A DNA stretch of 64,000 bases from a virus (lineage: Duplodnaviria; Heunggongvirae; Uroviricota; Caudoviricetes). Below, one piece after another: positions 1 through 64,000 of this stretch. How positions within the stretch are numbered: position 1 is the stretch's first letter; the number at the start of each line of letters is the position of its first letter. The DNA lies in IMG/VR virus record IMGVR_UViG_3300033233_000007. One strand, 5' to 3'. Below the pieces are notes generated by a model, which saw only the letters and a program-made list of their open reading frames with translations, ran no database searches and was not told the DNA's origin. The position numbers were made by a program, and so were the translations under genes.

Positions 1-494
1 GTGAGACTCTCATCGGGCTTGCGCGCCTTCGTCCTTCGCCTCTTCATGACATCCTCCGTCGCTTTTTGCGTGCTTGATCGCGATCCATTTCTTGCCGAGC
101 GCGAGCATTTGAAAGTCGATGTAGAGCGCCGCCGGCATCGTGATCGTCACGGGTTTGGCGTTGACGACCGTTCGACCTTCCCCTATCCACACCCACTCAG
201 CGGACCTGGGCGCCTTCGTCTTTCGCTTCGTCTTTCGCTTCATCTTCCTCCGTTTCTCTAATCTCTTCTTCCCACGTCGCGCTCTGACTGATGCAGGAGT
301 CGCACGGCTCCCATCGCAGGACGACGCCATAGTTGCCGACGTGCTGGCCGTCCCTGTACAACCGGCACGGCTGCTCGGGGCCCCACACGACATCGCTCTT
401 TTTGTGCTCGTCGAAGCACGGGCTGTCGGCCCGCTCCCATAGCGTGTGATGGTTGCAGAAAAACCAGACCCAGATGCTCTTGACGGTGGACATT

Positions 495-680
495 TTACGC
501 TCCCGCTTTCCTCTGATGCTCGCTCCACTCCTTCAGCTTCACGACCTTGCCGCAGAAACACAAGGCGCGCTTGCCGTCCTTGAGCGGCAGGGCAATGCCG
601 TGGGACCACATGGTCGGTCCGACGATCGCAGACTCGAAGACCGGCCGCTTCGGCGCAGGCGTTTTCGTGGCTTTCTTCAA
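495..680 (-). CDS. small hypothetical protein (61 aa), TTG start
   Basis: ORF preceded by TTTTAGGAGAG RBS. A 50-nt segment is repeated in inverted orientation at 63652-63705. Confidence 0.3.
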   Translation of the reverse strand: MKKATKTPAPKRPVFESAIVGPTMWSHGIALPLKDGKRALCFCGKVVKLKEWSEHQRKAGA

Positions 681-706
681 CGGCGCAATAAGTCTCTCCT
701 AAAATG

Positions 707-944
707 ACCGCGACCCCGACCGCGACCACGACCCCGACCGCGACCACGACCCCGACCGCGACCACGACCGCGACCACGACCGCGACCCCGACCCCGACCA
801 CGACCACGACCCCGACCGCGACCACGACCGCGACCACGACCACGACCCCGACCACGACCACGACCGCGACCACGACCCCGACCCCGACCACGACCACGAC
901 CGCGACCACGACCGCGACCCCGACCGCGACCGCGACCATGACCC
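707..944. repeat. tandem hexanucleotide array (GACCNC)n, about 40 units
   Basis: Direct reading: gaccgcgaccccgaccgcgaccacgacc..., a perfect 6-nt periodicity. Confidence 0.9.
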
Positions 945-964
945 TATCATCATCTGCCCAGGCG

Positions 965-1240
965 TCACTTCACTTCTCTCGGCAGCGGATGCGACCATGG
1001 AGCGACGTCAACAATGGCCTGACGACTGACCGACACGACCCCGGTACCCGGATACGGCTCCACTTCGTCCAGCGTTCCCTTCTCGAGCGCCGCGGCGTAC
1101 CGGCCCGTACTGGCGATCCATGCCGCGGATTTCAGCACGATCTCGGACGGCGACAATAGGGCGATCTCGCCCGTGTAATAGTTCGTCACCGTGCGGATCA
1201 ACACGACGGAACCGACGCGAAGCGGACTGACGATCTTCAT
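965..1240 (-). CDS. hypothetical protein (91 aa) with an inverted duplicate at 63787..>64000
   Basis: Protein MKIVSPLRVGSVVLIRTVTNYYTGE... is identical to the translation of the + strand at the right window end. RBS AGGAGAGGG. Confidence 0.5.
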   Translation of the reverse strand: MKIVSPLRVGSVVLIRTVTNYYTGEIALLSPSEIVLKSAAWIASTGRYAAALEKGTLDEVEPYPGTGVVSVSRQAIVDVAPWSHPLPREVK

Positions 1241-1281
1241 ACCCTCTCCTAAAAACGATTCCTACGAACCCCTATGGCCGC

Positions 1282-2340
1282 TCACGCTCGGCCCTCGGCT
1301 TTCTTCAAAAACTCCAGTCCCAGTTTAGCGAGAACCTCCGCCCTCTCTCCCCCGTACCTCACGGCGTACTGCCTCACGACGACTTCGATCTTCATGGACG
1401 CGTCGATCTTCATTCGGTCCTCGGAAGGCCGCACGACCTTTGGCGTGCTGGCCTGGATCGCAAAACCGCGTGCGCGACGCCTGAGTTCGGCCGTCAGATC
1501 GTCGGCAAGAACTTTCGGAAGCTCCTCGTCGAAAACGATCTGTACGAAGTTGCCGTCGATCGCGGCCATCCCGTCTTCGAGATTGTCTTTCGTGACGCGC
1601 ACAAATTTCGGATAGCCCGACAGCGGCACGAATTCGAGCTTCACCTGTCCGTTGAGTTCGGCGATCCAGAAGCCGCGGTCCTGGCCGACGTCTCCCCACG
1701 TATGCTGAAGCGGAGCGCCAGGAATTAGAAGGTCGATCGGCGAGTCCACGCCCTTCTTGAAGTGACGGTACTTGTGATAATGGCCCGAGATCACGAGGGA
1801 CTTGGCCAGAAGCGGGGCGTCGTCGGGCTTGAGGTCGTGTTCAAACGCGCTCACGAAATACTCGCTCAGTTCCGCGCCGACGATGCCCTGATGGAGGATC
1901 GCAACGTCGGCCGGCCCGTCCTTTGGCAGCGCCTGAGACCCGTAGGGCCGGCCCCAGAACCGCACACCCTCGATCTCTGCGTACTCGTTGTCGAGAATGT
2001 TGAAGCCCACGTCCTGAAGCGCGTTGAGGACGGTGAGGTTCTTCAGCCGCGCGGCCTGATCGTGGTTGCCGTTGACGACGAGGACGGGGATTCCGAGGCG
2101 GCATAGGTCGCGGGCTTCCTTGGCCAGAAGGTCCAGAACGTGAACGTCCATCTTCTGGACGTGGCCGACGTCACCGGCGATGACGACGGCGTCGCACTTA
2201 CGGTCCACGGCGATGCGGCCCAAGTCCTTAAAAACGCGGAGCGTGTCCATGAGACGGCTGTTGAGGCCGGTCTCAGGATCGATGGTACTGAAGGCGGCCC
2301 AGTCATGGACATGGAAATCGCTCCCGGCCAGCAGTCTCAT
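1282..2340 (-). CDS. SbcD/Mre11-like metallophosphoesterase nuclease
   Basis: Calcineurin-like motifs are present: GSDFHVHD, VVIAGDVGH, VNGNHD, ISGHYH. Confidence 0.8.
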   Translation of the reverse strand: MRLLAGSDFHVHDWAAFSTIDPETGLNSRLMDTLRVFKDLGRIAVDRKCDAVVIAGDVGHVQKMDVHVLDLLAKEARDLCRLGIPVLVVNGNHDQAARLKNLTVLNALQDVGFNILDNEYAEIEGVRFWGRPYGSQALPKDGPADVAILHQGIVGAELSEYFVSAFEHDLKPDDAPLLAKSLVISGHYHKYRHFKKGVDSPIDLLIPGAPLQHTWGDVGQDRGFWIAELNGQVKLEFVPLSGYPKFVRVTKDNLEDGMAAIDGNFVQIVFDEELPKVLADDLTAELRRRARGFAIQASTPKVVRPSEDRMKIDASMKIEVVVRQYAVRYGGERAEVLAKLGLEFLKKAEGRA

Positions 2341-2343
2341 CGT

Positions 2344-3354
2344 TTATCTCTTCGGCTCGTCACGGCCTTGAAGGTCCATGACATTCTTAATGGGCTTGAG
2401 AATCTCCGGGTGTTCGAGGAACACGCGCTCCCATTCCGTGTCCTTAAAGGCGTAGTCGCCGAACTTCATCATCGGCGACCCCTCCTCAACCTTGATGCGG
2501 CCGTGGCGGACCAACACTTCCTTCAGGCCGCTGTAGGGCTCGAAGCCCGTGTCGAACTTGAAGCGAAGCGTGGCGTGGCGAAACGGCGGCCCCAGCGCGT
2601 TCTTGATGGCTTCGACCTCCACGAGAATGCCGCTGACGACGCCCGTCGTGGGGCTCGAAATCATGCCTTCCTTCTTGAACATGAGCCGCGCGCTGGCGTG
2701 GTACTTGGGCGCACGGCCGCCGGGGCTGTCCTTGTACGCGAACAACCCGCCGATGTTCATTCGAAGCTGATTGACGCCGATGAACGCCACGTTCTTGCGG
2801 TGCAGTTGACCGAGGATGGCGCGGAAGCTGGCGCTGATGAGCCGGGCCCGCTTGGCCATCTCAGGCTTGCCAGGATCGTAGTCCTCATCAAGCTCCTCGA
2901 TCAGCGGGGTCGCAGCCAGAGAGTCCAACACTACGACCGTCGGAACATCGGGATCGGCAGTCTGGGCGACGCGACCAAGGAGCTTAATCGCCGCTTCCAA
3001 GGACTCGCCGACGCTGTAGCCGATAGCGTCGAAATTAACGCCCATCTTCTCCGCGAAACTTCGGTCCGTCTTGGACTCAGGGTCGATGAGGATGGCTGCG
3101 CCCCCCGCCCGCTGGAACGCGGCGATAGCCGCATAGCAGAAAGCGCTCTTGGCTGTCGACGGGTCGCCAAGGCACTCGATGTACCGTCCGCACGGGATTC
3201 CGTCACCGAGGATGATGTCGATGGCGTGAATCCCCGTGCGGATACACCGTGCGTGCCTGTACTCCTGAAGCTGAGCGATCAGACGGGCCAAGGTCGGCGC
3301 ACTAGGCGCCGCCTTGACCAGTCTGACCTTCTTGGGCTTTTGAGGCTTCCGCAT
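2344..3354 (-). CDS. RecA/RadA-like recombinase (Sak4/UvsX-type)
   Basis: Walker A GDPSTAKS and Walker B VVVLDSLAA. The size and layout are RecA-fold. Confidence 0.7.
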   Translation of the reverse strand: MRKPQKPKKVRLVKAAPSAPTLARLIAQLQEYRHARCIRTGIHAIDIILGDGIPCGRYIECLGDPSTAKSAFCYAAIAAFQRAGGAAILIDPESKTDRSFAEKMGVNFDAIGYSVGESLEAAIKLLGRVAQTADPDVPTVVVLDSLAATPLIEELDEDYDPGKPEMAKRARLISASFRAILGQLHRKNVAFIGVNQLRMNIGGLFAYKDSPGGRAPKYHASARLMFKKEGMISSPTTGVVSGILVEVEAIKNALGPPFRHATLRFKFDTGFEPYSGLKEVLVRHGRIKVEEGSPMMKFGDYAFKDTEWERVFLEHPEILKPIKNVMDLQGRDEPKR

Positions 3355-4221
3355 CTACTTCTTCAAGAAAGTCCTGAGCTTGTCCTTGAGCCGGTCCTCA
3401 AGCTGAGGATTCGCGGGAGCCGAGGACGCCGGCTGAGCCGCAGGCGCAGACTGCGCGGCCGGGGGCGGCAGCGCGGGTTCGTCGTCGGCCGTCTCGACTT
3501 CGTCCTTTCCGCCTTCTTCGGTCAGGGTCTTAGCCGCCATGAAGTCAGAAGCGGGCATTTGACCGGAACAGAAGGCCGCGATCTCCTCGGAGGTCTTCAC
3601 GCGGCCGTTGATGATCTGGTCAAGGTTGTTAAGCCTTTGCAGAACAGTCTTGTCCTTGAGGGGACACGAACCGGCCTCGACGAGGGCGAGATAGTCGGGG
3701 AACGTCTCGCCGTCGCCGGTACGCTTGCTTTTCTTTTCGAGGTTGACGTTGTTACCCTTCTCCGCGTCCTCGAAAGGGAGAATGGCCCCCGTGGAACTAC
3801 CGACCTGCTGACGGCGAAGCTGATGCAAGACCTTCTCCCCGTAGGGATAAATCTTGACGTCGCTCGGGCTGCTAACGACGATGATATTCGAGCACGCCCG
3901 CGACTTGGAGCGCAGCTTGCCCGCAAGCTTCTTGTCGGCCTCGTCCTTCGTATTCCAAAGACCGCGCACGAAATCACAAAGCGTGCAGTGGGCCGCGATC
4001 GTCGCCTTCGGACAAGTGATCGCCACGCGATCCCCCGTCTTCGGGTCGTCGAAATAGTGAACGCCGTATTCCTTGTACCACACGTCCGAGCCGGTCCACG
4101 GCGGGAGAATGCGGATGAGATAGTTGCCGTCCTCTTGCGGCGTCCACCATCCGCGCTCGCGCTCTTCCATGCGCTTCTGCTGCTGCCGGAAGTTCTCCTT
4201 GATCTTATCGTAATTCGTCAT
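3355..4221 (-). CDS. putative ssDNA-binding protein (gp32-like), start at MTNYDK
   Basis: Cys/His zinc cluster CPKATIAAHCTLC and an acidic C-terminal tail. AAGGAG RBS before the ATG at 4221. It sits in the replication block. Confidence 0.4.
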   Translation of the reverse strand: MTNYDKIKENFRQQQKRMEERERGWWTPQEDGNYLIRILPPWTGSDVWYKEYGVHYFDDPKTGDRVAITCPKATIAAHCTLCDFVRGLWNTKDEADKKLAGKLRSKSRACSNIIVVSSPSDVKIYPYGEKVLHQLRRQQVGSSTGAILPFEDAEKGNNVNLEKKSKRTGDGETFPDYLALVEAGSCPLKDKTVLQRLNNLDQIINGRVKTSEEIAAFCSGQMPASDFMAAKTLTEEGGKDEVETADDEPALPPPAAQSAPAAQPASSAPANPQLEDRLKDKLRTFLKK

Positions 4222-4231
4222 CGAACACTCC

Positions 4232-4717
4232 TTAACCCAAATGAAGGTTCTTCTTGATCCTGTCGACCTCGGCAGCGCTGGGAGACGACCCTTCGCCACC
4301 ACGACTCCTGGCCAACTGGACCAGGGTGTCTTTTCTCATGTAAAAGGAATCCCGAAGGACGTTGAGCAGACGCTCGGACTCTTCGGCAATCTGCGCCCGA
4401 TGACACAGGTCGCGATAGGTCTCGTCGGACCGCACAACCGCCTTGATGGCGGCCTCGGTCGGCTTCTTCTTTTCTCCTTCGGTTTTCTCACGCTCGGCGA
4501 CCGACAGCGTATACTCAAGCTCGCTGAGTTCGGCATCAACGCGGACGCGGTGCGACCGCGCACGTTCATGGATCACGGCGAACCACGCGTAGAGCGACGC
4601 CTGCCGCCCCAGTTCGAAGTCAATGTCATCGCGGTCGATCTGAAGCTCTTTGGCGAGGTCGAAATTCAGAGTCTCGTCGCCGACGACGATCTTCAAGACG
4701 TGCGTGCGGTCGGGCAT
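4232..4717 (-). CDS. hypothetical protein (161 aa)
   Basis: ORF lying between the SSB-like gene and the polymerase, on the same strand. Confidence 0.45.
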   Translation of the reverse strand: MPDRTHVLKIVVGDETLNFDLAKELQIDRDDIDFELGRQASLYAWFAVIHERARSHRVRVDAELSELEYTLSVAEREKTEGEKKKPTEAAIKAVVRSDETYRDLCHRAQIAEESERLLNVLRDSFYMRKDTLVQLARSRGGEGSSPSAAEVDRIKKNLHLG

Positions 4718-7700
4718 TACGTGGTCTCCGAAAAAGCCGACTTCAAAGCGGCATGGTAGATGCGAGCAAATTTTCTGACGGCGGACTCGAAGACGGATAG
4801 TTGCGCGGGTTCGCGAAGGACCATGTTCGGGTGAATCGCACCCACGACGAGCGCGCCGGCGTCGGTCTTAAACGTGGAGCCGTTGGCTTTGACGATGCTG
4901 CCTTTGCCGCCCACGGCCTCCCACGCCCGTCTGCCCAGCGCGAGAATCAACGAGGGCTTGATCTCGTCGATCTCCTTCTTGAGCCACGGGCACTCGGGCG
5001 TCTTTTCCTCACCGGCGTAGGGCCGGCACTTGAACGCATTCGAGATGACCAGGTGTTCCCTGTTGATTTTGAGATGCTCGAGCAGAGCCATAATCAGTTC
5101 GCCCGACTCTCCGAGGAGGGGCCTTCCGCGCCGATCCTCCACGCGGCCGGGGTCCTGGCCGACGACCATAACGTTCCACTTCCCGACCTCGACGGGCACG
5201 GGGGCGCGACAGAATTTCCTGCGGTCGCATTGGGTGCAGAGCTTCGTCTCTTCGGCGAGCATGGGCACGCGCTTGGCCGGCCGGATTTGAGGAAGCACGC
5301 GGTCGGCGCCCGTCGCGGCGTCGATAAGGCCGCCGGGCAGCTTTCTGAGCTTGAGCCGATCTTTGAACTCGTAGTAATTCTGGTAAGGCCCGTGCGACGA
5401 GCGCTCATCGAAGATGCCTTTAGCGAAGGCCGCCGTGACGCCGGGGATGTCGAGCAGGGCTCGGCGGACGCCGCCGTTTTGCGGCGTCCAGAAAATGTCG
5501 GAGTGGTTGAAGCTGAAGGGCAGAACCTCAACGCCCATTTCCTCCATCTCGTCGAGAAGCTGGCGTTTCATTTCATCGCCCTTCTTGTTCTCCTTGTCTT
5601 CGGCGACGTTAAGCGCGGAGGCGTAAAGGTCGAGCGTGCGATGGCGCTTAAGCCAGCCGATCTGATAAGCCAAGAGCGAGTAGGCCGTGGCGTGGCTTTT
5701 GTTGAACGAATAACGCCCCATCCCCTCAAGCTGATCCCACAGCGCCGCGCCCTCTTCCGCCGTCAGCGTCTTTTGCCGCAGACATCCTTCGACGAACTTG
5801 CTCTTCCATGCAGCGAACGATTGCGCGCCCGTGAGCTTCTTGGCAATGGATTTTCGGACGCCGTCGGCCTCCGTCCACGAGAAGCCGGCGACGCGCGTGC
5901 ACAGCATCATCACGTCTTCCTGGAAGACAATCAACCCGGCAGGGTCCTCGTGATAGCGGTTGGCGAGGCCCGCGGGGTCCGTCTGGCCGAGCCCGCCGGG
6001 ACGGAAGGCCGCATTCGCGAACACCGTGTCTTCGAACTTCGCAGGCTTGAGCATCATGAGAAACGCCTTCATCCCCGACGTGGAGAATTGCGGCGTACCT
6101 GCGGTGCGGCCTTCGGAGAAGTCCGTATAGACGGCGGCATCATCGAGCGGAATCATCGCCAGCGCGCTCTCGAAAGGGGCGAGGATGTCCAGCGTACTGT
6201 TGCCCAGAAGGTCGATCTTCAGATGGCCGATGTCGTCGGCGTCCTGAAGGTCCCAGCAAAGCAGGCCGTTGACCATGTAGCCGCGACCGAGCCCATTTAT
6301 GGGAGAACTGGAAATTACGAATCCACCGGCGTGCGCCCCGGTCTGACGGACTTTCCCGACGAGGCGGTTGGCAAATTCGGCCGCGAGCGTACTGAGCTTT
6401 CGAAGCTCGGCCACGACGGGATGGCCGTCGAGCGTCTTTCGTTCGTCTTCGGCCCAATCCGTTTCCTCATCAGGGTCGTGAAGCTTCACATTTTTCTCAA
6501 GGTCCTTGAGCACGCCGTAAGTGCGGGCCGCGTCGCGGGCGGCTTGGCGAACGCCGTACTTCGAGTACGTCGCGATCTGGGCCACGCGCTCGGCGCCGAA
6601 GACCTCGCTGAGAATTTCGGGAACGCGTCGGCGCACGGCCACAGGCAGATCGAGGTCGACGTCAGGGAGAGAGCCGACTCGTCCTGGGGCGTAGAACCTT
6701 TCGAATATGAGGTCGTGCCTGATGGGATCGAGAATCGAAATGCCCAGAAGGTGCGCCACGAGGCAGCCGCCGACGGAGCCGCGGGGGCCCACGAGCGCCC
6801 CACGCTTCTTGAACTCGTCGACGACTTTCTGCACGAGCAGCAGATACTCCGCGAGGCCGGCTTCGATGAGCGTCTTAAGCTCGTACTCCGCACGGTCGTA
6901 GTATTTCGGTTTGTCGGGGACATTGAGCTTCGAGAGCGCGGCGTCGACGCGTTCGATGAGCACCGTATTAGGATCATCGCAGACCTTGGCGATGGGCAGA
7001 CGGTCGTGCGGGAGGTCCGTGATCTCGCAGCGGTCGGCGATCTCCGCTGTCGTGGCGATGGCGCGAACGGCTTCGTCTTCGGTCAGGCCCGCCTTTTGCA
7101 GGTGCTCGTAGATTTCGCCCGGCGTCATGAGGTAGCTCATCTTCGTCGAGAACTTCCACGCCTTGGGGTCGTCGATGGCCTTCAGATCGGCCACGGCCAA
7201 GAGCGCGTCGTGGAAGGGCTTGTCGGTGGCGCACGCGAAGTGGCAGTCAACGCTCGCCGAAATGGGCCGGTTGAAGTGATCGGCCAACTGGACGACGATG
7301 CGGTTGAGCTTGATCTGCTCGTCCCAGTCGTCGACGGGCATGACCTCGAAATAGAAATCATCGCCGTAGGCCTTGACGAAGGGCTCAAGGTCGTCGATGG
7401 CTTTCTCCGATTTCCAAAACGGTGAACTGTAGCAGCCGGAAAGGACGACGAGACCCGAGCCAGCAGCTTCAAGCACCTTCGCCAGCGGCACGGTCAGGCG
7501 CTTGAGGCGCTTCTTTTCGATGACGCCGGAGCCGAGGATAGAGGAAAGGGCGGCGAAGCCCTTCAAGTCGCGGCAGAGGACCGTGAGGTGGAAAATTTTA
7601 TCGCCGTCATAGGCCGTCGTAACGTAAAGCTCGCACCCCAAAATCGGCTTGATGCCGGTCTTGCGGCAGGAGGCGATGAAGCGGGGGATGCCGCTGATCG

Positions 7701-7827
7701 AGCCGTGGTCCGTGATGGAGCAGGCCGAGAAGCCCGCCGCCTTAGCGAGTGTCGGAAGCTCGTCTACGCGGATCAGGCTGTCGCGGTAGCTGTGATCCGT
7801 GTGGGCGTGTAAGAGCGCGATGTTCAC
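4717..7827 (-). CDS. dnaE: DnaE-type DNA polymerase III alpha (PHP + polymerase core) fused to a C-terminal family-4 uracil-DNA glycosylase domain
   Basis: N-terminal PHP segment MNIALLHAHTDHSY. DnaE core motifs GPRGSVGGCLVAHLLGISILDP and AHAGGFVIS. The C-terminal 150 aa carry a CxxC cluster, GQDPG, GRPLLGESGELI and HPN, which are UDG4-like. Confidence 0.85.
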   Translation of the reverse strand: MNIALLHAHTDHSYRDSLIRVDELPTLAKAAGFSACSITDHGSISGIPRFIASCRKTGIKPILGCELYVTTAYDGDKIFHLTVLCRDLKGFAALSSILGSGVIEKKRLKRLTVPLAKVLEAAGSGLVVLSGCYSSPFWKSEKAIDDLEPFVKAYGDDFYFEVMPVDDWDEQIKLNRIVVQLADHFNRPISASVDCHFACATDKPFHDALLAVADLKAIDDPKAWKFSTKMSYLMTPGEIYEHLQKAGLTEDEAVRAIATTAEIADRCEITDLPHDRLPIAKVCDDPNTVLIERVDAALSKLNVPDKPKYYDRAEYELKTLIEAGLAEYLLLVQKVVDEFKKRGALVGPRGSVGGCLVAHLLGISILDPIRHDLIFERFYAPGRVGSLPDVDLDLPVAVRRRVPEILSEVFGAERVAQIATYSKYGVRQAARDAARTYGVLKDLEKNVKLHDPDEETDWAEDERKTLDGHPVVAELRKLSTLAAEFANRLVGKVRQTGAHAGGFVISSSPINGLGRGYMVNGLLCWDLQDADDIGHLKIDLLGNSTLDILAPFESALAMIPLDDAAVYTDFSEGRTAGTPQFSTSGMKAFLMMLKPAKFEDTVFANAAFRPGGLGQTDPAGLANRYHEDPAGLIVFQEDVMMLCTRVAGFSWTEADGVRKSIAKKLTGAQSFAAWKSKFVEGCLRQKTLTAEEGAALWDQLEGMGRYSFNKSHATAYSLLAYQIGWLKRHRTLDLYASALNVAEDKENKKGDEMKRQLLDEMEEMGVEVLPFSFNHSDIFWTPQNGGVRRALLDIPGVTAAFAKGIFDERSSHGPYQNYYEFKDRLKLRKLPGGLIDAATGADRVLPQIRPAKRVPMLAEETKLCTQCDRRKFCRAPVPVEVGKWNVMVVGQDPGRVEDRRGRPLLGESGELIMALLEHLKINREHLVISNAFKCRPYAGEEKTPECPWLKKEIDEIKPSLILALGRRAWEAVGGKGSIVKANGSTFKTDAGALVVGAIHPNMVLREPAQLSVFESAVRKFARIYHAALKSAFSETT

Positions 7828-7833
7828 TCACAA

Positions 7834-7852
7834 AGCTATAGTAGTCAGGGCA
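7834..7852 (-). promoter_or_regulatory. phage-type (T7-like) promoter motif CCCTGACTACTATAG, reverse copy facing dnaE
   Basis: Reverse complement of the recurring motif, about 10 nt upstream of the dnaE start at 7827. Confidence 0.5.
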
Positions 7853-7920
7853 TCCGCGTTCACGCCCGAGATTCTGAAAATAGTTCAACGAGTTTCGGAT
7901 TTGCGGCCGCGAACATGGAA

Positions 7921-7937
7921 GGGCCGACTACTATAGC
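7921..7937 (+). promoter_or_regulatory. phage-type promoter motif GGGCCGACTACTATAG
   Basis: Resembles ssRNAP promoters (T7 CGACTCACTATAG). It lies 8 nt upstream of the ATG at 7945. Confidence 0.5.
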
Positions 7938-7944
7938 TAAATAG

Positions 7945-9342
7945 ATGGAGATCGTCGTCGACAACGTCCTGAGCTACGTGAATGGCACGAAAGACGAATA
8001 CCGCGCCCTCGACAAGCTCCTGGCCGTGGAAGTCAAAAACGCATTCTGGATCAAGCAGCATACGCCTCAGTTCGACGGCATGTGGCACGCCTTCAACCGC
8101 CTTCGCGGCAGCTTTCCGACGGGACTGATCGGGCGCGTGCGGAAGGGGTTCCCCCTCGCCAAAATTCATGACCGCCGCGTGAAGCCACGGATCATCATGC
8201 AACCGAAACCCGACATGCTCAAGACGATAACGCTGGCGGACTTTCAACTGGACGCGATCACGGCGGCACTTCATCACGGGCGCGGCGTGCTGGCCTTGGC
8301 CGTGAATTCCGGCAAGAGCGCGTGTGCCACGGCGATTTCGCTCTGCGTCGCCGGCCGCACGCTCTGGCTCGTCCACCGCAAGGACCTCATGTACCAATCG
8401 GCGGAAATGTACGAGCAGTACACGGGGCAGAAACCCGCGCGGTTCGGCGACCACATCTACGAGGATATCACGACCCGCGCCGTCACCATCGCCATCGTCC
8501 AGGCTATCAATCTGGCGCTCGACGGTCAGAAAAATATGCTCGAGGGCTTCTCGACACTCATACTCGACGAGGGGCACGCACTAGGGCCCCCTAAGCGTTT
8601 TTATAAAGTCGCGCAGTTCTGCCCCGCTTACGTCAGGATCGCCATGAGCGGTACACCTTGGAACCCAAAAGACCCCGAGCGCAATCTCAAGCTCGAGGCG
8701 ACGACGGGGCCCGAAATCGCCAAGATTAAATCCTCCAAGCTCATCGAGATCGGATGGAGCGCGCGGCCGACAATGTTCTACCACGACGGCTTCGGCGGCG
8801 CCCGCAGCTTCGGACCATGGGCCGAGGCGCGACGCACGGTCATCGAAGACTGCCCGAACCGTAATCGCATTGTCCTGGCCGTCGCGCGCAAAGCCGCAGA
8901 GGAGGGCAAGGCGTGCCTTATCATGTGCGACACGATCCGCCATTGTCGCATGATCTGCGATCACCTCGTCGAACTCAATCTCGACGCAAAGCTCGTCACA
9001 GGCCAGCATAAGGGAAAAGACCGCGTCGAGGTCCGGCAGAACTTCCGCGCGGGCATCGTACCGATCGTCGTTTCGAGCCCAACTTGGGACGCCGGAATTA
9101 GCATAGAAAATATCAGAATTCTCGTCATCGCCGCCGGAGGCGAGTCCGCCCAGCGCTATCTGCAACGCGTGGGCCGCGGCATGCGTATCATGAAAAATAA
9201 AACCGCCGTCGAAATCCACGACTTCGTCGACGGCGGCTCCAAGCACACGCTCAAGCACACGATCTCGCGGATCAAGACGGCGCGAGACGAGGGCTTCGAG
9301 ATCGTCGAGGTCGATCATTCCAAGGAGACGGCCAATGCCTGA
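7945..9342 (+). CDS. SF2 DNA/RNA helicase (DEGH box)
   Basis: Motifs AVNSGKS, LILDEGH, SGTP and QRVGRGMR. Confidence 0.8.
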   Translation: MEIVVDNVLSYVNGTKDEYRALDKLLAVEVKNAFWIKQHTPQFDGMWHAFNRLRGSFPTGLIGRVRKGFPLAKIHDRRVKPRIIMQPKPDMLKTITLADFQLDAITAALHHGRGVLALAVNSGKSACATAISLCVAGRTLWLVHRKDLMYQSAEMYEQYTGQKPARFGDHIYEDITTRAVTIAIVQAINLALDGQKNMLEGFSTLILDEGHALGPPKRFYKVAQFCPAYVRIAMSGTPWNPKDPERNLKLEATTGPEIAKIKSSKLIEIGWSARPTMFYHDGFGGARSFGPWAEARRTVIEDCPNRNRIVLAVARKAAEEGKACLIMCDTIRHCRMICDHLVELNLDAKLVTGQHKGKDRVEVRQNFRAGIVPIVVSSPTWDAGISIENIRILVIAAGGESAQRYLQRVGRGMRIMKNKTAVEIHDFVDGGSKHTLKHTISRIKTARDEGFEIVEVDHSKETANA

Positions 9343-9682
9343 GTTCGACGGAAAGCTTCAGGACAACGAGGTCCTCCAGAGACTCGTCAGAAGCGTCATC
9401 GCGTCCATGAAAAGCGGCACGGCCACGTGCATCCTCTGCCGGCGCACACTCCCGAAGAGCACGGGCGTCTGCGGCGCGTACTTCCCGAACCGCGACGTCG
9501 TCACCGTCAAGGGGCCGGCCTACAGGATCAGCGCCTACGCCATGTGCGACGACTGTATCGACGCCAAGGGTATTGAAGAGGCGACGCGAAAGGCCACGCA
9601 GGAACTCGTCGCCGGCGGCGTGTTCCTCGATCGCACGATGTCGTCGGAACCGCGGGCGCTCGGTTTCCCGGAGGGGGCGTGA
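9335..9682 (+). CDS. hypothetical Cys-containing protein
   Basis: ORF overlapping the neighbouring start and stop codons. Confidence 0.4.
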   Translation: MPEFDGKLQDNEVLQRLVRSVIASMKSGTATCILCRRTLPKSTGVCGAYFPNRDVVTVKGPAYRISAYAMCDDCIDAKGIEEATRKATQELVAGGVFLDRTMSSEPRALGFPEGA

Positions 9683-11625
9683 TGGACGACGACCTCAAGA
9701 TCGACCGCATCTTGGCCCCCGGCGGCCTCGTGGCGCAGAAGCTTCCGGGCTACGAAGCCAGAGCCGGGCAGATCGAGATGGCCGTCGCCGTTGAACAGGC
9801 GCTGAAGGCGCAGAAGCATCTCGACATCGAAGCTCCTTGCGGCGTCGGCAAAACCTTCTCATACCTCCTGCCGCTCATCCTCGAGTGCGCCGAGAACAAG
9901 AAGACGGCCGTCGTGTGCACGGCCAACATCGCCCTTCAAGAGCAGTTGATAGACAAGGACTTGCCGTTCCTGAAGAAAATCCTGCCCGTCCCGTTCACGT
10001 ACACGCTCGCCAAAGGAATGGGCAACTACCTCTGCCTCGACCGGCTCCACCACGCGCGCGACAGCAGCCACGAACTTTCCGACGAAGCCGTGGAAGAACT
10101 CCGGGGCCTCGACGACTGGACCGTCAAGACCCAGGACGGCGACAAGAGCGAGATCGCGCTCAAGAGCGACCTGTGGCCCGCGATCTCCGGCAACTCCGAC
10201 CTCTGTAACGGTCGGCGCTGCGACGACTACGTGCCCTGCTTCATCATGAAAGCGCGCCGCACGTTCAAGACCGTGCACGTCGTCATCTGCAACTACCATC
10301 TCTTCTTCGCCAACGCGTCCATCCGCATGGAGTCGGGGCTTGAAGACCCGATCCTGCCCGAGTTCGACTACGTCGTCTGCGACGAAGCGCACGAAGCGGC
10401 CGACATCGCCCGAGACTACTTCGGCCTGAACCTCAAGCGCGGGTCCGTGAAGTTCCTCAAGCGCGCGGATAAGTACCTCGGCGATGCCGACCTCATGCAG
10501 CGGATCGGCAGCGCCAACGCCGAATTTTTCGACTCGGCCGAGACGTTCCTGAAGAACTCCAGAAACAAGAAGTGCTCCCGCTTCACCGCGCCCGGAACGC
10601 TCAAAGGCGACGGACTTGCCGCGGCCGTTTCGGAGTACGCGGAGAAAACCGAAGCCATGTTCGAAGGCACGTCGAAAGACGATAAGGAAAAGCGAGGGGC
10701 GCTGGAGAAGTGCATGCTGGCCGCCCACAGAATCGCCGGCGCTGCCGAAGGGTTCATGACGCTCGAGAACACGAACATGACGTACTTCGTGGAGGAAAGC
10801 GATGGGCGCATTAGCGTGCGGTCGAAGCTCATCGACGTGGGGGCTGTCCTGAAATCCGAACTTTTCGACCGCGCCAAGTCCGTCATCTCCACGTCCGCAA
10901 CGCTCACCGACGTCGGCAAGTCCTTCAGCTACTTCGACCGCGAACGTGGGAAGGTGCAGGGCGAGCGGCAGATCGTCGAATCGCCCTTCAACTTCAAAAA
11001 ACAGTGCCTGATCGTCACGCCAAACCTGGGCATCGTCGACCCGAACGCACCCGGCTTCGTCGAAGGCATGGCCGCCGTCATCAGCCACGTCATCACGGAA
11101 CTTGACGGCCGGACGATGTGCCTGTTCACGTCGTACAAGAACCTCAAAGCCTGCGCCGAGATCGCCAAGCGCAGCACCGACATCGAAATCCTGCAACAGG
11201 GCGACGCGCCGCGGATGAAGCTTCTGGAACGGCTCAAGACCGCGGGCCGCGGTGTCGCGCTCTTCGGCACGGACAGCTTCTGGCAGGGCGTCGATGTTCC
11301 GGGCCAGGCGCTGTCGTGCCTGACGATCGACAAGATTCCGTTCGAGCCGCCCGACGACCCCGTGCTGCAGGCCATGGGCGAACGGGACGCCGGGCTGTTC
11401 ATGAACGTATCGCTGCCGCGGGCCACGATCAAGCTGCGTCAGGGCTTCGGCCGGCTGATCCGAACGCTCACGGACGTCGGCGCCGTCGTGCTTTTCGACC
11501 CCCGCCTGCTCGTGAAACCGTACGGGAAACGAATCCTCACAAGCTTGCCCGAGTGCCGACTCACCGCCGACGTGGAGGAAATCTTCGCGCTCGTGCCGCC
11601 TGTTGAGGTAAAAGAAAAGGCGTGA
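9679..11625 (+). CDS. DinG/XPD(Rad3)-family ATP-dependent helicase
   Basis: Walker A CGVGKT, a DEAHE box and Fe-S cysteines CLDR...CNGRRC...C. Confidence 0.8.
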   Translation: MMDDDLKIDRILAPGGLVAQKLPGYEARAGQIEMAVAVEQALKAQKHLDIEAPCGVGKTFSYLLPLILECAENKKTAVVCTANIALQEQLIDKDLPFLKKILPVPFTYTLAKGMGNYLCLDRLHHARDSSHELSDEAVEELRGLDDWTVKTQDGDKSEIALKSDLWPAISGNSDLCNGRRCDDYVPCFIMKARRTFKTVHVVICNYHLFFANASIRMESGLEDPILPEFDYVVCDEAHEAADIARDYFGLNLKRGSVKFLKRADKYLGDADLMQRIGSANAEFFDSAETFLKNSRNKKCSRFTAPGTLKGDGLAAAVSEYAEKTEAMFEGTSKDDKEKRGALEKCMLAAHRIAGAAEGFMTLENTNMTYFVEESDGRISVRSKLIDVGAVLKSELFDRAKSVISTSATLTDVGKSFSYFDRERGKVQGERQIVESPFNFKKQCLIVTPNLGIVDPNAPGFVEGMAAVISHVITELDGRTMCLFTSYKNLKACAEIAKRSTDIEILQQGDAPRMKLLERLKTAGRGVALFGTDSFWQGVDVPGQALSCLTIDKIPFEPPDDPVLQAMGERDAGLFMNVSLPRATIKLRQGFGRLIRTLTDVGAVVLFDPRLLVKPYGKRILTSLPECRLTADVEEIFALVPPVEVKEKA

Positions 11626-12677
11626 AAGCGTACTACAACGACAACGACCCCTACGTCTGCGCGTGGATCAGCAATCTCATCAAGGCAGGAGAAATATCGC
11701 ATGGCGACGTCGACGACCGGCCGATCCAGAAAATCCGGCCAAAAGACCTCGATGGCTACGTCCAACATCACTTTTTCGCGGGCATCGGCGGCTGGGCGCT
11801 CGCGCTCAAACTCGCGGGATGGCCGGACGACCGGCCGTGCTGGACCGGCTCTCCGCCCTGCCAACCGTTCTCGACGGCGGGCAAGCGTAAAGGATTCACC
11901 GACAAGCGCCATCTCTGGCCGGCGTGGTTCCGGCTCATCCGCAGGTGCCGCCCTGGCATTATTTTTGGCGAACAGGTTGGAAGCAGGGACGGCCTTGCCT
12001 GGCTCGATCTTGTTTCGCGTGACCTGGAAAGAACGAGTTACGCCATCGGGGCGCTCGATCTCTGCGCTGCGGGCGCAGGCGCTCCGCACATTCGTCAACG
12101 GCTGTACATCGTGGCCGACTCCGCGCACGCCGACGGGCGGACCCGAAAGCGCCAAGCGCAAGAAAGAACTTGGGCGGAAGAACTCGGGAGGAGGCGATCT
12201 TCAGGCGGCGGCGCTTCTGACCGGATGGCCAAGTCCGATGGCGGGTTCGCCCGCGTCAAAAAAGTACAACGAGGCGGGCAACAACGACAGCAGCCGCAGG
12301 ACCGTATCTCTAGCGAGATGGAACTCTCCGCGAGCGACAGACGGGGGGCGACCCCCACGGCGAGCGAGAAGGTGCGATCCCACCCGGAAATTTCTGGAAG
12401 GGCGAACGCCGAACGCCCGCGAAGCAGCGGCTTCTGGTCCGACGCCGGATGGCTCCTCTGCCGCGACGGCAAGTACCGGCCCGTCCCTCTTGCTGAATCC
12501 GAAGTTCTCGGCGTGGCTCCAAGGATTCCCTCCGGCGTGGGACAGGCTTGCCCCGAAAGGTTCCCCGTCACGGGGAAGACGCCGAGGCGCATCGCACGTC
12601 TGAGGGGCTTCGGAAATTCAATCGTTCCTCCACTCGCCGCCGAATTCGTAAAGGCGTACATGGAACTGAAGCCGTGA
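11622..12677 (+). CDS. DNA (cytosine-5) methyltransferase
   Basis: Motif I FAGIGG, motif IV PCQPFS and a C-terminal GNSIVPP. Confidence 0.8.
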   Translation: MKAYYNDNDPYVCAWISNLIKAGEISHGDVDDRPIQKIRPKDLDGYVQHHFFAGIGGWALALKLAGWPDDRPCWTGSPPCQPFSTAGKRKGFTDKRHLWPAWFRLIRRCRPGIIFGEQVGSRDGLAWLDLVSRDLERTSYAIGALDLCAAGAGAPHIRQRLYIVADSAHADGRTRKRQAQERTWAEELGRRRSSGGGASDRMAKSDGGFARVKKVQRGGQQRQQPQDRISSEMELSASDRRGATPTASEKVRSHPEISGRANAERPRSSGFWSDAGWLLCRDGKYRPVPLAESEVLGVAPRIPSGVGQACPERFPVTGKTPRRIARLRGFGNSIVPPLAAEFVKAYMELKP

Positions 12678-12757
12678 GAAAGATCGTCCTCGATCTCTGC
12701 GCTGGCATGGGTTCGTGGTCCCTCCCGTACGCGGAGGCGTTTTTTTGAGGCCAACAC

Positions 12758-13342
12758 GTGAAGTACGTGATCGTCGACTTGGAAGCCGCGTGCTGGCGGG
12801 CCGAACGTCCTGAAGACGCCGCACGTGTCGCCGAATACCAACACGAGCATTCCGAGATCATCGAGATCGGCGCCGTGAAGTTGGGTGGGAAAGACGCTAC
12901 GGATGACGAGTTCGACAGCTTCGTTAAGCCCACGATCGTGCCCACGCTCTCCGACTTTTGCATGAAGCTGACCACGATATCGCAGGAGGACGTCGACACG
13001 GCACCGATCTTTCCCGTCGTTTTCGCCGACTTCGTCAGCGGACTCGAGGACGTGGAAAGCACGATCCTGTGCTCGTGGGGACAGTATGATTGGGACATGC
13101 TCAAGAAGGAGTGCGACCGTTACGGGATCGTCTTCCCATTCGTCCACCACGTCAACGTGAAGGAACGCTTTATGCAGAAGTACGGAGGCAAACACGTCGG
13201 TGTACAGAAGGCGCTCAGGAAGCTTGGGATGATAAAGGAACTCAGGAAGCTCGGCCTGACCTTCACCTTCACGGGTATCCCTCATCGTGGCATCGACGAC
13301 GCTCGTAACATCGTCACGATCTTCAAGGCCCTCGGCGGCTAA
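12758..13342 (+). CDS. DEDDh 3'-5' exonuclease (DnaQ-like)
   Basis: Exo motifs VDLEA, EIIEIGAV and HRGIDDA. Confidence 0.75.
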   Translation: MKYVIVDLEAACWRAERPEDAARVAEYQHEHSEIIEIGAVKLGGKDATDDEFDSFVKPTIVPTLSDFCMKLTTISQEDVDTAPIFPVVFADFVSGLEDVESTILCSWGQYDWDMLKKECDRYGIVFPFVHHVNVKERFMQKYGGKHVGVQKALRKLGMIKELRKLGLTFTFTGIPHRGIDDARNIVTIFKALGG

Positions 13343-13459
13343 GGGGAGCCCACACGGTAACGAGGTGGTGCGTGGCGGGGTCTTTTACGCCCCCGACGGA
13401 GGAGGGGCCCTGAAAACAACTTCTACTAAGGATACTTATATAGATGGAGTGAAAGGGGA

Positions 13460-13500
13460 GATGGTGCACACACGCACCAAATGTGCGTGTGTGCACCATC
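13460..13500. repeat. perfect 18-bp-stem palindrome (GATGGTGCACACACGCAC caaat GTGCGTGTGTGCACCATC)
   Basis: Direct reading of the sequence. Confidence 0.9.
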
Positions 13501-13539
13501 TAAAAGGGAGACCTTCGAAATCTCTTCAAAAACACGGTT

Positions 13540-14388
13540 TTGCAAAATCCACGAGCGTGTGTCTTGACTCTCTACCAGGGAAGACGTAAAGTGATCTCGC
13601 TACCACGATGCTTAACTCCCACGATCCGTGCCGGCGCCCTCACTTTAGCGTCGTTGGTAGCACTTCACGTCAGTATGAGGCCCGGCGCGGTTCATGGGAG
13701 TTTGGAGGCGTGCGTGAAAGCGATACCGCTTACGCAGGGCAAGTTCGCGTGGGTAGATGATGCGGACTTTGAGAAGTTGTCGACGCTCAAGTGGGGCGCC
13801 TTAAAAGGCAGGCGCTACTGCTGGTACGCGAGGCATGTCGTGAAGATGGGTCAGAAAATCGGCGCAGTCTTGATGCACCGAATGATCTTGAGCGCTCCCT
13901 CGGGTTTCGAAGTTGACCACATCGACGGAGACGGGCTGAACAACACGCGAAAAAATTTGCGGCTTTGCACCAGTTCGCAAAATAAGCACAACTTTCCTAA
14001 GTTTCGCAACGGGTCGTCAAGGTACAAGGGCGTCTCGTGGAGCAAGCATTCTAAAAAGTGGAATGCTCAGATCGTGCGCCGCCATCTCGGGCTCTTCTCC
14101 AACGAACGTGCCGCTGCCCGTGCGTATGATAAGGCGGCCATGAAGATGTTCGGCAAGTTCGCCAGAGTGAATTTTAACGGGCCGTTGAAGACGGGTCCGA
14201 CCGCCAAGCAGTTCGAGCGGGAGGCACGCCGCTATGATTTGGCGGCTCGGTTCGCCATATCAAAACATGACGGAAGTCGGTTTTGTTCTTACGCTCGAGA
14301 GCTTCGTAGGCAGGCGAAGATCGTGTGTGGATCGAAGCCTTTAGCGCCCATGAAGACATTTTTCCGGGAAACTAGACGGAAAACTTGA
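13540..14388 (+). CDS. HNH-AP2 homing endonuclease (true start probably the GTG/ATG near 13717)
   Basis: HNH_3 segment IPLTQGKFAWVDDADF...VDHIDGDGLNNTRKNLRLCTSSQN. AP2 segment YKGVSW...AARAYD. Confidence 0.75.
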   Translation: MQNPRACVLTLYQGRRKVISLPRCLTPTIRAGALTLASLVALHVSMRPGAVHGSLEACVKAIPLTQGKFAWVDDADFEKLSTLKWGALKGRRYCWYARHVVKMGQKIGAVLMHRMILSAPSGFEVDHIDGDGLNNTRKNLRLCTSSQNKHNFPKFRNGSSRYKGVSWSKHSKKWNAQIVRRHLGLFSNERAAARAYDKAAMKMFGKFARVNFNGPLKTGPTAKQFEREARRYDLAARFAISKHDGSRFCSYARELRRQAKIVCGSKPLAPMKTFFRETRRKT

Positions 14389-14494
14389 TCGCGTGTCGTC
14401 ATGACGATATCCTTTGCACCCGTGGGAACCTTGGTAGTAGAATCATTCAGCCCCCGCCGCCGGTTCGTCTCGCCACTAGGGTTCACCCACACAC

Positions 14495-14520
14495 GGCCAG
14501 GGGGCCTTTTTATTTCATGG
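14495..14520 (+). terminator. possible intrinsic terminator (GGCCAGGGGGCC followed by TTTTTATTT)
   Basis: GC hairpin followed by a T-run, after the HNH gene. Confidence 0.4.
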
Positions 14521-14527
14521 TGATGGC

Positions 14528-15007
14528 GTGGACACAACCGGCAAGAAAAAGTCTCGTGCTTTCTTCTTCTCCGAGCGAAAGCGGACGCTAACCGACCTTG
14601 CGCTCTCCTGCCTTCTGGACGGGGGCAAGAAAACCAGCGCCGCGTATAAAGTCCTCCTCGCGCTCAGATACTTCTCCGAAGCCGACCACACCGCTCGCGT
14701 AGCCCTCAGCATCATCGCAGATGGCGCCGGCATCTCGCGATGGGCCGTGAGACGCGGGATCAAGGAATTGGCCGCGTGCAGGATCATCACTATCATCGAC
14801 GACAATTACTTCCGCCTGTGGACGGGCCCCGCCCACGTGCTCGGACGGCTTGTCAAGGAGGATCAGAAGCGGCCCTACGCCGAGCAGAAAATTCCGCCGC
14901 GGCTCGGGTACTGGATCAAGAAGCACGAGACGCAGGACAAGAACAACGCCGAGCGCAGGATTCGCAAGCAGGACCAGAACGTCATCGGCAAAGAACTCAT
15001 CAAGTAA
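14528..15007 (+). CDS. hypothetical winged-helix DNA-binding protein
   Basis: ORF containing the HTH-like segment GISRWAVRRGIKEL. Confidence 0.4.
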   Translation: MDTTGKKKSRAFFFSERKRTLTDLALSCLLDGGKKTSAAYKVLLALRYFSEADHTARVALSIIADGAGISRWAVRRGIKELAACRIITIIDDNYFRLWTGPAHVLGRLVKEDQKRPYAEQKIPPRLGYWIKKHETQDKNNAERRIRKQDQNVIGKELIK

Positions 15008-15406
15008 ATGCTCGACCCGACGAAGTTGCTCATCGACGGTGAGGGCTGTGTGGACGGCCCTATCGTCCGCTCCGGTCACAAGCACTGGGCGGCAACCGTG
15101 ACGCCGAATTCCCGGTCGTCGCTCGGATGCAGCCGCAAGTGGTGGCGCCGTGCGGCTTGGTGCCGCTATCACGTTCCTCCGAAGCTCAAGTCCGGCGACG
15201 TGGTGGAGTTTCGCGTTGCCGACAGACACGCCGCCGGCGACAGCGAAGGTCATAGCGAGCGGCAGTTCAGGTTCATCGGCGTCGTCGTGGCGAGGTCAGA
15301 GACCGCGATTCTGCTGGCGGAAGAGATGTCGATCGAGAGTGCGTTCGACATGATCGGGGCGAAGAGGAAGAAGAAGAACTCTCCGGGCGCTGCGTCCGGG
15401 GTCTGA
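15008..15406 (+). CDS. hypothetical protein
   Basis: ORF abutting the preceding stop codon. Confidence 0.3.
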   Translation: MLDPTKLLIDGEGCVDGPIVRSGHKHWAATVTPNSRSSLGCSRKWWRRAAWCRYHVPPKLKSGDVVEFRVADRHAAGDSEGHSERQFRFIGVVVARSETAILLAEEMSIESAFDMIGAKRKKKNSPGAASGV

Positions 15407-15436
15407 TCTGAACGGTCTTTTTTCTGGAGAGAGAAG

Positions 15437-17392
15437 ATGCTGCCGGAATCCCATCCGCTTTATCAGTCGTTTCTGCTTTTGTCGGCGCTTTTTAAGGCGG
15501 CCGATGCCCGCTGGTGGGTCGAGTTTCGCTTCATTAGCCGCGAGGGCGGCCCCGTGAAGACGGAGTGGCTCAGGGTCGAGCAACTGGCCGACGGGTTCGA
15601 GTTCCTCGTCCCGCACATCCAGAAGATGAACGACGACGGCTACGACTGCTACTTCGGCGTCAACCCGCGGGTCCTGAAGCCCAAGACCGGCGCCGGCACC
15701 AACGACATCGTCTCGCACGGGTGCAGCGTCTGGCTCGACATCGACCGCGACGACGCCGTTACGATTCTCAAAGCCGCCGATCCCCTGCCGTCGGCGGTCG
15801 TTAAGACGGGGTCGGTGGGCCATGCCCAGGCTTACTGGTTCTTCGACGCTCCCGTGCCGATCGAGTCGGCCGTGGCGTTGACCAACAAGTACGTGGGCCG
15901 GTACCACGGCGACAACACGAGCGACCCCGCCCGCGTGTTCCGGCTGCCCGGTACGATGAATCTCAAGCACCCCGAGGGCCAGATCAGCGAACTGATCGCT
16001 CTCGACGAAGACGCCCGCATCCAGAACGTGGAGACCGCGATTGAGCAGGAGCAGGCCAAGCCCAAGACCGTCGAGGACCTTTTGAGAAGCGGCGCCGTCT
16101 CTTTCGAGATCGTCCAGATCATCCGGGAAGGCCACTCCGTCGCGCCGATCGATCCCGAGAAGGGCCGCGTGGACAAATCCAAACTTGACTTCCGCGTCGC
16201 CGCGGAGCTTTTCGTCGCCGGCGCGACCGAGGACATGGTCCGCGACGTCTTCACGAACCCGATGTACAAAATATCCGCGCACTACCTCGAGGAGGAAAAG
16301 CAGAAGGCCAACGGGACGAACTACATCGAGCGCACGATCGAGGCCGCGCGCTCCCGCGCCGACAACGAGATCAACCGCTCGATCATTCAGGACAAGGAAC
16401 TCGTCATCTTCGACGTGGCCCGCCTCAAGGACATCCCGCCGGTCCAGTGGCTTGTGCGGCCCATCATCGCCATGAACTCCCTGACGATCGTGGCCGGCGA
16501 GCAGAAAGTCGGAAAGAGCCTCGGCGTGCTGGACCTGGCGCTCATGCTGGCGGCCGGCCATCACGACAAGTGGCTCGACCGCTATGAAGTCGCCAGCCAG
16601 AAACGCGTGCTCATCTGCACGAGCGAAACGGGTGAGGCCACGCTCAAGACGCGGATGGTCGCCATCGCCAATTCTCGTGGGATCGACTGGCTCGGACTCT
16701 CGGGCCGTCTGTTCTACCAGCACGTCCCTTTCACGCTGACGAACTACGAAATCCAGAACGCGATGATCCGCGCGCTGGAGAAGCATAAGATCGAGGTGCT
16801 CATCATCGATCCCCTGAATCGCTACCACCTATCCAATGAGAACGACGCCAAGGACATGACCATGCTCCTTCAGGGCCTCGACAAAGTCGCCCGGAGCGCG
16901 GGCGTCGTCAGCACGATACTGGTGCACCACTTCAACAAGCCCTCGGGCGACAACCCGAAGATCGGCGCCCACCAGCTTCGCGGGTCCACGGTCCTGGCCT
17001 CGTGGGGGTCGACTTATATTTTGTGCTCGCGCCGCGAGAGCTTCGGCGGCAAGACGTACGTGCGCTTCAGCTTTGAACTGCGGGAGGCCGAGACGCCGAT
17101 GCCGTTTTCCATGGAACTCGATTCCATGACCCTGCGTTTTCGCGACTACTCCATCGAGACCGAGCGGGTCATGCAGACGCTGGCGATCGTGCGACAGTTG
17201 CCTGCGGCGGCCAACGAAGAGATCGTCTCGCGGCTCACGGAGAATAAGATCGTCTCTAATAAGACCGAAGCGCAGAACCTCATCCAGCGGGCCAAGAGGA
17301 TCATGACGGATCAGAAGGACGTGGAGCAGAAGATCGACGGGACCGCCGAAGAGGCCGGTCCCGATGTCGGGCCCGATACGTCTACGACTTGA
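15437..17392 (+). CDS. primase-polymerase (prim-pol) fused to a RepA/DnaB-like helicase
   Basis: The N-terminal part is prim-pol-like with the segment VWLDIDRDD. The C-terminal part has Walker A AGEQKVGKS and Walker B VLIIDPLN. Confidence 0.8.
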   Translation: MLPESHPLYQSFLLLSALFKAADARWWVEFRFISREGGPVKTEWLRVEQLADGFEFLVPHIQKMNDDGYDCYFGVNPRVLKPKTGAGTNDIVSHGCSVWLDIDRDDAVTILKAADPLPSAVVKTGSVGHAQAYWFFDAPVPIESAVALTNKYVGRYHGDNTSDPARVFRLPGTMNLKHPEGQISELIALDEDARIQNVETAIEQEQAKPKTVEDLLRSGAVSFEIVQIIREGHSVAPIDPEKGRVDKSKLDFRVAAELFVAGATEDMVRDVFTNPMYKISAHYLEEEKQKANGTNYIERTIEAARSRADNEINRSIIQDKELVIFDVARLKDIPPVQWLVRPIIAMNSLTIVAGEQKVGKSLGVLDLALMLAAGHHDKWLDRYEVASQKRVLICTSETGEATLKTRMVAIANSRGIDWLGLSGRLFYQHVPFTLTNYEIQNAMIRALEKHKIEVLIIDPLNRYHLSNENDAKDMTMLLQGLDKVARSAGVVSTILVHHFNKPSGDNPKIGAHQLRGSTVLASWGSTYILCSRRESFGGKTYVRFSFELREAETPMPFSMELDSMTLRFRDYSIETERVMQTLAIVRQLPAAANEEIVSRLTENKIVSNKTEAQNLIQRAKRIMTDQKDVEQKIDGTAEEAGPDVGPDTSTT

Positions 17393-17483
17393 AAAAAGAA
17401 CCGTGATGAACTACAGTAGTCTTCTCTCTCCAGAGCCGGCGAGGAATGCGCGACCGCCATATCCCTTCCTGCCGGTGCGCCTC

Positions 17484-17525
17484 GGCCGGCCCAGGAACTC
17501 TCTCTCTTGGGCCGGCCTTCTTTTG
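17484..17525 (+). terminator. intrinsic terminator (10-bp GC stem GGCCGGCCCA...TGGGCCGGCC followed by TTCTTTTG)
   Basis: Direct reading, downstream of the primase-helicase gene. Confidence 0.7.
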
Positions 17526-17660
17526 ATAGTCCCCGCGTCTTCCTTGCTCGGTCCCGGACACATGACTATGCGTCCGGGGTCGCAAATTTTGGCGGGGCCC
17601 CGGTTCTTGGTTTCGAAGAAGTGGGCATGTGCATAAACCGACGGGGCCCTGCCTTTTGAT

Positions 17661-18206
17661 ATGAAAGCCGCGAAACAGGCCGACGACCTTCAACTTTCGC
17701 AGGATCAACTGGCGAGGATGCAGCGCGCCTTCGCCAAGACTCGTGAAGAAGAGCGGGCGCTGGAGGCGAGCCCTTCGCCGCCTGTGGCGCCTGCTCTGAT
17801 TTTTGAAGCCGTCGCGCTCAAAAAAGAAAAGATGCCGAAGCTCGTCGTCGAGACCGTCAAGCGCCACGGCGAAGTCGTCGAGGTCCCGTTCGTGATCCCC
17901 GATCCGAAGCGGGTGAAGCCTGCGGAGCGCAACAACCCCGAGGGCGAGGACCTGCGGAAGAAGACCGCGATCTGGATCGTGAAGAACCCCGAATACTGGA
18001 AGATGATCCGCCTGCGAGCGGAGGAGTTCGTGGCTGCGGGCAAGCACGTCAGCATTCACCTGATCGTCGAGGCCGTGAAGTACGAGAATGCGCTGTACTC
18101 GAAACTGAAGATGTCGAACGATCTGCGTCCGTATATTTCTCGCGCTCTCGCCGCCGTGATCCCCGGCTATGAGGCGCTCGTTGATTTTAAGGAGACGGCA
18201 TGGTAA
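17661..18206 (+). CDS. hypothetical protein
   Basis: ORF with no obvious SD. It is preceded by a CTTTTGATA motif. Confidence 0.45.
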   Translation: MKAAKQADDLQLSQDQLARMQRAFAKTREEERALEASPSPPVAPALIFEAVALKKEKMPKLVVETVKRHGEVVEVPFVIPDPKRVKPAERNNPEGEDLRKKTAIWIVKNPEYWKMIRLRAEEFVAAGKHVSIHLIVEAVKYENALYSKLKMSNDLRPYISRALAAVIPGYEALVDFKETAW

Positions 18207-18538
18207 ATCAAGCGGACAGCGTTACGGACGCCGGTCATCACTACGAGCAGCTTAAGCTTCCGTTTGACCCTGCCACCGCCTCGCTGCGCGCCGGAGCGCA
18301 AGCGATCTCCGGCGGTCCGAGCGATGGCACGATCTCGCTAGTCGGGGCCCCGCGCTACGTTCAGTACCGCTGCCTCAACGGGCACGAGTGGACGCTCGAC
18401 ACGCTCACGCGGAAAGACTGGAACTCGCCCGTGAACCTCTGTCACTACGACGACGCTTTCTGTCCTCGTTGCCTGCACGACTTCTTTCAGCGTCGCGGTT
18501 CGATCCCGAAGGTCGAAGTCGTCAAGAAATGGTCGTGA
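18200..18538 (+). CDS. hypothetical Cys/His-rich protein
   Basis: ORF. Confidence 0.4.
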   Translation: MVNQADSVTDAGHHYEQLKLPFDPATASLRAGAQAISGGPSDGTISLVGAPRYVQYRCLNGHEWTLDTLTRKDWNSPVNLCHYDDAFCPRCLHDFFQRRGSIPKVEVVKKWS

Positions 18539-18876
18539 AGCGCTCCACCGCCATCATGATCTCCATGACGGCCGCCGTGCTCCTGTCGGGCTTGGCGCAG
18601 TGGGCGTGGTCGTGGCCGCAGGACCCGCCTTTCATCTGGGCGTCGCGATGGGTCGTGATCGTCGTCGGCGACGTGGCGGCGATCTCCTTCTTCTTGTTCG
18701 CCTTGGCCGCGGCCATCACCGCCCGAGACAGAGACATCGAGCCGCGTCTGCCGCCTGTACAGCCCGTACATCCTCTGATGGCTCGCCTCTGTGCCGAGGT
18801 CGGCCACTCGTGGATGGACCTGGCGCTCGGGGACCGCATGTGCCGGAACTGCGGGGTGCAAGAGGACGGTAAGTGA
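18529..18876 (+). CDS. hypothetical membrane protein (2 TM)
   Basis: ORF with two hydrophobic segments. The start was chosen at MVVKRST. Confidence 0.35.
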   Translation: MVVKRSTAIMISMTAAVLLSGLAQWAWSWPQDPPFIWASRWVVIVVGDVAAISFFLFALAAAITARDRDIEPRLPPVQPVHPLMARLCAEVGHSWMDLALGDRMCRNCGVQEDGK

Positions 18877-19183
18877 GTCCACTCAAAATTCACAAGAACG
18901 ACGCCAGCGGGCTCCAGATCGAGTGGAGAGGCTTCCTGCTGACGTTGCGGCCGAATGAGCATCACGGCTTGGCCGGTTCCATCACTCTTAAGGACGAGGA
19001 CGGGCTTCAGTCGCTGGAGTTTCATGGGAAACACCCGGAGCAGGCGTTTCCGCTCGAAGTCCACACACCGAGATAAGGTGTCCCTGTCTCACGAGATCGC
19101 CGCGTCGTAAGCGATCATTTTCTCGAAACTGCTGGACTTGCCGCTTGCGAGTCCTATCATAGAAACGGACATTTAGGGGGAAG

Positions 19184-19765
19184 TTGATGCCGCATTTGAT
19201 GTTCGGCCAGGCCACGAGTCCGGCGCCGAAGGCTTCGGTCTCATCCGCGCCGATGCGCGCCTCCACGGCCGCGCGGCCTACGATGAACTATCCCACGTAC
19301 ATGGGCGGTTTCGTCCCAGGCCCGAAGCTCGCCCGCCGTGCCGTGCGGCCGGCCTCCGTGAACCCCTACACGACGTCCGTGAGCATGTACCCGACGACGG
19401 GCGGCATCAGCGGCGTTAGCGCCGTCGCTCCGATGGCCCAGGTGCGCCGCGCGAAGGCCGCGCCGGCCCCGTCACCGTACGGAAACTCCCTCTCGCCGTA
19501 CGCCGTGGCGTCGGCCACGGACCAGAGGATCGCCTGCCCCGTGACGCCGGCTTTTGCGCAATCCGTGCGCTCGCCGTTTTTCAAAGCCGAGCCGATCACG
19601 GTGACGATGCCAACGCAGCCGTCGTTTTATCAGCCGGGTGTGCCGTCGCAGCCGATCGCCGAGTACGTCAGGATTGATGTGCCGAGGATCGTGGCGCGAG
19701 AGGCCGCGCCGTACACACAGGGCGCGAACGTGTTGGCGCCGTATGAAGGGGCGCGGGTGTACTAG
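19184..19765 (+). CDS. hypothetical Ala/Pro-rich protein
   Basis: ORF with a GGGGGAAG RBS. Confidence 0.45.
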   Translation: MMPHLMFGQATSPAPKASVSSAPMRASTAARPTMNYPTYMGGFVPGPKLARRAVRPASVNPYTTSVSMYPTTGGISGVSAVAPMAQVRRAKAAPAPSPYGNSLSPYAVASATDQRIACPVTPAFAQSVRSPFFKAEPITVTMPTQPSFYQPGVPSQPIAEYVRIDVPRIVAREAAPYTQGANVLAPYEGARVY

Positions 19766-20799
19766 TGCCGTTCGCGCTTTTCGGACAGACGCGCGTCGCA
19801 AGCGCTTCTCCCGCTTCCGTTGAAGCCGTCAATGGCTATTGGGATATCGTGCGGGACGCCAACGCGCTTCGTGCAGATGTCTCGTCAATCTTGGGCGGCC
19901 CCGACTCGACTAAGGCGTTGGCGGAGCTTGCGGTTCGCTCTGAAGTTCTGGCCCGTCAGCTTACTGCGCTATCGGGCGTCGCTGATGGGCTCAACGAATC
20001 TTCTCTCTCTTCCGCTCGGGCTGCGGCGCAACAGGCATTTGCCGCATCCCTCCGTGTCGTCGAATCCGCGTTGTCGCCGAAAGCGCTGAAGCGTTTCCGC
20101 GACAACCGGAACAACACGCGCCGGAAAGACGCGTGGGGGCCGATGGGTCGTGGCATCGGCGCTTTTCGCTCGATCACCGCCGGCGGCGATAAGACGAAAA
20201 AGAAACTTGGACTAACTCGCTCGTCTCCTACTAAGGCGGCTCCGCCCTCCATCGGGCCTGACGTCATCCTTGACGGTACGGGTAAATACGGGTCTCCTGA
20301 CACGTTGTACTTGCGCTCGATGATGGTACAGAAGTACGACCCAATGACGGGCGTGGCGTTGCCGATCATCTACGGCCTTGCCCCGTTGCCGCAGCAGTAT
20401 TCGGCGTACACGCAGAGATCGGGTCTTAAAGTAATCAGTGGGTCGTCCTATGTCGGGTTCACCAAGCTCAAAAAGCCGGCGGTTCCGCCCCCGGCTCCAC
20501 GGGAATTGCGCGGCAACCACTGGGTCTACAAAGGTGCGACCGACACGCTCTATGTCGAGAAGGGGTGGTCGCATCCTATGTGGGAAACGCCGCCGCAGTT
20601 CGAAACGCACCAAATCAACGATGTTGAGGAGGTCGTCGAGGGCAAATTGCATACGCCGTTTCGACGCGGTGTGCCGGAGCAACCTCCGACCGTCGCGCCG
20701 CCGTACGCGACGATCTCGACCGTTCTGCCTTCCATTCCATCAAGGCCGCCGTCGCCGCCGCCTCTGCGGCCCGGCTACACCGTCGCCGTCAGGAGATAA
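19765..20799 (+). CDS. hypothetical protein
   Basis: ORF. Confidence 0.45.
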   Translation: MPFALFGQTRVASASPASVEAVNGYWDIVRDANALRADVSSILGGPDSTKALAELAVRSEVLARQLTALSGVADGLNESSLSSARAAAQQAFAASLRVVESALSPKALKRFRDNRNNTRRKDAWGPMGRGIGAFRSITAGGDKTKKKLGLTRSSPTKAAPPSIGPDVILDGTGKYGSPDTLYLRSMMVQKYDPMTGVALPIIYGLAPLPQQYSAYTQRSGLKVISGSSYVGFTKLKKPAVPPPAPRELRGNHWVYKGATDTLYVEKGWSHPMWETPPQFETHQINDVEEVVEGKLHTPFRRGVPEQPPTVAPPYATISTVLPSIPSRPPSPPPLRPGYTVAVRR

Positions 20800-20802
20800 T
20801 GT

Positions 20803-22888
20803 CGTGGCCTTCCTAACCACACAAGGCCTTCGTCGAAGCGAGCCCATGCCGGCGCCGTGGCGGTTGCCCCTTGCCGCGAGGCCGCCGGTCTACACGGAGT
20901 TTTTGTCGCAGCCGATGAATGGTCAGCTTTATGGATTCGGGCAACCTGAGCCGCCGTCGAAGGAACAAGTCGCCCGCCGTGACCGCGAAGCCGCATTGAC
21001 GCGGGCCCGCATTGACGCGGTGGCTGCCCCGCTCGGCGAGATCATTTCATTGATCGAAGAAATAATGGACATTGCGGACGACGTGAAGCTTCTCAATCAG
21101 CCCCGTATCAAAGACCAAATCGCCAAATGTCCACGGCTTCAGGAGTTCTTGACCGATCTCGGAAAATTGCGCGAGAGGGCTGCCGGACTTCTGATCGCCG
21201 CTTCCGTCGTCGACGGTCTCGGAATTTACGATCAGTGGCGCTCCGGTAAGTCAGAGGTCGGCGCATATTGGCGGAATTTGGCCGCACGCGTGCGTAAGGT
21301 GGTTGACCGCTGGGGTGCTACGGCGACGAAGCTGACCGGCCAAGGAATTTTCACGGGCGCCTCGGACGCCGACGCGCAGGTTAAATTGCTCACGCACGGG
21401 CAGTCGCAAGCGGCCTTGAAAGAGTCCGCGTCGACCGGCATCTCGCTTTACATGGGACTCGTGCTCGACAGCGTGACACCGAAGCTCGAAGCGATGCTTC
21501 CTGGCATACGAGTGATAAAGTCGAAAATCGACGCCAACCGATCGACTATCGACAAAATCCGAAGCATGCCCGCAGGACTGGCGCGGGGGTTGGCCGCGAA
21601 CGTCGCCGGTGCCATTGCGTGGCAACAGTTTTTGGCGAGTATGGAGTGTGCGGGGCTGGAGTCGGCGGCGAAAGTCGGCTACAGCGTCGGCAAAGCTGCG
21701 GCGGAAGCTTCGATGATCTCATCGCCTCAAGTTGCCCGCGCCCCCGCTGCGCTTCCGCCACCCGTGGCAATGCCGGCGGTCCGCGCCCCCGTGTCGGCGG
21801 GAGCCGCGTTCTTGCCGCCGTACGTGCCTTCGATGATGGAGCGTGGTTTGCCGCCTGTGCGAGCGGGAGAAGGAAATGATAAGCCGAAGCCGAAAGTGAC
21901 GTGGGGAGATTTGCTGAAGAAGGGGGTGGCGTATTTAGAACCGTTTAAGCATGCTCTTGAAGAAGGGGACGAAGCCAAGAAATCTAAGAAGATGGCTGAC
22001 GTAGAGATCGACAACATCCACAAGATCGTAAAATCGGGCGACCGGATCAATTGTACGAAGGCGCTGGGAAAGCTTTCGGCCATCTTCAAGTTGTTCCAGA
22101 ACGCGGCCGATCACGCCAAAAACGCCGTCATGATCTTGGAGGCAAACGCCTCAAAAATACCGGACCAGGCGCTTAGGGACCTATTGGATGTTCAGATTCC
22201 ACAAATTGTTGACGCTCTCCGCGCAGCCGAACAGTACCGTGATGGCTTGAACTATTTGATCGAGAAGGGGGAAGTCATATGGTACGACGGCTATCCCATG
22301 TTGGACGAGACCGCGACTGGAGAGTTTCGGGCTCACGCCAGCAGCCTTTTGAATATTCGCCAAACGCTCACCTCTGCGCTTGTCCAGGCCCAGTCCATGG
22401 CGCTACCGCGCGGCAGATTTGCTTACACCGATGCTCAGAAAAAGGTTCGCATGTCTAGGTGGTGGGATTGGTCTACGGCCATGAACGTGTCGGCCGAGGG
22501 CGATGTTAAGGAGCAGATTGACAAGTTTTTGCTCTCGGTTGTCGGAGAACTTGGCGGCAAGCGAACGCTCGCAAGAATTTGCGCCAGCGTCGCGTACATC
22601 GGCGGGATGTTCCTTTTTCTTACAAAGTCGGTGAAGGAGCTTTATAAAGAGTTTGCCCCCAAGCCCGTGCAGAAATTTTTCGAGCCGATCCTGCCCGTGA
22701 GCCGCGCCGTGCCGCCCCCCACGGCGCCGACGGCTTACGCCCCGCCCGCCTACGCCCCGCCCGCCTATGCGCCGTTGCCCGCTGTAGCGCCGTCGCAACC
22801 GCCAATCGCGATCATGACGCCGTCGATCTCGCTGCCCACGAGGCCGTATTATTCCGTCGCCGGCATGGGGACATTTTTGTCGGTATGA
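20803..22888 (+). CDS. large hypothetical protein (about 695 aa) with (APPAY)n C-terminal repeats; possibly a virion or internal protein
   Basis: ORF with a GTG start after an AGGAG RBS. It has one TM segment and PPAYAPPAYAP repeats. Confidence 0.45.
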
Positions 22889-23838
22889 ACACCCTTTGCA
22901 TCGGCGATTTCAGCCAGACGAAGCCGGCCTGCGGGCTCTGGCCGGCGCCCGAACTCTGTGCGCTGGCGAAGAAGATTCTCGACGCCAGGGCCGAATTCGC
23001 CAAGACCCCCGCGCTGACGCCGGCCGACGTAAAGGCGCTGGCCAGAGCCCGTGCCGACATAGGGAGACTGAAGAGGCTTCTCGTGGAGATGGATGTCGAG
23101 CGACTGAAGCAAAATCTTTCCTTGGGACGTTCGATGAACCCGCTCGTGCAGAAGATCGTTGAAGGCGCTCGATGGGAGATCGATCGTCTTTTGAAATTGA
23201 GCGATACGCAACAACTTACCGAAGCTGCGCTTACCTTCTCCCCGTCGGGCTGGCTCGTGAAGGCGTTCAAATTCGTCATGAGAAGGCCGAAGCGTCCTAC
23301 GGAGTTGGACGTTCCCGGTTCCGTAATCATAGAGGAGATGTTCGGGTACCCTGAGATCATGCTCAGGGGCTTGGTTATATCCGACCGTTTTATGCTCGAC
23401 CTCGACATTGTGAAGAGTCAGATCGACTTCGCCAGAAGGTCGATTGAGGTTGAAAGGATCATGGCGGAAAGAACCGAGAAGCGCCTCCGGTCCGCCGACG
23501 AAAAATACAAAAGGGCACTGGCTGCGGTCGAAGCCCTGTACCTGTCGTGGCCGGGTGCCCACGGCGCCGGCGTCTACACGAAGACGCGCAAGACTGTCCT
23601 TGCCGAAGCCGAGTGCATGGCTAAGGAGTGTGCGAAGAAGCTGAGCGGCGTGCCGGCGCCCAAGCCCGCGCCTCGTCCCGCCGCTCCGCCGGCCGGAGAG
23701 CCGACTTACGGCCCCCCGGTTTCGCCGTCGTACTTTGCTCCGCCGCCTGCCTACATCCCGCCCGAAGCCCCGCTCGTCTACGCGCCTATTTCAGTTCCCT
23801 CATTCGCGACGCCGCAGTCGCTGTACGTGGTACGATAG
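22885..23838 (+). CDS. hypothetical protein with a Pro-rich C-terminus
   Basis: ORF with an ATGA overlap with the upstream gene. Confidence 0.45.
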   Translation: MNTLCIGDFSQTKPACGLWPAPELCALAKKILDARAEFAKTPALTPADVKALARARADIGRLKRLLVEMDVERLKQNLSLGRSMNPLVQKIVEGARWEIDRLLKLSDTQQLTEAALTFSPSGWLVKAFKFVMRRPKRPTELDVPGSVIIEEMFGYPEIMLRGLVISDRFMLDLDIVKSQIDFARRSIEVERIMAERTEKRLRSADEKYKRALAAVEALYLSWPGAHGAGVYTKTRKTVLAEAECMAKECAKKLSGVPAPKPAPRPAAPPAGEPTYGPPVSPSYFAPPPAYIPPEAPLVYAPISVPSFATPQSLYVVR

Positions 23839-23847
23839 AAAGAGCTA

Positions 23848-24261
23848 TTGGAGGAGACAGCCATGCCGCGCCCCTTCGAGATCGTGCCGCGTAACGGAAC
23901 TGACCAGCCGCCCTTCATACCGCTCAACGTCATGAACGCCATGATGATTCCGCAGCAGACCGCGCAGGTGGCGGGCATGATGGTCGCCGTCATGGCGCAA
24001 CAGAGCGCCACCATTGGCCAGGCGATGAACTACATGATGACGGAATTGAAGCGCACGCAGCGCGAGCTTCGGTCCATCCAGAGGGCGCCGGGACAGCAGA
24101 TGCCCGGCATGCCCCAGCAGATCGTCGTGTATCGCGGCGAACTCGACGTCTACGGGAACCCCAAGCCGCCGCCGCAGCCCGGCGATTTCTGCAGCCCCAG
24201 GTCCACGCTCGGGCCCGCATCGCCGCCGCCGTATCGCGTCGAGCCGGGGGGCTTTTTCTAG
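23848..24261 (+). CDS. hypothetical Met/Gln-rich protein
   Basis: ORF. Confidence 0.4.
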   Translation: MEETAMPRPFEIVPRNGTDQPPFIPLNVMNAMMIPQQTAQVAGMMVAVMAQQSATIGQAMNYMMTELKRTQRELRSIQRAPGQQMPGMPQQIVVYRGELDVYGNPKPPPQPGDFCSPRSTLGPASPPPYRVEPGGFF

Positions 24262-24354
24262 TGGAGGGCGTCGCCGTCGTGGCGGCCATCCTCGTGGCGC
24301 TCACGGTCGTCGTCATCGTGCTGAGACGAAAATTCAAATGAGAGGAGAGAACTG

Positions 24355-24663
24355 ATGGCAAGAATTAAAGCGCACGTCGTCACGTTTCACGATTCGGTGA
24401 CTACTGATATTCGTCATGTGGCTTTCGACAATCGCGCCGAGGCTGTGAAGCATGCCGCCGAAGCTGGGATTCACAATATGCGCCAGTTCATGGAGGAGTC
24501 AGAGCCCGTGGAAGGAGATGCCCAGGCGCTCGAAGACATAGAACAGGCTATGGTAGCCGAAGACTACGAAGAAGCATTCGCCCTTTATGAGGGGTGGCGA
24601 GAGGACGCGGACGACTATGGCGCACTTGAAATGGACACGATCACGGTTGAGGAATCGGCCTGA
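24355..24663 (+). CDS. hypothetical acidic protein
   Basis: ORF with a GAGAGGAGAG RBS. Confidence 0.4.
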   Translation: MARIKAHVVTFHDSVTTDIRHVAFDNRAEAVKHAAEAGIHNMRQFMEESEPVEGDAQALEDIEQAMVAEDYEEAFALYEGWREDADDYGALEMDTITVEESA

Positions 24664-24757
24664 TGGCAAAGCTTAAAGCGTGGGTCGTAACGATCCTTTG
24701 GCTTTTCAAAAACAGAATCTATAAAGGACATGATCCGATGCACGTAGACATTCCGAA

Positions 24758-25390
24758 GTGGCTTGCGAGGAGCGCGTGATGCCGAAGTTGGCTGTCGACG
24801 ACGATCTTCAGGCGCAGTTCGCACACGCCAACAGAAAGTCGCTCGTCCTCATGTCGATCGCTCTCATGGGGTTTTGCGGCATCGTCGCCTACTGCAAGCT
24901 CGTCTTGCGGATGACTCCGCAAGAGATCGTGACGATCTCGACGATCTTGTTTCAACTCGGGATCATCGGATGGGGCCTGGGCGTTGTTTGGAACTTTATG
25001 ATGAAGTCGACGCTTATGATGAATCAGAGCCTGCGTCTGGGTTCCAAAGCGAATGAGAGTCTCGCTACGCTCCAAGACGAACTCAAGCCCGTCATCACAG
25101 ACCTCCGCGACGCCGTCAAAGACGCCCGTACGATCCTCCACGACGTCCGTGAGGAAGACCTCGGCAAGCTTCACGAAGTCGCCGACCGGCTGACGGTGGA
25201 ACTCGACGGCCAGGGAAAGTTCCATCGCGTGACGGAGGCGCTGGAGAAGATCGCGGACCTCACGGAGCGCGGCCGCTGGAAGACGCTCATGAGCGAGTCC
25301 GACGACGAGTTGACGCGGATGGTCGCCCGGCGCATCGACGCCATGCTCGCCGATGACGAGACGGAGGAGGGCAAACCCGATGGAGCTTGA
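24758..25390 (+). CDS. hypothetical membrane protein
   Basis: ORF with TM segments. Confidence 0.4.
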   Translation: MACEERVMPKLAVDDDLQAQFAHANRKSLVLMSIALMGFCGIVAYCKLVLRMTPQEIVTISTILFQLGIIGWGLGVVWNFMMKSTLMMNQSLRLGSKANESLATLQDELKPVITDLRDAVKDARTILHDVREEDLGKLHEVADRLTVELDGQGKFHRVTEALEKIADLTERGRWKTLMSESDDELTRMVARRIDAMLADDETEEGKPDGA

Positions 25391-25709
25391 AGGCTACGAC
25401 TGCGAAAAATGCGGCACGTTCCACAGTTTCAGGAGCGGGCTCGTGCATCAAGAGCGGTATTACTGCGTCGAGTGCGACGACAACCACTTCGTCGCCGAGG
25501 CCGTTAAGGATGCGCAACGCAAGACGACATGCTCGCGTTGCGGCGTCGAAGACTTCGTCGACGAGTTTGCCTTTGTGAATTCGAGAGAGGAGACGAAGTA
25601 CGTGCAGACACGTGACAGCGTCGAGCCCGTGCGGGTCAGGATCGCCGATGCCGTGTGTAAGGACGCTGATGCTTGCGCGAAGCGCTGTTCCGTGATACCG
25701 TCCACTTAG
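25380..25709 (+). CDS. hypothetical zinc-finger protein
   Basis: ORF with a GGAGGG RBS and CxxC pairs. Confidence 0.4.
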   Translation: MELEGYDCEKCGTFHSFRSGLVHQERYYCVECDDNHFVAEAVKDAQRKTTCSRCGVEDFVDEFAFVNSREETKYVQTRDSVEPVRVRIADAVCKDADACAKRCSVIPST

Positions 25710-25728
25710 TCTTTTTGGAGATCGCGAC

Positions 25729-26046
25729 ATGGGGAAAACAGAGAAGAAGGCCTCGAAGCCCAAGGCTAAGGCCGAGTTGAAGAAGATCGTGCCGCCCGCC
25801 CGCCCTTCCGCGCCCATAGCGGGCATGCCGATCGCCATTCCGTCGTTCGCGCCGCCGGTTCCGGCGCCGAAGCCCAGGAATCCGGCGACGGAGTTCGTGA
25901 TCGCCGCGCTCGCCGGCATAGACGCCGATGCGAACTTCGGCGCGGCCAGAAAGACCATGTCTCCTTGCGATGGCGCATGGTGGCTAGAGGGCGACTGGGA
26001 TAATTGCACGGTCGGCGCTTTCATCCGCTACGCCCGCACCCATTAG
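25729..26046 (+). CDS. hypothetical Lys/Pro-rich protein
   Basis: ORF with an RBS. Confidence 0.35.
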   Translation: MGKTEKKASKPKAKAELKKIVPPARPSAPIAGMPIAIPSFAPPVPAPKPRNPATEFVIAALAGIDADANFGAARKTMSPCDGAWWLEGDWDNCTVGAFIRYARTH

Positions 26047-26058
26047 ATCGGAGGCGTT

Positions 26059-26376
26059 GTGGAAGGGATCACGCACGAGGTCTTCAGCATCATCTCCAAT
26101 GACGAGGGCCTCTACAATCTGTTCCGCGAGTACGCCGTTGACGCCATCGAAGAGGCGAAGAAGGCCGCGGATTTTGAGGAAGGGCTCTTCGAGGATGATG
26201 AGCTTCCTGCGGAGGTGGTAGACGCCGCCGTCGATTCCGTGCGGGTCAAGATCGAGGAATTTCTCGATGAGCGGCCTCAACTTGACGATCTCTGGGGCGC
26301 GATCTTCGAGTGGGCCGTGAACGAGATCGACGCCGGCGAACTGGCGAAGGCGTTCGTGGAAATGGAGTCGGAGTGA
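26059..26376 (+). CDS. hypothetical acidic protein
   Basis: ORF with a GTG start and a GGAGG RBS. Confidence 0.4.
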   Translation: MEGITHEVFSIISNDEGLYNLFREYAVDAIEEAKKAADFEEGLFEDDELPAEVVDAAVDSVRVKIEEFLDERPQLDDLWGAIFEWAVNEIDAGELAKAFVEMESE

Positions 26377-26531
26377 TGCCGGCGCCGAAGGAGAAGCCGC
26401 GGCCGAAGACGAGCGGTAACGCCGGTTGCCTGACCTGCGACGAAAAGTGCGCCTGTAACTGCGCCTGCCCCACGTGTGAGCAGTGCGGCCTCTGCCAGTG
26501 CTGCTGCTCGTGCAGAGCGGATGAGGACTAG
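26377..26531 (+). CDS. metallothionein-like Cys-rich peptide (about 50 aa, 14 Cys)
   Basis: Peptide CLTCDEKCACNCACPTCEQCGLCQCCCSC, with a GGAG RBS. Confidence 0.4.
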
Positions 26532-27170
26532 ATGTCGTCGCTGAACCGTAAGATGCGTAAAAACCTCGTCGGCCGTAGGTTCGGTCGGCTTGTAGTAACG
26601 AGCGAGTCGAAGCCGAAATCCTATCGTAGCGGGAAGATTCGTCGGTGGGTCTGTCGTTGTGATTGCGGTGAAGTGAAGATTGTCTTTCAGATGAGCCTCA
26701 CCGGGAAGATTACGAGGTCATGCGGTTGCTGGAACCTTCAGAAGAAGACGACTCATGGAGAAAGCTCGCGCAAGCACAGGGCCCCCGAATACGATGTGTG
26801 GGTCGGCATGCGGCGCCGGTGTCGTGATGACGAGGTTTATAGGAGCCGTGGTGTATGCGCTCTTTGGAACCGCTCGTATTCTGCGTTTCTGAAAGATGTT
26901 GGTCGTCGGCCGTCTCCGTGCCATACCATAGAGAGGATCGACAACTCCCGTGGGTACGAGCCGAAGAATGTACGTTGGGCGACTTATAAGGATCAGGGCA
27001 GAAACAAGAAGACCAATCGTGTAGTAGAGGTGGGCGGCGTCAAATTGTGCGTATCCGCCTGGTCGGAACGAACCGGACTATGTAAGGCGACGATCACGTC
27101 TCGGCTTAATCACGGCTGGAGCGCGCGTGACGCAGTAAGTCGCGCGCCGCAGAAGGGAAAGAGGCCGTGA
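26532..27170 (+). CDS. putative homing-endonuclease-like zinc-ribbon/DNA-binding protein
   Basis: N-terminal GRRFGRLVV...CRCDCG...SCGC and a C-terminal helix-turn-helix-like segment AWSERTGL...TITSRLNHGWS. Its GC is lower than that of its neighbours. Confidence 0.4.
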   Translation: MSSLNRKMRKNLVGRRFGRLVVTSESKPKSYRSGKIRRWVCRCDCGEVKIVFQMSLTGKITRSCGCWNLQKKTTHGESSRKHRAPEYDVWVGMRRRCRDDEVYRSRGVCALWNRSYSAFLKDVGRRPSPCHTIERIDNSRGYEPKNVRWATYKDQGRNKKTNRVVEVGGVKLCVSAWSERTGLCKATITSRLNHGWSARDAVSRAPQKGKRP

Positions 27171-27685
27171 GCGCCTCATCCACCGTCGCGTATTCTCAAG
27201 CCGTCTCATTTTTGTGTTGCCTTGCGTACCTGTCGTTTTTCGAGTGGACGCTTCACAGATACGTCCTTCACTCCAAATTCTTCCTCGTGTCGTATCCCTA
27301 TCGCCTCCACCAAGAAATTCACCATGGTCTTTTCGGCCATGACGAGACGTTCCACGCCCTCGACGAGAACATGCGCTCTCACATCACGTTCGTCGCCCGC
27401 GATTACATTCTCCTGACGCTCGTGAACGCGCCCATTTATGCGCTCGCCGAGTGGCTCTGCGGCCGGCCGATCTTCTTCGGGTGTCTGGCGGCGACGCTTG
27501 CCTACCTTCAGGCCTTCAACAGTTTGCATCTTGCTTTTCACGTGCCGGCGAATTCGTGGCTTCAGCGTCGGCGATGGTTCCTCTGGCTTAAGAAGCATCA
27601 TCGAATTCATCATCGCCGGCATGACCGAAACCTTAACGTCGTCGTGCCGCTGGCGGACCTGATGCTGGGGACGATGGAGAAGTGA
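27167..27685 (+). CDS. fatty acid hydroxylase / sterol desaturase-family membrane protein
   Basis: Histidine boxes HRYVLH, HHGLF and HHRIHHRRHD, with TM segments. GC is lower than in flanking genes. Confidence 0.55.
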   Translation: MSASSTVAYSQAVSFLCCLAYLSFFEWTLHRYVLHSKFFLVSYPYRLHQEIHHGLFGHDETFHALDENMRSHITFVARDYILLTLVNAPIYALAEWLCGRPIFFGCLAATLAYLQAFNSLHLAFHVPANSWLQRRRWFLWLKKHHRIHHRRHDRNLNVVVPLADLMLGTMEK

Positions 27686-28341
27686 CCGACGTCCGAAACA
27701 CCCCCGAATACCGCGAAGGCGTGACTTATGCCGAACGAAACCTCAATCGCCTTGTCGAGCACTTCACGTCTGAAGAACTGGCGACCGACAGCCTTCGTAA
27801 AATCCTCTTCGCCGAGGCCATGGAGCGCTACCCGACGGTTCGCGACGACATGGACAACGACCTTCGGCAGAGCTTCTTCGTCGCCGGCGCGTACCGGCAT
27901 CTGGCCGACGAACTGCCGCCGGAGCTTCGAAGTGCCGCTGCCGTGTTCGACACGGCCCTTGAGATGAGCGCGATCATCGGCGCGGAGGTCGGAAAGAAGG
28001 AATGCCTTGACGCTCTCAAGCTCAAGCCCAAGAGATTTTGGGACCGCAAGCTCGGCGCTGCGTCTCCCGACGACATCGTCAATGTCCTCAGCGCAAGATG
28101 GTGGCGTGAGGTCGGAAGGCCGCAGGGGCTCGAGCGCACGACGCGCTGGGAGGTTCTGATATTCGCGACGGGCGCGCGGGAGATGTGCGCTCTGGCGACC
28201 GTGCGGAGGATCAAAGCCCGAGTCGACGGCGACTACCGGAGCTTCGTTGTCGTGGGCCATGACGAGGATTTCCAAGTCATCAGTCATGCCGTGTACGCGA
28301 ACGGCCGAGTCATCCAGTGGCCTGGGGAGATCGTGGGATGA
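27682..28341 (+). CDS. hypothetical protein
   Basis: ORF. Confidence 0.4.
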   Translation: MTDVRNTPEYREGVTYAERNLNRLVEHFTSEELATDSLRKILFAEAMERYPTVRDDMDNDLRQSFFVAGAYRHLADELPPELRSAAAVFDTALEMSAIIGAEVGKKECLDALKLKPKRFWDRKLGAASPDDIVNVLSARWWREVGRPQGLERTTRWEVLIFATGAREMCALATVRRIKARVDGDYRSFVVVGHDEDFQVISHAVYANGRVIQWPGEIVG

Positions 28342-29018
28342 CCATCGTCCACATCCCCGATACGGCCACGTTCATCGACGACAAGCCCGTCGAAGAACAT
28401 CCCGAAATCCATCCCTACGTTGAATTTCCGAGCCTCGAGCGGGCGTCATACGGGTTCGCGCATGTAGAGAAAGCGGGCCGGCGCTACAAAGTTCTCGACA
28501 GCCGGGAAGTCGGAGAAACGGGGTTTGAGCCGATCGCCCTGTTCTTTGAATTCAGGGACGCGCTGGGCGAACTTGAAAATCGTCTGTATGCTGAGGAGGC
28601 GGGGAAGACGCTTCACGGCCCGTGGTGGTCGATTTTTGAAGAGTCGTCGATGGTTCTTATTGATGATAAGCGCGAGTACGACGACGCCATGAAAGTCGCG
28701 GAGACGCTGGACCGTCGCAACGAACTGAGACTGCACCAACAGCGCGTCGAGACGGCCATCGCCGAAGGTCTTTTCAGCAGTTCTCCTCGAGAGCGTGAGT
28801 ACAAAAAGAAGGAATCGGAGTGGGACGGCCCCGGTCTTTACGACTTCAGGGAATTCCCGTTCACGAGGTCGTACGGCTCCGTTTCGGAGTACGAAATCTC
28901 CGTCATGAAAGACGAAGCCGACAACATCCTCGAGTACATGTATCAGGGCGACGAACGAGTAGACGTCTTGGAGGAGTTCGTTAAGGAGGTTGGGCCCTCG
29001 GGGCTTTTTGACGAGTGA
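28317..29018 (+). CDS. hypothetical acidic protein
   Basis: ORF. Confidence 0.4.
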   Translation: MAWGDRGMTIVHIPDTATFIDDKPVEEHPEIHPYVEFPSLERASYGFAHVEKAGRRYKVLDSREVGETGFEPIALFFEFRDALGELENRLYAEEAGKTLHGPWWSIFEESSMVLIDDKREYDDAMKVAETLDRRNELRLHQQRVETAIAEGLFSSSPREREYKKKESEWDGPGLYDFREFPFTRSYGSVSEYEISVMKDEADNILEYMYQGDERVDVLEEFVKEVGPSGLFDE

Positions 29019-29311
29019 GCCGCGACCTCGACATGGCTGTGGCGAAAGTCGTCGGCTGGACGTTCCCCGAAGGCGGCCTTGACGAATTCGGCATCGACCC
29101 GCGGACAAGCATGCACAATTTTGTTCCGCTCTACAGCGAGTCCGTCGAGGTGGCTGTCGAGCTTCTGGGCATGTTCCCGTCCTCGGTCACGTCGCCGAAG
29201 AGCAACAGCCCCGAGCAATGGGTCTGTGCCGTCTCCGGCGTCTCCGCTTCAGCGCCCACTTTCGCCGAGGCCGTCGCCCGTGCGGCCGTGGCGGCGTATG
29301 GAAGGAAGTGA
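29015..29311 (+). CDS. hypothetical protein
   Basis: ORF. Confidence 0.3.
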   Translation: MSRDLDMAVAKVVGWTFPEGGLDEFGIDPRTSMHNFVPLYSESVEVAVELLGMFPSSVTSPKSNSPEQWVCAVSGVSASAPTFAEAVARAAVAAYGRK

Positions 29312-29658
29312 TGCACGTCATCGCTTTCGATGTCGACGAGACCCTTCAGGGCTTCCGCGGTCCGGTGACGTTTCAGAGCATCGACGAACTCAGGGCCGCC
29401 GGCCACATCGTCGGCGTCTGCGGTAACTGGATCGCGCTTGTGCGTTCGCTCCCCGAGTGGCATCGCCTTTTCAGCTTCATCGGCCCTATCGGCCAGGTGA
29501 CGCCGGAGACGAAAGCGACGTTTTTGAGGCACTTGAGTACTTGGATTCCCGCTGACGGGTTCGTCATGGTCGGCAACGACCCGCAGGATCGCCGGGCCGC
29601 GGAACTGGCGAATTGGCAGTTCATCGTAGAGGCGGATTTCGCCCGCGGTGTGCGGTAA
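29311..29658 (+). CDS. small HAD-like hydrolase
   Basis: DxDxT motif FDVDETL near the N-terminus. Confidence 0.4.
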   Translation: MHVIAFDVDETLQGFRGPVTFQSIDELRAAGHIVGVCGNWIALVRSLPEWHRLFSFIGPIGQVTPETKATFLRHLSTWIPADGFVMVGNDPQDRRAAELANWQFIVEADFARGVR

Positions 29659-29695
29659 TGCTTGACTCTTTGCTTACAGATTGTACACTGTCGTT

Positions 29696-30898
29696 GTGAA
29701 AGTTCGCTACCGTTTTCGCTTTTACCCATCCGACGAACAGAAATTCGAGCTTGCCCGCGTCTTCGGCGCCTGCCGGTACATCTACAACTGGGCGCTTCGG
29801 ATGCGCACGGACGCCTACTATAAGGACGGCGTCTCCGTCGGGTACTGCGAATCCAGCACCCGGCTCACCGCGCTCAAACGCGATCCCGAACACGCCTGGC
29901 TCAACAAGACTTCCTGCGTTCCCACGCAACAGGCGCTTCGCCACCTCCAGACGGCGTTCGTCAACTTCTTCGAGAAGCGTAGCGCATATCCGAAGTTCAA
30001 GCGTAAGGACGGTGAGCAGTCTGCCGAGTACACAAGGTCCGCGTCCAAGTGGGACGCTAAGAACCGTAACCTCGAACTCTCTGGCCTCGGAAGACTCAAG
30101 GTCCGCTGGTCCCGCAACTTCAAAACTCCTCCGACCACCATCACCGTAACCAAGGACACGGCGGAACGCTACTTCGTCACGCTCTGTCTGGACGAGACGG
30201 TTTTGAAGCTCGAACCCGTTCACAAAGCCGTCGGCATTGACCTCGGCATCATGGCTCTCGCCACCCTTTCCACAGGCGAGAAAATCGAGAATCCGCGGCA
30301 CCTGATCCGTGCCCAAGCCGCGCTCACCCACGCCCAGCGCGATCTGTCCCGTAAGTCCAAAGGATCGAACCGGCGTGCCGCTCAAAAGCTCAAGGTCGCC
30401 AAGCTTCACGCCCACGTCGCCGACGCCAGAGTCGACTACCTGCATAAAATCACCACTGATCTCGTGCGCCGTTTCGACGTGATCGCCGTCGAGAACTTGA
30501 ATGTCCGCGGCATGGTTAAGAACCACAACCTTGCCCGCGCTTTGAGCGACGCGGCCCTCGGCGAGTTCCTGTCGATGATCCGGTACAAGTGCGAATGGTA
30601 CGGACGCGAGCTTCGGACGGTGGACCGTTTCTACCCGTCCACGAAGCGATGCTTCGACTGCGGACACGTTCTGGAGGAACTTGATCTCGGTTGCCGCGTC
30701 TGGACGTGTCCCGAGTGCGGCAAGGAGCATGATCGCGATGTGAACGCCGCGAAGAATATTCTGGCGGCCGGACAGGCCGTGACTGCGCGTGGAGGGAAGG
30801 TAAGACCTAAGCGGGACAGTCACCGCAAGGGCGCATCCCTGAGAAGCGCGAACCATCTTGAAGCTACGCATATAGTTTCAGGAATCCCCGGACTTTAG
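29696..30898 (+). CDS. tnpB: TnpB (IS200/IS605-family OrfB, RuvC-like + zinc finger)
   Basis: N-terminal RYRFYPSDEQ...YNWAL and a C-terminal CFDCGH...WTCPECGKEHDRDVNAAKNI. Confidence 0.8.
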   Translation: MKVRYRFRFYPSDEQKFELARVFGACRYIYNWALRMRTDAYYKDGVSVGYCESSTRLTALKRDPEHAWLNKTSCVPTQQALRHLQTAFVNFFEKRSAYPKFKRKDGEQSAEYTRSASKWDAKNRNLELSGLGRLKVRWSRNFKTPPTTITVTKDTAERYFVTLCLDETVLKLEPVHKAVGIDLGIMALATLSTGEKIENPRHLIRAQAALTHAQRDLSRKSKGSNRRAAQKLKVAKLHAHVADARVDYLHKITTDLVRRFDVIAVENLNVRGMVKNHNLARALSDAALGEFLSMIRYKCEWYGRELRTVDRFYPSTKRCFDCGHVLEELDLGCRVWTCPECGKEHDRDVNAAKNILAAGQAVTARGGKVRPKRDSHRKGASLRSANHLEATHIVSGIPGL

Positions 30899-30909
30899 TC
30901 CGGGGAGGA
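30879..30909 (+). mobile_element. IS605-type right-end hairpin (CCCCGGACTTTAGTCCGGGG) plus GAGGATGTCAA at the 3' end of tnpB; a likely omega-RNA scaffold end
   Basis: Perfect palindrome at the tnpB stop. The same end recurs at 51600-51725. Confidence 0.55.
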
Positions 30910-31034
30910 TGTCAAGCGACGCGCCGCTTCCACCTTCGGCCAGAGCAGGCGTGCGGCCGCACGGACGGCATCAGCGCGGGACACGCAGAGGTCGGCGGCG
31001 TACGCGTCAAGGATCGCCAGCGTCTTTTCGTCGG

Positions 31035-31659
31035 ATGAAGCGCCGTCCCTATCTCAAGCAGTCCCGGTATCTTGGCACCGTGGACCGCATCGATGCCGCC
31101 GCGCAGGCCGCCGACATCCGCTACGCCATTTTTGGCGGCACGGCGGTCAACTGGTATTCTAATCCCCCCGCCGACGATCGATATCGACGTAGCCGTAGAA
31201 CCCGACGAAGAAAGCATATCTGCGTTTATCGCCGAACTCGACCTGCGAGGCATCAGGTCCACAAGCCAAGAAATCCATGACCGGGGGATCGCGACCGTTA
31301 TCCTCGTGGATGGAAAGTCCAAGCTGAAGGTTGAGGTGATGTCCGGCTACGCGCCGAGCCATATCTCCGCCGTCGTTAACGCGGTCCGCGTCCGCGTGGG
31401 CGCCGTCTCGTTTAATCTCGTTACCCCGGAAGACCTGATCGTCAACAAGGCTATGGCCTACTTCGACCGGCATGAGCGCAAGGACATGTGCGCTGTGGTT
31501 GACTTGCTTCGTATCAAGCACGGCAAACTCGACGAGGATCACATGACCTCTCTCATGGGACGGGAGGGTCGCGAGGCCGTATTCCGCACGATCATGAACA
31601 TCGCCAAACGCGGCCTCAGAAAGTCGCCGTTGCTTGACCGCGCAAAGGCGCAGAGGTAG
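31035..31659 (+). pseudogene. nucleotidyltransferase (MNT/AbiEii-like) interrupted by a +1 frame change at a C6 tract (about 31157)
   Basis: Frame A reads ...AIFGGTAVNWYSNPP and frame B reads TIDIDVAVEPDE...; together they reconstruct a GGTA...TIDIDV nucleotidyltransferase motif. It is paralogous to 40449..41087. Confidence 0.5.
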
Positions 31660-31668
31660 CATAACTCC

Positions 31669-31965
31669 ATGCTCCAAGTCGTGCCTACCGGCAAGCCCTG
31701 CTCGACCTGCGGTTACGAGACGTCGTACACGATGCTGCGGCAATACGAGGACGAAGAGACGATCGGCTGGCTCTGCGATTGCTGCGACATCGAGTGGTGC
31801 AAGGAGACGATGACGGGTAATCTTCTCGCTACGAAGGAGAGCTACAAGGCGCTCGCTCGTGAGTTCGTGAAAAAGCGATTCGAGTGGACGGCCGAGGACC
31901 GCGAGGAGCCGCACCATGTCAGGATGAATCGTGTCCTGAAGGCGCATTTTGGCGTGGGGACGTAA
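31669..31965 (+). CDS. hypothetical zinc-ribbon protein
   Basis: ORF with CxxC...CDCC. Confidence 0.35.
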   Translation: MLQVVPTGKPCSTCGYETSYTMLRQYEDEETIGWLCDCCDIEWCKETMTGNLLATKESYKALAREFVKKRFEWTAEDREEPHHVRMNRVLKAHFGVGT

Positions 31966-31967
31966 AA

Positions 31968-32311
31968 TGTACGAATACGGCGCGCGAATTGTCGAGATCA
32001 TCGACGGAGATTCTCTTAAAGCGACCGTCGATCTCGGTTTCAGCATCTTTCCCAAGCAGTCGCTTCGTCTCTACGGGATCAACACGCCCGAGCTTCATGG
32101 CGTAGCCGACCCGAAGCCGGGCCTCGCGGCGAAGGCGTTCTTGGCGTCGCTCGTCGAAGGCAAGGATGTGGTAATCCGCACGCGAAAGGACGCACGAGAG
32201 AAGTACGGCCGTTTACTTGCTGAAGTGCTCTTGGCCGGGATCACTACGAGCGTCAACCAGCAGATGATCGACGCGGGACACGCCAAGGCGTATTTTGGCG
32301 GAGCGCGGTAA
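31968..32311 (+). CDS. thermonuclease (SNase-like)
   Basis: Segment IIDGDSLKA...LRLYGINTPE, SNase-like. Confidence 0.6.
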
Positions 32312-32329
32312 GGTCCGAGACTTCAGGAG

Positions 32330-33268
32330 GTGTACATGCCGGTGCAAGTCGTGTTCGCAATTGCCCTTGGCGCTGTCGCCGTGCTCGCTTATCTCGTCTA
32401 CGGCGTTGCGAAGTACGGTGCCGTGCGGTCGCCGAAGCTCAAAAAGCCGCCGTTGAAATACGACAAGGCCGCGTTCATGCGCGACGCCGCGGACCTCACG
32501 ATCCCTCTCGATGAGATTTTGGAAAAGTGCGACGGTGCCGTACCGAGAGAAGATGACCGGCGCGTTGTCGCTGAGGAGATAGTAGAGGCGCGCAAGCGGG
32601 CTGAAGTCGAGTCGGTTTACGTCCCCCGCGGCGTCCAGTACATCGTCGAGACGCTCCCGCAACGTCCGGTCCTCAGACCTATCCGCCATCCTCTGTACGA
32701 CACACTCATCATTCGCGAAAACGGCCTCATGCACGGCATCTCCGATCGCGTGAATTTGTTCACCGCCCCGCGGAACTTTCCCGACGGGGCGTCCAAAGGC
32801 CCCCAGGACACAAACATGATTCTAAGCGGCCAACTGGGTACGCCGTTGGAGTACGACATCGTCGCGATCGACATGCACGTCGTCGACTACGCGAAGGCCG
32901 AAGACGTGCGCAAAGTCCTGTCGGCGCTGACATGCCGCTGGTTTTTCGGAAGCTGTACGTGCTGGCTCACGATCCCTGCCGGCGGGTTCGAACCGTATCT
33001 CTGCAATGGGGCTGCCGGAGATGCTCTGGGCCTTTCGAAGAATCTTGACGAGTACGTGGAGGAACCGCAAAAGCAGGTGAGCGCGTTCATGAACATGGGC
33101 GCCGTCTGGCCGTTCTACCGCCAGGTTTTCACGACGCCGGATCGCCTCGCGCGCAGGATCACGTCTTGTGAGAGCTTCTGGCTCGAGGTCATCGGCAAGT
33201 GCGCACCGCTGTCCGGCCCCGTCGCGCTGAAGTTCTTGACGCGGGGCGTGTTGTACCAGCAATTTTAG
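32330..33268 (+). CDS. hypothetical protein with an N-terminal TM segment
   Basis: ORF with a GGAGG RBS. Confidence 0.4.
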   Translation: MYMPVQVVFAIALGAVAVLAYLVYGVAKYGAVRSPKLKKPPLKYDKAAFMRDAADLTIPLDEILEKCDGAVPREDDRRVVAEEIVEARKRAEVESVYVPRGVQYIVETLPQRPVLRPIRHPLYDTLIIRENGLMHGISDRVNLFTAPRNFPDGASKGPQDTNMILSGQLGTPLEYDIVAIDMHVVDYAKAEDVRKVLSALTCRWFFGSCTCWLTIPAGGFEPYLCNGAAGDALGLSKNLDEYVEEPQKQVSAFMNMGAVWPFYRQVFTTPDRLARRITSCESFWLEVIGKCAPLSGPVALKFLTRGVLYQQF

Positions 33269-33269
33269 G

Positions 33270-33503
33270 ATGCCGATGACCCGTCTTGAAGTTTATCTCG
33301 CCCTGGAGAAAGTGATGATGGCGCTTGGCGACGCCGATGATTCGCTGGCGGATGAAGTCCGCGACGTCATGGACGGCATCTGGCACGGGCTTTCCGTCGA
33401 CGACCGCAAGGTTCTTGACAATCAGCAGATCGTGACGGGAAAGCAGTTCGTCGGTGAAGGGCTTACGCTCACGGTCGGCGATTCGTTGTGGACGCAGCTT
33501 TAG
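33270..33503 (+). CDS. hypothetical protein
   Basis: ORF. Confidence 0.3.
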   Translation: MPMTRLEVYLALEKVMMALGDADDSLADEVRDVMDGIWHGLSVDDRKVLDNQQIVTGKQFVGEGLTLTVGDSLWTQL

Positions 33504-33967
33504 CCACCGCGACGAGGCACGATAAGATGGACGCGACAATCGCAGAACATATTCGGCTTGCCAGAGAAGGACTACTGAATTATGAAGAGTCTGAAGCGCG
33601 CGGCGTCGAAGTTAGGTTTCCCTTTCGTCAGATGACCAAGAAATTCGGTAAGGCGTATATCGAATACTTGGAGGCCTCTTACGCCAGCTTCACCTTTAGC
33701 GTCTACTTCGGCGTTTATTATCCGCTGTCGGAGTGGCAAGTGCGCCATGGCGGGGTTCCCGACTCGTTTGTTGCGCGGATACGAGAAGTAGTAGGGGAGT
33801 GGTGGCTCTGCCAACCGGACCCGTCGAGCCCCAGTTCGTATACCACTTTCGTTCCCGGTGAAGATGATCCTATGAAATGCAGTAAGCCCGGAGCCGTGAT
33901 GGTGAAATTTAAGGACCTTTGGAAAACGGGATTCCCTGGCGAGGAAGGTCCGATGGTGGTGGCGTGA
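33488..33967 (+). CDS. hypothetical protein
   Basis: ORF. Confidence 0.35.
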   Translation: MDAALATATRHDKMDATIAEHIRLAREGLLNYEESEARGVEVRFPFRQMTKKFGKAYIEYLEASYASFTFSVYFGVYYPLSEWQVRHGGVPDSFVARIREVVGEWWLCQPDPSSPSSYTTFVPGEDDPMKCSKPGAVMVKFKDLWKTGFPGEEGPMVVA

Positions 33968-33977
33968 GCGGTCTATA

Positions 33978-34283
33978 CTAAACCGGTGGTTTCCAGTTCC
34001 GCCACTGCTCGCAGCCGTTAAGCACGCGCTGAAGCTCTTCCTTCACGGCCATCAGCCGCGCGTCCGGCTTGCGGAACTCGACGACTTCGATGAGACGGAT
34101 CATGCCGCGGGCGAAGTCGTCGATCTCTTCGTTCCAGCGATCGAGGACCTCGGCGTCATCCTTCGTAGCCGCCCAGCCGTGGAGGTCGCTGTCGACGCGG
34201 AACATTTCCTTCACGGACTGTTCGACGAAGCGGATGAGCCACTCGCCTTCGAGGGCGTTGCGGATGTCGGCGTCGATGTCCAT
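33978..34283 (-). CDS. hypothetical protein (101 aa), translationally coupled to the upstream HNH gene (TAATG)
   Basis: ORF MDIDADIRNALEGEW.... Confidence 0.35.
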   Translation of the reverse strand: MDIDADIRNALEGEWLIRFVEQSVKEMFRVDSDLHGWAATKDDAEVLDRWNEEIDDFARGMIRLIEVVEFRKPDARLMAVKEELQRVLNGCEQWRNWKPPV

Positions 34284-34882
34284 TACGGCTCCAGCGGCAC
34301 ATTCCAGTAGGCCCTGTTGACGAACGCGTCCCACGATTCGCGGCGGTGCATCACGGGCACGACGAGCGCGGGCGTCCACTTGGGCTTGACGGGCATCTTG
34401 CGCAGGCGCATCTTCGCCTCGACGGGCGTGCGGTTGGCCTTGCGCTTGTTGCAGTCGATGCACGCTACGACGCTGTTTTCCCAACTGGAGATGCCCCCGC
34501 GGGACCGGGGGATCACGTGGTCGAGCGTGAGGTTCGCCAGGCCCGGTTGAATGCCGCAGTACATGCAGACGTAGCGGTCGCGCTTGAAGATGTTGCGGCG
34601 GGAAAAGACGATCTCGCGTGCGGGGACGCCGTCGTAGAACGTCATGACCATGACTTCGGGTACGCGGATGCGCAGCCGGATCGTGGAGATGTGGGGTTTG
34701 TTCTCCTCCGCACGCACGGCCGCCCAGTCGTCGAAGTCGTAGGTCTGGTACGTCTTGGGCTCGACGAACTTTGCGGAGCCCTTGCACACGAGGTTGATGG
34801 CGTTCTTTACGGTGTCGAGGCGTACGGGTAGCCAGTTCTTGTTGAGGCTCAGGACCGGCCACGTCAGGCAATCGGCGTTCAT
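34283..34882 (-). CDS. HNH endonuclease
   Basis: HNH core CMYCG...LTLDHVIPRSRGG...CIDCNKRK. Confidence 0.75.
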   Translation of the reverse strand: MNADCLTWPVLSLNKNWLPVRLDTVKNAINLVCKGSAKFVEPKTYQTYDFDDWAAVRAEENKPHISTIRLRIRVPEVMVMTFYDGVPAREIVFSRRNIFKRDRYVCMYCGIQPGLANLTLDHVIPRSRGGISSWENSVVACIDCNKRKANRTPVEAKMRLRKMPVKPKWTPALVVPVMHRRESWDAFVNRAYWNVPLEP

Positions 34883-34918
34883 GGGGTCATCTTACCTTTA
34901 TATAGATGGAGATGCCAA

Positions 34919-34993
34919 TAGGCGCGGCTGGATTTGCACCAGCAAGCCGCCCGGTTTAAGCAGGCGAGGTATACTAATTCCCGTCACGCGCCC
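34919..34993 (-). tRNA. tRNA, anticodon UAA (Leu-type anticodon, class I structure, weak D-arm)
   Basis: Hand-folded cloverleaf. Acceptor GGGCGCG/CGCGCCT, anticodon arm GCCUG-CUUAAAC-CGGGC, T-arm GCUGG-UGCAAAU-CCAGC. Confidence 0.35.
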
Positions 34994-34995
34994 GT

Positions 34996-35071
34996 TGGTA
35001 TCCCCGCCCGGAGTCGCGCCGGGTTCTGCGCCTTCGGAGGGCGCCGTGTTTCTATCGTACACCACGGGGAC
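34996..35071 (-). tRNA. tRNA-Arg(CCG)
   Basis: Hand-folded cloverleaf. Acceptor GUCCCCG...CGGGGAU-A-CCA, anticodon loop CUCCGAA. Confidence 0.55.
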
Positions 35072-35125
35072 GCTCTTAAAGAAAACGGCCGTTTCCTTTA
35101 AGAGCGTTTCGAGCTTTCAAAGAGC

Positions 35126-35201
35126 GTTTGAAAAATGGTATCCCCGCGTGGACTCGGACCACGACTTCCGCCTTCGTAGGGCGGCGCTCTGTCCAATTGA
35201 G
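35126..35201 (-). tRNA. tRNA-Arg(ACG)
   Basis: Canonical cloverleaf. D-arm GCUCAAUUGGACAGAGC, anticodon loop CUACGAA, CCA encoded. Confidence 0.75.
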
Positions 35202-35232
35202 CTACGGGGACATCGTACTGTCAAAGAGCGAA

Positions 35233-35308
35233 TGGAACCCTCGGCGGGAGTTGCACCCGCATGATCCCGTTTAGGAAACGGGTGCCTCTTCTTTTCGGCC
35301 ATGAGGGC
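35233..35308 (-). tRNA. tRNA-Arg(CCU) (weak; overlaps the 3' end of the HNH ORF)
   Basis: Acceptor has one mismatch. Anticodon arm CCCGU-UUCCUAA-ACGGG, T-arm GCGGG-UGCAACU-CCCGC. Confidence 0.35.
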
Positions 35309-35897
35309 CATGGTTTCCAAAGAACGTACCTCCGGCGGCCCAGTTCCCAAACAGTCCAAGTTTTCGTGCTGCACGCATTCCGCCAACTACTTTAAGCCAC
35401 GCCTTGTACGGCATATCGCGCCGTGTCCAATTGCATCTGATGCAAGCGGGAACGACGTTGTCGCGGACGTGGCCCTTGGTATTGTCGATGCGATCAAGTG
35501 AAATCTTCATGTCTGATGGCGTTGCCCCACAATAAACGCATCCGCGTGAGATTGAGTCGCGCACAAAATCTCTGGTCAAGTCGAACAGAAGTCCTCGTTT
35601 TCTGTCTTCATCTCTAGCATCCTTCATTATGAGGAAGTCGCGATTTATGCCGAGACGTCTCCATCTCCTGAGTTTGGCTTTGTACTTAGCTTGTTTCCGG
35701 GTATAGGCTACCGGCGACGTTCGCCGCTTCCCCCGTAAGGTGTTGTCGCACGCCTTACATCGTGTTCGAGGCCACCGTTTTCCGTTCACAATTCGCTCGT
35801 AGAACATGTCTACTGGCTTGGGCCTCTTACACAACGTACAGCGTTTATGGTCGGACATAGTTCCGACCATAGTAGTGAACGGTGGTGGGGACTTCAA
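35271..35897 (-). CDS. HNH homing endonuclease inserted in the tRNA array
   Basis: HNH core CVYCG...ISLDRIDNTKGHVRDNVVPACIRCN. Start probably MVGTMSDHK. Confidence 0.7.
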   Translation of the reverse strand: MKSPPPFTTMVGTMSDHKRCTLCKRPKPVDMFYERIVNGKRWPRTRCKACDNTLRGKRRTSPVAYTRKQAKYKAKLRRWRRLGINRDFLIMKDARDEDRKRGLLFDLTRDFVRDSISRGCVYCGATPSDMKISLDRIDNTKGHVRDNVVPACIRCNWTRRDMPYKAWLKVVGGMRAARKLGLFGNWAAGGTFFGNHGPHGRKEEAPVS

Positions 35898-35919
35898 GGA
35901 ATTTGACCTTGAAGTCCCC
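35887..35919. repeat. 13-bp-stem hairpin GGGGACTTCAAGG-aatttga-CCTTGAAGTCCCC
   Basis: Direct reading. It lies between tRNA-Pro(CGG) and the HNH start. Confidence 0.8.
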
Positions 35920-35920
35920 G

Positions 35921-35994
35921 TCGGAGTCTCCGGACGTGCGCCGGGCCTATGCCTGTTCCCGAAACAGGTGGGGCGCTATCTCCCCATGACTCCG
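35921..35994 (-). tRNA. tRNA-Pro(CGG) (non-canonical T-loop)
   Basis: Acceptor CGGAGUC/GACUCCG, D-stem GGGG/CCCC, anticodon loop UUCGGGA. Confidence 0.45.
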
Positions 35995-36003
35995 GTCAAA
36001 GAA

Positions 36004-36074
36004 TCGGCCCGCCGGGATTCGCACCCGGATCAAGCTCTTATAAAGAGCCCGTTCTACTGTTGAACTACGAGCCG
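36004..36074 (-). tRNA. tRNA, anticodon UAU (Ile-type)
   Basis: Hand-folded cloverleaf. D-arm GUUCAACAGUAGAAC, anticodon loop UUUAUAA, T-arm CCGGG-UGCGAAU-CCCGG. Confidence 0.5.
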
Positions 36075-36075
36075 A

Positions 36076-36151
36076 TGGTCAGGGCGGCGGGACTCGCACC
36101 CGCGGTCTCCACGTCCCAAGCGTGGCGCGTTGGCTGCTACGCTACGCCCTG
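36076..36151 (-). tRNA. tRNA-Pro(UGG)
   Basis: Full cloverleaf. Anticodon arm CCACG-CUUGGGA-CGUGG, CCA encoded. Confidence 0.7.
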
Positions 36152-36152
36152 A

Positions 36153-36239
36153 TGGTGCGCTTGAGAGGATTTGCACCTCCACGAGTTTTACCTCACCGGC
36201 CCCTCAAGCCGGCGCGTCTGCTGGTTCCGCCACAGGCGC
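36153..36239 (-). tRNA. tRNA-Leu(GAG) (class II, long variable arm)
   Basis: Anticodon arm CCGGC-UUGAGGG-GCCGG with a 14-nt variable arm. CCA encoded. Confidence 0.6.
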
Positions 36240-36244
36240 GAAAT

Positions 36245-36330
36245 TGGTGGGCCCGAGAGGGTTTGCACCTCTACGCTTATTAGGCACCGGCTTCTGAGAC
36301 CGGCGTGTCTGCTAATTCCACCACGGGCCC
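36245..36330 (-). tRNA. tRNA-Leu(CAG) (class II)
   Basis: Anticodon loop CUCAGAA with a long variable arm. Acceptor GGGCCCG/CGGGCCC. Confidence 0.6.
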
Positions 36331-36331
36331 G

Positions 36332-36405
36332 TGCCCTCGACAGGATTCGCACCTGCATGCCGACGCTTTTGAGGCGTCGAGGTCTTCTAGTTGCCTCACG
36401 AGGGC
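36332..36405 (-). tRNA. tRNA, anticodon CAA (Leu-type anticodon but class I structure)
   Basis: Acceptor GCCCUCG/CGAGGGC is perfect. Anticodon arm GACGC-CUCAAAA-GCGUC, T-arm GCAGG-UGCGAAU-CCUGU. Confidence 0.4.
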
Positions 36406-36441
36406 GTGAGAATCTGTTTCTCAAAGAACGATCCGACTCCA

Positions 36442-36516
36442 TGGTGGCCCCGCTGGGACTCGCACCCAGGTCTCCTGCTTAAGAGGCAGGCCGTCTAGCT
36501 GCTGACATACGAGGCC
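36442..36516 (-). tRNA. tRNA-Lys(CUU)
   Basis: Anticodon arm CCUGC-CUCUUAA-GCAGG, T-arm CUGGG-UGCGAGU-CCCAG. CCA encoded. Confidence 0.65.
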
Positions 36517-36520
36517 GTCA

Positions 36521-36595
36521 TGGGGTCGGCGGGAATCGAACCCGCGTGAAGCTCGGTTAAAAGCCGAGTGCAAAGCCAGCGTTTGCTACGACCCC
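36521..36595 (-). tRNA. tRNA-Lys(UUU)
   Basis: Acceptor GGGGUCG/CGACCCC. Anticodon arm CUCGG-CUUUUAA-CCGAG, T-loop UUCGAUU. Confidence 0.6.
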
Positions 36596-36636
36596 TTGGA
36601 TTTGCCGTCGCGTTTCAAGCGACACCTCCTGAAAAA

Positions 36637-36710
36637 TGGCAGCCCGCCGCGGATTCGCACCGCGATCCTGACTTTGAAAAAGTCATATCCTGCTCTTAGA
36701 CGAGCGGGCC
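36637..36710 (-). tRNA. tRNA-Glu(UUC)
   Basis: Anticodon arm UGACU-UUUUCAA-AGUCA, T-arm CGCGG-UGCGAAU-CCGCG. CCA encoded. Confidence 0.6.
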
Positions 36711-36866
36711 ATCAGTGGGCGTAGCGGGGGAGCATCTTGCGCATACTCATCGGGAACCTGACCCTACTCTGGGCGGGTCTTTGCCAGCTAACCGCTTACC
36801 CTCGGGAGGCTTGGCCCGATCCCTTTGCGCCAGTGCTGGCAGCCCCCGCGCTTCGCCCACTAAAAT
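36711..36866 (-). ncRNA. about 150-nt structured non-tRNA element closed by long-range helices (GTGGGCG/CGCCCAC and GGGGG/CCCCC)
   Basis: No ORF and no cloverleaf could be built. Complementary termini at 36714-36735 and 36842-36862. Strand is assumed from the surrounding tRNAs. Confidence 0.3.
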
Positions 36867-36941
36867 TGGTACCCCGAAGGAGAGTCGAACTCCCGTTTTC
36901 GCCTTGAGAGGGCGGTGTCCTGGCCGCTAGACGACCGGGGC
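36867..36941 (-). tRNA. tRNA-Glu(CUC)
   Basis: Anticodon arm CCGCC-CUCUCAA-GGCGA, T-arm GGGAG-UUCGACU-CUCCU. CCA encoded. Confidence 0.6.
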
Positions 36942-36942
36942 A

Positions 36943-37017
36943 TGGAACCCACGGAGGGAATTGCACCCTCATGACCGATTTAGAGGATCGGCGTCCTGTC
37001 TGTTGAACGACGTGGGC
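36943..37017 (-). tRNA. tRNA-Arg(UCU) (C33 in the loop)
   Basis: Anticodon arm CCGAU-CCUCUAA-AUCGG, D-stem GUUC/GGAC. CCA encoded. Confidence 0.5.
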
Positions 37018-37018
37018 A

Positions 37019-37097
37019 TGGCTCCGGCGGCAGGAGTCGGACCTGCGACTGCCCGCTTAACAGGCGGGTACCTCAAACCGACAGAGGCATCACCGGA
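37019..37097 (-). tRNA. tRNA-Asn(GUU)
   Basis: Anticodon arm CCCGC-CUGUUAA-GCGGG, T-arm GCAGG-UCCGACU-CCUGC, with a long D-loop. Confidence 0.55.
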
Positions 37098-37098
37098 G

Positions 37099-37172
37099 TG
37101 GAGCCGCCGACCCGAATTGCACGGGCATCTGAACTTTACGAAAGTTCTGTTCTGCTGTTGAACTACAGCGGC
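37099..37172 (-). tRNA. tRNA-Thr(CGU)
   Basis: Anticodon arm GAACU-UUCGUAA-AGUUC, D-arm GUUCAACAGCAGAAC. CCA encoded. Confidence 0.6.
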
Positions 37173-37173
37173 A

Positions 37174-37250
37174 TGGAGGCCGCGGCGTGACTTCCACACG
37201 CTACATCCGCCTTTGCAGGGCGGCGCTTCGTATACTTTGGCTTCGCGGCC
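37174..37250 (-). tRNA. tRNA-Cys(GCA) (weak D-arm)
   Basis: Acceptor GGCCGCG/CGCGGCC. Anticodon arm CCGCC-CUGCAAA-GGCGG. Confidence 0.5.
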
Positions 37251-37271
37251 GTGAATCGGCAGATGGATGGA

Positions 37272-37363
37272 TGGCGGAAGGTGAGGGAGTTGCACCCCCG
37301 TCGCCCTTGCGAGGCGCACGGTTTAGCGGACCGTCCCGGCGAACTGTCATCCGGCTACCTTCC
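37272..37363 (-). tRNA. tRNA-Ser(GCU) (class II)
   Basis: Acceptor GGAAGGU/ACCUUCC. Anticodon arm ACGGU-CCGCUAA-ACCGU with an 18-nt variable arm. Confidence 0.6.
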
Positions 37364-37364
37364 G

Positions 37365-37450
37365 TGGGGGAGGGCAACGGAATTGCACCGTCACGCGAGA
37401 TGCGCGGTCCAGTTTTCGAGACTGGTTGGGCACTGCGCCCACTGCCCTCC
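37365..37450 (-). tRNA. tRNA-Ser(CGA) (class II)
   Basis: Anticodon arm CCAGU-CUCGAAA-ACUGG with a 16-nt variable arm. D-stem UGGG/CCCA. Confidence 0.6.
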
Positions 37451-37458
37451 GTGAAATT

Positions 37459-37532
37459 TGGTCCCGGCGGGTGGAGTCTCACCACCGTTTCATCTTCATG
37501 AGGGATGCGTCTTGATCTTAGACCACACCGGG
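37459..37532 (-). tRNA. tRNA-Met(CAU), elongator-type
   Basis: Anticodon loop CUCAUGA, T-arm GGUGG-UGAGACU-CCACC. CCA encoded. Confidence 0.55.
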
Positions 37533-37533
37533 A

Positions 37534-37608
37534 TGGAGCCGCCGGTCCGAGTTGCACGGACATGAACCTGTTTACAGGACAGGGGCCTTGCTGTTAGGCG
37601 ACGGCGGC
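37534..37608 (-). tRNA. tRNA-Thr(UGU)
   Basis: Acceptor GCCGCCG perfect. Anticodon arm CCUGU-CCUGUAA-ACAGG, T-arm GUCCG-UGCAACU-CGGAC. Confidence 0.6.
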
Positions 37609-37645
37609 AAAAAAAACGCCGGTGTTCTACTATTGAACTACACCG
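37609..37645 (-). terminator. truncated tRNA 5' half (acceptor + D-arm) forming a hairpin followed by T8; possible intrinsic terminator
   Basis: Minus strand reads CGGUGUAGUUCAAUAGUAGAACACCGGCG then UUUUUUUU. No anticodon arm, T-arm or 3' acceptor strand is present. Confidence 0.35.
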
Positions 37646-37766
37646 TGGAAAACGGTTGACCGGACTACGCGCGCTACGCCGGGTCGTTTTCTCGTGCGGA
37701 GGGTACTGCCCCCTCGTCTCCGGCTCTCACGGCGTCGTTTAATCCGACGCCATGAGAGAAGGAGAA

Positions 37767-37840
37767 TGGGGCCGCCAGCGGGTACTGCCCCCGCGCTTCG
37801 ATCTTACCAAGATCGCGGACTGCTTTTATCCTATGGCGGC
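37767..37840 (-). tRNA. tRNA-Thr(GGU) with atypical T-loop GGCAGUA
   Basis: Acceptor GCCGCCA/UGGCGGC. Anticodon arm CGAUC-UUGGUAA-GAUCG, T-arm GCGGG-GGCAGUA-CCCGC. CCA encoded. Confidence 0.4.
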
Positions 37841-37841
37841 A

Positions 37842-37916
37842 TGGTCCTCGCTGAGGGAATCGCACCCCCGTCCCGTGGGTGTAGGCCACGTGTTCTGGCT
37901 GCTGAACTAAGCGAGG
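37842..37916 (-). tRNA. tRNA-Val(UAC)
   Basis: Acceptor CCUCGCU perfect. Anticodon arm CGUGG-CCUACAC-CCACG, D-arm GUUCAGCAGCCAGAAC. Confidence 0.6.
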
Positions 37917-37917
37917 A

Positions 37918-37991
37918 TGGTCCTCGGCCGAGGAGTCGCGCCTCGGTTTCCAGCGTGTCATGCTGGCGTCCTCCTGTTGAACGAGCCGAGG
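37918..37991 (-). tRNA. tRNA-Val(GAC)
   Basis: Anticodon arm CCAGC-AUGACAC-GCUGG, T-arm CGAGG-CGCGACU-CCUCG. Confidence 0.6.
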
Positions 37992-37992
37992 A

Positions 37993-38070
37993 TGGTCGGG
38001 GTGACAGGGCTTGCACCTGCGGCCTCCAGCGCCCCACGCTGGCGCTCATCACTATCTGAGCTACACCCCG
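37993..38070 (-). tRNA. tRNA-Pro(GGG)
   Basis: Acceptor CGGGGUG perfect. D-arm GCUC...GAGC, anticodon arm CCAGC-GUGGGGC-GCUGG. Confidence 0.6.
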
Positions 38071-38071
38071 A

Positions 38072-38145
38072 TGGGGTGATCGCCCGGATTTGCACCGGGA
38101 CTGACAGGGCCACGGCCTGCCGTGCTTCTGTTACACCACGATCAC
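38072..38145 (-). tRNA. tRNA-His(GUG)
   Basis: Acceptor GUGAUCG perfect. Anticodon arm GCAGG-CCGUGGC-CCUGU, T-arm CCCGG-UGCAAAU-CCGGG. Confidence 0.5.
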
Positions 38146-38151
38146 GAAGAT

Positions 38152-38226
38152 TGGTCCGCCCGGTTGGAGTTGCACCAAACATCAGCCGCTTATCGGGCGG
38201 CCGTTCTACTGTTGAACTACGAGCGG
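38152..38226 (-). tRNA. tRNA-Ile(GAU)
   Basis: Anticodon arm GCCGC-CCGAUAA-GCGGC, D-arm GUUCAACAGUAGAAC. Confidence 0.55.
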
Positions 38227-38227
38227 A

Positions 38228-38301
38228 TGGACCGGCCAGCGGGTACTGCCCCCGCGCTTTCGCCTTGGCAAAGCGACAGACTTCTACTATCCGATGGCCG
38301 G
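38228..38301 (-). tRNA. tRNA-Gly(GCC) with atypical T-loop GGCAGUA
   Basis: Acceptor CCGGCCA/UGGCCGG. Anticodon arm UCGCU-UUGCCAA-GGCGA, T-arm GCGGG-GGCAGUA-CCCGC. Confidence 0.4.
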
Positions 38302-38302
38302 T

Positions 38303-38377
38303 TGGCTGGCCCGGAAGGATTCGCACCTTCACCGCGACGTTCAGAGCGTCGAATGCTGCGTGTTACACCACGAGCCA
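38303..38377 (-). tRNA. tRNA-Gln(CUG)
   Basis: Anticodon arm CGACG-CUCUGAA-CGUCG, T-arm GAAGG-UGCGAAU-CCUUC. Confidence 0.6.
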
Positions 38378-38378
38378 G

Positions 38379-38461
38379 TGGTGGGCGCGTACGGAATCGA
38401 ACCGCCTAGTCTTCGACAACGGGTTTACAACCCGCCTCCGATCCCACTCGGCAGCGCGCCC
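38379..38461 (-). tRNA. tRNA-Tyr(GUA) (class II)
   Basis: Acceptor GGGCGCG perfect. Anticodon arm GCGGG-UUGUAAA-CCCGU with a 12-nt variable arm. Confidence 0.55.
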
Positions 38462-39099
38462 TAGCGTGCTTTGTACGATCGATGCTTCTTTGAACGCTCG
38501 ACCATGCGCTCGACGTACCGGATCATTTTCCGCGGCGTGACGGCCGACGTGCGGTAGGCCCAGCGCCCTTCTGAAAGCGCCATGTGCCGCGTTGAGTGGT
38601 GCAGGTGGCAGACCCACTCGAGGTTCTTCGGCCTATTGTCGTCCTCGTTGCCGTTAATGTGATGGACCACAAGAAGGCTCGGGACTTTGATCTTGCAACT
38701 GACGCATCGGAGCTTTCGGCTGTTGTACTTGATCGCGCGGTTGCGAATGCTGGCGGTAGCCGCGCGCCCCTTGCCCCGGCCCCAGTTCCGCGGTCGCGCT
38801 ACGATGATGCCGCTGTCGAGCTTTTGCGCTTTGTGCCGGCACTCGCGGCTGCAGACGGGGGCGCCCTTGAGCGAATTTATGTAGCGCGGCGTGATTTCGA
38901 AGGGCTTGTCGCAGACCTCGCACCAGACGCGCATGCGCTTTCTGGAGAGTTTGTTACGGCATTCAAACGAACAGGCCTTTCGCTTCTTGTCGAACGCGGG
39001 GAAGACGAACTTTTCCTTACAGGCCCCGCAACGTCTCTCGACGCAGAGCCGCTTCTGGCCGTCGAAAGTCCGGGTCATGAACGGGCGCCGCCTGAGCAC
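38461..39099 (-). CDS. HNH endonuclease with N-terminal zinc fingers, inside the tRNA array
   Basis: HNH core VVHHINGNEDDNRPKNLEWVCHLHH, with multiple CxxC pairs. Confidence 0.65.
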   Translation of the reverse strand: MLRRRPFMTRTFDGQKRLCVERRCGACKEKFVFPAFDKKRKACSFECRNKLSRKRMRVWCEVCDKPFEITPRYINSLKGAPVCSRECRHKAQKLDSGIIVARPRNWGRGKGRAATASIRNRAIKYNSRKLRCVSCKIKVPSLLVVHHINGNEDDNRPKNLEWVCHLHHSTRHMALSEGRWAYRTSAVTPRKMIRYVERMVERSKKHRSYKAR

Positions 39100-39214
39100 G
39101 AGGGGATCGTACGCGGAAGTTAAGGGAAGTCAAGAGGATGGTGGACCCGCGGGGATGCGCGCCCCGATTTTCACGATGCCATCGTGATGTCCTCCTGGTT
39201 GGACGACGGGCCCA

Positions 39215-39288
39215 TGGTGGACGCGGAGGGAATCGCACCCTCATTTTCGCATTGCGAAAGCGACGGTCTCCTGTTGACCTACGCGCCC
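39215..39288 (-). tRNA. tRNA-Ala(CGC)
   Basis: Acceptor has the G3:U70 Ala identity pair. Anticodon loop UUCGCAA, T-arm GAGGG-UGCGAUU-CCCUC. Confidence 0.5.
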
Positions 39289-39289
39289 A

Positions 39290-39364
39290 TGGCCGGCGCG
39301 GCTGGTAACGCTCCAGCATCTCCTCCTCTTCAGGGAGGCGCTCAAACTTCTGAGCTACGCGCCG
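39290..39364 (-). tRNA. tRNA-Phe(GAA)
   Basis: Acceptor CGGCGCG perfect. D-arm GCUC...GAGC, anticodon arm CCUCC-CUGAAGA-GGAGG. Confidence 0.6.
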
Positions 39365-39372
39365 GTGAAAGA

Positions 39373-39446
39373 TGGTTCCGGGAGAAGGATTTACACCTTC
39401 GTCTTCTGATTCAAAGTCAGAAATCCTATTACTAGACGATCCCGGA
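39373..39446 (-). tRNA. tRNA-Gln(UUG)
   Basis: Anticodon arm UCUGA-CUUUGAA-UCAGA, T-arm GAAGG-UGUAAAU-CCUUC. Confidence 0.55.
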
Positions 39447-39447
39447 A

Positions 39448-39525
39448 TGGCGGGGATGACGAGAGTCGCACTCGCTAATTGCCGCCGTGACAGGGCGGTG
39501 GCTCCACTACTTTGCCCTCATCCCC
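39448..39525 (-). tRNA. tRNA-Asp(GUC)
   Basis: Acceptor GGGGAUG perfect. Anticodon arm CCGCC-CUGUCAC-GGCGG. Confidence 0.6.
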
Positions 39526-39720
39526 GTAGAGCAAAACGCGCCGGGTTGAGGATGTGAACACCGGCCTTGGGAACCTTGCCGCTATGTGCGGCCCTCCTCT
39601 AGTACCATCGGCCTAAGCCGACTTCCCGTTCGTTTCCGCGTTTTGCATGGCAGGCCAGCCTCGGTGCTGCCCCGAGCTTCCGGGTTTTGGAGACCCAGAT
39701 GGTCGCTGGACCGCGGCCTG

Positions 39721-39795
39721 TGGAAGCGGGAGGCCGAATTGCACGGCCTTGCGTGGCTTATGAGACCACGAGGATGACTTCACCCTCCTCCCGCA
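39721..39795 (-). tRNA. tRNA-Met(CAU) with a 1:72 mismatch (initiator-like)
   Basis: Anticodon loop CUCAUAA. T-arm GGCCG-UGCAAUU-CGGCC is perfect. U1/U72 are unpaired. Confidence 0.5.
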
Positions 39796-39796
39796 A

Positions 39797-39871
39797 TGGA
39801 CCGGCCAGCGGGCTCTGCCCCCGCGCGACGACTTTGGAAGAGTCGTATGCTGCTGGTTACATCATGGCCGG
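39797..39871 (-). tRNA. tRNA-Gly(UCC) with atypical T-loop GGCAGAG
   Basis: Acceptor CCGGCCA/UGGCCGG. Anticodon arm CGACU-CUUCCAA-AGUCG, T-arm GCGGG-GGCAGAG-CCCGC. Confidence 0.4.
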
Positions 39872-39967
39872 ACGAACTCCATCCATTCATCTGCCGATCC
39901 GTGTCGCTCCGCAAGGCCCTGGGCCCGGCGGTTCACGGCACGTTCTGCTTTTCAAAGAGTCGCGGGT

Positions 39968-39994
39968 AACAAAAAAGCCCTCGCAGGGAGGGCT
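39968..39994 (-). terminator. intrinsic terminator on the minus strand (GCCCUCCCUGCGAGGGC followed by UUUUUUG)
   Basis: Direct reading of the sequence. Confidence 0.65.
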
Positions 39995-40275
39995 TCGGAC
40001 TTCCGTATGTTCTTTGGACTACGGAGGTCCGTCGCCCTCTTGCCGCGTGGCCGCGGGCTGGCGATTCAGACTACCGAAAATCGACGTGGCCACGGGCCGC
40101 GGTAAGCGCCGATAGCGTGCCGCGAGTCGCTTCTGGCAATCTTCTCGCCTATGGTCGCGTGTTCTCATAGCCGTATCGCTTAGACCCGCATGGCTAATGC
40201 GAGTTCGTGAGAATTATAAAACAGGACCGCCCCGAAGCAAGAAAAATCCGCCATAAGGGCGTCGGTACGTTTTCC

Positions 40276-40304
40276 TTGACTTGGACGCACTACACGGGTA
40301 CACT
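40276..40304 (+). promoter_or_regulatory. sigma70-like promoter TTGACT-N17-TACACT
   Basis: Direct reading. It lies 8 nt upstream of the GTG at 40312. Confidence 0.5.
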
Positions 40305-40311
40305 ATGAGCC

Positions 40312-40452
40312 GTGAAGATCGTCCTCCCGACCTTGAAGTGCGTGCGCTGCGGCCACGCGTGGTATCCCCGTCGGCCTGAGACGCCGCCCCGTTGTGCCGG
40401 CTGCAAAAGCCCCTACTGGGACAGGCCGAGGCGCACGGGAGCGAAATCATGA
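40312..40452 (+). CDS. zinc-ribbon mini-protein (46 aa; CxxC...CxxC), paralog of 42921..43055
   Basis: Protein VKIVLPTLKCVRCGHAWYPRRPETPPRCAGCKSPYWDRPRR. Its stop overlaps the next ATG (ATGA). Confidence 0.5.
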   Translation: MKIVLPTLKCVRCGHAWYPRRPETPPRCAGCKSPYWDRPRRTGAKS

Positions 40453-41087
40453 GACCCGGTCCGTACAGGCGGTCAATGACGTCGATACGGATGAGCCATC
40501 ACAGTTTTGTGAAGGAGCCTGTTTTCATGAGAAATCCTGATGACCCGCTGGACTATCCGAGCCTCCGTGACCTGATCGCAGCCGCGCAACTGGCCTCCCG
40601 CATCGGAGAGGATCATGACGTGGACTCGGCGCTGGTCGGCGGCGTTGCGCTTCAACTATACGGCTCTCCTCGGTTTACTCGAGATGCGGACCTCGTGGCC
40701 GGTGCGGCGCTGGGCGACCCGTCGCCAATGCTGAAGCGTAACATCTTGAGTTTTGGCGGAGTCGCCTACGACACGCCGATCGGAGTCGGCGTCGACTGGA
40801 TCACTCGATCCGACGAGTACGCGCAATTGTACGACGCCGTGCTTGACGCTTCCGTGTCGACGAAGCATGGAATCAAGATCGCGCGGCCGGAGTATCTTGT
40901 CGCGATGAAGATGGCTGCGTCGCGGCCAAAGGATTATGAGGACCTCATGTGGCTTTTGGGCGCTCCCGGACTCGTGGACGTGACGAAGGCGCGGGAGATC
41001 GTGCGCGCGTTTCTCGGTGGGCGGTACGCCGTCGATCAGTTCAACGCCTCTCTTGAAGAAGCGAAATGGCGGGCCGGAAAAACGTGA
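40449..41087 (+). CDS. nucleotidyltransferase (MNT/AbiEii-like)
   Basis: Motif VGGVALQLYGSPRFTRDADLV of the GG(x)A...R.T.DxD type. Translationally coupled to the zinc-ribbon ORF. Confidence 0.65.
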   Translation: MRPGPYRRSMTSIRMSHHSFVKEPVFMRNPDDPLDYPSLRDLIAAAQLASRIGEDHDVDSALVGGVALQLYGSPRFTRDADLVAGAALGDPSPMLKRNILSFGGVAYDTPIGVGVDWITRSDEYAQLYDAVLDASVSTKHGIKIARPEYLVAMKMAASRPKDYEDLMWLLGAPGLVDVTKAREIVRAFLGGRYAVDQFNASLEEAKWRAGKT

Positions 41088-41354
41088 GTCCGCTTGACAG
41101 CACGGTCCGCCCGTGTAGAATCCTCTCGTTCTTTTACGTTCTGTATCGAGTGCGAAAGGAAGCGCCTTCGGGCTTCGTGCCGCAGGCGCCGAGCTTTCGA
41201 ACTCCAGACCTTGCCCTTGGGCCGCGAGGCCGCGGGCGAAGAAAACGCCGGCATTCGGCGACGGTGTTGTGATCGATCCGGGAAGCCTTCGTTGTAACCG
41301 GCACGGCTTCCGCATCCCGCAACTTCGGACGCCAAAAGGAATTCGGAGGACAGG

Positions 41355-42827
41355 ATGCCTTCATCCATTTCCCTCTCTGCGCTTCTCGAATACGACAAAG
41401 TCGCTTTCGACAAGACGCACGTCACGCACATGCTCGTGAATCTCGAGGGCGCCAAGCATGCCGCGTCGAATCGTAAGCCCCTCGCTATTTCGGTCTCTAT
41501 CGACTGCTCCAGCAGCATGGCCGGCCAGAAGATCGACTACGCGAAGCTCTCGCTCCAGAAACTCATCGAGCATCTGACGGCCGAGGACACGCTATCGATC
41601 GTCGGCTTCTCGAACTCCGTCTGGACGGTTCTTGCGCCCACGCGCATGGCGTCCGACGCCAAGGATTCGGCTAAGGCCAAGGTCCAGGGGCTTCGCTACC
41701 TGAGTTCGACCAACCTCTCCGGCGCGACCGTCGAGGCGTACGGCCATCTGCGGTCGGGCCGCGAAATCGCGGTCAAGGACGCGCTGGCTCGGGCCTTCCT
41801 CTTCACCGACGGCCTTCCGACGTCGGGGGAGACCCATCATGATCGGCTCATCGAGATCGCCGGCACGAAGCCCGAGGGCGCCGGCCTCACGGCCTTCGGC
41901 TACGGGACGGACCACGATCCCGAGCTTTTGCTGTCCATGGCCAAAAAAGGCGGAGGCAACTTCTACTTCGTCAAGACCCCCGACGAATGCCCGAGCTTCT
42001 TCGGCCGCGAACTGGGCGGTCTGCTCTCGTGTGTCGCCCAGGGCGTGAAGGTCAAGATCAAGGCCGCCGCCGGCGTCAAAATTCTCGAAGTCCTCAACGA
42101 CTTCGACGTGGACGCCAACAAAGAGCAGACCGAAGCGACGATCACCGTCGACGACGTCTACTCGGAGGAGACGCGGCGCGTGCTCGTGAAGCTCGAGCTT
42201 CCCAAGGTCTCCAAAGCCGTGGCTGCTCGGCCTTCGAAGGTTTGCGACGTCGAGATCGAGTTCCACGACCTGCGGATCAACGAGCCGAAGTCCGAGTCCG
42301 TCAAAGTCAAGATCGAGTACGTCAAGTCCGGCAACGAGCAGGCCAAGCCCCACAAGGAGGTCGAAGAGCAGATCGCGCTCCTTGTGGCCGCCAAGGCCCA
42401 TGAGGAGGCCCGCAAATTCGCCGACGCGGGTAACTTCGCCGGCGCCCAGAGCGTGCTTCGGAGCGCGGCGCTCGTCTGCAGTGCCGTCGGCACGCCCTTG
42501 ACCAAGGCTGTCGAGCACGAGATCAAAACGGGCGGGCTCATCATGGTCCAAGACGCCCAGGCCTACGCCCATGGCGGCGTGCAGTACGTCGTTGGAACGG
42601 CCGGGGGCTACAAAGCCGGTCGCGGTTACACGTCCGGCTCCGCTCAGCTTTTCGACACGGAGCGGCAGAGCGCGACAGCCGCGTCGTTCGGCGGTAGTAC
42701 CGTGCCGGCTGATCCGGCGCACATGCTCGGTCAGCCGATCGTGCATCCCGCACCGGTTGCCGTGCCGCCGAAGTTCAGCGCCGCCCTGCCGAAGGGGCCG
42801 AGTAAGCGCCGAAAGAACAGGCGCTAG
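41355..42827 (+). CDS. von Willebrand factor A (vWA) domain protein
   Basis: MIDAS motif ISVSIDCSSSM (DxSxS), then ...SIVGFSNS...FLFTDG. GGAGGACAGG RBS. Confidence 0.75.
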   Translation: MPSSISLSALLEYDKVAFDKTHVTHMLVNLEGAKHAASNRKPLAISVSIDCSSSMAGQKIDYAKLSLQKLIEHLTAEDTLSIVGFSNSVWTVLAPTRMASDAKDSAKAKVQGLRYLSSTNLSGATVEAYGHLRSGREIAVKDALARAFLFTDGLPTSGETHHDRLIEIAGTKPEGAGLTAFGYGTDHDPELLLSMAKKGGGNFYFVKTPDECPSFFGRELGGLLSCVAQGVKVKIKAAAGVKILEVLNDFDVDANKEQTEATITVDDVYSEETRRVLVKLELPKVSKAVAARPSKVCDVEIEFHDLRINEPKSESVKVKIEYVKSGNEQAKPHKEVEEQIALLVAAKAHEEARKFADAGNFAGAQSVLRSAALVCSAVGTPLTKAVEHEIKTGGLIMVQDAQAYAHGGVQYVVGTAGGYKAGRGYTSGSAQLFDTERQSATAASFGGSTVPADPAHMLGQPIVHPAPVAVPPKFSAALPKGPSKRRKNRR

Positions 42828-42849
42828 GGACAAGGGTACATAAAGCCCG

Positions 42850-42880
42850 AGGGGCCGGATCGCTCCGGGCCCTCTCTATT
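42850..42880 (+). terminator. possible terminator hairpin GGGCCGGATCGCTCCGGGCCC followed by a T-rich tract
   Basis: Direct reading, after the vWA gene. Confidence 0.4.
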
Positions 42881-42884
42881 ATGC

Positions 42885-42913
42885 TTGACGGCGCATCTGT
42901 GTGATGATACAGT
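42885..42913 (+). promoter_or_regulatory. sigma70-like promoter TTGACG-N17-TACAGT
   Basis: Direct reading. It lies 7 nt upstream of the GTG at 42921. Confidence 0.5.
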
Positions 42914-42920
42914 ATATCGC

Positions 42921-43055
42921 GTGAAGATTGAAATAACGAAGCTGACGTGCCTGCGGTGCAAGCACGAGTGGCATCCGCGAAAGCTGGCCGTCCCTGTGCG
43001 CTGCGGGAAGTGCGGGAGCCCGTACTGGAACAGACCGAGGATCAAAAGGCGATGA
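42921..43055 (+). CDS. zinc-ribbon mini-protein (44 aa), paralog of 40312..40452
   Basis: Protein VKIEITKLTCLRCKHEWHPRKLAVPVRCGKCGSPYWNRPRIKRR. ATGA overlap with the next gene. Confidence 0.5.
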   Translation: MKIEITKLTCLRCKHEWHPRKLAVPVRCGKCGSPYWNRPRIKRR

Positions 43056-43516
43056 AACGCAAGATCAGACGCGACAGCGAGATCATTTCCATGATGGCCG
43101 ATGAAGTCGTCAGTCTGCTTCGTGCGGCGCTGTTGGCTTCGAAAATCGAAGACCGCCGATGGCTTCGCTCCGTTCTTCAAGACCTTTCCGATGCGCAGGA
43201 CGACTTATCGGAAGCCGCAAGGCGCTGGTCGCGTGGCATACCTATTGTAAGAAATCCTATCGACGCTCCAGAGTCTCCCGGCGAGTTCATCTCCGTCGCC
43301 AAGGACCTTGTGAAGGTGGCGGAAATCTATAAAGATCAGCATGAGATTTTCCGCAGAAGAGTCGGCCAGAAAGAAGCTGACATCTGGCTTCGTAAGTGGA
43401 AGAAGGCCGAACACGCGGCCCGTGACGCCGTTTTGACGGCTTATCGTGAGCACGTGTCGCACGGATGGCATTGGCCGTCTCGGCTGGATACGACTTTCGC
43501 GGCTTATCTGCGGTAG
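43052..43516 (+). CDS. hypothetical helical protein (154 aa) with a C-terminal Rx4H (HEPN-like) motif
   Basis: ORF coupled to the zinc-ribbon gene. REHVSH near the C-terminus. Confidence 0.4.
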   Translation: MKRKIRRDSEIISMMADEVVSLLRAALLASKIEDRRWLRSVLQDLSDAQDDLSEAARRWSRGIPIVRNPIDAPESPGEFISVAKDLVKVAEIYKDQHEIFRRRVGQKEADIWLRKWKKAEHAARDAVLTAYREHVSHGWHWPSRLDTTFAAYLR

Positions 43517-43588
43517 CTGTTTTTGCGATGAGTCATGAACTGATAACCTGGCCACGAAAATTTTCAGAATCTCGCCCGCGAACGCAGA

Positions 43589-43606
43589 TGGCCTGACTAC
43601 TATAGT
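43589..43606 (+). promoter_or_regulatory. phage-type promoter motif GGCCTGACTACTATAG
   Basis: Same motif as at 7921 and 63728. It lies 21 nt upstream of the ATG at 43627. Confidence 0.5.
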
Positions 43607-43626
43607 AAGGTAGGACGATCCGCACC

Positions 43627-44772
43627 ATGCCCGACATCAGCCCCCACATCACGGTCAACAAGGACGACGTTCATAGCTTCGTCATCGATTCGATCCTGCT
43701 TGAGAATGTACGCACGGAAAAGCTCGTCTTCGCTGCGCACTGGAACGCGTCCATGAAAAACGGCGGCGACAAATTCCATCAAGCGTGTGAAATTGCGCGC
43801 AAGATCGGAACTCCGCGTTTCGTCGGGACGCACGGCAATTACGCGGACGGGCTCGTCCTGCGCGACCAGTCCGTCGTGAAGCTCTGGATCGGAAAGAAGC
43901 TCGACGTTGAAGTTTGGGCCAAGACGCAGGAAGATGCTACGAAAGAGGTACAGGCAATCCGAAAGATTGTCGAGCCCTATCTCATCACCCCTGAAAACGA
44001 GTCCGGGATCAGCGTGACCTTCTGGAACTCGAACACGAAGGGAGATGTCAAGCAGAACGAGCGCATCATCGCGTGTCCTTCATGGCAGGAAATCCGCGAG
44101 AACTACGGCTCTTCCGTCCAACCGGACATCGAGTCTCTGGTGGCAATGAAAAAGCCGTGGGAGGCCGGGAAGATCATTTTCTGGTCTGGGCCGCCGGGCA
44201 GCGGGAAAACTTTTGGAATTCGTTCTCTAATTCGTGAGTGGCACGGCGTTGTTGAACCGAACTACATCATGGACCCGGAGACGTTCTTCAGCGACGCGCA
44301 GTATATGAGCGAGGCCGTGATGACGACGAGCAATAAGTTTGACGAGGATGGGGATAGCAAGCCGTCGACGGCCGGCAAACTCTTCATCATCGAGGACATG
44401 CCCGATCTCATCCTGACGAAAACTCGCCTGACCCGTTGCGCCGAAATGGCCCGACTCCTGAACCTCTCCGACGGCTTTATCGGCCAGGGTTTTAACGCCA
44501 TCTTCCTCCTGACGACGAACGAGGACGTCCACGACGTCGACCCTGCGTTTCTCCGCGATGGCCGCATCCTTCAGCAGACAGCGTTCACGAAGTTCAACAT
44601 GTCGGCAGCGAAGGCGTGGCTCGGCAATCGCGGGATCGCCGCTGACCGCGCCGACGCCGCCATCTGCGGAGAGATGACGCTGGCCGAGCTTTACGCGGTG
44701 CTGCGGGGCAAGAGGCCCAAGTCCCATGTGAAAGACCGCAAGGTCGGCTTTGCCGTGGAGAAATCGTCATGA
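43627..44772 (+). CDS. AAA+ ATPase
   Basis: Walker A GPPGSGKT, Walker B LFIIEDMPD and sensor LLTTNE. Confidence 0.75.
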   Translation: MPDISPHITVNKDDVHSFVIDSILLENVRTEKLVFAAHWNASMKNGGDKFHQACEIARKIGTPRFVGTHGNYADGLVLRDQSVVKLWIGKKLDVEVWAKTQEDATKEVQAIRKIVEPYLITPENESGISVTFWNSNTKGDVKQNERIIACPSWQEIRENYGSSVQPDIESLVAMKKPWEAGKIIFWSGPPGSGKTFGIRSLIREWHGVVEPNYIMDPETFFSDAQYMSEAVMTTSNKFDEDGDSKPSTAGKLFIIEDMPDLILTKTRLTRCAEMARLLNLSDGFIGQGFNAIFLLTTNEDVHDVDPAFLRDGRILQQTAFTKFNMSAAKAWLGNRGIAADRADAAICGEMTLAELYAVLRGKRPKSHVKDRKVGFAVEKSS

Positions 44773-44782
44773 ACCGCTTGGA

Positions 44783-45916
44783 CTAAAGCCCCGCGGCTTG
44801 TTTCTGAACATGAGGACTCGAAACCATAGGCTCCATGACGAGAGCCCTCTCCGGGCAGGCTTGCCTCCTGGAGATCGTCTGCGCGGCATTGAAGTCCGCG
44901 GCCAGACGATAGCCGCAGACGGCGCACGTAAAGTGCGCCCCGCTTCGAGAAGATTTGTCCACGACGCCACACTTCGAGCACTCACGGCTCGTGTTCTTGG
45001 CGGCCACGGACACGACTTCGACACCGGCCAAAGCCGCCTTGTAACGGATCATCGTCTCAAGCTCGGAAAAGGCCCATGCGTTGATCCTCCGATTCCACGT
45101 CTTGCTGAACCGCTTGAGGCGATCCCGAATGCCCTTGAGGTCCTCCAGTTTGATGACGGCCCTCTTTTTAGTCGCCTCGTCAACGATGGCCTTGCTGATC
45201 CGATGGTTCTCGTTCCGCATCCAACGATGCTCCCTTCCCGACAGCCGTTTCAAGAGGCGCCTAGCGCTTCTTGTGCCTATGGACTGGAGCTTCGCCCTGC
45301 GGGACGCGAACCTCTCACGGACGTGCATGACCTTTCGACCGGAATGGAATTTCCCCGCGGACGTGACGGCAATGTTATAGACGCCCCTATCGACGCCGAT
45401 GGCGCAGATGGGATGCGACCGCTGGCCTGGATCGTCTTCGACGACGATATGGATGTACCACTTGCGATCTCCATAGACAAGCTTGGCGGCGGTGGGTCTC
45501 TTCCCGCGAAGATTGTCGCGCTGGTACGTTCCGAGGACGAGAGGAACGTGGACGCGGCCGTTGACCGTCGTCAGGGATACCGCCTCTTCGTTCTCACGGT
45601 AGGTGAAGATTCGCTCATCGTAATCGACGCTCGTGGGCCTGAACTTCTTGACGGTCCTGTCCTTGCGTTTCACGGCTTTGATCGCCCATGCGACGCGGGC
45701 GATGGCGCGAATGGCGAGATTAGCGGAAAGGTTGAACTGTTTGCGGATATCGTGGTAGACGAGGTGCTGAAGTTTGACCTTGTTCGAAGTTTTCTCACGG
45801 ACAGCGACCTCAAGGATGACGTCGCACGCGGCGGCAAACTTCGTGAGCGTGTCCTTGAGGGCGTCGGAGACAGTGGGGGCGGGGTCCATTTTGCAGATGA
45901 TTGTTCGCTGTTGCAT
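44783..45916 (-). CDS. tnpB: TnpB (IS1341/IS605-family OrfB), second copy, distinct from 29696..30898
   Basis: N-terminal MQQRTIICKMDPAPT and a C-terminal CSKCG...CAVCGYRLAADFNAAQTI. Confidence 0.75.
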   Translation of the reverse strand: MQQRTIICKMDPAPTVSDALKDTLTKFAAACDVILEVAVREKTSNKVKLQHLVYHDIRKQFNLSANLAIRAIARVAWAIKAVKRKDRTVKKFRPTSVDYDERIFTYRENEEAVSLTTVNGRVHVPLVLGTYQRDNLRGKRPTAAKLVYGDRKWYIHIVVEDDPGQRSHPICAIGVDRGVYNIAVTSAGKFHSGRKVMHVRERFASRRAKLQSIGTRSARRLLKRLSGREHRWMRNENHRISKAIVDEATKKRAVIKLEDLKGIRDRLKRFSKTWNRRINAWAFSELETMIRYKAALAGVEVVSVAAKNTSRECSKCGVVDKSSRSGAHFTCAVCGYRLAADFNAAQTISRRQACPERALVMEPMVSSPHVQKQAAGL

Positions 45917-46243
45917 GACGAATATAATATCACATACGTCTTGAATGTCAAGGAGGGCGACGCTTCTTCCGTTCGGGCTGAAGCCCGGCGGCATCCGCGT
46001 CGCAAGAATTGGTGAAGTTTGTCAGACTCGTTCTGAGCCCATGGGGCGTCGAACTGGCGGGCGCTCTGTGCCTTCTGGCCGCGGGCTTCGAATTCATGGG
46101 ATCGTGGGCTTCGCCAGATCAGTTCACCCGCGCTATGAACTTGGCGGGCTATGGATCGATGCTAATTCTGACCGCATACGTTGAGCGGGACCTGCTCAAA
46201 GGTGTAAACTCCCGTTCGTGCGAAACCGAAAAAGGAGAGGCAT

Positions 46244-46502
46244 GCAGCAAGTCCAAAAGCTCAAGCCCGTAAAGCCTAAGTCGCTCAAGGCCAGGTCGGC
46301 GCGCGGCATTCGCCGCATCAGCGAGTACGCGATCTGCGGCCGCTGCGGGCATCATACGTTTTTTCATGCCGCTACGGCGGGACCGTCGACGACGGCCTGC
46401 GCCGCCAACTGCGACTGCGAGCAGTTCGTTTCGGCGACAAAATTTTTCGGCCGCAATCTCGGCCGCAGTTGGGCGCGGGAGATTGTGAATAACAATGACT
46501 GA
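46244..46502 (+). CDS. hypothetical Cys-rich protein
   Basis: ORF with an AAAGGAGAGG RBS. Confidence 0.35.
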
Positions 46503-46689
46503 TGAATTCAGGTGGGTGCCGTTGCAGCCGCAATTCGACTACAGTTTTCGCGATCTTCTGCGGATAAAGGAAAAGATCATGAGCGCGCATTTCCTAGGTC
46601 CGTGCGTCTGCACAAACCCGGATCGCGGACTTTTTGATGAGTGCCCTTCGCACGATATTGGATTTGAAGCGGCGGCGCCCGATGCCTGA
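46495..46689 (+). CDS. hypothetical protein
   Basis: ORF. Confidence 0.3.
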   Translation: MTDEFRWVPLQPQFDYSFRDLLRIKEKIMSAHFLGPCVCTNPDRGLFDECPSHDIGFEAAAPDA

Positions 46690-47044
46690 GAACATGGAAG
46701 TCTTTACGTTCGGATCGAACGAAAAAGGAGTGCATGGGGCCGGTGCGGCATTCGCTGCGTACCGAGATCACGGTGCGATCTACGGACAGGGCGAGGGACT
46801 TCAAGGCCAAAGCTACGCGATCCCGACGAAAGACGGCGCCCTTGTGTCCCGCACGCTTGACAAGATTCGCGCGAGCGTCGAGACGTTCAAATCCTTCGCC
46901 GCAGCCCATCCCGAGATGACGTTCCGCGTAACGCGCATCGGTTGCGGGCTCGCTGGTTTTCGCGATACGGACATTGCGCCCATGTTCAAGGGCTCGCCGG
47001 TCAACGTGAAGTTCTTTGACGAGACGTGGGAAGCGTATCGGTGA
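46676..47044 (+). CDS. hypothetical Rossmann-like protein
   Basis: ORF with segments FTFGSNEKGVHGAGAA and IGCGLAGF. Confidence 0.35.
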   Translation, partial: RPMPENMEVFTFGSNEKGVHGAGAAFAAYRDHGAIYGQGEGLQGQSYAIPTKDGALVSRTLDKIRASVETFKSFAAAHPEMTFRVTRIGCGLAGFRDTDIAPMFKGSPVNVKFFDETWEAYR

Positions 47045-47211
47045 TGACCGACTCGTTCGAAGTGATGAAGATGAAGCTCAAGAGCCTCGAAGATCAGTGC
47101 GAGACGATGACGAAGATCATTCTGACGCAGAAGCAGAGAATTTCGGAGCTTGAGGCCGAGATCGAGAACGCTCAGCGTCGCATCGTAAAGCGATGGGTCG
47201 GAACCAACTAA
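47041..47211 (+). CDS. hypothetical coiled-coil protein
   Basis: ORF with a GTGA overlap. Confidence 0.3.
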   Translation: MMTDSFEVMKMKLKSLEDQCETMTKIILTQKQRISELEAEIENAQRRIVKRWVGTN

Positions 47212-47221
47212 TGCTCAACCC

Positions 47222-49915
47222 GTGGAGGTCGTAACCTTGAAAAGAAACGTACAAGCGACCGCCGAACTCATGATGGGCCGTGAAGCCGACAGCGGCCGTA
47301 CGTTCGCGCTGCCCGTGGATGCACTCGTGCAGACGTTCGCGTTCATGGGCATCCGCGGCTCGGGCAAGTGCGTGGAAGCTTCGGAAAAGATTTTGTTGTC
47401 CGATGGTAGAGTCGAACCTGCTCATACTTTGATCGGCCGAACTTTCTCAATCTTGGGCATTGGGGATAAAGGTGAGTTCGTACCGAGGATTGCACACGCT
47501 GCGGACAATGGCATGCGCGGCACTTATCTCGTCAGAACAAGAAGCGGGAGGGAGATTCTTAGGACGGCTGAACATCCCCTCTGGGCGGCGGAAGTTGTCA
47601 CCGAATATACTCGACCAAAGATAAAGAAGGTTGGATGGGTTGCGGTACAGAACTTGGTCGCCTGCGGATGGGGCGAGTCAAGAGATCGAAAGATGGTCCA
47701 TGCCGTTGCTGTTCCCACCTCTATTCCGATCAATGGGAATCGTCCTCGCAATGATGATGAAGTGAAGCTGGCGGCTTACTTGGTAGGAGACGGGGGCACG
47801 ACTTGCTCTGTCAGTTTTACGCATCTTCCGGGACCCGCGCTGGATGAGTTTGTGGAAATTGCGCATCGTCTTGGCGGAAAGGTTCATTGCTCCAAGTCCG
47901 CGTCAAAAGCAGTACAGCTTAGAGTCTCTGGAGCTTCGAATCTGGATGGCAGAGGGAGCAAGGGATCGAATCCAGTTCTTGAGCTTGTCAAGTCATGGGG
48001 ATTGTTTGGGGTTAAGTCCAAGCACAAGTCATTCCCGAGTTGGGTGTGGGAGTTGCCGGATCGCCAAATTGCCTTATTCTTGAACCGTCTGCTGTCTTGT
48101 GACGGGTGGGCGTTAACGACTACGCATGGCAGGTCGGATATTGGCATCTGTTCTGCATCCTATGCTTTGATCCGGGATGTTGAACTGGCCATGCTCAGAC
48201 TTGGCATTCCGGGATCGATTAACCGCAAGACCGTTAAAGGGGTGTGGAAGACGACTCCTGGTGACTACATCGCCTATACGTGGAATATTGGGAGTCGAGA
48301 GGCTCTTGCGACATTTGTCGCAAGAGTTGGAATCTTTGGCAAGGAACAACAAGTTGCGAAAGCCGTACCTCATAACGGCGGCGCTGGATGGAAGCGGACA
48401 TGGACAGCCGTTGATGACATGCCTGGAATGCGATGGGATTTCGTTGAAAGGGTCCAGTGCATTGGTGAACGCCCGACTGTTTCGATTTCTGTGCCTGGAG
48501 ATGAGCGTTTCGTAACAACCTTTCTTGAGCACAACACCACGGCCGTCGCCGTTCTTGCCGAGGAGTTCTCCAAAGCCGGTCTGCCGTGGATCATGCTCGA
48601 TCCTGTCGGCGTCGGCTGGGGCCTCCGTGCGGGCAAAGACGGAAAGTCCGGCGGCGGTTTCCCCGTCGTCGTCTTCGGCGGCTCGCACGGCGATCTGCCG
48701 CTCGACAAAGACGGTGGTCGGAAGGTTGCCGAGGCTCTGATCGAATCGAATGTCTGCGCCGTCATCGACCTGTCCAAAGAGAGCAAGAAAACGTGGCGCC
48801 GCTTCCTCACCGATTTTTGTCTCGCACTTATGGACCTGAACCCGCAGACTCCGCGGCACCTCTTTATAGAGGAAGCGGCTGAGTTTATTCCGCAACGAAC
48901 AAAGGTCGCCGTGACGGCCGAGTGCAAGGAAGCCGTGGAGCGGCTCGTGCGGCTTGGCCGAAATCAAGGCTACGGCTGCTCGATCATCACGCAGCGGCCG
49001 GCGACGGTCGACAAAGATGTACTTTCACAATGCGAAAATTTGGTCGTTATGCGTACGGTCGGCAAGCACGACCGTAGGGCTCTCATGGACTGGCTGGAAC
49101 CGAAGTTTTCGGAGCAGGGGCTTGACGAAAAGGGCGTCAGGGCCGAAGGCACGAAACTCGTCAATACCCTCGCGGCCTTCGACAGCGGGGTCGCGTACTT
49201 CTGGAGCCCGCATTGGCTGAAGCAGTTCAAGAAAGTCAGGATTCGCGACCGGGCGACGTTCCATCCGGGGCAGACACGGTCCGTCGGGAAGTCCATCGGC
49301 CCCGTGGCACTCTCTGACGTTACTGAGTTCGTGGAAAGGGTCCGTCGCCAGCTTTCGGCTTCGAAGCCGGCGAGCGTTCCGCAGAGCTATACCCCGAGAA
49401 AAATCGAATCGCTTAAGAAGGAAATCAAGTCTATCGAGACCTCGAGTGGCTCCGCCATCGTGCTCGATCCCGTCACGTCACGTCAAGCTGCTGAGGCTAT
49501 CCGAGACGTCGCCCGAGAGGCCGACGAACTTCGTCAGCGCGTTGGCGAGCTTCAGAAGCAGATCGCCGAGGAGAAGGCCCGTCGTGCCGACGCCGAGAAC
49601 CGTCTGGCCGCGGTCCGCAAGTTCATGGAACCGCAGTACGAGACGATGAAGAAGCTGTTCGAGAAGCTCGGGACTCCGGGCAGTAACGGCGCTGCCGACT
49701 CGTCGGTCTACGCGCCGTGGCTCGAAAAGGCCGGCAAGCGCGGCTCGAAGCGGCTTTTGGAGATCATGATCGCCCGCGGCGAAGTGACGCGCACGCAGCT
49801 TGCGACGCTCGCGGGCATCGCGCAGTCGGGTACGTTCCGAAACTATCTCAGTTGGCTCAAGAGCAACGGCCTCGTGGAGGTTCAGGGCGAGCAGGTTCGC
49901 CTTCGTCCCATTTAG
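47222..49915 (+). CDS. HerA/FtsK-like P-loop ATPase (possible DNA-translocating/packaging ATPase) carrying an intein; C-terminal coiled coil and winged helix
   Basis: Extein Walker A GIRGSGK|TT is reconstituted after intein removal. Walker B LFIEEAAE and HerA-like IITQRP. Confidence 0.7.
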   Translation: MEVVTLKRNVQATAELMMGREADSGRTFALPVDALVQTFAFMGIRGSGKCVEASEKILLSDGRVEPAHTLIGRTFSILGIGDKGEFVPRIAHAADNGMRGTYLVRTRSGREILRTAEHPLWAAEVVTEYTRPKIKKVGWVAVQNLVACGWGESRDRKMVHAVAVPTSIPINGNRPRNDDEVKLAAYLVGDGGTTCSVSFTHLPGPALDEFVEIAHRLGGKVHCSKSASKAVQLRVSGASNLDGRGSKGSNPVLELVKSWGLFGVKSKHKSFPSWVWELPDRQIALFLNRLLSCDGWALTTTHGRSDIGICSASYALIRDVELAMLRLGIPGSINRKTVKGVWKTTPGDYIAYTWNIGSREALATFVARVGIFGKEQQVAKAVPHNGGAGWKRTWTAVDDMPGMRWDFVERVQCIGERPTVSISVPGDERFVTTFLEHNTTAVAVLAEEFSKAGLPWIMLDPVGVGWGLRAGKDGKSGGGFPVVVFGGSHGDLPLDKDGGRKVAEALIESNVCAVIDLSKESKKTWRRFLTDFCLALMDLNPQTPRHLFIEEAAEFIPQRTKVAVTAECKEAVERLVRLGRNQGYGCSIITQRPATVDKDVLSQCENLVVMRTVGKHDRRALMDWLEPKFSEQGLDEKGVRAEGTKLVNTLAAFDSGVAYFWSPHWLKQFKKVRIRDRATFHPGQTRSVGKSIGPVALSDVTEFVERVRRQLSASKPASVPQSYTPRKIESLKKEIKSIETSSGSAIVLDPVTSRQAAEAIRDVAREADELRQRVGELQKQIAEEKARRADAENRLAAVRKFMEPQYETMKKLFEKLGTPGSNGAADSSVYAPWLEKAGKRGSKRLLEIMIARGEVTRTQLATLAGIAQSGTFRNYLSWLKSNGLVEVQGEQVRLRPI
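47369..48535 (+). other. intein (389 aa) with a LAGLIDADG homing endonuclease domain, inserted in the P-loop
   Basis: Starts at Cys after GSGK (CVEASEKILLSDG). LAGLIDADG-like blocks LAAYLVGDGG and LFLNRLLSCDGW. Ends FVTTFLEHN, followed by Thr. Confidence 0.7.
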
Positions 49916-49942
49916 GTCGGGCTCTACTTTTTGGAGAGGCAC

Positions 49943-50764
49943 ATGAAGAAGTCCGTATTTTTCGCTGTCGCCGGTCTCATCGTCTTGGTACTCATCCTCA
50001 TCGTCAGCTTCGCCAGTTGCACGACCGTGCCGGCGGGCCACGTCGGCGTTGTGACGAACTTCGGCGACGTGCAAGGGACTGTCCTGCCCGCGGGCCTGCA
50101 TGTCGTCGCGTTCTGGAAGCACGTCCAGACGCTGTCGATCAGGACTCAGGAAAAGAGCGAGACGGCCGACGTCCCGACGAAAGAGGGGCTGACCGTCCAT
50201 CTCGACGCGACGCTCCTTTTTGCGCTCAAGGCCGACAAGGCGGCGGAAATCTACCGCACCGTCGGCGAGAACTACATCGACGTCGTCGTGACGCCGCAGT
50301 TCCGGTCGGCCATGCGCGGCATCACGGTCGATTATCAGGCGCAGGACCTTTACACGGCCAATCGCGCCGAGATCGAGCAGAAGCTGCAGACGATGGTTCA
50401 CGACATGCTCGAACCCCGCGGCATCATCTGCGAAAAGGTGCTGCTGCGGTCGGTTGTGCTACCGGACCTCGTCAAGACGGCGATTGAGCAGAAGCTTGCT
50501 GCGGACCAGGACGCGCAGCGCATGGAGTACGTCGTCAAGCGCGAGGAACAGGAAGCCAAGCGCCGGGCCGTCGAAGCCGGAGGCATCGCCGCCGCGCAGA
50601 AGATCATCCAGGCGACGCTTGACGATAACTACCTGCGGTACCTGTGGCTCGAGGCGCTGAAGGTCGCGGCGGCGAACCCGTCGACCGTGATCTACGTTCC
50701 CACGGACAGTAGCGGCTTCCCCATGTTCATGCCGCTTGAGGGGAAGAGGGAGCCGAAGAAATGA
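49943..50764 (+). CDS. SPFH/band-7 (prohibitin/HflC-like) membrane protein
   Basis: N-terminal TM segment, then the SPFH segment PAGHVGVVTNFGDVQ.... Confidence 0.7.
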   Translation: MKKSVFFAVAGLIVLVLILIVSFASCTTVPAGHVGVVTNFGDVQGTVLPAGLHVVAFWKHVQTLSIRTQEKSETADVPTKEGLTVHLDATLLFALKADKAAEIYRTVGENYIDVVVTPQFRSAMRGITVDYQAQDLYTANRAEIEQKLQTMVHDMLEPRGIICEKVLLRSVVLPDLVKTAIEQKLAADQDAQRMEYVVKREEQEAKRRAVEAGGIAAAQKIIQATLDDNYLRYLWLEALKVAAANPSTVIYVPTDSSGFPMFMPLEGKREPKK

Positions 50765-50958
50765 AAAAGAAAAGACCGGAGACGCTGGCTGCCTTTAAGA
50801 AGAGGATGCTCAGGCCGGAACTCCTCGGCAAGGCCATTCTCACTTCGGCGTGTATCGCCAGCGCACGAGACGAGAGGACCGAACATCGCGTTCGCGAGCT
50901 TGAGGAGAAGGTGGACAGGATCGCATGGGCCGTGCATAAGCGAAGGCCGAAGAAGTGA
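50761..50958 (+). CDS. hypothetical basic protein
   Basis: ORF with an ATGA overlap. Confidence 0.3.
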   Translation: MKKKRPETLAAFKKRMLRPELLGKAILTSACIASARDERTEHRVRELEEKVDRIAWAVHKRRPKK

Positions 50959-51109
50959 AGCCGCATAACAAGCCCATCGCGGAAAAGTGCAAGTTATACA
51001 TCCGCAAGACCGGAACCCTCGCAGAGGCGAGGGCGCTGGCGAAAAAGGACGGATTCTCCGCCAACACGAGTGTTTGGCTTGCAGCATTTGCTGAAATGGT
51101 GGCTGAGTT

Positions 51110-51445
51110 GTGAGCATGAGTTCGCCTACGGCGTCCACGAGCACGTGGCCTTTCGAGTACCACGCGCGCACGTCGGACTGCGCGGGTACAGCCACGTCCT
51201 TTGACGCCTTCAGAGGATGGTGCTGCCTGTCGTGTCATGAGCCCACTTGCGTCCCGGCCGGTACGTCGAGCACTCGAGGCTACCACTCACGCTTTGTCGC
51301 AGGGCCGATTCAGAAGGAAGAAGAGCCGCCGCATCCGCCGCCGTGGGTCCGCGAGCACGCTACGCCGTACCGTCCGGCGCTTCACGCGATCAAGATCGTC
51401 AGGCGCCCGGAGTTCCATGCCAGGAGCAACCCGAGATGCCGTTGA
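51110..51445 (+). CDS. hypothetical Cys-rich protein
   Basis: ORF. Confidence 0.3.
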   Translation: MSMSSPTASTSTWPFEYHARTSDCAGTATSFDAFRGWCCLSCHEPTCVPAGTSSTRGYHSRFVAGPIQKEEEPPHPPPWVREHATPYRPALHAIKIVRRPEFHARSNPRCR

Positions 51446-51624
51446 AAGAGATCGGCGAGTACAGGGACTTCAGGCGCCCGAGCGTTACGACGCTTGAGCC
51501 GCCTGCGGGTCCTGCATGCCCGCGATGTGAGATGCCGACGCATCTTGATTCCGAAAAGACGTGGACGGTACACACGGCCTGGTACTGCCCGATGTGCTGT
51601 CGCTGGTGGGAGGAGACGAGTTGA
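51436..51624 (+). CDS. hypothetical zinc-ribbon protein
   Basis: ORF with CPRC...CPMCC. Confidence 0.35.
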   Translation: MPLKEIGEYRDFRRPSVTTLEPPAGPACPRCEMPTHLDSEKTWTVHTAWYCPMCCRWWEETS

Positions 51625-51725
51625 CATCCTCTCCGGACTGAATTCCGGGGATTCCCGAAGCCATATGAACGACTTCAAGATGGTTCACGCTTCTCAGGGA
51701 CGCGCCTTTGCGGACACGGGTCCGC
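51600..51725 (-). mobile_element. orphan IS605-family right end (3' tnpB fragment + hairpin + GAGGATGTCAA), roughly 85% identical to the right end of tnpB-1
   Basis: The revcomp aligns with 30780-30909, ending with hairpin CCCCGGAATTCAGTCCGGAG then GAGGATGTCAAC. No intact tnpB is attached. Confidence 0.5.
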
Positions 51726-51958
51726 TCGGGTCTTACCGTCCCTCCACGCGCCTGAATTCCGGCGTGTCCCGCCGTACCGTGGAAGTCTTGGTTATCGACG
51801 TTCCAAAACGTGGAGGTTTTACGTTCCCGCATTCGGGAACAACTCCATGCCTCATTTTCAGAGAGCGCGCCCATGCTAATTGACGCGAGCTTCGAAGTCA
51901 ACGGGAACACCGCGATTCCTCTGCTGCCTGAAGGCGGCGGTTTCCTCACGGAGGGCCG

Positions 51959-52225
51959 ATGAGCGGCGTGAAGCTTAAGCCGGAGCATTACCGACTCGGT
52001 CGCGTGCTCAACGAAGGTCTTGTCGGTCTCGATCATTGGCGTTACGGCAGAGCCCTTTGGACGCGTGTCAAGACGCGTGGTCATGCCAAGCGGTGCGTCG
52101 TGTGCGCAAAGGACTTTCCGAAGAAGACGGTGATGTACTCGCCGGCGACGTACGGGCTCAACCGCTTTCATCGAATCTGCGAGCCGTGCATGGCGAAGAT
52201 CGTTTCCGGGGAGAAGCTGAAATGA
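51959..52225 (+). CDS. hypothetical zinc-finger protein
   Basis: ORF. Confidence 0.35.
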   Translation: MSGVKLKPEHYRLGRVLNEGLVGLDHWRYGRALWTRVKTRGHAKRCVVCAKDFPKKTVMYSPATYGLNRFHRICEPCMAKIVSGEKLK

Positions 52226-52542
52226 CCTGCCCCGAAGTCATGAACGCCGTAAGGGCGGCGGTCGCCCAAGACGAAGTCCATCTGTCGGAGCACGTCGTCG
52301 CTCATTTCGAAAACTGTGAGGCCTGCCGCATGGCCGTTGAAGAAACGATCGCCGACGAGACGGCCAACGTCAATCAGGCCAGACGCGCCCTCGACGAGGC
52401 CATGCCGGCGATCCACCAAGCCATCGATCACATCGCTCACGGCGTCATCGAGGGTACGGCGGTCGTGGAGGATCGCGACGAGGCCGTGAAGAACGCGAAG
52501 GCGTGGTTTGAGAAGAGGCGAGAAGAAAAGGGGGACCGATGA
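52222..52542 (+). CDS. hypothetical protein with a ZAS-type HxxxCxxC motif (anti-sigma-like)
   Basis: Motif HFENCEACR. ATGA coupling with the upstream ORF. Confidence 0.35.
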   Translation: MTCPEVMNAVRAAVAQDEVHLSEHVVAHFENCEACRMAVEETIADETANVNQARRALDEAMPAIHQAIDHIAHGVIEGTAVVEDRDEAVKNAKAWFEKRREEKGDR

Positions 52543-52766
52543 AGCGTTTGTGGATCATCATTCTCGTTCCCGCGGCTGTCCTGTCGCTGTCGAGTTGTGA
52601 CAGCGGTCAGGCGCCGCCGGCAAGCATACAGCCCGGATGGACGGACCTTGGGGCGCCTATAGGCGACGTCTGTAAGTGCGTTGACAAGGAAAATGGCGTC
52701 ACGGTGTATATTTTCAAAACCGGTTACGCCGGCGGAATAGCTGTCGTCCCAAAGGAGAAGCCGTGA
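52539..52766 (+). CDS. putative lipoprotein
   Basis: Signal peptide with lipobox LSSC. Confidence 0.4.
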   Translation: MKRLWIIILVPAAVLSLSSCDSGQAPPASIQPGWTDLGAPIGDVCKCVDKENGVTVYIFKTGYAGGIAVVPKEKP

Positions 52767-53155
52767 ACACCTGCTCCGCTTGCGGGCAACCCGTCAAACC
52801 CGCGATAACGTTTCCGCACGCGCTCTGCAACGCGCATCCGAATGATCCCAAGGACCTACCGTGCAAAATGTGTCGGCAATTGAGGAAGGCATGGAAGTGC
52901 GGCCGCGATGAGATGCGTTCCGACGTAGTGGCGGCTCTGCGCGAGTATGACCCTCGATTCAAGATTTCCCTTGCACAACGGGAAACGGTAAATGACATTA
53001 TCGATCAGATCGCGCGGATGGCTTCTCCTGCAATTGCGGCCAACTGCGAGAGATGCGGGCACCCTGGCGATCTGCACCGTCGTGACGAAATTTGTGGCTT
53101 TTCGCTTGGAAAACTTAACGGCGTGCCCACAGTCTGCGGTTGTGAGGGTATGTAG
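52763..53155 (+). CDS. hypothetical Cys-rich protein
   Basis: ORF. Confidence 0.35.
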   Translation: MNTCSACGQPVKPAITFPHALCNAHPNDPKDLPCKMCRQLRKAWKCGRDEMRSDVVAALREYDPRFKISLAQRETVNDIIDQIARMASPAIAANCERCGHPGDLHRRDEICGFSLGKLNGVPTVCGCEGM

Positions 53156-53509
53156 ATGAACGACGAAGACCTTCAAAACGCCGGCGACTGCGGGCTCTTC
53201 GACGAACCCGGTCCGCGGCAGGAGACGCCTAAGGACATCTTAAACAGGTTGGAAGCCAGCAGCTACTGCCACAACGATGGAATTCACTTCTTCGAAGAGT
53301 GCCCGGCCTGCGGCTTTCTGACGTGGTGCCGCACCGAGCAGTCACTCGCTCCCGAGGGCCGCATTCAGCCGCACGATCCGTACTCATCGGTCTCCGCCTT
53401 GTGTCGTCGTTGCTCGGAGATCGCCTACCGCTTTCCCGACGTCTTCGGCTGGGTCACAAAAGTTGTGCGCTGGCATGAGTACAAAAGCTTCCGGCGGGAC
53501 AAGCCGTGA
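53156..53509 (+). CDS. hypothetical Cys-rich protein
   Basis: ORF. Confidence 0.35.
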   Translation: MNDEDLQNAGDCGLFDEPGPRQETPKDILNRLEASSYCHNDGIHFFEECPACGFLTWCRTEQSLAPEGRIQPHDPYSSVSALCRRCSEIAYRFPDVFGWVTKVVRWHEYKSFRRDKP

Positions 53510-53515
53510 AAACGC

Positions 53516-53543
53516 TTGACAACGCTGTACGTCTTACTATAAT
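53516..53543 (+). promoter_or_regulatory. consensus sigma70 promoter TTGACA-N16-TATAAT
   Basis: Direct reading, 6 nt upstream of the ATG at 53550. Confidence 0.6.
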
Positions 53544-53549
53544 GTCCGC

Positions 53550-53723
53550 ATGATAAAGCAGGCCCAGAAGCGGATGGTCACGTACAGGATCGCCGACAAG
53601 CTTTGCGATTTTCTGATCCGCATTTGTGATGCGGTCGAACGCGATTCGGGCATCCGGCCCACGAAGACCCAAGTCGTGGAGTTGGCGATCCGTGACCTGG
53701 CCAAGAAGAAAAAGATCAATTAG
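53550..53723 (+). CDS. ribbon-helix-helix (CopG/Arc-like) regulator, 57 aa (not in the ORF track)
   Basis: Protein MIKQAQKRMVTYRIADKLCDFL...PTKTQVVELAIRDLAKKKKIN. Confidence 0.5.
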   Translation: MIKQAQKRMVTYRIADKLCDFLIRICDAVERDSGIRPTKTQVVELAIRDLAKKKKIN

Positions 53724-53734
53724 GAGGAGGCGTC

Positions 53735-53995
53735 GTGACGAAGAAACGTGAAACGGCCTCGTCGCCCGATGATTTCCTGACCGTTCTCTGGCGCGAGCTT
53801 CGGGACGACGTGCGGCCGCATAGAAAGAACTACGTCCTCGGCGCCCTCGACGCCATGAACGAGTTCGGCGTCATCGACGATACACGCCTCGAACTCTGGC
53901 AGAGACGAATCGAGACGTGCCCCGGTCATGACGACGAAGGCGGTCGCGCTTGGTGCGCGTACTGCGGACCCATGCAACAGGCGAAGGAAGGTTAG
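53735..53995 (+). CDS. hypothetical protein
   Basis: ORF with a GTG start and a GGAGGAGG RBS. Confidence 0.4.
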   Translation: MTKKRETASSPDDFLTVLWRELRDDVRPHRKNYVLGALDAMNEFGVIDDTRLELWQRRIETCPGHDDEGGRAWCAYCGPMQQAKEG

Positions 53996-54829
53996 ATGGC
54001 CAAGAAGCGCGACAACCGCGAACTCACGGACTACCGCCCGCCCGATGAGATGGCGCTGGTGAGGCTTCTCGACGTGAAGTTCCCGGCGCCGGCATGGGCC
54101 TTCCTTCCGTTCGTCCGAAGCGCCACGGGCTATGGGCGAACGATCAGAACCGCCGACGGCGTGGCTATGAGCCTGTGGCCGTCGCGGGGGCTGGAGCTTT
54201 TGGGTTTTGAGATCAAGGTGAGCCGCGGCGACTGGCTTCAGGAGCTTAAGAACCCGGAGAAAGCCGACGCGATCTTCGGTTTCTGTCACAGGTGGTACAT
54301 CGTCGCTGGAGACGACACGATTATGGACAAGGCTGAACTGCCGTCGACGTGGGGGCTCATGGTCAAGAAAGGCAGGGGGCTGAGGACCGTGACGGAGGCG
54401 CCGAAGCTTCAGCCCAAGGCCATCGACCTCTCGCTTCTGTGCGCGATCTTGCGGCGCGTGCAAGAGACGCAGGCGCCCAAAGCCGTGCTCAAGAAGGAGA
54501 GGGCAGAGGGTTACAGTGAAGGTGTCAAGAGCGGGGAGCAGTCCATGCAGTACAAATGCGACGGGTACCTCAAGGAGCTTAAGGCGCTCAGAGGAACTGC
54601 CGAGACGTTCGAGCGGGTTTGTGGCGTTGACCTGTCCCGCTACGATTGGAGTGGGTGGGCCCATGCGCAGAATATCAACATCGCCGAGGCCGTGAGGGTC
54701 GTCATGACGGGCCAGTACATGGACCACTTCAAGCGGCTTATGGCGCTCCGCGACAACTTCCAGGAGGCGGTGAAGGCGATCGACGCCGCCGTCGAGAAGG
54801 CGCAAAAGGCCGAGGAGGTGAAGGCGTAA
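53996..54829 (+). CDS. hypothetical protein, possibly a PD-(D/E)XK nuclease-like (MmcB-like) fold
   Basis: ORF with segment LLGFEIKVSRGDW. Confidence 0.35.
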   Translation: MAKKRDNRELTDYRPPDEMALVRLLDVKFPAPAWAFLPFVRSATGYGRTIRTADGVAMSLWPSRGLELLGFEIKVSRGDWLQELKNPEKADAIFGFCHRWYIVAGDDTIMDKAELPSTWGLMVKKGRGLRTVTEAPKLQPKAIDLSLLCAILRRVQETQAPKAVLKKERAEGYSEGVKSGEQSMQYKCDGYLKELKALRGTAETFERVCGVDLSRYDWSGWAHAQNINIAEAVRVVMTGQYMDHFKRLMALRDNFQEAVKAIDAAVEKAQKAEEVKA

Positions 54830-55164
54830 TGACTCCCGAAGAAAAACTCACGGCCTACAAGATGCTGATAGACGGCGCTGTCTGGATCGACCTTAACATG
54901 AGCGACACGTTCGCGTTCGCGACGACCGAGGGTGAGCGTATGGACGCCACAGATGTCGAAAAGATGCTCCCCCTCATCCTCAAGTACGGCCACAAAGCCC
55001 TGATCGCGTACGCCGCCGTCGTCCGTAAAGCGGAACCGATCCAATGCAAGTGCAATCACGCCGATGAATCGTATCACGCCGCCAAGCGCGAGATCGAGGA
55101 GATGCGTAAGGTCGATGAGTATTTCATGTTCGAGAGTCAATGTGACGAGAAGGAGGGCGCGTGA
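54829..55164 (+). CDS. hypothetical protein
   Basis: ORF with a TAATG overlap. Confidence 0.35.
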   Translation: MTPEEKLTAYKMLIDGAVWIDLNMSDTFAFATTEGERMDATDVEKMLPLILKYGHKALIAYAAVVRKAEPIQCKCNHADESYHAAKREIEEMRKVDEYFMFESQCDEKEGA

Positions 55165-55318
55165 AGCTGAAAAACGCTTTCTGGTGGGCCGTAGTTGACA
55201 GGAAGACGATCCTTGCCGTGTACGACCGGCGCCGCGCGGCGATTGACTCTTGCTACGGCACGCCATGGGCCGTCGCGCGCGTGAAGCTGACGCCGGTGGG
55301 AAAGGTAAAGGAGACGCG

Positions 55319-55522
55319 ATGACTTTCAAGCTGACTGCGGCTGAGCTTCAGGTGATTGTGGACACGCTGGCGCGATCCCGCGTCATTCAAGGTTGGAGCA
55401 GCAGTGTCATTGGGGGTTCGTTTGATGAGCAGACCAGAAAGCGAGTCCAAGATAAAATTGAAATTATTTTGAATTCCGTGTCCGTCGAGATCGTGGTTGA
55501 GCCGGAGGCAAAAATCAAATGA
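55319..55522 (+). CDS. hypothetical protein
   Basis: ORF. Confidence 0.3.
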   Translation: MTFKLTAAELQVIVDTLARSRVIQGWSSSVIGGSFDEQTRKRVQDKIEIILNSVSVEIVVEPEAKIK

Positions 55523-55986
55523 CCGACGTTGACGAACTCAAGGTTGGCGAAGAGTTGGATAAGCTCGTCGCCACGCGCGTCTTCGGTATGGTCCCGTGCA
55601 AAGCGTGGGAATGGGAGAATTTCGGGTCGGCTGGAGGCCCCGCGTTGGTGCTCAACAAATGTGAGCATTACGACAGTAAAACTGGGTGGCGCTTCAGCCG
55701 ACGGGAATGCTGGCCCGATGTCAAGCGGAGCAAGGGGATGGGCGGCTGGCTTGGCGGCCCCCCGACCTTCAGCGACAACATGACCATTGCTTGGGCGATT
55801 GTCGAAGAGATGGCGAAACGCGGCTTTGCGTGCAACATGTCGCTCAATTATCCTGACCATGTCGCCTGGGCCGGATTCGCGAAACCAAATTCAACGTCTG
55901 TTCCAGGCGTGGTTTCCGAGAGTATGCCGGAGGCGATTTGCAAGGCCGCGCTCAAGATTATCGAAATGGAGGCCTCGCATGTTTGA
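55519..55986 (+). CDS. hypothetical protein
   Basis: ORF with an ATGA overlap. Confidence 0.35.
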   Translation: MTDVDELKVGEELDKLVATRVFGMVPCKAWEWENFGSAGGPALVLNKCEHYDSKTGWRFSRRECWPDVKRSKGMGGWLGGPPTFSDNMTIAWAIVEEMAKRGFACNMSLNYPDHVAWAGFAKPNSTSVPGVVSESMPEAICKAALKIIEMEASHV

Positions 55987-56677
55987 GAACTTCACCGAAC
56001 GGACCCGCCGCGTCATGAACGTTGCGCGCCAGGAGGCCAGCCGGCTCAACCACGAGTTCATCGGCACCGAGCACATCCTGCTTGGCATCGTGCAGGAAGA
56101 CGGCGGCCTCGCGGCCAAGGTCTTCAAGAATCTCAATGTCGACACGTCGAAAGTAGTGAAGGAGATCGAACGGCTGGTCCAGCCGAACCTGGGCCCGAAT
56201 GTCACGCTCAGCTATCCGCCGTTCTCGCCGCGGGCCAAGCGCGTGCTGGCGCTTGCACAGGAGGAGGCGACGAAGTTGCATTGCGAGATCATTGGCACGG
56301 AACAACTGCTTTTGGGCCTGCTTGCGGAGGCTGAAGGCATTGCGGCGATGGTGCTTCAGAACCTCGGCGTGCGCCTCCAAGAAGTGCGTGAGATGGTCCT
56401 CGATCTGCTCAGCGCGGATGCGCGGGATTCGAAAGCCGAGACTAAATCCGTGAATGCGGCGGACGCCTCAAAACTTCAAGACAAGGACGGCAGGCCCCCG
56501 GCGTGGACGACCATGTTCGAAATCGTCGCGTGGTACATGAAGGCCCACGGTCCCATGGCCGCAGCGGACATCGTCGATGCCATCATGTGCAACAGTCGTG
56601 GTGTCTTGACCGACGCGGAGGTCACGGGGCTTCACATTTCGAGAGAAGCGATCCGAGCAAGGAAAAGCGTGGTATGA
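55979..56677 (+). CDS. standalone Clp N-terminal (Clp_N) double-repeat domain protein
   Basis: Two Clp_N repeats: RTRRVMNVARQEASRLNHEFIGTEHILLGIV and RAKRVLALAQEEATKLHCEIIGTEQLLLGLL. Confidence 0.6.
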   Translation: MFENFTERTRRVMNVARQEASRLNHEFIGTEHILLGIVQEDGGLAAKVFKNLNVDTSKVVKEIERLVQPNLGPNVTLSYPPFSPRAKRVLALAQEEATKLHCEIIGTEQLLLGLLAEAEGIAAMVLQNLGVRLQEVREMVLDLLSADARDSKAETKSVNAADASKLQDKDGRPPAWTTMFEIVAWYMKAHGPMAAADIVDAIMCNSRGVLTDAEVTGLHISREAIRARKSVV

Positions 56678-56925
56678 CGATGAAGCGTGTGAGAGAAGTC
56701 GATTTCGGGGGGAAGCATCGCGTCCTTGACGTGCTTCGAAAAGTCCAGAGGCATCTCTGCGCCTACAAGTCCGAGAAGTTCTGCGACTGCAAGTTCGGCG
56801 GTACGGAGATCGGGGGCCATCGCGAGCAGGGCAACGGATGCCCGGAAGTGCGCATGGCGATCTACTTCATCAAAAACGTCTCCTCAGCCGACTTCGCGCA
56901 CCTGATTCACAGGCAGGTGCGCTGA
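56674..56925 (+). CDS. hypothetical Cys-rich protein
   Basis: ORF with an ATGA overlap. Confidence 0.35.
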   Translation: MTMKRVREVDFGGKHRVLDVLRKVQRHLCAYKSEKFCDCKFGGTEIGGHREQGNGCPEVRMAIYFIKNVSSADFAHLIHRQVR

Positions 56926-57365
56926 TGCTCTGCCTGAACTGCGTAAACTCGATCAAGGGCCCGTCGCCCGTATGGGGGTACGTCGTTTTGAACATGAGCC
57001 GTTTGATTGTGAGTGCTGAGAAGGCGGCTTGCGCAGATACGATTCCGCAATCGGGCCTTTCGCATGAGGTCAGTGATGCTAGGATCATATGTGAGTACGA
57101 ACTTCTCATGTTCAGTATCCCGCCGATGCGCGTCGACCGCGCCTTACTGGACGAGGCTCTGCGGGAGGGCTGTGATCCGCTGCTCTGTCATGTGTGCGAA
57201 AATCCTGTCGTCGAAGGCGAGGTCTTCGGTGTCGCGCCCGTCCGCCAGCCGGCATCGGTGACACCACGAGGACTTGAGATCGGTGGGCTCTGTCATTGGC
57301 GGTGCCGTCGAAGTTTCGTTGTCGATCCCCCTTTGTGGAGACAGAAATATGGCCGAGACACGTAA
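56925..57365 (+). CDS. hypothetical Cys-rich protein
   Basis: ORF with a TGATG overlap. Confidence 0.35.
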   Translation: MLCLNCVNSIKGPSPVWGYVVLNMSRLIVSAEKAACADTIPQSGLSHEVSDARIICEYELLMFSIPPMRVDRALLDEALREGCDPLLCHVCENPVVEGEVFGVAPVRQPASVTPRGLEIGGLCHWRCRRSFVVDPPLWRQKYGRDT

Positions 57366-57624
57366 GACCGATCACGCTGAGGACCTCAAGGACAAGAGGG
57401 AGGAATTCAGGGCTCAGTTGGCGAAGATCGAAACCGAGTTTGAAGCGGCCAAGAGAAAGATCGGCGTTCTTGCGGGCGTCGCTCTCGAAATCGACAAGCA
57501 CACGGACTCATGTGAGAAGTGCGGCGGCCCGGCGAAAAAGGGCCGCGGGCCCTACATCGACGAAGGCGTGCTTCGGCTTCTGGCCAAGGCGTCCGAGGGC
57601 GATAAGTTCAAAGTGGTGATGTGA
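57349..57624 (+). CDS. hypothetical protein
   Basis: ORF. Confidence 0.35.
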   Translation: MAETRKTDHAEDLKDKREEFRAQLAKIETEFEAAKRKIGVLAGVALEIDKHTDSCEKCGGPAKKGRGPYIDEGVLRLLAKASEGDKFKVVM

Positions 57625-57902
57625 TGGGGACGATCTGGCATTACGTGGAGTGCGATAAGTGCGTCGGCGGCCCGCCGGTTAAGCCTGTGCACTGGACGGA
57701 AGAACATGACCTGCTGGAGACGCTTCAGAAGGCGTCCGAGGCTCGTGCTGTCGCGGAGGCGACGATCATGCGTGCCGAGACCGAGTATCGAAGGGTCCTG
57801 GACAAGCTCGATCGCCCGCGTACCGGCGTGCATGACGAATGCTCGTGCAAATGGTGCGTCGCCGTGGACGCGGAGTCGCGTAGATCGACGGAGATGACAT
57901 GA
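57621..57902 (+). CDS. hypothetical Cys-containing protein
   Basis: ORF with an ATGTGATG overlap. Confidence 0.35.
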   Translation: MMGTIWHYVECDKCVGGPPVKPVHWTEEHDLLETLQKASEARAVAEATIMRAETEYRRVLDKLDRPRTGVHDECSCKWCVAVDAESRRSTEMT

Positions 57903-58054
57903 ACGAGAACTGCGAAGGTTGCGACGAGGAGTGGACGTTGCACAAGCTCAGCACCTGCCCCGAATGCGACCGCAACCTCTGCCCCCGATGCTTCCGCGCC
58001 GACGACTATGACGAATGTTACGAATGCTGGCAGGAGAAAAAGGAGACGACATGA
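57899..58054 (+). CDS. zinc-finger mini-protein (51 aa)
   Basis: Protein MNENCEGCDEEW...CPECDRNLCPRC...CYECW. Confidence 0.35.
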   Translation: MNENCEGCDEEWTLHKLSTCPECDRNLCPRCFRADDYDECYECWQEKKETT

Positions 58055-58677
58055 CGACTTACAAACTTGCGGTAAAGCCGCATCACGATCCTCTGGTTAA
58101 GGAATGTCCAGACTGCGTCGATTGGCTTGGCGCCTGGGCCGAACAGGCGCAAGTCGAAGTCGAACGCCTCCGCGCCGAGTGCGAACGGCTGCTGTGCATC
58201 GAGGCGGTGTTGAGGGCGGCGCTGATCGATGTTGGCGTCGGTGAGAATTGTTGGTGCGGCTCTTGCGAGGATGACGACGAAGGAGATTCGATTGACGGTG
58301 AGCCCCATAGCGCGGCCTGTAGAAAAGCCCGCGCCGCCCTTGCCCCGCAGGACGTGCCCGCGAAGTTTCACGGTCACGGAGACCTGAGCCCGGAGGAATG
58401 GAAGAAGCGCACGCCCCCGCCACCGGGCGAACTCATATCGGACGGGACAGATAGTCCGATGCCAGAGCGTAAGACACGGGTGGCCAGGACGGTGCGATTC
58501 TACACCAAGCCCGAGACGGTGACGGTCAGTAAGCGAGAGTGGGAGGCGATGACGGTTTTGTTGTCGGCAGCACAACGAGTCATCAACGGGCAGCCGGGCG
58601 CGGCTATCGACGCCGCCGAAGCCCGCCGCGCTGCCCGCGCTTCCCTCGCGGACCCCAAGAACGAGAAGGCCCCGTGA
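58051..58677 (+). CDS. hypothetical protein
   Basis: ORF with an ATGA overlap. Confidence 0.4.
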   Translation: MTTYKLAVKPHHDPLVKECPDCVDWLGAWAEQAQVEVERLRAECERLLCIEAVLRAALIDVGVGENCWCGSCEDDDEGDSIDGEPHSAACRKARAALAPQDVPAKFHGHGDLSPEEWKKRTPPPPGELISDGTDSPMPERKTRVARTVRFYTKPETVTVSKREWEAMTVLLSAAQRVINGQPGAAIDAAEARRAARASLADPKNEKAP

Positions 58678-58847
58678 TGAAAAAGTCGCGCTATGTGGTT
58701 CGCAGGAGTCGCTTCTCTGTCTTTTGCGGAGGCAATTGCTACCGAAAAGTGTGGAACGTCACAAATTCTTATGGCGACGTGGTGTATCATCCCTCCACGC
58801 GACAGATGGCCCGTGAGTGGATCAAACAGATGGAGGTCCCGAGATGA
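58676..58847 (+). CDS. hypothetical small protein
   Basis: ORF. Confidence 0.3.
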
Positions 58848-59095
58848 AAACTGACGAGCGGGATTGGATGTGTACACGGGGTTGCGGTGGCGTAAACAAC
58901 TGGCATCATCAATACTGCGGCGAATGCGGGTCCTCGCGAACGCCGGATCATAGTGAGCCCATGCCCGACCTCATTGTTTCCGCTCGCCTCACTGCGCTGG
59001 AAGAACTCATAGAGGATGCGAGAGCGGCCGTAATTTGTGGTCTGTACGTTTCGAAAAGTCATGCGCGCGATGCGGCAAAGAACCGAAGTGGGTGA
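58844..59095 (+). CDS. hypothetical zinc-finger protein
   Basis: ORF with an ATGA overlap. Confidence 0.35.
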   Translation: MKTDERDWMCTRGCGGVNNWHHQYCGECGSSRTPDHSEPMPDLIVSARLTALEELIEDARAAVICGLYVSKSHARDAAKNRSG

Positions 59096-59114
59096 AAGCC
59101 GTAAGGAGCCGTAG

Positions 59115-59312
59115 ATGACGACCCGACAGCAAGAGACGATTATGATGCTGCGAAATGAGTTGCTGACGTTCCACGAGTTGGAGACGGCTACGTCAGCGCT
59201 GCTGGCTGTTGCGTGGCGGCAAGAATGCAGATGCAAGTTCATGGACGTGTACGCTAAGTTGCGGGACGCGCTGGATCGCGTTGAAGCGGCGCGGAAAAGG
59301 GCGGGGGAGTAG
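59115..59312 (+). CDS. hypothetical protein
   Basis: ORF. Confidence 0.3.
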   Translation: MTTRQQETIMMLRNELLTFHELETATSALLAVAWRQECRCKFMDVYAKLRDALDRVEAARKRAGE

Positions 59313-59313
59313 G

Positions 59314-59529
59314 ATGGCCGGACGTTTTGGAAGCGAGAATCCTCGGCGAGTCGTCGCGTACACGTCCTGCCCGGATTGCACCTGCTGGTCGCTGGGCCTT
59401 CAAGCCAACGGCCGCATCGTCCGCCACTCCGTAAGCTTCGGTTCAGTCGAAAAGGTCGGGCCCGGTACACGGCACCCGCAGTGGAGGAGTACGATTTGCT
59501 CCGGTAGTGGGAAGAAGCAGGAGCCGTAG
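59314..59529 (+). CDS. hypothetical Cys-containing protein
   Basis: ORF. Confidence 0.3.
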   Translation: MAGRFGSENPRRVVAYTSCPDCTCWSLGLQANGRIVRHSVSFGSVEKVGPGTRHPQWRSTICSGSGKKQEP

Positions 59530-59708
59530 ATGAGCGAGGTCAAACGGCGCCTGTTCATGTGGTCCATCCGAAACGCGGGAGCGTGTCGGATGGTAAAATG
59601 GGTCGTGAACACTCTCGTTTGGTTTGGCGTCACGATCCCGGATCAAGTCTGGGTCGGGAGGTGCTCTAACGGCATGGAATACGGCTACGTTTTCGTAGGA
59701 CATAGATG
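59529..59708 (+). CDS. hypothetical membrane mini-protein
   Basis: ORF. Confidence 0.3.
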
Positions 59709-59888
59709 AAGTGCGATTGTTGCGAGCGCGTCGCCGTGTCCGTCCTGGCTCGCTTGGACCTTCCCAAGCTGAAGGACTGGAACGTCTCGGGCCGCTGTTG
59801 CAATCAATGTGACGTGCGGGAGAATGAGGACTCGTGGACGGTCTGGTGCCTCGTGCACAAGAAGGTGCTGTATCAAAACGGGGAATAG
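59706..59888 (+). CDS. hypothetical Cys-rich mini-protein
   Basis: ORF. Confidence 0.3.
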   Translation: MKCDCCERVAVSVLARLDLPKLKDWNVSGRCCNQCDVRENEDSWTVWCLVHKKVLYQNGE

Positions 59889-60113
59889 ATGACTACGACA
59901 ATTCAATGCGCGCGATGCGGTTACTGGCTGGATGAGAGCACAACGGTCTTGCGCCTGGTTAATTATCTTCGTTGCGGTCCCGGCGAAGAGTTCCATGGCG
60001 TCATGGCGTATCGGTGCGTTTGTCCCGACCGCAGCGACTGCAACCGCCGCTGCGATGTTGGCATGCGGGCCAAGGGCGAGTTGCCGAAGAACGTGAGCGT
60101 GGACTATGACTAA
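59889..60113 (+). CDS. hypothetical Cys-rich protein
   Basis: ORF. Confidence 0.3.
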   Translation: MTTTIQCARCGYWLDESTTVLRLVNYLRCGPGEEFHGVMAYRCVCPDRSDCNRRCDVGMRAKGELPKNVSVDYD

Positions 60114-60279
60114 CGTCTACGATCTGACCTACCTGAGCCTCGGCGCCGGCCGCGGCCCGGCGTCAAAGGCGAGGTGTTCCTTCATAAATCGATGATCCCC
60201 CTCAAAGAGGTTGCCTTTGCGCCGAAGCCGAAGCCCGACGGATTCGGAAACGAGTGCGAAGGCATTTGCGGAGTTTGAG

Positions 60280-60618
60280 ATGAAAATTCTTACGATCTGA
60301 GCGGCCGGCAACGTCCGGTCCGTGGGACTGGCGTACATCTTCAAGCAGTTGTTCAGTCACGAGTCCATACCGATCGGCGCGGAGACGACCTCAGACGACA
60401 CGCGTGAGCTTCTGAGCGGGTGGGCCGACAAGATCGTCGTCCTGCGGCCGCACTACGTCGAGGCCGTGCCGCCGGCCCACAGGCACAAGGTCTTGGTGTA
60501 CGACGTTGGCGAGGACATCTGGCTCAATCCGTACCATCAGAATCTCCAGCATGAACTAATGAAGCTGATCCGCAAGGACGGTTTCTTTTTGCGTGAGGAC
60601 AAGCATGTCGATGTCTGA
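60280..60618 (+). pseudogene. CX5R(S) phosphatase-like ORF (LMW-PTP/ArsC-like signature) with an in-frame TGA exactly at the catalytic Cys position
   Basis: ATG at 60280 with a GGAG RBS. Reads MKILTI-TGA-AAGNVRSVGLAYIF..., which matches C-x-A-G-x-x-R-S if the TGA is translated. Confidence 0.35.
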
Positions 60619-61651
60619 TCCCCGCATCAGTACGACAGAGATCGAGCGTTGGCGCGTCATAAACGCGAATTGCATTGACGCGCTTAAGACGCTACCGCGC
60701 CAGAGCGTGGACGCCGTAGTGACGGACCCTCCTTACGAGTTTCATCTGATGGGCAAAGACTGGGACCAGTCTGGCGTTTCCTTCAACCCGGAGACGTGGA
60801 AGGCCGCGCTTCGCGTGCTGAAGCCGGGCGCGCACATGCTGGTGTTCGGAGGCACGCGGACGTTTCACAGGATCGCGTGTGCCGTCGAAGACGCCCGGTT
60901 CGAACTGCGTGACACACTTTGCTGGCTGTACGCGCAGGGTTATCCGAAATCGCTGGCCGCGCTCAAGCCCGCTTGGGAGCCGATCATCGTGGCCCGAAAG
61001 CCTCTGAGCGAGAAGACCGTGACGGCGAACATTCTCAAGCACGGCACGGGCGGGCTCAACATCGACGCCTGTCGTATCGGCCGCAACGCCGGCGACCGAT
61101 ACGAATACGGCGTCAACGGAGATGAGCCGAGCGCGCCGACGAAGAACGTCTACGGAGAGCGCGGTCGCAAGGGGTACGAAGCGCACGCGATCGGGCGATG
61201 GCCTGCGAATCTCGTTTTGGACGAGGAGGCCGCCCGTCTCGTCGACGAGCAAGCGGGCGACCGGCCTGCCGGCGGCCACCCCAGGCGACGTGGCCCGGAC
61301 GGTCAGCGAAACACCTACGGCCGCTTTAACGGCGGGGCGAACAGGCGCATCGGCGTCCAGAACACGACGGGCGGTGCGTCCCGCTTTTTCTATGTGGCTA
61401 AGGCCAGTAAGTCCGATCGCGGTAGCAGCAACGATCATCCCGCGGTAAAACCGACGGCGCTCATGATGTGGCTCTGCACGCTCGTGACAGCGCCGGGTGG
61501 CTTGGTCCTGGACCCGTTCGCGGGTTCGGGAACCACGGGCGTGGCCTGCATCAGTACCGGCCACAGATTTATCGGCATCGAGATCGATCCTGGTTACTGT
61601 AGAATCGCCCGTCGCAGAATCGCCGAGGCCATTCGAAACAAGGAGGCGTAG
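60605..61651 (+). CDS. DNA methyltransferase (beta-class N6-adenine/N4-cytosine, DPPY)
   Basis: Motif IV VTDPPY, then motif I LDPFAGSGTTG. Confidence 0.8.
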   Translation: MSMSDPRISTTEIERWRVINANCIDALKTLPRQSVDAVVTDPPYEFHLMGKDWDQSGVSFNPETWKAALRVLKPGAHMLVFGGTRTFHRIACAVEDARFELRDTLCWLYAQGYPKSLAALKPAWEPIIVARKPLSEKTVTANILKHGTGGLNIDACRIGRNAGDRYEYGVNGDEPSAPTKNVYGERGRKGYEAHAIGRWPANLVLDEEAARLVDEQAGDRPAGGHPRRRGPDGQRNTYGRFNGGANRRIGVQNTTGGASRFFYVAKASKSDRGSSNDHPAVKPTALMMWLCTLVTAPGGLVLDPFAGSGTTGVACISTGHRFIGIEIDPGYCRIARRRIAEAIRNKEA

Positions 61652-61779
61652 ATGGACCGCAACGAATCGCTTTACAACTGGGCTCTTCGGGAGCCGATGG
61701 CGCTTTTGGTGCCGTCGTGGCAAGGCGGCGTAAACTACCGTCGCCTGAAGGCAATGGTTTCTGCGCGGAAGACTTTATG
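61651..61779 (+). CDS. hypothetical mini-protein
   Basis: ORF. Confidence 0.25.
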
Positions 61780-61923
61780 AGATGGATCGGCGATCAATGG
61801 CGCACCCTCCCGCGCCCGCGCCTGATGTGGGCGATTGCGAACGTCGCTGCCATCGCGCTCGCGTTTCCCTTGATAGTGTTCATGGTCGTCTGTGAGCGTC
61901 TGATTCCGGCGAGGAAACCGTAA
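61776..61923 (+). CDS. hypothetical TM mini-protein
   Basis: ORF with an ATGA overlap. Confidence 0.3.
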
Positions 61924-62474
61924 TGTGCGACCTCTGCTTCGTCCGTGAATCGATCGTACAACCGGACGGCGTCCAATGCGCCGAAGGTTGGCGCGTTCAA
62001 ACTGTTCCGGTCGAGAGCTACTTCGGGCCCGGTTACGTTCGCGTAAGACCGGAGGAGGGATTTTTCCCACCGCGTTGGCTCAGGTGCAAGAACGTGGCAA
62101 GTATCAGCGATAAGGTGTTGACTCACGCGTTTCTCGGTCGCTCGACGGGGCGCGGAGGCGAAAAGTGGTGTGAGCGCGCTTACAATCTGCTCATCGGCGG
62201 ACGTGGCGTGAAGATACGCGGTGATTCGAGGCTCTTATGTTACGCCGACGTCAATCTTCACGACGGGGAACGCCGGCTCAGTCTTCAGGGTCTGAACCTC
62301 AAGCATATCTGCGCCGCGCCAAAGCGATGGAACACGCCTATATTTGACGCGTCCGAAGATATTGTGAAAGAATTCAGAGAAGCGCCTATGAATCGCTGGC
62401 GATGCTGGGTCTGCGAGTTCGAGTGGACTTGGGTCGATCTCGAAAAGGTCGATTGGAGAGACCTTCTGTCATGA
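61923..62474 (+). CDS. hypothetical Cys-containing protein
   Basis: ORF with a TAATG overlap. Confidence 0.4.
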   Translation: MCDLCFVRESIVQPDGVQCAEGWRVQTVPVESYFGPGYVRVRPEEGFFPPRWLRCKNVASISDKVLTHAFLGRSTGRGGEKWCERAYNLLIGGRGVKIRGDSRLLCYADVNLHDGERRLSLQGLNLKHICAAPKRWNTPIFDASEDIVKEFREAPMNRWRCWVCEFEWTWVDLEKVDWRDLLS

Positions 62475-63124
62475 GCGTCGCCAGCCGCAGGAAATGGCTC
62501 ATCGCCGCCGTTCGTCGCAACGACGTCGCGGCGATCGTCCAGCGCTCGCGTGAGCCCGATTCGCCGGTCGTACTAACGCTAAACGCCGCCGAAATTCTTC
62601 TCAAACAGTTCGCGTGCGCGATGCCCGAGCTTTCGGACCTCAAGACCGAAGCCACAGCTTGGCTTCTGGAGCGCAACTATTTTACCCCCGCGAACGAGTA
62701 CGAAATGCACAAGAGATCGGAGTCAGCGAGGATGTCAATAGCGATCACGGTCGAGCGCGAAAAGCGCGGTTACAAAAACTTCCTGCCGTTTGAAGCGCTC
62801 GACGTCGCTGATGCCGTGCGCCGTCTCGCCAAAGCGTGGGAGACGTCCGGTCGAGGCCCTACCCGCACGGACGAAGACGCCCTGAAGCCGATACCGATGG
62901 CGCGTGTAGGCGTGTACGGGATCGGCTATTCCGTGGAGGAGTTTCCCGAAGGGCCCATGGGCGTTCATGTCTCCGTATGTCGCGTCGATCAACGCAAGAT
63001 CGAGGGCGCCGAACTTACGGGGCTGAAGAACGAGATCGGTTCGGTGCTGGGCGGCGCCGTCACGGCGTACTCGATGCCGTCCGTGAATCCCGCCGTGACG
63101 CATCTTTTTGTTGAGCAAGCATAG
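62471..63124 (+). CDS. hypothetical protein
   Basis: ORF with an ATGA overlap. Confidence 0.4.
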   Translation: MSVASRRKWLIAAVRRNDVAAIVQRSREPDSPVVLTLNAAEILLKQFACAMPELSDLKTEATAWLLERNYFTPANEYEMHKRSESARMSIAITVEREKRGYKNFLPFEALDVADAVRRLAKAWETSGRGPTRTDEDALKPIPMARVGVYGIGYSVEEFPEGPMGVHVSVCRVDQRKIEGAELTGLKNEIGSVLGGAVTAYSMPSVNPAVTHLFVEQA

Positions 63125-63412
63125 GTGGCCAAGAAACTCAACCTCATAGTTTTTCGAACCGCACGGGAGTGGACAACCGGCCTGATCGGCATGAAGCCGA
63201 TCCTTGGAAACACCGTCTTCGTCTTCCCGCACGTCGCGCCCGGCACGGTCTTCCACAGCCGCGGCGTTCTGGAGCCGTTCGACCTCGCGTTCGTCGACGG
63301 CCGCCGACGCGTTCTGTCCGCCAGGCGCATGACGCCCGAGCGTGACGTGATGATCGCGCCGGCGAGGACGGTAGAGGCGTGGGAGTCGAAGGCGGGGGTG
63401 TTGATCGGTTGA
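63125..63412 (+). CDS. DUF192-family protein
   Basis: Segments GLIGMKPILGNTVFVFPH and PFDLAFVDGRRRV. Confidence 0.45.
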   Translation: MAKKLNLIVFRTAREWTTGLIGMKPILGNTVFVFPHVAPGTVFHSRGVLEPFDLAFVDGRRRVLSARRMTPERDVMIAPARTVEAWESKAGVLIG

Positions 63413-63424
63413 AAAGGGTTTAAG

Positions 63425-63655
63425 ATGACGGATTTCGTGTACGACATTCCAGTTAATCTGCCGATTCCGGTCGATCCACCGTGCCCGAAGTGCGGCAAGC
63501 CCACGAGGTCGTTCCGCGGGTTCATTGTCGTAACCGATCACTACTGTGCGGAGTGCCGCATGTTATGGTTGACCGACTTCCAGACAGAAGGCCATCCTCT
63601 TATCTCGTCGGACGAGTGGTGGAAGAGGCGCGGAAAGAGGCCCCCTGATGCCTGA
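63425..63655 (+). CDS. hypothetical zinc-ribbon protein
   Basis: ORF with CPKCG...CAEC. Confidence 0.35.
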   Translation: MTDFVYDIPVNLPIPVDPPCPKCGKPTRSFRGFIVVTDHYCAECRMLWLTDFQTEGHPLISSDEWWKRRGKRPPDA

Positions 63656-63727
63656 GTCGGCGCCGAAGCGGCCGATCTTCGAGTCTGCGGTCATCGGGCC
63701 GTCCATGTAGTTTCCGATTCTCGACCT

Positions 63728-63745
63728 CGAACGCATGGGGCCTGA
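63728..63745 (+). promoter_or_regulatory. phage-type promoter motif GGCCTGACTACTATAG
   Basis: It lies 42 nt upstream of the ATG at 63787 and is followed by a TTTTTAGGAGAGG RBS. Confidence 0.5.
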
Positions 63746-63786
63746 CTACTATAGCAGGGTAGAGGCACATTTTTAGGAGAGGCACA

Positions 63787-64000
63787 TGAAGATCGTCAGT
63801 CCGCTTCGCGTCGGTTCCGTCGTGTTGATCCGCACGGTGACGAACTATTACACGGGCGAGATTGCGCTGCTTTCGCCGTCGGAGATCGTGCTGAAATCCG
63901 CGGCATGGATCGCCAGTACGGGCCGGTACGCCGCGGCGCTCGAGAAGGGAACGCTGGACGAAGTGGAGCCGTATCCGGGTACCGGGGTCGTGTCGGTCAG
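63787..64000 (+). CDS. hypothetical protein (partial; continues beyond the window); inverted duplicate of 965..1240
   Basis: Translation MKIVSPLRVGSVVLIRTVTNYYTGEIALLS... is identical to the minus-strand protein at the left end. Confidence 0.5.

Follow-up and report, generated by a model that had tools for sequence, protein, structure and literature searches.

By definition, the IS1341 group comprises elements that lack tnpA in cis; ISDra2 from Deinococcus radiodurans has TTGAT as its TAM. TnpB has been studied in cyanophage A-1(L), and TnpB genes are frequent in phages (PMC12607003). PATEs encoding an omega-RNA which can be used by a TnpB encoded elsewhere have been described for ISGst from Geobacillus stearothermophilus (Meers et al. 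2023, PMC10055086).

We analyzed a stretch of phage DNA with a length of 64 kb, referred to as the window. It holds three derivatives of IS200/IS605 tnpB-only (IS1341-group) elements. Element #1 carries an ISDra2-type tnpB gene, element #2 a second and only distantly related one, and the third is a gene-less mini element from the element #1 family. Element #2 and the mini element have hairpins at both ends; element #1 has a right-end hairpin only.

The tnpB gene of element #1 (tnpB#1, 29696-30898, + strand) begins with GTG, with a TTG at 29681 as alternative start, and codes for an ISDra2-type TnpB of 400 aa. The first-pass annotation had assigned a tnpB to these positions, and this is borne out by matches of the product to the Pfam domains HTH_OrfB_IS605, OrfB_IS605, and Cas12f1-like_TNB, all three above their curated cut-offs. 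Comparison with the solved structures of ISDra2 TnpB (PDB 8bf8/8exa) results in an E-value of 6e-68, with D191/E278/D361 aligned. The RuvC triad of TnpB#1 (D182/E266/D348) is intact and the CxxC...CxxC zinc ribbon is present; the 400 codons are uninterrupted and all catalytic and zinc-binding residues have been retained. The dN/dS ratio against relatives is 0.10-0.13, which indicates purifying selection. Because dS is saturated, this signal is older than the deletion of the left end described below and does not prove present function.

The palindrome and tail at the 3' end of tnpB#1 had been proposed to be the region from which omega-RNA is made, and this view is strongly supported. Scaffold #1 (30759-30915, + strand) covers the last 140 nt of tnpB#1 and 17 nt beyond. 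Covariance model R1, which was trained on 26 relatives with the sequences of the window excluded, detects it with 138 bits (E 1.5e-35), a score as high as that of genuine family members. Covariation is seen for 22 of the 26 pairs and extends over the terminal hairpin and four further helices. In the alignment, 93.6% of the cells are paired as compared to 44-50% when the partners are slid, and the covariation score is 0.60 versus 0.10 in the slid controls. The single-sequence fold has a z-score of -4.6. The terminal hairpin (30886-30905, + strand) lies within the scaffold and consists of the palindrome CCCCGGAC-TTTA-GTCCGGGG, which has the TAG stop codon of tnpB#1 (30896-30898) in its loop and is directly followed by AGGATGTCAA at 30906-30915. 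The right end of element #1, ...GGAGGATGTCAA, is at position 30915, and homology to the relatives ceases exactly there; this boundary is where homology ends in 30+ loci, the flanks of which diverge straight after GTCAA. Judged by its covariation, the palindrome with its tail is part of a conserved omega-RNA scaffold, far beyond what chance would produce.

When the window was scanned with Rfam at gathering thresholds, only tRNAs were detected. The last ~45 nt of the HgcC consensus (RF00062; CCCGnnnUUuAnnnCGGGGAGGAgGUCAg) represent the same hairpin-plus-tail motif as positions 30886-30915, and Transposase-2 (RF03015) has GAAGCGCGAACC and the hairpin in common with omega-RNA #1. Neither match reaches the gathering threshold of its family (26.4 vs. 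50 bits for HgcC, 19.2 vs. 42.7 bits for Transposase-2), so that omega-RNA #1 is not a member of either family by Rfam criteria. Only the 3' hairpin-tail motif is common to the three RNAs, whereas the upstream helices differ.

Element #1 had been described with an intact right-end hairpin. This is correct for the right side, with its omega-RNA and hairpin, but the left end has been deleted. Alignments with six relatives show that the TAM and the left-end hairpin (~57 nt in the relatives) are missing, and a scan with the left-end profile gave no match upstream of tnpB#1. Only a short leader and a promoter-like TTGACT-16-TACACT (29662-29689) remain of this end (29659-29695, + strand). The adjacent upstream gene (29311-29658, + strand) codes for a HAD-like phage protein with an FDVDETL motif. 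It lies outside element #1, is intact with its native C-terminus, and has a stop codon that abuts the -35 box of the element. For many of its 152 homologs, the alignment runs through residue 115 and reaches the C-terminus of the homolog, and the family has a conserved WRFIxExDFAxGxR at the C-terminal end. The end of this gene is also found in a related phage fragment (L129; L129 and L130 originate from runs ERR13950643/44). The deletion junction is located in the 8-nt sequence T(G/C)CTTGAC, which the native phage promoter in L129 has in common with the -35 box of element #1. Element #1 is a truncated derivative rather than a complete member of the IS200/IS605 family and, having lost its left end, is fixed in place and not mobilisable. 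A TTCAT at 29621-29625 was considered as a TAM preceding a short degenerate left end. It was rejected because the next 33 nt encode the native WRFIxExDFAxGxR C-terminus and because the left-end profile is blank at this position.

The mini element is PATE-like and has a length of 338 bp (51958->51621, - strand). It had been overlooked in the first-pass annotation and is a third copy with its own omega-RNA and guide. Its assignment to the element #1 family is based on a relic of the zinc-ribbon coding region, which was detected by tblastn, on the covariance model, and on the left-end profile (E 1e-7 for the left end with its hairpin, 51958-51895, - strand). A promoter scan identified a promoter-like TTGACT-17-TAGCAT (51901-51873, - strand). 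The omega-RNA scaffold (51780-51621, - strand) is 82% identical to scaffold #1, scores 106.8 bits with model R1 (E 3e-27), and ends with ...AGAGGATGTCAA at 51621, the right end of the element. The TAM, CTCAT (51959-51963, - strand), covers on the opposite strand the ATG with which a + strand gene (51959-52225) begins. TCAT/CTCAT precedes the left end in the mini element and in five of six family-1 relatives (L006 has TCTAT); the family-1 TAM is derived from only seven flanks. The guide segment of the mini element (51601-51620, - strand; CTCGTCTCCTCCCACCAGCG) differs from that of element #1. It is antisense to the 3' end of a + strand ORF (51247-51624), the stop codon of which is in the right end of the mini element.

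Element #2 (46011->44766, - strand) is complete, consisting of a left-end hairpin, a promoter-like sequence, tnpB#2, and a 3' RNA scaffold, and has relatives in L123-L130. The left end with its hairpin (46011-45944, - strand) matches the left-end profile with an E-value of 3e-8, a promoter-like TTGACA...TATTAT is present, and the right end is at 44766 (- strand; ...GGTTCATGAC). In a blastn comparison with L129, positions 46015-44766 are covered and the match ends there. The TAM is TTCAC (46012-46016, - strand). NTCAC is found directly before the left end at five independent insertion sites (L123, L124, L127, L128, and L129), with each site counted once, as L125/L126 have the L124 site in common and L130 that of L129. 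In L124, an element of this type adjoins a tRNA-Lys gene. The guide segment (44746-44765, - strand; GATTTCTCCACGGCAAAGCC) is antisense to the 3' end of an AAA-ATPase gene (43627-44772) which has its stop codon inside the right end of element #2. Both the mini element and element #2 have mismatches in their terminal hairpins. A hairpin sequence CCCCGNC-TTYAG-GNCGGGG is common to left and right ends.

A second, divergent tnpB on the - strand had also been claimed, and tnpB#2 (45916-44783, - strand) indeed matches Pfam OrfB_IS605 and TNB while being only 26% identical to TnpB#1 over the RuvC half, with the RuvC D/E/D residues aligned. The D-E-D triad is thus kept in both proteins, as seen in the structure alignment for TnpB#1 and in the alignment of TnpB#2 with TnpB#1. 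The RNA of element #2 shows compensatory changes in 15 of 42 pairs among 6 sequences. It belongs to another family; the family-1 model R1 gave no detection at the 3' end of tnpB#2. The combination of RuvC triads mutated in both copies and RNA devoid of conserved structure is therefore not what was found: the triads are intact and the RNA covaries. The nearest solved structures of TnpB#2 are of the Cas12f type (E 1e-22), the closest being miniature Cas12f/TnpB-like proteins (PDB 9nzq, 8j12, 7wju) over the RuvC and zinc-ribbon half. Spaced direct repeats were absent within several kb of either tnpB, and there is no CRISPR array in the window. Because TnpB#2 is associated with transposon ends and a TAM and not with a CRISPR array, we consider it a TnpB and not a Cas12f.

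The first-pass annotation had also classified the tnpB genes as IS1341-like for lack of a tnpA, which agrees with our results: a tblastn search with the TnpA of a relative did not detect a Y1 TnpA in the 64-kb window (best E 0.05). Current mobility is thus unproven. In the autonomous relatives L001 and L011, a Y1 TnpA is encoded next to the tnpB. The ends of element #2 and the mini element are complete and adjoin a TAM (TCAC and TCAT, respectively).

In all three elements, the guide is the DNA that adjoins the right end of the element itself, which is the rule for the IS605 family. For element #1, the guide segment (30916-30935, + strand; GCGACGCGCCGCTTCCACCT) is directly 3' of the right end and is antisense to the remnant of a ribbon-helix-helix (RHH; CopG-like) gene (30916-31033, - strand). 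The right end of element #1 truncates this remnant at the 3' side, and the start codon and first ~9 codons of the remnant are missing (translation: SSDEKTLAILDAYAADLCVSRADAVRAAARLLWPKVEAARR). It is 72% identical to an intact RHH gene of 62 aa in L129, the product of which passes Pfam RHH_1. Element #1 thus interrupts a gene which is intact and unoccupied in L129, and L129 carries an element of type #2 at a different site. This shows that the elements moved within this phage lineage. No parsimonious path could be found for a rearrangement that links the gene order in L129 (HAD, g153, element #2 type, RHH, g125), a fragment of 2.4 kb, to that of the window.

The vacant site in L129 reads TTCAC|GCGACGCCCCGCTTCTATTT and thus has TTCAC directly before a near-identical target. 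It differs from guide #1 at four of 20 positions, including position 8, and is flanked by TTCAC and not by the TTCAT/CTCAT found at six of the seven left-end flanks compared for family 1. Because of these mismatches and the TTCAC, L129 itself would probably not be cut. When RHH homologs were used to look for further vacant sites in a collection of 5.8 billion proteins, only L129/L130 were found. The L129 site is the only hint of an action of phage against phage, and it fits ordinary TnpB homing, not defence or offence.

The proposal that the RNA-guided nucleases could target competing elements did not gain support from searches for guide matches. In the window, none of the three guides has a second match, so that each is unique and nothing beyond the own flanks was found. 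In IMG/VR, exact 16-mers of the guides had 47, 6, and 18 matches, none of which extends beyond chance, and a search for the TAM plus a 12-nt seed gave 48 matches, again with none extending beyond chance. Only one of the 71 16-mer matches has a partial TAM (L133, GTCAT + 16 nt), with ~0.2 such cases expected by chance. The 16-mer matches in IMG/VR look like chance, and an exact TAM-flanked target was not found there. Nothing shows that the elements are aimed at the host or at unrelated phages.

We consider it likely that this large phage carries three derivatives of tnpB-only IS200/IS605 elements which use the flanking 16-20 nt as guides and are retained and spread by homing, and that these are ordinary selfish elements. 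From what is established about how TnpB works (Karvelis 2021; Meers 2023), TnpB#1 would be transcribed from the retained promoter and would bind the omega-RNA cut from the 3' end of its own mRNA. It would probably also bind in trans the 82%-identical omega-RNA of the mini element. The complex would cut co-resident genome copies that have the TAM and the target, which is the vacant allele, and repair of the break from the occupied copy would keep the elements in place and let them spread, as homing in the course of replication or co-infection. For element #2 and the mini element to transpose, a Y1 TnpA from elsewhere would be required; it may be encoded on the remainder of the source contig, for which protein-cluster metadata give a length of 125.8 kb, by the host, or by an element that co-infects.

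A less probable reading, though one that deserves some weight, is that element #1 is a dead relic, immobilised, decaying, and passively carried, without an activity relevant to phage or element. This would agree with the deletion of the left end and TAM, with the pseudogene state of the targeted RHH gene, with the lack of a tnpA in the window, and with a neighbouring gene that appears frameshifted, which suggests a decaying region. However, the left end is dispensable for nuclease activity, and the uninterrupted 400-codon frame with its catalytic and zinc-binding residues, the promoter-like site, and an omega-RNA scoring at the level of genuine members are not what is expected from a relic. 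This very integrity of an immobilised gene could be taken to mean that TnpB#1 has been domesticated as an RNA-guided homing or exclusion nuclease with two guides, which would be transcribed together with the phage genes and would cut co-infecting relatives that are devoid of the insertions. The gene runs in the same direction as the phage genes flanking it on the + strand, to which a promoter joins it, the mini element 21 kb away offers another compatible omega-RNA whose guide differs, and the relative L129 has a vacant, TAM-flanked homologous site. We nevertheless regard domestication as improbable: with guides that are merely flanking DNA it is not distinguishable from ordinary selfish homing, the searches did not yield a vacant allele that carries an exact target, and the loss of the left end could be recent and neutral. 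T-even homing endonucleases act in marker exclusion. If TnpB#1 were domesticated, it would bias the inheritance of surrounding phage genes as an RNA-guided equivalent of this process.

That the region stems from a bacterial chromosome or from a chimeric assembly rather than from a phage is very improbable. It has no nucleotide match to any deposited phage (megablast against INPHARED), and related phages with the flanking genes were not found in IMG/VR. Still, PHROG matches to a phage-type DNA polymerase, helicase, primase, and terminase, a block of 28 tRNA genes, and the dense small unknown ORFs speak for a phage, and the GC content shows no change across the three elements. We give hardly any credence to nuclease-dead, TldR-like TnpB derivatives that would repress phage or host genes under RNA guidance. 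Such TldR genes occur in prophages (PMC10705468), but both TnpBs in the window are complete in the D-E-D triad and in the length of the C-terminus, and the guides point to the 3' ends of genes, not to promoters.

The importance of the locus hardly goes beyond documentation. With homing of selfish elements as the preferred reading, a single phage genome shows the full life cycle of IS605 TnpB elements, with a complete copy, a left-end-stranded one, and a gene-less carrier of an omega-RNA. It is a reasonable natural test case for TnpB homing between co-infecting phages and for the reprogramming of TnpB in trans by a PATE-borne omega-RNA. In addition, it provides two compact pairs of nuclease and guide scaffold, with inferred TAMs TTCAT and TTCAC, as candidate editors, of which many similar ones are known.

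Among known systems, TnpB from ISDra2 aligns with TnpB#1 from end to end. The two elements have in common that the omega-RNA (reRNA) overlaps the 3' end of tnpB, reaches the right end, and takes its guide from the flank, and that a similar 5-nt TAM is located 5' of the left end (TTCAT in the family-1 relatives, as inferred from seven flanks). Unlike ISDra2, element #1 is devoid of a tnpA, has lost its left end, and resides in a phage genome. Of 50,697 deposited phage records, 426 contain TnpB homologs of this clade, all of them less than 60% identical (best: 52.7%). Phage-borne TnpBs on record include GipA from Gifsy-1 and those of Mycobacterium phage Llij, Klebsiella phage ZCKp20p, and cyanophage A-1(L); the accessible parts of the reports on these do not describe a copy devoid of its left end in combination with a second guide on a PATE. 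The IS1341-group elements and PATEs (PMC10055086), which are free of tnpA, have conserved left-end and right-end hairpins, and would be mobilised in trans, are matched by element #2 and the mini element. Unlike the ISGst elements of G. stearothermophilus, the elements described here represent two TnpB clades (26% identical) with nearly the same left-end architecture, all in one phage genome.

The window has a GC content of about 60%, uniform throughout, and PHROG matches reveal genes for a phage-type DNA polymerase, helicase, primase, and large terminase. It has no nucleotide match among deposited phages. Protein-cluster metadata assign both TnpB proteins to one 125,798-bp JGI contig, and we regard the window as a section of the genome of a large uncultured phage. 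Between the two TnpB elements, 28 tRNA genes which cover many anticodons are densely packed on the minus strand (34919-39446). Dense tRNA blocks are typical of large phages. A tandem repeat (GACCGCGACCAC, 12/18 nt, about 19 copies) is found at 706-937 within ORF 10-939 (minus strand).

The first-pass annotation reported two different TnpB genes in this segment, and both indeed have Pfam TnpB domains. The gene tnpB#1 (29696-30898, plus strand) is an ORF with the three domains of a full TnpB, and the product of tnpB#2 (44783-45916, minus strand) is 26% identical to TnpB#1 over the RuvC half. Residues 6-388 of TnpB#1 align to the solved ISDra2 TnpB (8bf8/8exa; E 6e-68), and D191/E278/D361 of the latter correspond to D182/E266/D348, so that the RuvC triad is intact; both CxxC pairs are also present. 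All of 24 family members have D182 and E266, and at least 90% of them have D348. The dN/dS of tnpB#1 against five relatives is 0.10-0.13, with dS being saturated. The triad of TnpB#2 aligns with that of TnpB#1, and among solved structures, Cas12f-type proteins are closest to TnpB#2 (E 1e-22). Neither a CRISPR array nor a further TnpB gene was found in the window. ORFs antisense to the two genes (29621-30871, minus strand, 416 aa; 44750-46015, plus strand, 421 aa) are probably artefacts of the high GC content because GC is distributed over their codon positions as in a non-coding frame. An expressed antisense ORF opposite a cyanophage tnpB has been claimed in a preprint.

Both elements were said to lack tnpA, and this is borne out: with the TnpA from locus L008 as query, no Y1 TnpA was found in the 64-kb window (best E 0.05). 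The same query matches adjacent TnpAs at some loci of the clade (L001, L011). The loci with the closest relatives of TnpB#1 (L006, L007, and L008) each have two to three different TnpB genes within 9 kb, set among many small unannotated ORFs, and L008 additionally has Y1 TnpA, HNH, and methyltransferase genes. This suggests that they represent other TnpB-rich phage-like genomes.

The hairpin at the 3' end of tnpB#1 had been proposed as the region which gives rise to omega-RNA, the guide RNA of TnpB. The palindrome (30886-30905) has the tnpB#1 stop codon in its loop, and AGGATGTCAA then runs to 30915. In loci coding for proteins with 73-79% identity (L006-L008, L089-L091, L093), nucleotide similarity continues past the stop codon and breaks off exactly behind GGAGGATGTCAA; the flanking sequences are unrelated. 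The terminus GGAAUCC-hairpin-GGAGGA(U/A)GUCAA occurs behind TnpB homologs in more than 30 loci (Chloroflexota, Actinomycetota, and others), with different DNA after each. In the consensus fold from 28 aligned right ends, 22 of the 26 pairs show compensatory changes; 93.6% of the cells are paired, compared to 70% in shuffled controls and 44-50% after sliding of the partners, and the covariation score is 0.60 versus about 0.10 in controls. A family-1 covariance model, built from 26 sequences with those of the window left out, matches exactly two sites in the window: 30759-30915 (plus strand, 138 bits) and 51621-51780 (minus strand, 106.8 bits). Boundary, covariation, and covariance model together identify the right-end hairpin as the 3' stem of a genuine omega-RNA scaffold. 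Rfam gave only sub-threshold matches for this RNA, to HgcC and Transposase-2, which have the terminal hairpin-tail motif in common with it. Guide #1 (GCGACGCGCCGCTTCCACCT, 30916-30935, plus strand) directly follows the right end.

Element #1 retains this right end with its hairpin and scaffold; its left end is incomplete. The left ends of six relatives have a common layout: a T(T/C)CAT motif, which is TCTAT in L006, is followed after some 11 nt by GCGGAAAC, then by a hairpin (7 bp, TTYAG loop), AGGAAGCGCCGCCTCC, and a TTGAC -35 box. Element #1 lacks everything upstream of the -35 box, and only 37 nt lie between the upstream gene's stop codon (29658) and the start of tnpB#1. A left-end profile, which does detect element #2 and the mini element (a gene-less family-1 copy) by their left ends, has no match at 29600-29700. 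The upstream gene belongs to a small HAD-like family (152 homologs), and its conserved C-terminus WRFIxExDFAxGxR-stop is kept whole. TTCAT at 29621 was considered as a vestigial TAM (the short motif 5' of a left end) and rejected, as the 33 nt behind it code for the native C-terminus of this gene. In L129, a fragment of a related phage, this gene end leads into the promoter of the following phage gene (TCCTTGACA-N17-TATAAT); the corresponding stretch in the window reads TGCTTGACT-N16-TACACT-tnpB. The junction thus lies within 8 nt that the phage promoter and the promoter of the element have in common. We infer that a microhomology-mediated deletion took the TAM together with the left-end hairpin, as well as one or more phage genes. 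With TAM and hairpin deleted, excision of element #1 by a TnpA would no longer be possible.

Beyond the right end lies a remnant of 39 codons (31033-30916, minus strand; SSDEKTLAILDAYAADLCVSRADAVRAAARLLWPKVEAARR), which is 72% identical to an intact 62-aa ribbon-helix-helix protein from L129/L130 that passes Pfam RHH_1. The homology is limited by the right-end boundary on one side and by 31033 on the other, where the start codon and nine codons are missing. The uninterrupted gene in L129 reads ...GGTTCAC|GCGACGCCCCGCTTCTATTT..., so that a TAM-like pentamer directly precedes the sequence homologous to guide #1 (16 of 20 positions identical). By its sequence, this site looks like a vacant IS605-family target, and as such it independently confirms the right-end boundary of element #1. 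A closer vacant allele was not found because the protein collection contains no further homolog of the RHH protein. The HAD-like gene and window gene 43052-43426 also have homologs in L129. Its copy of the element #2 type, with 1,250 nt aligned at 83% nucleotide identity, is flanked by the RHH gene and another gene, a position different from that in the window. The common genes and the different insertion site show that the two phages are related but rearranged, and that both element types have moved within the lineage.

A gene starting at ATG 31034 (MKRRPYLKQSRYLGTVDRIDAAAQAADIRYAIFGGTAVNWYSNPP...) resumes in another frame as ...TIDIDVAVEPDEE... (ORF 31072-31659, plus strand; weak match to Pfam DUF2204 nucleotidyltransferase). 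This suggests a frameshift at a C-run near 31160-31170, which is either a sequencing error or the mark of a pseudogene beside the RHH remnant. Exactly at the end of homology to the L129 RHH gene, GGATGAAGCGCCGTCC (31028-31053, plus strand) resembles the inner part of a transposon left end (GGGGATGAAGCGCCGCCTCC; profile E 1e-3). This may be what is left of a second left end that was deleted, or the resemblance may be due to chance.

Element #2 (46011->44766, minus strand) has both ends, set by its relatives L123-L130. These define a left end consisting of NTCAC, about 11 nt, GGACGGCGCGGAAGCCCC-hairpin-GGGGAGGAAGCGCCGCCTC, and TTGAT, an architecture almost the same as in family 1 despite very different proteins, and right ends of the form ...hairpin-GGGGT(A/C)GTTGAC or ...GGTTCATGAC. 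Its TAM is TTCAC (46016-46012), and its guide (GATTTCTCCACGGCAAAGCC) is antisense to the final codons of a gene for an AAA-ATPase, a gene that has its stop codon inside the right end. The structure of the 3' region is conserved: in six sequences, 15 of 42 pairs show compensatory changes. The window copy and that in L129 have both lost one small hairpin, and the terminal hairpin of the window copy has an internal mismatch. In L124, an element of this type is directly 3' of a tRNA-Lys(UUU) gene (2839-2912), the 3' end of which abuts the TAM; upstream (323-2821) are eight consecutive, regularly spaced called genes of 77-87 aa.

A tblastn relic, the zinc-ribbon codons CPECG, led to the mini element (51958-51621, minus strand). 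Its TAM CTCAT is the reverse complement of the ATG of plus-strand gene 51959-52225. The TAM is followed, in this order, by a left end of the family-1 type with its hairpin (profile E 1e-7), a promoter-like site (TTGACT-17-TAGCAT, promoter scan), the zinc-ribbon relic, the omega-RNA scaffold (51780-51621), and the right end AGAGGATGTCAA. The guide (CTCGTCTCCTCCCACCAGCG) differs from guide #1 and is antisense to the end of ORF 51247-51624, which obtains its stop codon from the right end. A weak left-end-like sequence at 61738-61782 (minus strand; CTCAT AAAGTCTTCCGCGCAGAAAC CATTGCC TTCAG GCGACGG ...; profile E 6e-4), for which the hairpin part of the covariance model scores 9 bits, overlaps a small plus-strand ORF (61652-61780, good RBS) containing YNWALR. 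It may be a decayed solo left end or a chance match.

The nucleases had been suggested to target competing elements. In the window, each guide matches only its own flank, without a second match. In IMG/VR, exact 16-mers of the three guides occur 47, 6, and 18 times and TAM plus 12-nt seed 48 times. These matches do not extend further; on average, about 2.3 of the next 8 nt agree for TAM plus seed, and the 16-mer matches behave likewise. A correct TAM is absent save for one GTCAT case (about 0.2 expected by chance). This site, L133:4646-4665 (IMGVR_UViG_3300006846_000256), is the only TAM-like one before a perfect 16-nt match to guide #1, and the bases beyond disagree with the guide. There is thus no evidence of guides acquired against a host or rival element.

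According to the established TnpB model, omega-RNA would stem from the tnpB transcript or be transcribed from the promoter within the mini element, loaded TnpB would cut TAM-flanked vacant alleles in sister or co-infecting genomes, and the element would be copied back by recombinational repair. TnpB#1 may plausibly also employ the RNA of the mini element because the two scaffolds are 82% identical. Transposition proper would require a TnpA from elsewhere and would be impossible for element #1. We consider it quite improbable that the fixed TnpB#1 serves the phage as a homing and exclusion nuclease with two guides.

TnpB homologs of this clade are found in 426 of 50,697 deposited phage records; Gifsy-1 GipA and mycobacteriophage Llij are among them. 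The frequency of TnpB in phages has been noted (PMC12607003), and one phage TnpB has already been studied in cyanophage A-1(L). Elements devoid of tnpA and PATEs bearing omega-RNA have also been described (PMC10055086); of interest here are the coexistence in one phage of a complete copy with a stranded one and a gene-less RNA carrier, one left-end design common to two distant TnpB clades, and a vacant site preserved in a relative.

Follow-up and report, generated by a model that had tools for sequence, protein, structure and literature searches.

A near-complete phage tRNA array with a remodelled A18-G55 elbow

T-loop position 55 of tRNA is normally a near-universal U (Ψ55). Cash, a Schlafen nuclease associated with type III CRISPR systems, acts at this site. 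CbCash cleaves most or nearly all tRNAs within the T-loop UUC, on the 5' side of U55, and a single mutation of U54 or U55 is enough to prevent the cut. Three cultured phages served as controls here, and all of their tRNAs (46/46) have UUC together with GG. The locus described below, part of a 64,000-nucleotide stretch (the window) from a deeply divergent tailed phage, departs from this arrangement: 34 of the 39 genes in its tRNA array carry a remodelled elbow, in which U55 is replaced by G and G18 by A.

The array occupies positions 34919–39871 on the minus strand (Table 1). ARAGORN at default settings called 28 tRNAs from 34919 to 39446, every one of them on the minus strand, and relaxed settings added Ser-CGA, Val-GAC and Ala-GGC. 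Rfam RF00005 recovered 22 (whole window) to 24 (8-kb run) at gathering score and scored three type-II tRNAs as tRNA-Sec, below threshold. A covariance model (R1), trained exclusively on G55-type tRNAs from loci other than this one and run with filters off, gave 38 hits at E ≤ 0.02, each of them on the minus strand and inside the array, with no credible hit elsewhere in 33500–41500. The 39th gene, Trp-CCA, is supported by 13 homologs elsewhere with compensatory stem changes. Of the 39 genes, standard tools overlook 11 to 17. In the R1 alignment of the 38 genes, which is fitted to that model, 98.4% of cells were paired (55.8% in shuffles and 39–49% with slid partners), and two-sided compensatory cells numbered 308 against 93 expected. 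Adjacent genes are mostly separated by ≤8 nt (28 of 38 junctions), and of the 37 genes passing a strict cloverleaf parse, 32 encode their 3' CCA. The first-pass annotation had claimed about 37 packed minus-strand tRNAs, with about 20 covariance-model calls as its floor, and both covariance counts bear it out. All 35 anticodons that it listed are real, including those of non-canonical genes overlooked by ARAGORN and Rfam; it omitted Leu-UAA, Leu-CAA, Trp-CCA and a second Ala.

Table 1. Features of the array, all on the minus strand (ARAGORN: default settings unless given; Rfam and R1: bits; no: not called).
Feature	Position	T-loop	ARAGORN	Rfam	R1	Remarks
HNH endonuclease gene	34283–34882					array 3' edge; Pfam HNH_5 1e-12, HNH 7e-12
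tRNA-Leu(UAA)	34919–34993	TGCAAAT	yes	no	40.2	short variable loop
tRNA-Arg(CCG)	34996–35071	CGCGACT	yes	no	47.1	
tRNA-Arg(ACG)	35136–35211	TCCGAGT	yes	61.2	53.9	C55; D-loop GG
tRNA-Arg(CCU)	35233–35308	TGCAACT	yes	43.0	56.7	
Endonuclease VII/HNH-like (His-Me finger) gene	35271–35897					inside array; PHROG 1035 1.4e-20, several HNH PHROGs
tRNA-Pro(CGG)	35918–35994	CGCACGT	no	no	20.7	E 4e-5 to 7e-5; parse, 4-bp T-stem
tRNA-Ile(UAU)	36003–36075	TGCGAAT	yes	59.0	58.2	Rfam alignment inspected
tRNA-Pro(UGG)	36076–36151	TGCGAGT	yes	62.8	73.8	
tRNA-Leu(GAG)	36153–36239	TGCAAAT	yes	42.0	27.6	type II
tRNA-Leu(CAG)	36245–36330	TGCAAAC	yes	49.1	35.5	type II
tRNA-Leu(CAA)	36331–36405	TGCGAAT	yes	38.7	53.0	short variable loop
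tRNA-Lys(CUU)	36442–36516	TGCGAGT	yes	58.4	64.1	
tRNA-Lys(UUU)	36521–36595	TTCGATT	yes	54.8	46.6	canonical; D-loop GG; no encoded CCA
tRNA-Glu(UUC)	36637–36710	TGCGAAT	yes	no	41.4	
Structured insert, 156 nt	36711–36866					MFE -72.7 kcal/mol, z=-3.0; 0/200 shuffles fold as well
tRNA-Glu(CUC)	36867–36941	TTCGACT	yes	51.8	39.2	canonical; D-loop GG
tRNA-Arg(UCU)	36943–37017	TGCAATT	yes	47.0	55.7	
tRNA-Asn(GUU)	37019–37097	TCCGACT	yes	32.1	41.8	C55; D-loop GG
tRNA-Thr(CGU)	37099–37172	TGCAATT	yes	54.1	53.5	
tRNA-Cys(GCA)	37174–37250	TGGAAGT	no	no	47.4	irregular D-arm
tRNA-Ser(GCU)	37272–37363	TGCAACT	yes	Sec-like 28.7	20.1	type II
tRNA-Ser(CGA)	37365–37450	TGCAATT	-ps90	Sec-like 38.1	12.6	type II
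tRNA-Met/Ile2(CAU)	37459–37532	TGAGACT	yes	47.9	39.5	
tRNA-Thr(UGU)	37534–37608	TGCAACT	yes	no	54.6	
Structured insert, 158 nt	37609–37766					MFE -66.6 kcal/mol, z=-5.0; 0/200 shuffles fold as well
tRNA-Thr(GGU)	37767–37840	GGCAGTA	no	no	37.3	parse
tRNA-Val(UAC)	37842–37916	TGCGATT	yes	55.0	60.4	
tRNA-Val(GAC)	37918–37991	CGCGACT	-ps80 only	no	37.8	
tRNA-Pro(GGG)	37993–38070	TGCAAGC	yes	51.3	59.5	
tRNA-His(GUG)	38072–38145	TGCAAAT	yes	47.7	41.1	
tRNA-Ile(GAU)	38152–38226	TGCAACT	yes	51.4	57.6	
tRNA-Gly(GCC)	38228–38301	GGCAGTA	no	no	30.8	parse
tRNA-Gln(CUG)	38303–38377	TGCGAAT	yes	48.7	54.8	
tRNA-Tyr(GUA)	38379–38461	TTCGATT	yes	Sec-like 38.0	17.7	type II; canonical; D-loop GG
HNH_3-type endonuclease gene	38461–39099					inside array; Pfam PF13392 4e-8
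tRNA-Ala(GGC)	39139–39213	CGCGCAT	-ps80 only	44.4	43.3	
tRNA-Ala(CGC)	39215–39288	TGCGATT	yes	60.4	55.7	
tRNA-Phe(GAA)	39290–39364	AGCGTTA	yes	52.1	51.2	54:58 pair swapped to A:U
tRNA-Gln(UUG)	39373–39446	TGTAAAT	yes	57.6	46.0	
tRNA-Asp(GUC)	39448–39525	TGCGACT	no	40.0	34.1	
tRNA-Trp(CCA)	39648–39719	GGCAGCA				odd class; no tool call; homologs with acceptor and T-stem compensation
tRNA-Met(CAU)	39721–39795	TGCAATT			24.8	initiator-like (U1xU72 mismatch); parse
tRNA-Gly(UCC)	39797–39871	GGCAGAG	no	no	38.1	G54, G55, G58; strict parse

That T-loops mostly read UGC and not UUC had gone unremarked in the first-pass annotation. Across the 39 genes, position 55 is G in 34, U in 3 (Tyr, Glu-CUC and Lys-UUU only) and C in 2; the 37 strictly parsed genes give 32, 3 and 2, and Cys and Trp supply the two further G55. 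Among strictly parsed genes, the D-loop GG is kept in 5/5 non-G55 genes and absent from 28/32 G55 genes. In the remodelled genes G18 has become A, while G19, C56, U54 and A58 are retained. Rfam's own alignment has GGUGCGA against the consensus GGUUCgA and AACAGUA against AaUGGUA; in tRNA-Pro(UGG) both U55G and G18A are directly visible there. Several individual genes have counterparts elsewhere. The T-loop of tRNA-Phe(GAA) is shared by 10 tRNAs from other loci, Met tRNAs in further G55 arrays have the acceptor of the initiator-like tRNA-Met (TGCGGGA/TCCCGCT), and the ortholog of tRNA-Gly(UCC) in locus L144 has the T-loop TGCAACT. Trp-CCA combines a 4-nt D-loop (CAGC) with A1-U72, G73 and an additional U in the 3' strand of its acceptor stem. 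The weakest array member, Pro-CGG, is possibly decaying.

A search pattern of two G55 T-arms matched 4 times in the window and 0 times in shuffles, and elsewhere at least 120 viral loci and at least 120 genome loci matched; among the matches listed were arrays with G55 in 18/18, 18/18, 16/16 and 15/15 tRNAs. Dozens of viral contigs share the A18-G55 elbow, as do MAG contigs, mostly of Verrucomicrobiota. In 267 tRNAs that came from other loci and had a D-loop of 7 nt, the nt18:nt55 combination was A:G in 148, G:U in 108, G:G in 0, C:G in 6, G:C in 2, U:G in 1 and A:U in 1, these loci all having been retrieved by the G55 motif so that the counts are not a prevalence. G19 was near-invariant in the same tRNAs, and the association of G55 with the D-loop GG had an odds ratio of 114 (p = 5e-138). 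Positions 18 and 55 change in strict covariation, and this change defines a tRNA class found repeatedly, in many arrays of uncultivated phages. We found no earlier description of this elbow variant, a provisional statement given partial literature coverage. The RNA-repair genes Ro60/TROVE and RtcB (Pfam 2e-82) often adjoin related A18-G55 arrays. TROVE lies beside 9/39 G55-rich versus 3/60 U55-rich arrays (p = 0.011), the latter containing some G55 genes too, and RtcB enrichment at G55-rich arrays was not significant (p = 0.26); neither has a homolog within the window.

The three HNH endonuclease genes reported earlier inside or at the edge of the array were recovered by Pfam or PHROG matches, and one of them does overlap a tRNA. 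The gene at the 3' edge, with a promoter-like site nearby (34918–34889), belongs to a family accompanying tRNA arrays: homologs of 31–50% identity are present at 36 further loci with such arrays, in each case on the strand that carries the tRNAs. The Endonuclease VII/HNH-like gene has no Pfam match, is given a start at 35870 by the gene caller and overlaps tRNA-Arg(CCU) by its last 38 nt. The stop codon of the HNH_3-type gene abuts tRNA-Tyr, and a promoter-like site lies just upstream (39133–39106). The array also holds two structured inserts, both without homologs in the fetched loci. The 158-nt insert runs from a 14-bp hairpin through a T-arm-like hairpin (GGCAGUA loop) to a hairpin followed by U8 and matches no Rfam family; the 156-nt insert, closed by the stems GUGGGCG/CGCCCAC and GCGGGGG/CCCCCGC, has no Rfam match at E ≤ 10.

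The array had been read as supplying A/U-ending codons lacking in a high-GC host. Codon usage from 13 confident phage genes (6605 codons) gave that reading no support: phage GC3 is 0.757, and G or C is the last base in 27 of the 38 cognate codons (C 14, G 13, A 10, U 1). By standard wobble rules 96.7% of phage codons are readable by the array; the small remainder consists mostly of codons with A or U at the end (GCA, CUA, UCU, UCA), plus UCC, which makes up 1.4% of codons and has no phage reader. The array therefore duplicates decoders that a GC-rich host should already have abundantly. It also serves every one of the 20 amino acids and is therefore a near-complete pool of replacement tRNAs rather than a codon supplement.

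Why a phage should carry such a pool may be explained by the elbow. A18-G55 would stand in for the G18-Ψ55 tertiary contact and so retain the L-shape, while loss of U55 would erase the universal UUC/T-Ψ-C signature. The likeliest benefit would be resistance to enzymes recognising or cutting tRNAs at U54-U55, and the G55 set may, by analogy with the tRNA mutants that CbCash fails to cleave, resist T-loop nucleases such as Cash, a candidate enzyme. Such a nuclease would destroy the entire host pool and leave the phage in need of a complete resistant set, which would explain both the array size and the uniformity of the change. Counting against nuclease evasion, the three tRNAs that keep U55 would stay vulnerable, UCC codons lack a phage reader, and the window lacks RtcB and TROVE; in addition, these hosts could be tied to neither a Cash nor a Schlafen gene, and Verrucomicrobiota go unmentioned in the paper on Cash. 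The HNH genes would be passengers of the array, encoding mobile or array-associated nucleases. Taken whole, this account of a replacement set with a remodelled elbow, nuclease evasion and HNH genes riding along is the best explanation we have, held tentatively and somewhat short of probable.

If it is right, the phage tRNAs with G55 would be protected against host nucleases acting at position 55. Phage tRNAs are known to escape anticodon nucleases via loop mutations (PMC10264068). Among the array genes with a canonical T-loop, tRNA-Glu(CUC) shares 80–84% identity with enterobacterial and phage tRNA-Glu.

The tRNA genes of the array were called with ARAGORN, with the Rfam tRNA model (RF00005, gathering threshold 29 bits) and with R1, a covariance model trained on 80 G55-type tRNAs of other loci, none of them from the window, and run with filters off. 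Under default settings ARAGORN returned 28 tRNA genes, all on the minus strand (34919-39446), and when relaxed it added Ser-CGA, Val-GAC and Ala-GGC. RF00005 placed 22 genes at or above its gathering score over the whole window and 24 in an 8-kb run, with three long-arm tRNAs reported below threshold as tRNA-Sec. Because several gaps in the array were tRNA-sized, a cloverleaf parser carrying no constraint on loop sequence was written, and 37 genes pass its strict parse. R1 gave 38 minus-strand matches at E ≤ 0.02, all within 34919-39871; together with a tRNA-Trp gene, the array comprises 39 genes on the minus strand within 4953 nt. At 28 of the 38 junctions the spacer is 8 nt or less, and 32 of the 37 genes in the strict parse encode their own 3′ CCA. 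The first-pass annotation had described a packed, one-strand array of about 37 tRNA genes and named about 20 covariance-model calls as the least that it should yield; both models exceed that number, and every hand-folded anticodon on its list was recovered, including those of the non-canonical genes missed by ARAGORN and Rfam. It had overlooked Leu-UAA, Leu-CAA, Trp and a second Ala.

Of the 15–17 genes that do not reach the RF00005 threshold, 14–16 score 12.6–54.6 bits with R1. In the R1 alignment of 38 genes, whose fitting itself favours pairing, 98.4% of cells are paired, against 55.8% in shuffles and 39–49% with slid partners. The same model-fitted alignment holds 308 two-sided compensatory cells where 93 are expected, and two-sided changes occur at 20 of the 21 stem pairs. 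This is an annotation blind spot (ARAGORN missed 11 of the 39 genes here and Rfam 15–17), and since standard tools miss so many of them, tRNA counts in uncultivated phages are probably underestimated.

The Trp-CCA gene belongs to a distinct family with at least 13 homologs in other arrays (loci L047, L150, L225 and L253-L262). In these, A1-U72, G73 and the CCA anticodon loop are retained, the T-loop, GGCAGCA (G54, G55 and G58), does not vary, and the acceptor and T-stems show compensatory changes; the D-loop in this family is 4–6 nt, CAGC(UU). The window copy, with an additional U in its 3′ acceptor strand, may be impaired. The 122-nt spacer between Trp and Asp (39526-39647, minus strand) holds a partial tRNA-like stem (GAGGAGG...CAUCCUC).

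Features of the array and its surroundings, with the support for each
Feature	Coordinates	Strand	Remarks
HNH gene	34283-34882	(-)	Pfam PF01844/PF14279; array edge
Endonuclease VII/HNH gene	35271-35897	(-)	PHROG families at 1e-20; without Pfam hit
HNH gene	38461-39099	(-)	Pfam PF13392
tRNA-Trp(CCA)	39648-39719	(-)	called by no tool (ARAGORN, Rfam, R1); supported by homologs
tRNA-Cys(GCA)		(-)	R1 47.4 bits; missed by ARAGORN and Rfam
tRNA-Gly(UCC)		(-)	R1 38.1 bits; missed by ARAGORN and Rfam
tRNA-Thr(GGU)		(-)	R1 37.3 bits; missed by ARAGORN and Rfam
tRNA-Gly(GCC)		(-)	R1 30.8 bits; missed by ARAGORN and Rfam
Second tRNA-Met		(-)	R1 24.8 bits; missed by ARAGORN and Rfam
tRNA-Pro(CGG)		(-)	R1 20.7 bits; missed by ARAGORN and Rfam
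156-nt element	36711-36866	(-)	between tRNA-Glu(CUC) and tRNA-Glu(UUC); long branched rod, -72.7 kcal/mol, z=-3.0
158-nt element	37609-37766	(-)	between tRNA-Thr(GGU) and tRNA-Thr(UGU); z=-5.0
IS605 OrfB/TnpB (Cas12f-like)	29681-30898	(+)	one side of array region
IS605 OrfB/TnpB (Cas12f-like)	44783-45994	(-)	other side of array region
Small nucleotidyltransferase-fold protein	31093-31659	(+)	flanks array region; weak AbiEii (and DUF2204) similarity
Small nucleotidyltransferase-fold protein	40527-41087	(+)	flanks array region; weak AbiEii (and DUF2204) similarity
VWA-domain protein	41355-42827	(+)	just upstream of array
DUF5925/AAA ATPase	43627-44772	(+)	just upstream of array
HerA/FtsK-type ATPase	47222-49915	(+)	DUF87/HerA_C; labelled terminase large subunit in PHROGs

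As first described, the array is a large but ordinary kind of phage feature. Most of its genes lack the UUC T-loop and the G18-G19 of canonical elongator tRNAs. Pseudouridine 55 is described as being more universally conserved than any other tRNA modification, and U55 is in contact with G18 (PMC7912444). Of the 37 strictly parsed genes, 32 have G at position 55, three have U (Tyr, Glu-CUC and Lys-UUU) and two have C (Asn and Arg-ACG). Cys and Trp are also G55, bringing the count to 34 of 39 genes, with a UUC T-loop in three and C55 in two; U55 is thus replaced in 36 of 39. The rest of the T-loop is largely kept in the parsed genes (C56 in 35 of 37, U54 in 29 and A58 in 31), and in the Phe gene the 54:58 pair is swapped to A:U, as in a minority of related tRNAs. 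All five non-G55 genes have GG in the D-loop; it is absent from 28 of the 32 G55 genes, which have A18-G19 in its place. The Rfam alignment shows the same two changes, with GGUGCGAGUCC against the T-arm consensus GGUUCgAaUCC and AACAGUA against the D-loop consensus AaUGGUA. As a control, the same parser found UUC with GG in 46 of 46 tRNAs from three cultured phages.

A pattern of two G55 T-arms one tRNA apart, which matches four times in the window and not at all in shuffles, was used to look for such tRNAs elsewhere. It matched at least 120 viral contigs and at least 120 genome or MAG contigs. By our own estimate, chance alone would give about 100 matches in the 596-Gb genome set, and no tRNA is present at 54 of the 120 genome loci listed. 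The remaining loci are arrays, and some of these consist of G55 genes throughout (L037, 18/18; L079, 18/18; L136, 16/16; L071, 15/15). As all comparison loci were found through the G55 motif, the counts that follow are associations and not prevalences. Across the fetched loci, G55 and a GG D-loop tended to exclude one another (odds ratio 114, p=5e-138), and among 267 tRNAs whose D-loop is 7 nt long, positions 18:55 were A:G in 148, G:U in 108, C:G in six, G:C in two, and U:G and A:U in one each, with G:G in none and G19 near-invariant. The A18-G55 elbow is statistically unambiguous. It also appears to be undescribed, as full-text literature searches yielded no description of G55/A18 phage tRNAs. 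In arrays with at least 70% G55 (L011-L250), the genes keeping U55 were concentrated in Met (7/19), Glu (4/17) and Ser (2/4), which may reflect identity or initiation constraints on the elbow.

Genome loci with at least five G55 tRNAs were mostly in Verrucomicrobiota bins (21 of 27), some on contigs of 0.2–3.4 Mb. G55 tRNAs also occur in viral contigs of GC 0.30–0.69 and in contigs binned to other phyla. Because the window tRNAs are most similar to arrays mostly binned to Verrucomicrobiota, this phylum is a plausible candidate for the host. Four isolated tRNAs in Verrucomicrobiota loci, considered as a stand-in for host tRNAs, are canonical; they were not counted as host genes because they lie within the same HNH/RtcB modules. 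An exact T-arm pattern of the GGCAG class had no match in viral contigs. Distant blastn of part of the array against GenBank phages found no cultured phage with G55 tRNAs, the hits being mostly to one canonical tRNA-Glu; the cultured phages matching the Leu tRNAs by blastn, DSS3_MAL1 and S-CREM1, are both fully canonical. In the DSS3_MAL1 array, a tRNA with anticodon CUA annotated as tRNA-Pyl (L251:4477-4550) is amber-suppressor-like.

The three HNH genes that the first-pass annotation had placed inside or at the edge of the array were borne out, two by Pfam and the third by PHROG, as was the overlap of a nuclease gene with a tRNA: the final 38 nt of the endonuclease VII/HNH gene lie in tRNA-Arg(CCU). 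Promoter-like sites precede two of the three genes. Homologs of the array-edge HNH protein, at 31–50% identity, were found at 36 other tRNA-array loci (L051, L063, L064, L131, L155, L167, L174, L176, L187, L207, L228 and L244, among others), in 36 of 36 on the tRNA strand, 16 inside arrays and 20 at the edge. These varying positions fit mobility and would also fit a conserved function in the array. The family may consist of homing endonucleases that specialise in tRNA arrays, or may do work of its own within the module.

RNA-repair genes are a further neighbour of related arrays. Ro60/TROVE and RtcB genes lie directly beside G55 arrays at L176 (1669-5739), L151 (867-2306), L187, L207, L079, L118, L136, L155, L208 and L244; the gene order HNH-RtcB-TROVE-array recurs in Verrucomicrobiota MAG contigs. 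TROVE adjoined 9 of 39 G55-rich arrays against 3 of 60 U55-rich arrays (p=0.011), the latter having also been found through the G55 motif and containing some G55 genes; RtcB showed no significant enrichment at G55-rich arrays (p=0.26). In the window itself, tblastn found no RtcB or TROVE homolog.

Two structured elements interrupt the array. The 158-nt element comprises a perfect 14-bp hairpin (loop GAUUAAA), a T-arm-like hairpin with the same GGCAGUA loop as the adjoining tRNAs and then a hairpin followed by U8, which looks like a terminator in mid-array. Rfam assigned neither this nor the 156-nt element to a family, giving at most spurious microRNA-like hairpins, and BLAST of both against the approximately 260 fetched loci found no homolog. 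Identification of the elements as the missing Ser(GGA/UGA) tRNA, as a Y-RNA-like RNA or as a tRNA remnant could not be supported. A 64-nt spacer (35072-35135, minus strand) holds a perfect 15-bp hairpin, GCUCUUAAAGGAAAC/GUUUUCUUUAAGAGC.

No close relative was found for the phage from which the window comes. When 34000-41000 was compared with GenBank phages by megablast there was no match, and the DnaE-type polymerase is less than 31% identical to that of any deposited phage. PHROG and Pfam hits to DnaE, primase-helicase, RecA, gp32-like single-stranded DNA-binding protein and SbcD give the phage context; methylases and two IS605-type TnpB genes are also encoded. The sequence is present as well in the Logan assembly of SRR10861649 and on a 125.8-kb contig. 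A neighbouring 312-amino-acid protein had no relative in viral contigs, and among 5.8 billion proteins only two matched it, one from the phage itself and one a 66% relative encoded by a contig of 1.6 kb. The gene that PHROGs labels terminase large subunit proved to encode a HerA/FtsK-type ATPase interrupted by an intein with a LAGLIDADG domain; its intein-free relatives are about 500 amino acids long and adjoin portal and tail genes. Synteny could not be used, because the eight loci with relatives of this ATPase (L003-L010) hold no tRNA.

PADLOC matched neither the VWA-domain protein nor the DUF5925/AAA ATPase to a defence system, and PADLOC with NCBIfam on the array neighbours gave only weak AbiEii (1e-4 to 1e-7) and SNase-like matches. 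The AbiEii/MenT family includes tRNA-3′-end-modifying enzymes, among them toxins. A "putative nucleotidyltransferase" also lies just upstream of the tRNA array in DSS3_MAL1.

The suggestion in the first-pass annotation that the array supplies A/U-ending codons lacking in a high-GC host did not hold. GC3 is 0.757 over 13 confident phage genes (6605 codons), and the cognate codons of the 38 anticodons end in C (14), G (13), A (10) and U (1), so that 27 of 38 anticodons are cognate to G/C-ending codons. By standard wobble rules the array reads 96.7% of phage codons and covers all 20 amino acids; the codons left unread (GCA, CUA, UCU, UCA and UCC) mostly end in A or U. The array is a near-complete replacement set and not an A/U-codon supplement. 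Ten of the anticodons are indeed for codons that end in A, among them the rare AUA, UUA, AGA and GGA, but a top-up of tRNAs for A/U-ending codons that a GC-rich host reads poorly would leave G55 unexplained, and with the codon figures against it this account has very little probability.

The A18-G55 combination probably preserves the tertiary contact of the elbow, with the adenine N6 amino group donating to guanine O6; a contact so preserved would keep the L-shape and erase the UUC/T-Psi-C signature. A 2026 study of Cash, a Schlafen nuclease associated with type III CRISPR, shows that it cleaves the T-loop of most tRNAs 5′ of U55 and that a single substitution at U54 or U55 abolishes cleavage; whether Cash also acts on phage tRNAs is a question its authors do not settle (PMC13462974). 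Against a broad T-loop nuclease, a complete set and loss of U55 would be of advantage together. Tentatively, and with more doubt than confidence, we propose that A18-G55 tRNAs are a widespread and unrecognised class of "armoured" phage tRNAs, which would keep the L-shape and escape tRNases directed at the T-loop UUC (Schlafen/Cash or CdiA type). Carried as whole replacement sets, often with Ro60, RtcB and the co-oriented HNH family, they would amount to a mobile translation module for counter-defence, common among phages that infect Verrucomicrobiota and related bacteria of soil and fresh water. RtcB and Ro60/TROVE beside related arrays are in line with such a role in counter-attack. The resistance of these tRNAs, and the part given to host tRNAs and nucleases, we infer from sequence, and this is the weakest point of the proposal.

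Independence from host maturation is another, rather unlikely, explanation, whereby G55 and A18 would free the tRNAs from TruB, which makes Psi55 and is also a folding chaperone, and from TrmH, which makes Gm18; dozens of phage tRNAs produced in a burst could then fold and work with no delay from limiting host modification enzymes. Positions 18 and 55 are indeed substrates of conserved elbow-modifying enzymes (PMC7912444), the compensated swap keeps the contact, and the encoded CCA likewise lessens host dependence; yet A58 and the U54 on which TrmA acts are still present, canonical elbows suffice for cultured phages with 26-tRNA arrays, and the association with Ro60/RtcB repair genes is left unexplained. 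The elbow might instead be the tRNA type of a host lineage such as Verrucomicrobiota, copied by the phage. The bins in which most genome loci fall, and the long contigs that carry some of them, speak for this, but the arrays look mobile (one strand, one gene per anticodon, HNH/RtcB/TROVE neighbours), canonical U55/GG tRNAs share contigs and arrays with the G55 ones, G55 extends to viral contigs of widely differing GC and to bins of other phyla, and a well-studied phylum lacking the near-universal Psi55 would probably be known; we consider this improbable.

A neutral founder effect, in which a single G55 ancestor gave rise to the array by duplication and the variant is of no adaptive benefit, seems a little less probable again. 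Three genes with an identical T-arm (GCGGG-GGCAGTA/GGCAGAG-CCCGC) suggest local duplication or gene conversion, but isoacceptor-specific architectures are kept (type II Leu, Ser and Tyr; the Trp identity set), the covariation is strict, with G18:G55 in 0 of 267, and the variant recurs in arrays of very different GC and sequence. Highly improbable, too, is that the phage itself disables the tRNAs of its host at the U55 elbow, possibly with a nuclease linked to the array (the conserved HNH family, for example), and translates with its own immune set. The near-complete set, the constant orientation of the HNH family and the two AbiEii-like nucleotidyltransferases flanking the array, whose family includes toxins, would suit it, but tRNA specificity is neither demonstrated nor predicted for any nuclease in the window, the HNH domains are similar to DNA nucleases (e.g. 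IscB and Cas9 HNH) and the AbiEii matches are weak. Hardly credible, finally, is that the G55 RNAs are not translation adaptors, being decoys for tRNA-targeting enzymes or non-ribosomal donors like the staphylococcal non-proteinogenic tRNA-Gly, which also lacks the elbow G18, G19, U55 and C56 (PMC4574755): the 38 different anticodons match phage codon usage, G19:C56 and U54:A58 are kept, and CCA ends and identity elements are conserved.

Few nucleotides in biology are as conserved as U55/Psi55 and G18. If the armoured-tRNA proposal is true, a natural compensated replacement of G18-Psi55 would be an alternative solution to the tRNA elbow, of use in tRNA structural biology and in the design of orthogonal or nuclease-resistant tRNAs. 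It would also give a testable answer to the 2026 Cash question of whether phage tRNAs can escape T-loop cleavage, and would extend the idea of phage-tRNA counter-defence from single anticodon-loop mutations to whole rewired sets. With Ro60, RtcB and a conserved HNH family in association, there are hints of a larger mobile module that would sustain translation under attack.

In its layout, the array is like the tRNA clusters of tailed phages (T5, T4 regions, mycobacteriophage, Streptomyces phage and huge-phage arrays), with one strand, short spacers, free-standing HNH/His-Me genes inside and at the edge, and about one gene per anticodon. The cultured arrays examined, from DSS3_MAL1 (26 tRNAs), Comrade and S-CREM1, differ in their uniformly canonical elbows, where 34 of 39 genes here are A18-G55, and the window phage itself has no close relative. 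The bacterial Rsr (Ro60)-Y RNA-RtcB operon is an RNA-repair operon; TROVE/Ro60 and RtcB also adjoin G55 arrays in related loci, although there whole tRNA arrays are the neighbours instead of tRNA-like Y RNAs, and the window is without both genes.

By concept, the set would resemble phage tRNAs that are altered at the site of a host tRNase and replenish a depleted pool, evading anticodon nucleases via anticodon-loop mutations (van den Berg et al. 2023 eLife, PMC10264068; Azam et al. 2024, PMC11555353). Those tRNAs change the anticodon loop of a few isoacceptors, and neither paper mentions the T-loop, D-loop or elbow, whereas here a universal structural position is altered in nearly the whole set, with a compensating partner. 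Cash, the putative antagonist, cleaves at U54-U55-C56, the position altered here (PMC13462974); the work that characterised it used a Chloroflexi protein produced in E. coli. The closest cellular precedent is the staphylococcal non-proteinogenic tRNA-Gly, from which the canonical G18, G19, U55, C56 elbow is missing (PMC4574755). The S. aureus tRNA-Gly loses both contacts (U18U19 or C18U19), concerns Gly only and serves cell-wall synthesis; the phage class, in contrast, keeps G19:C56 (C56 in 35 of 37 genes and G19 near-invariant in related G55 tRNAs), swaps 18:55 with compensation and extends over 38 anticodons to all 20 amino acids.
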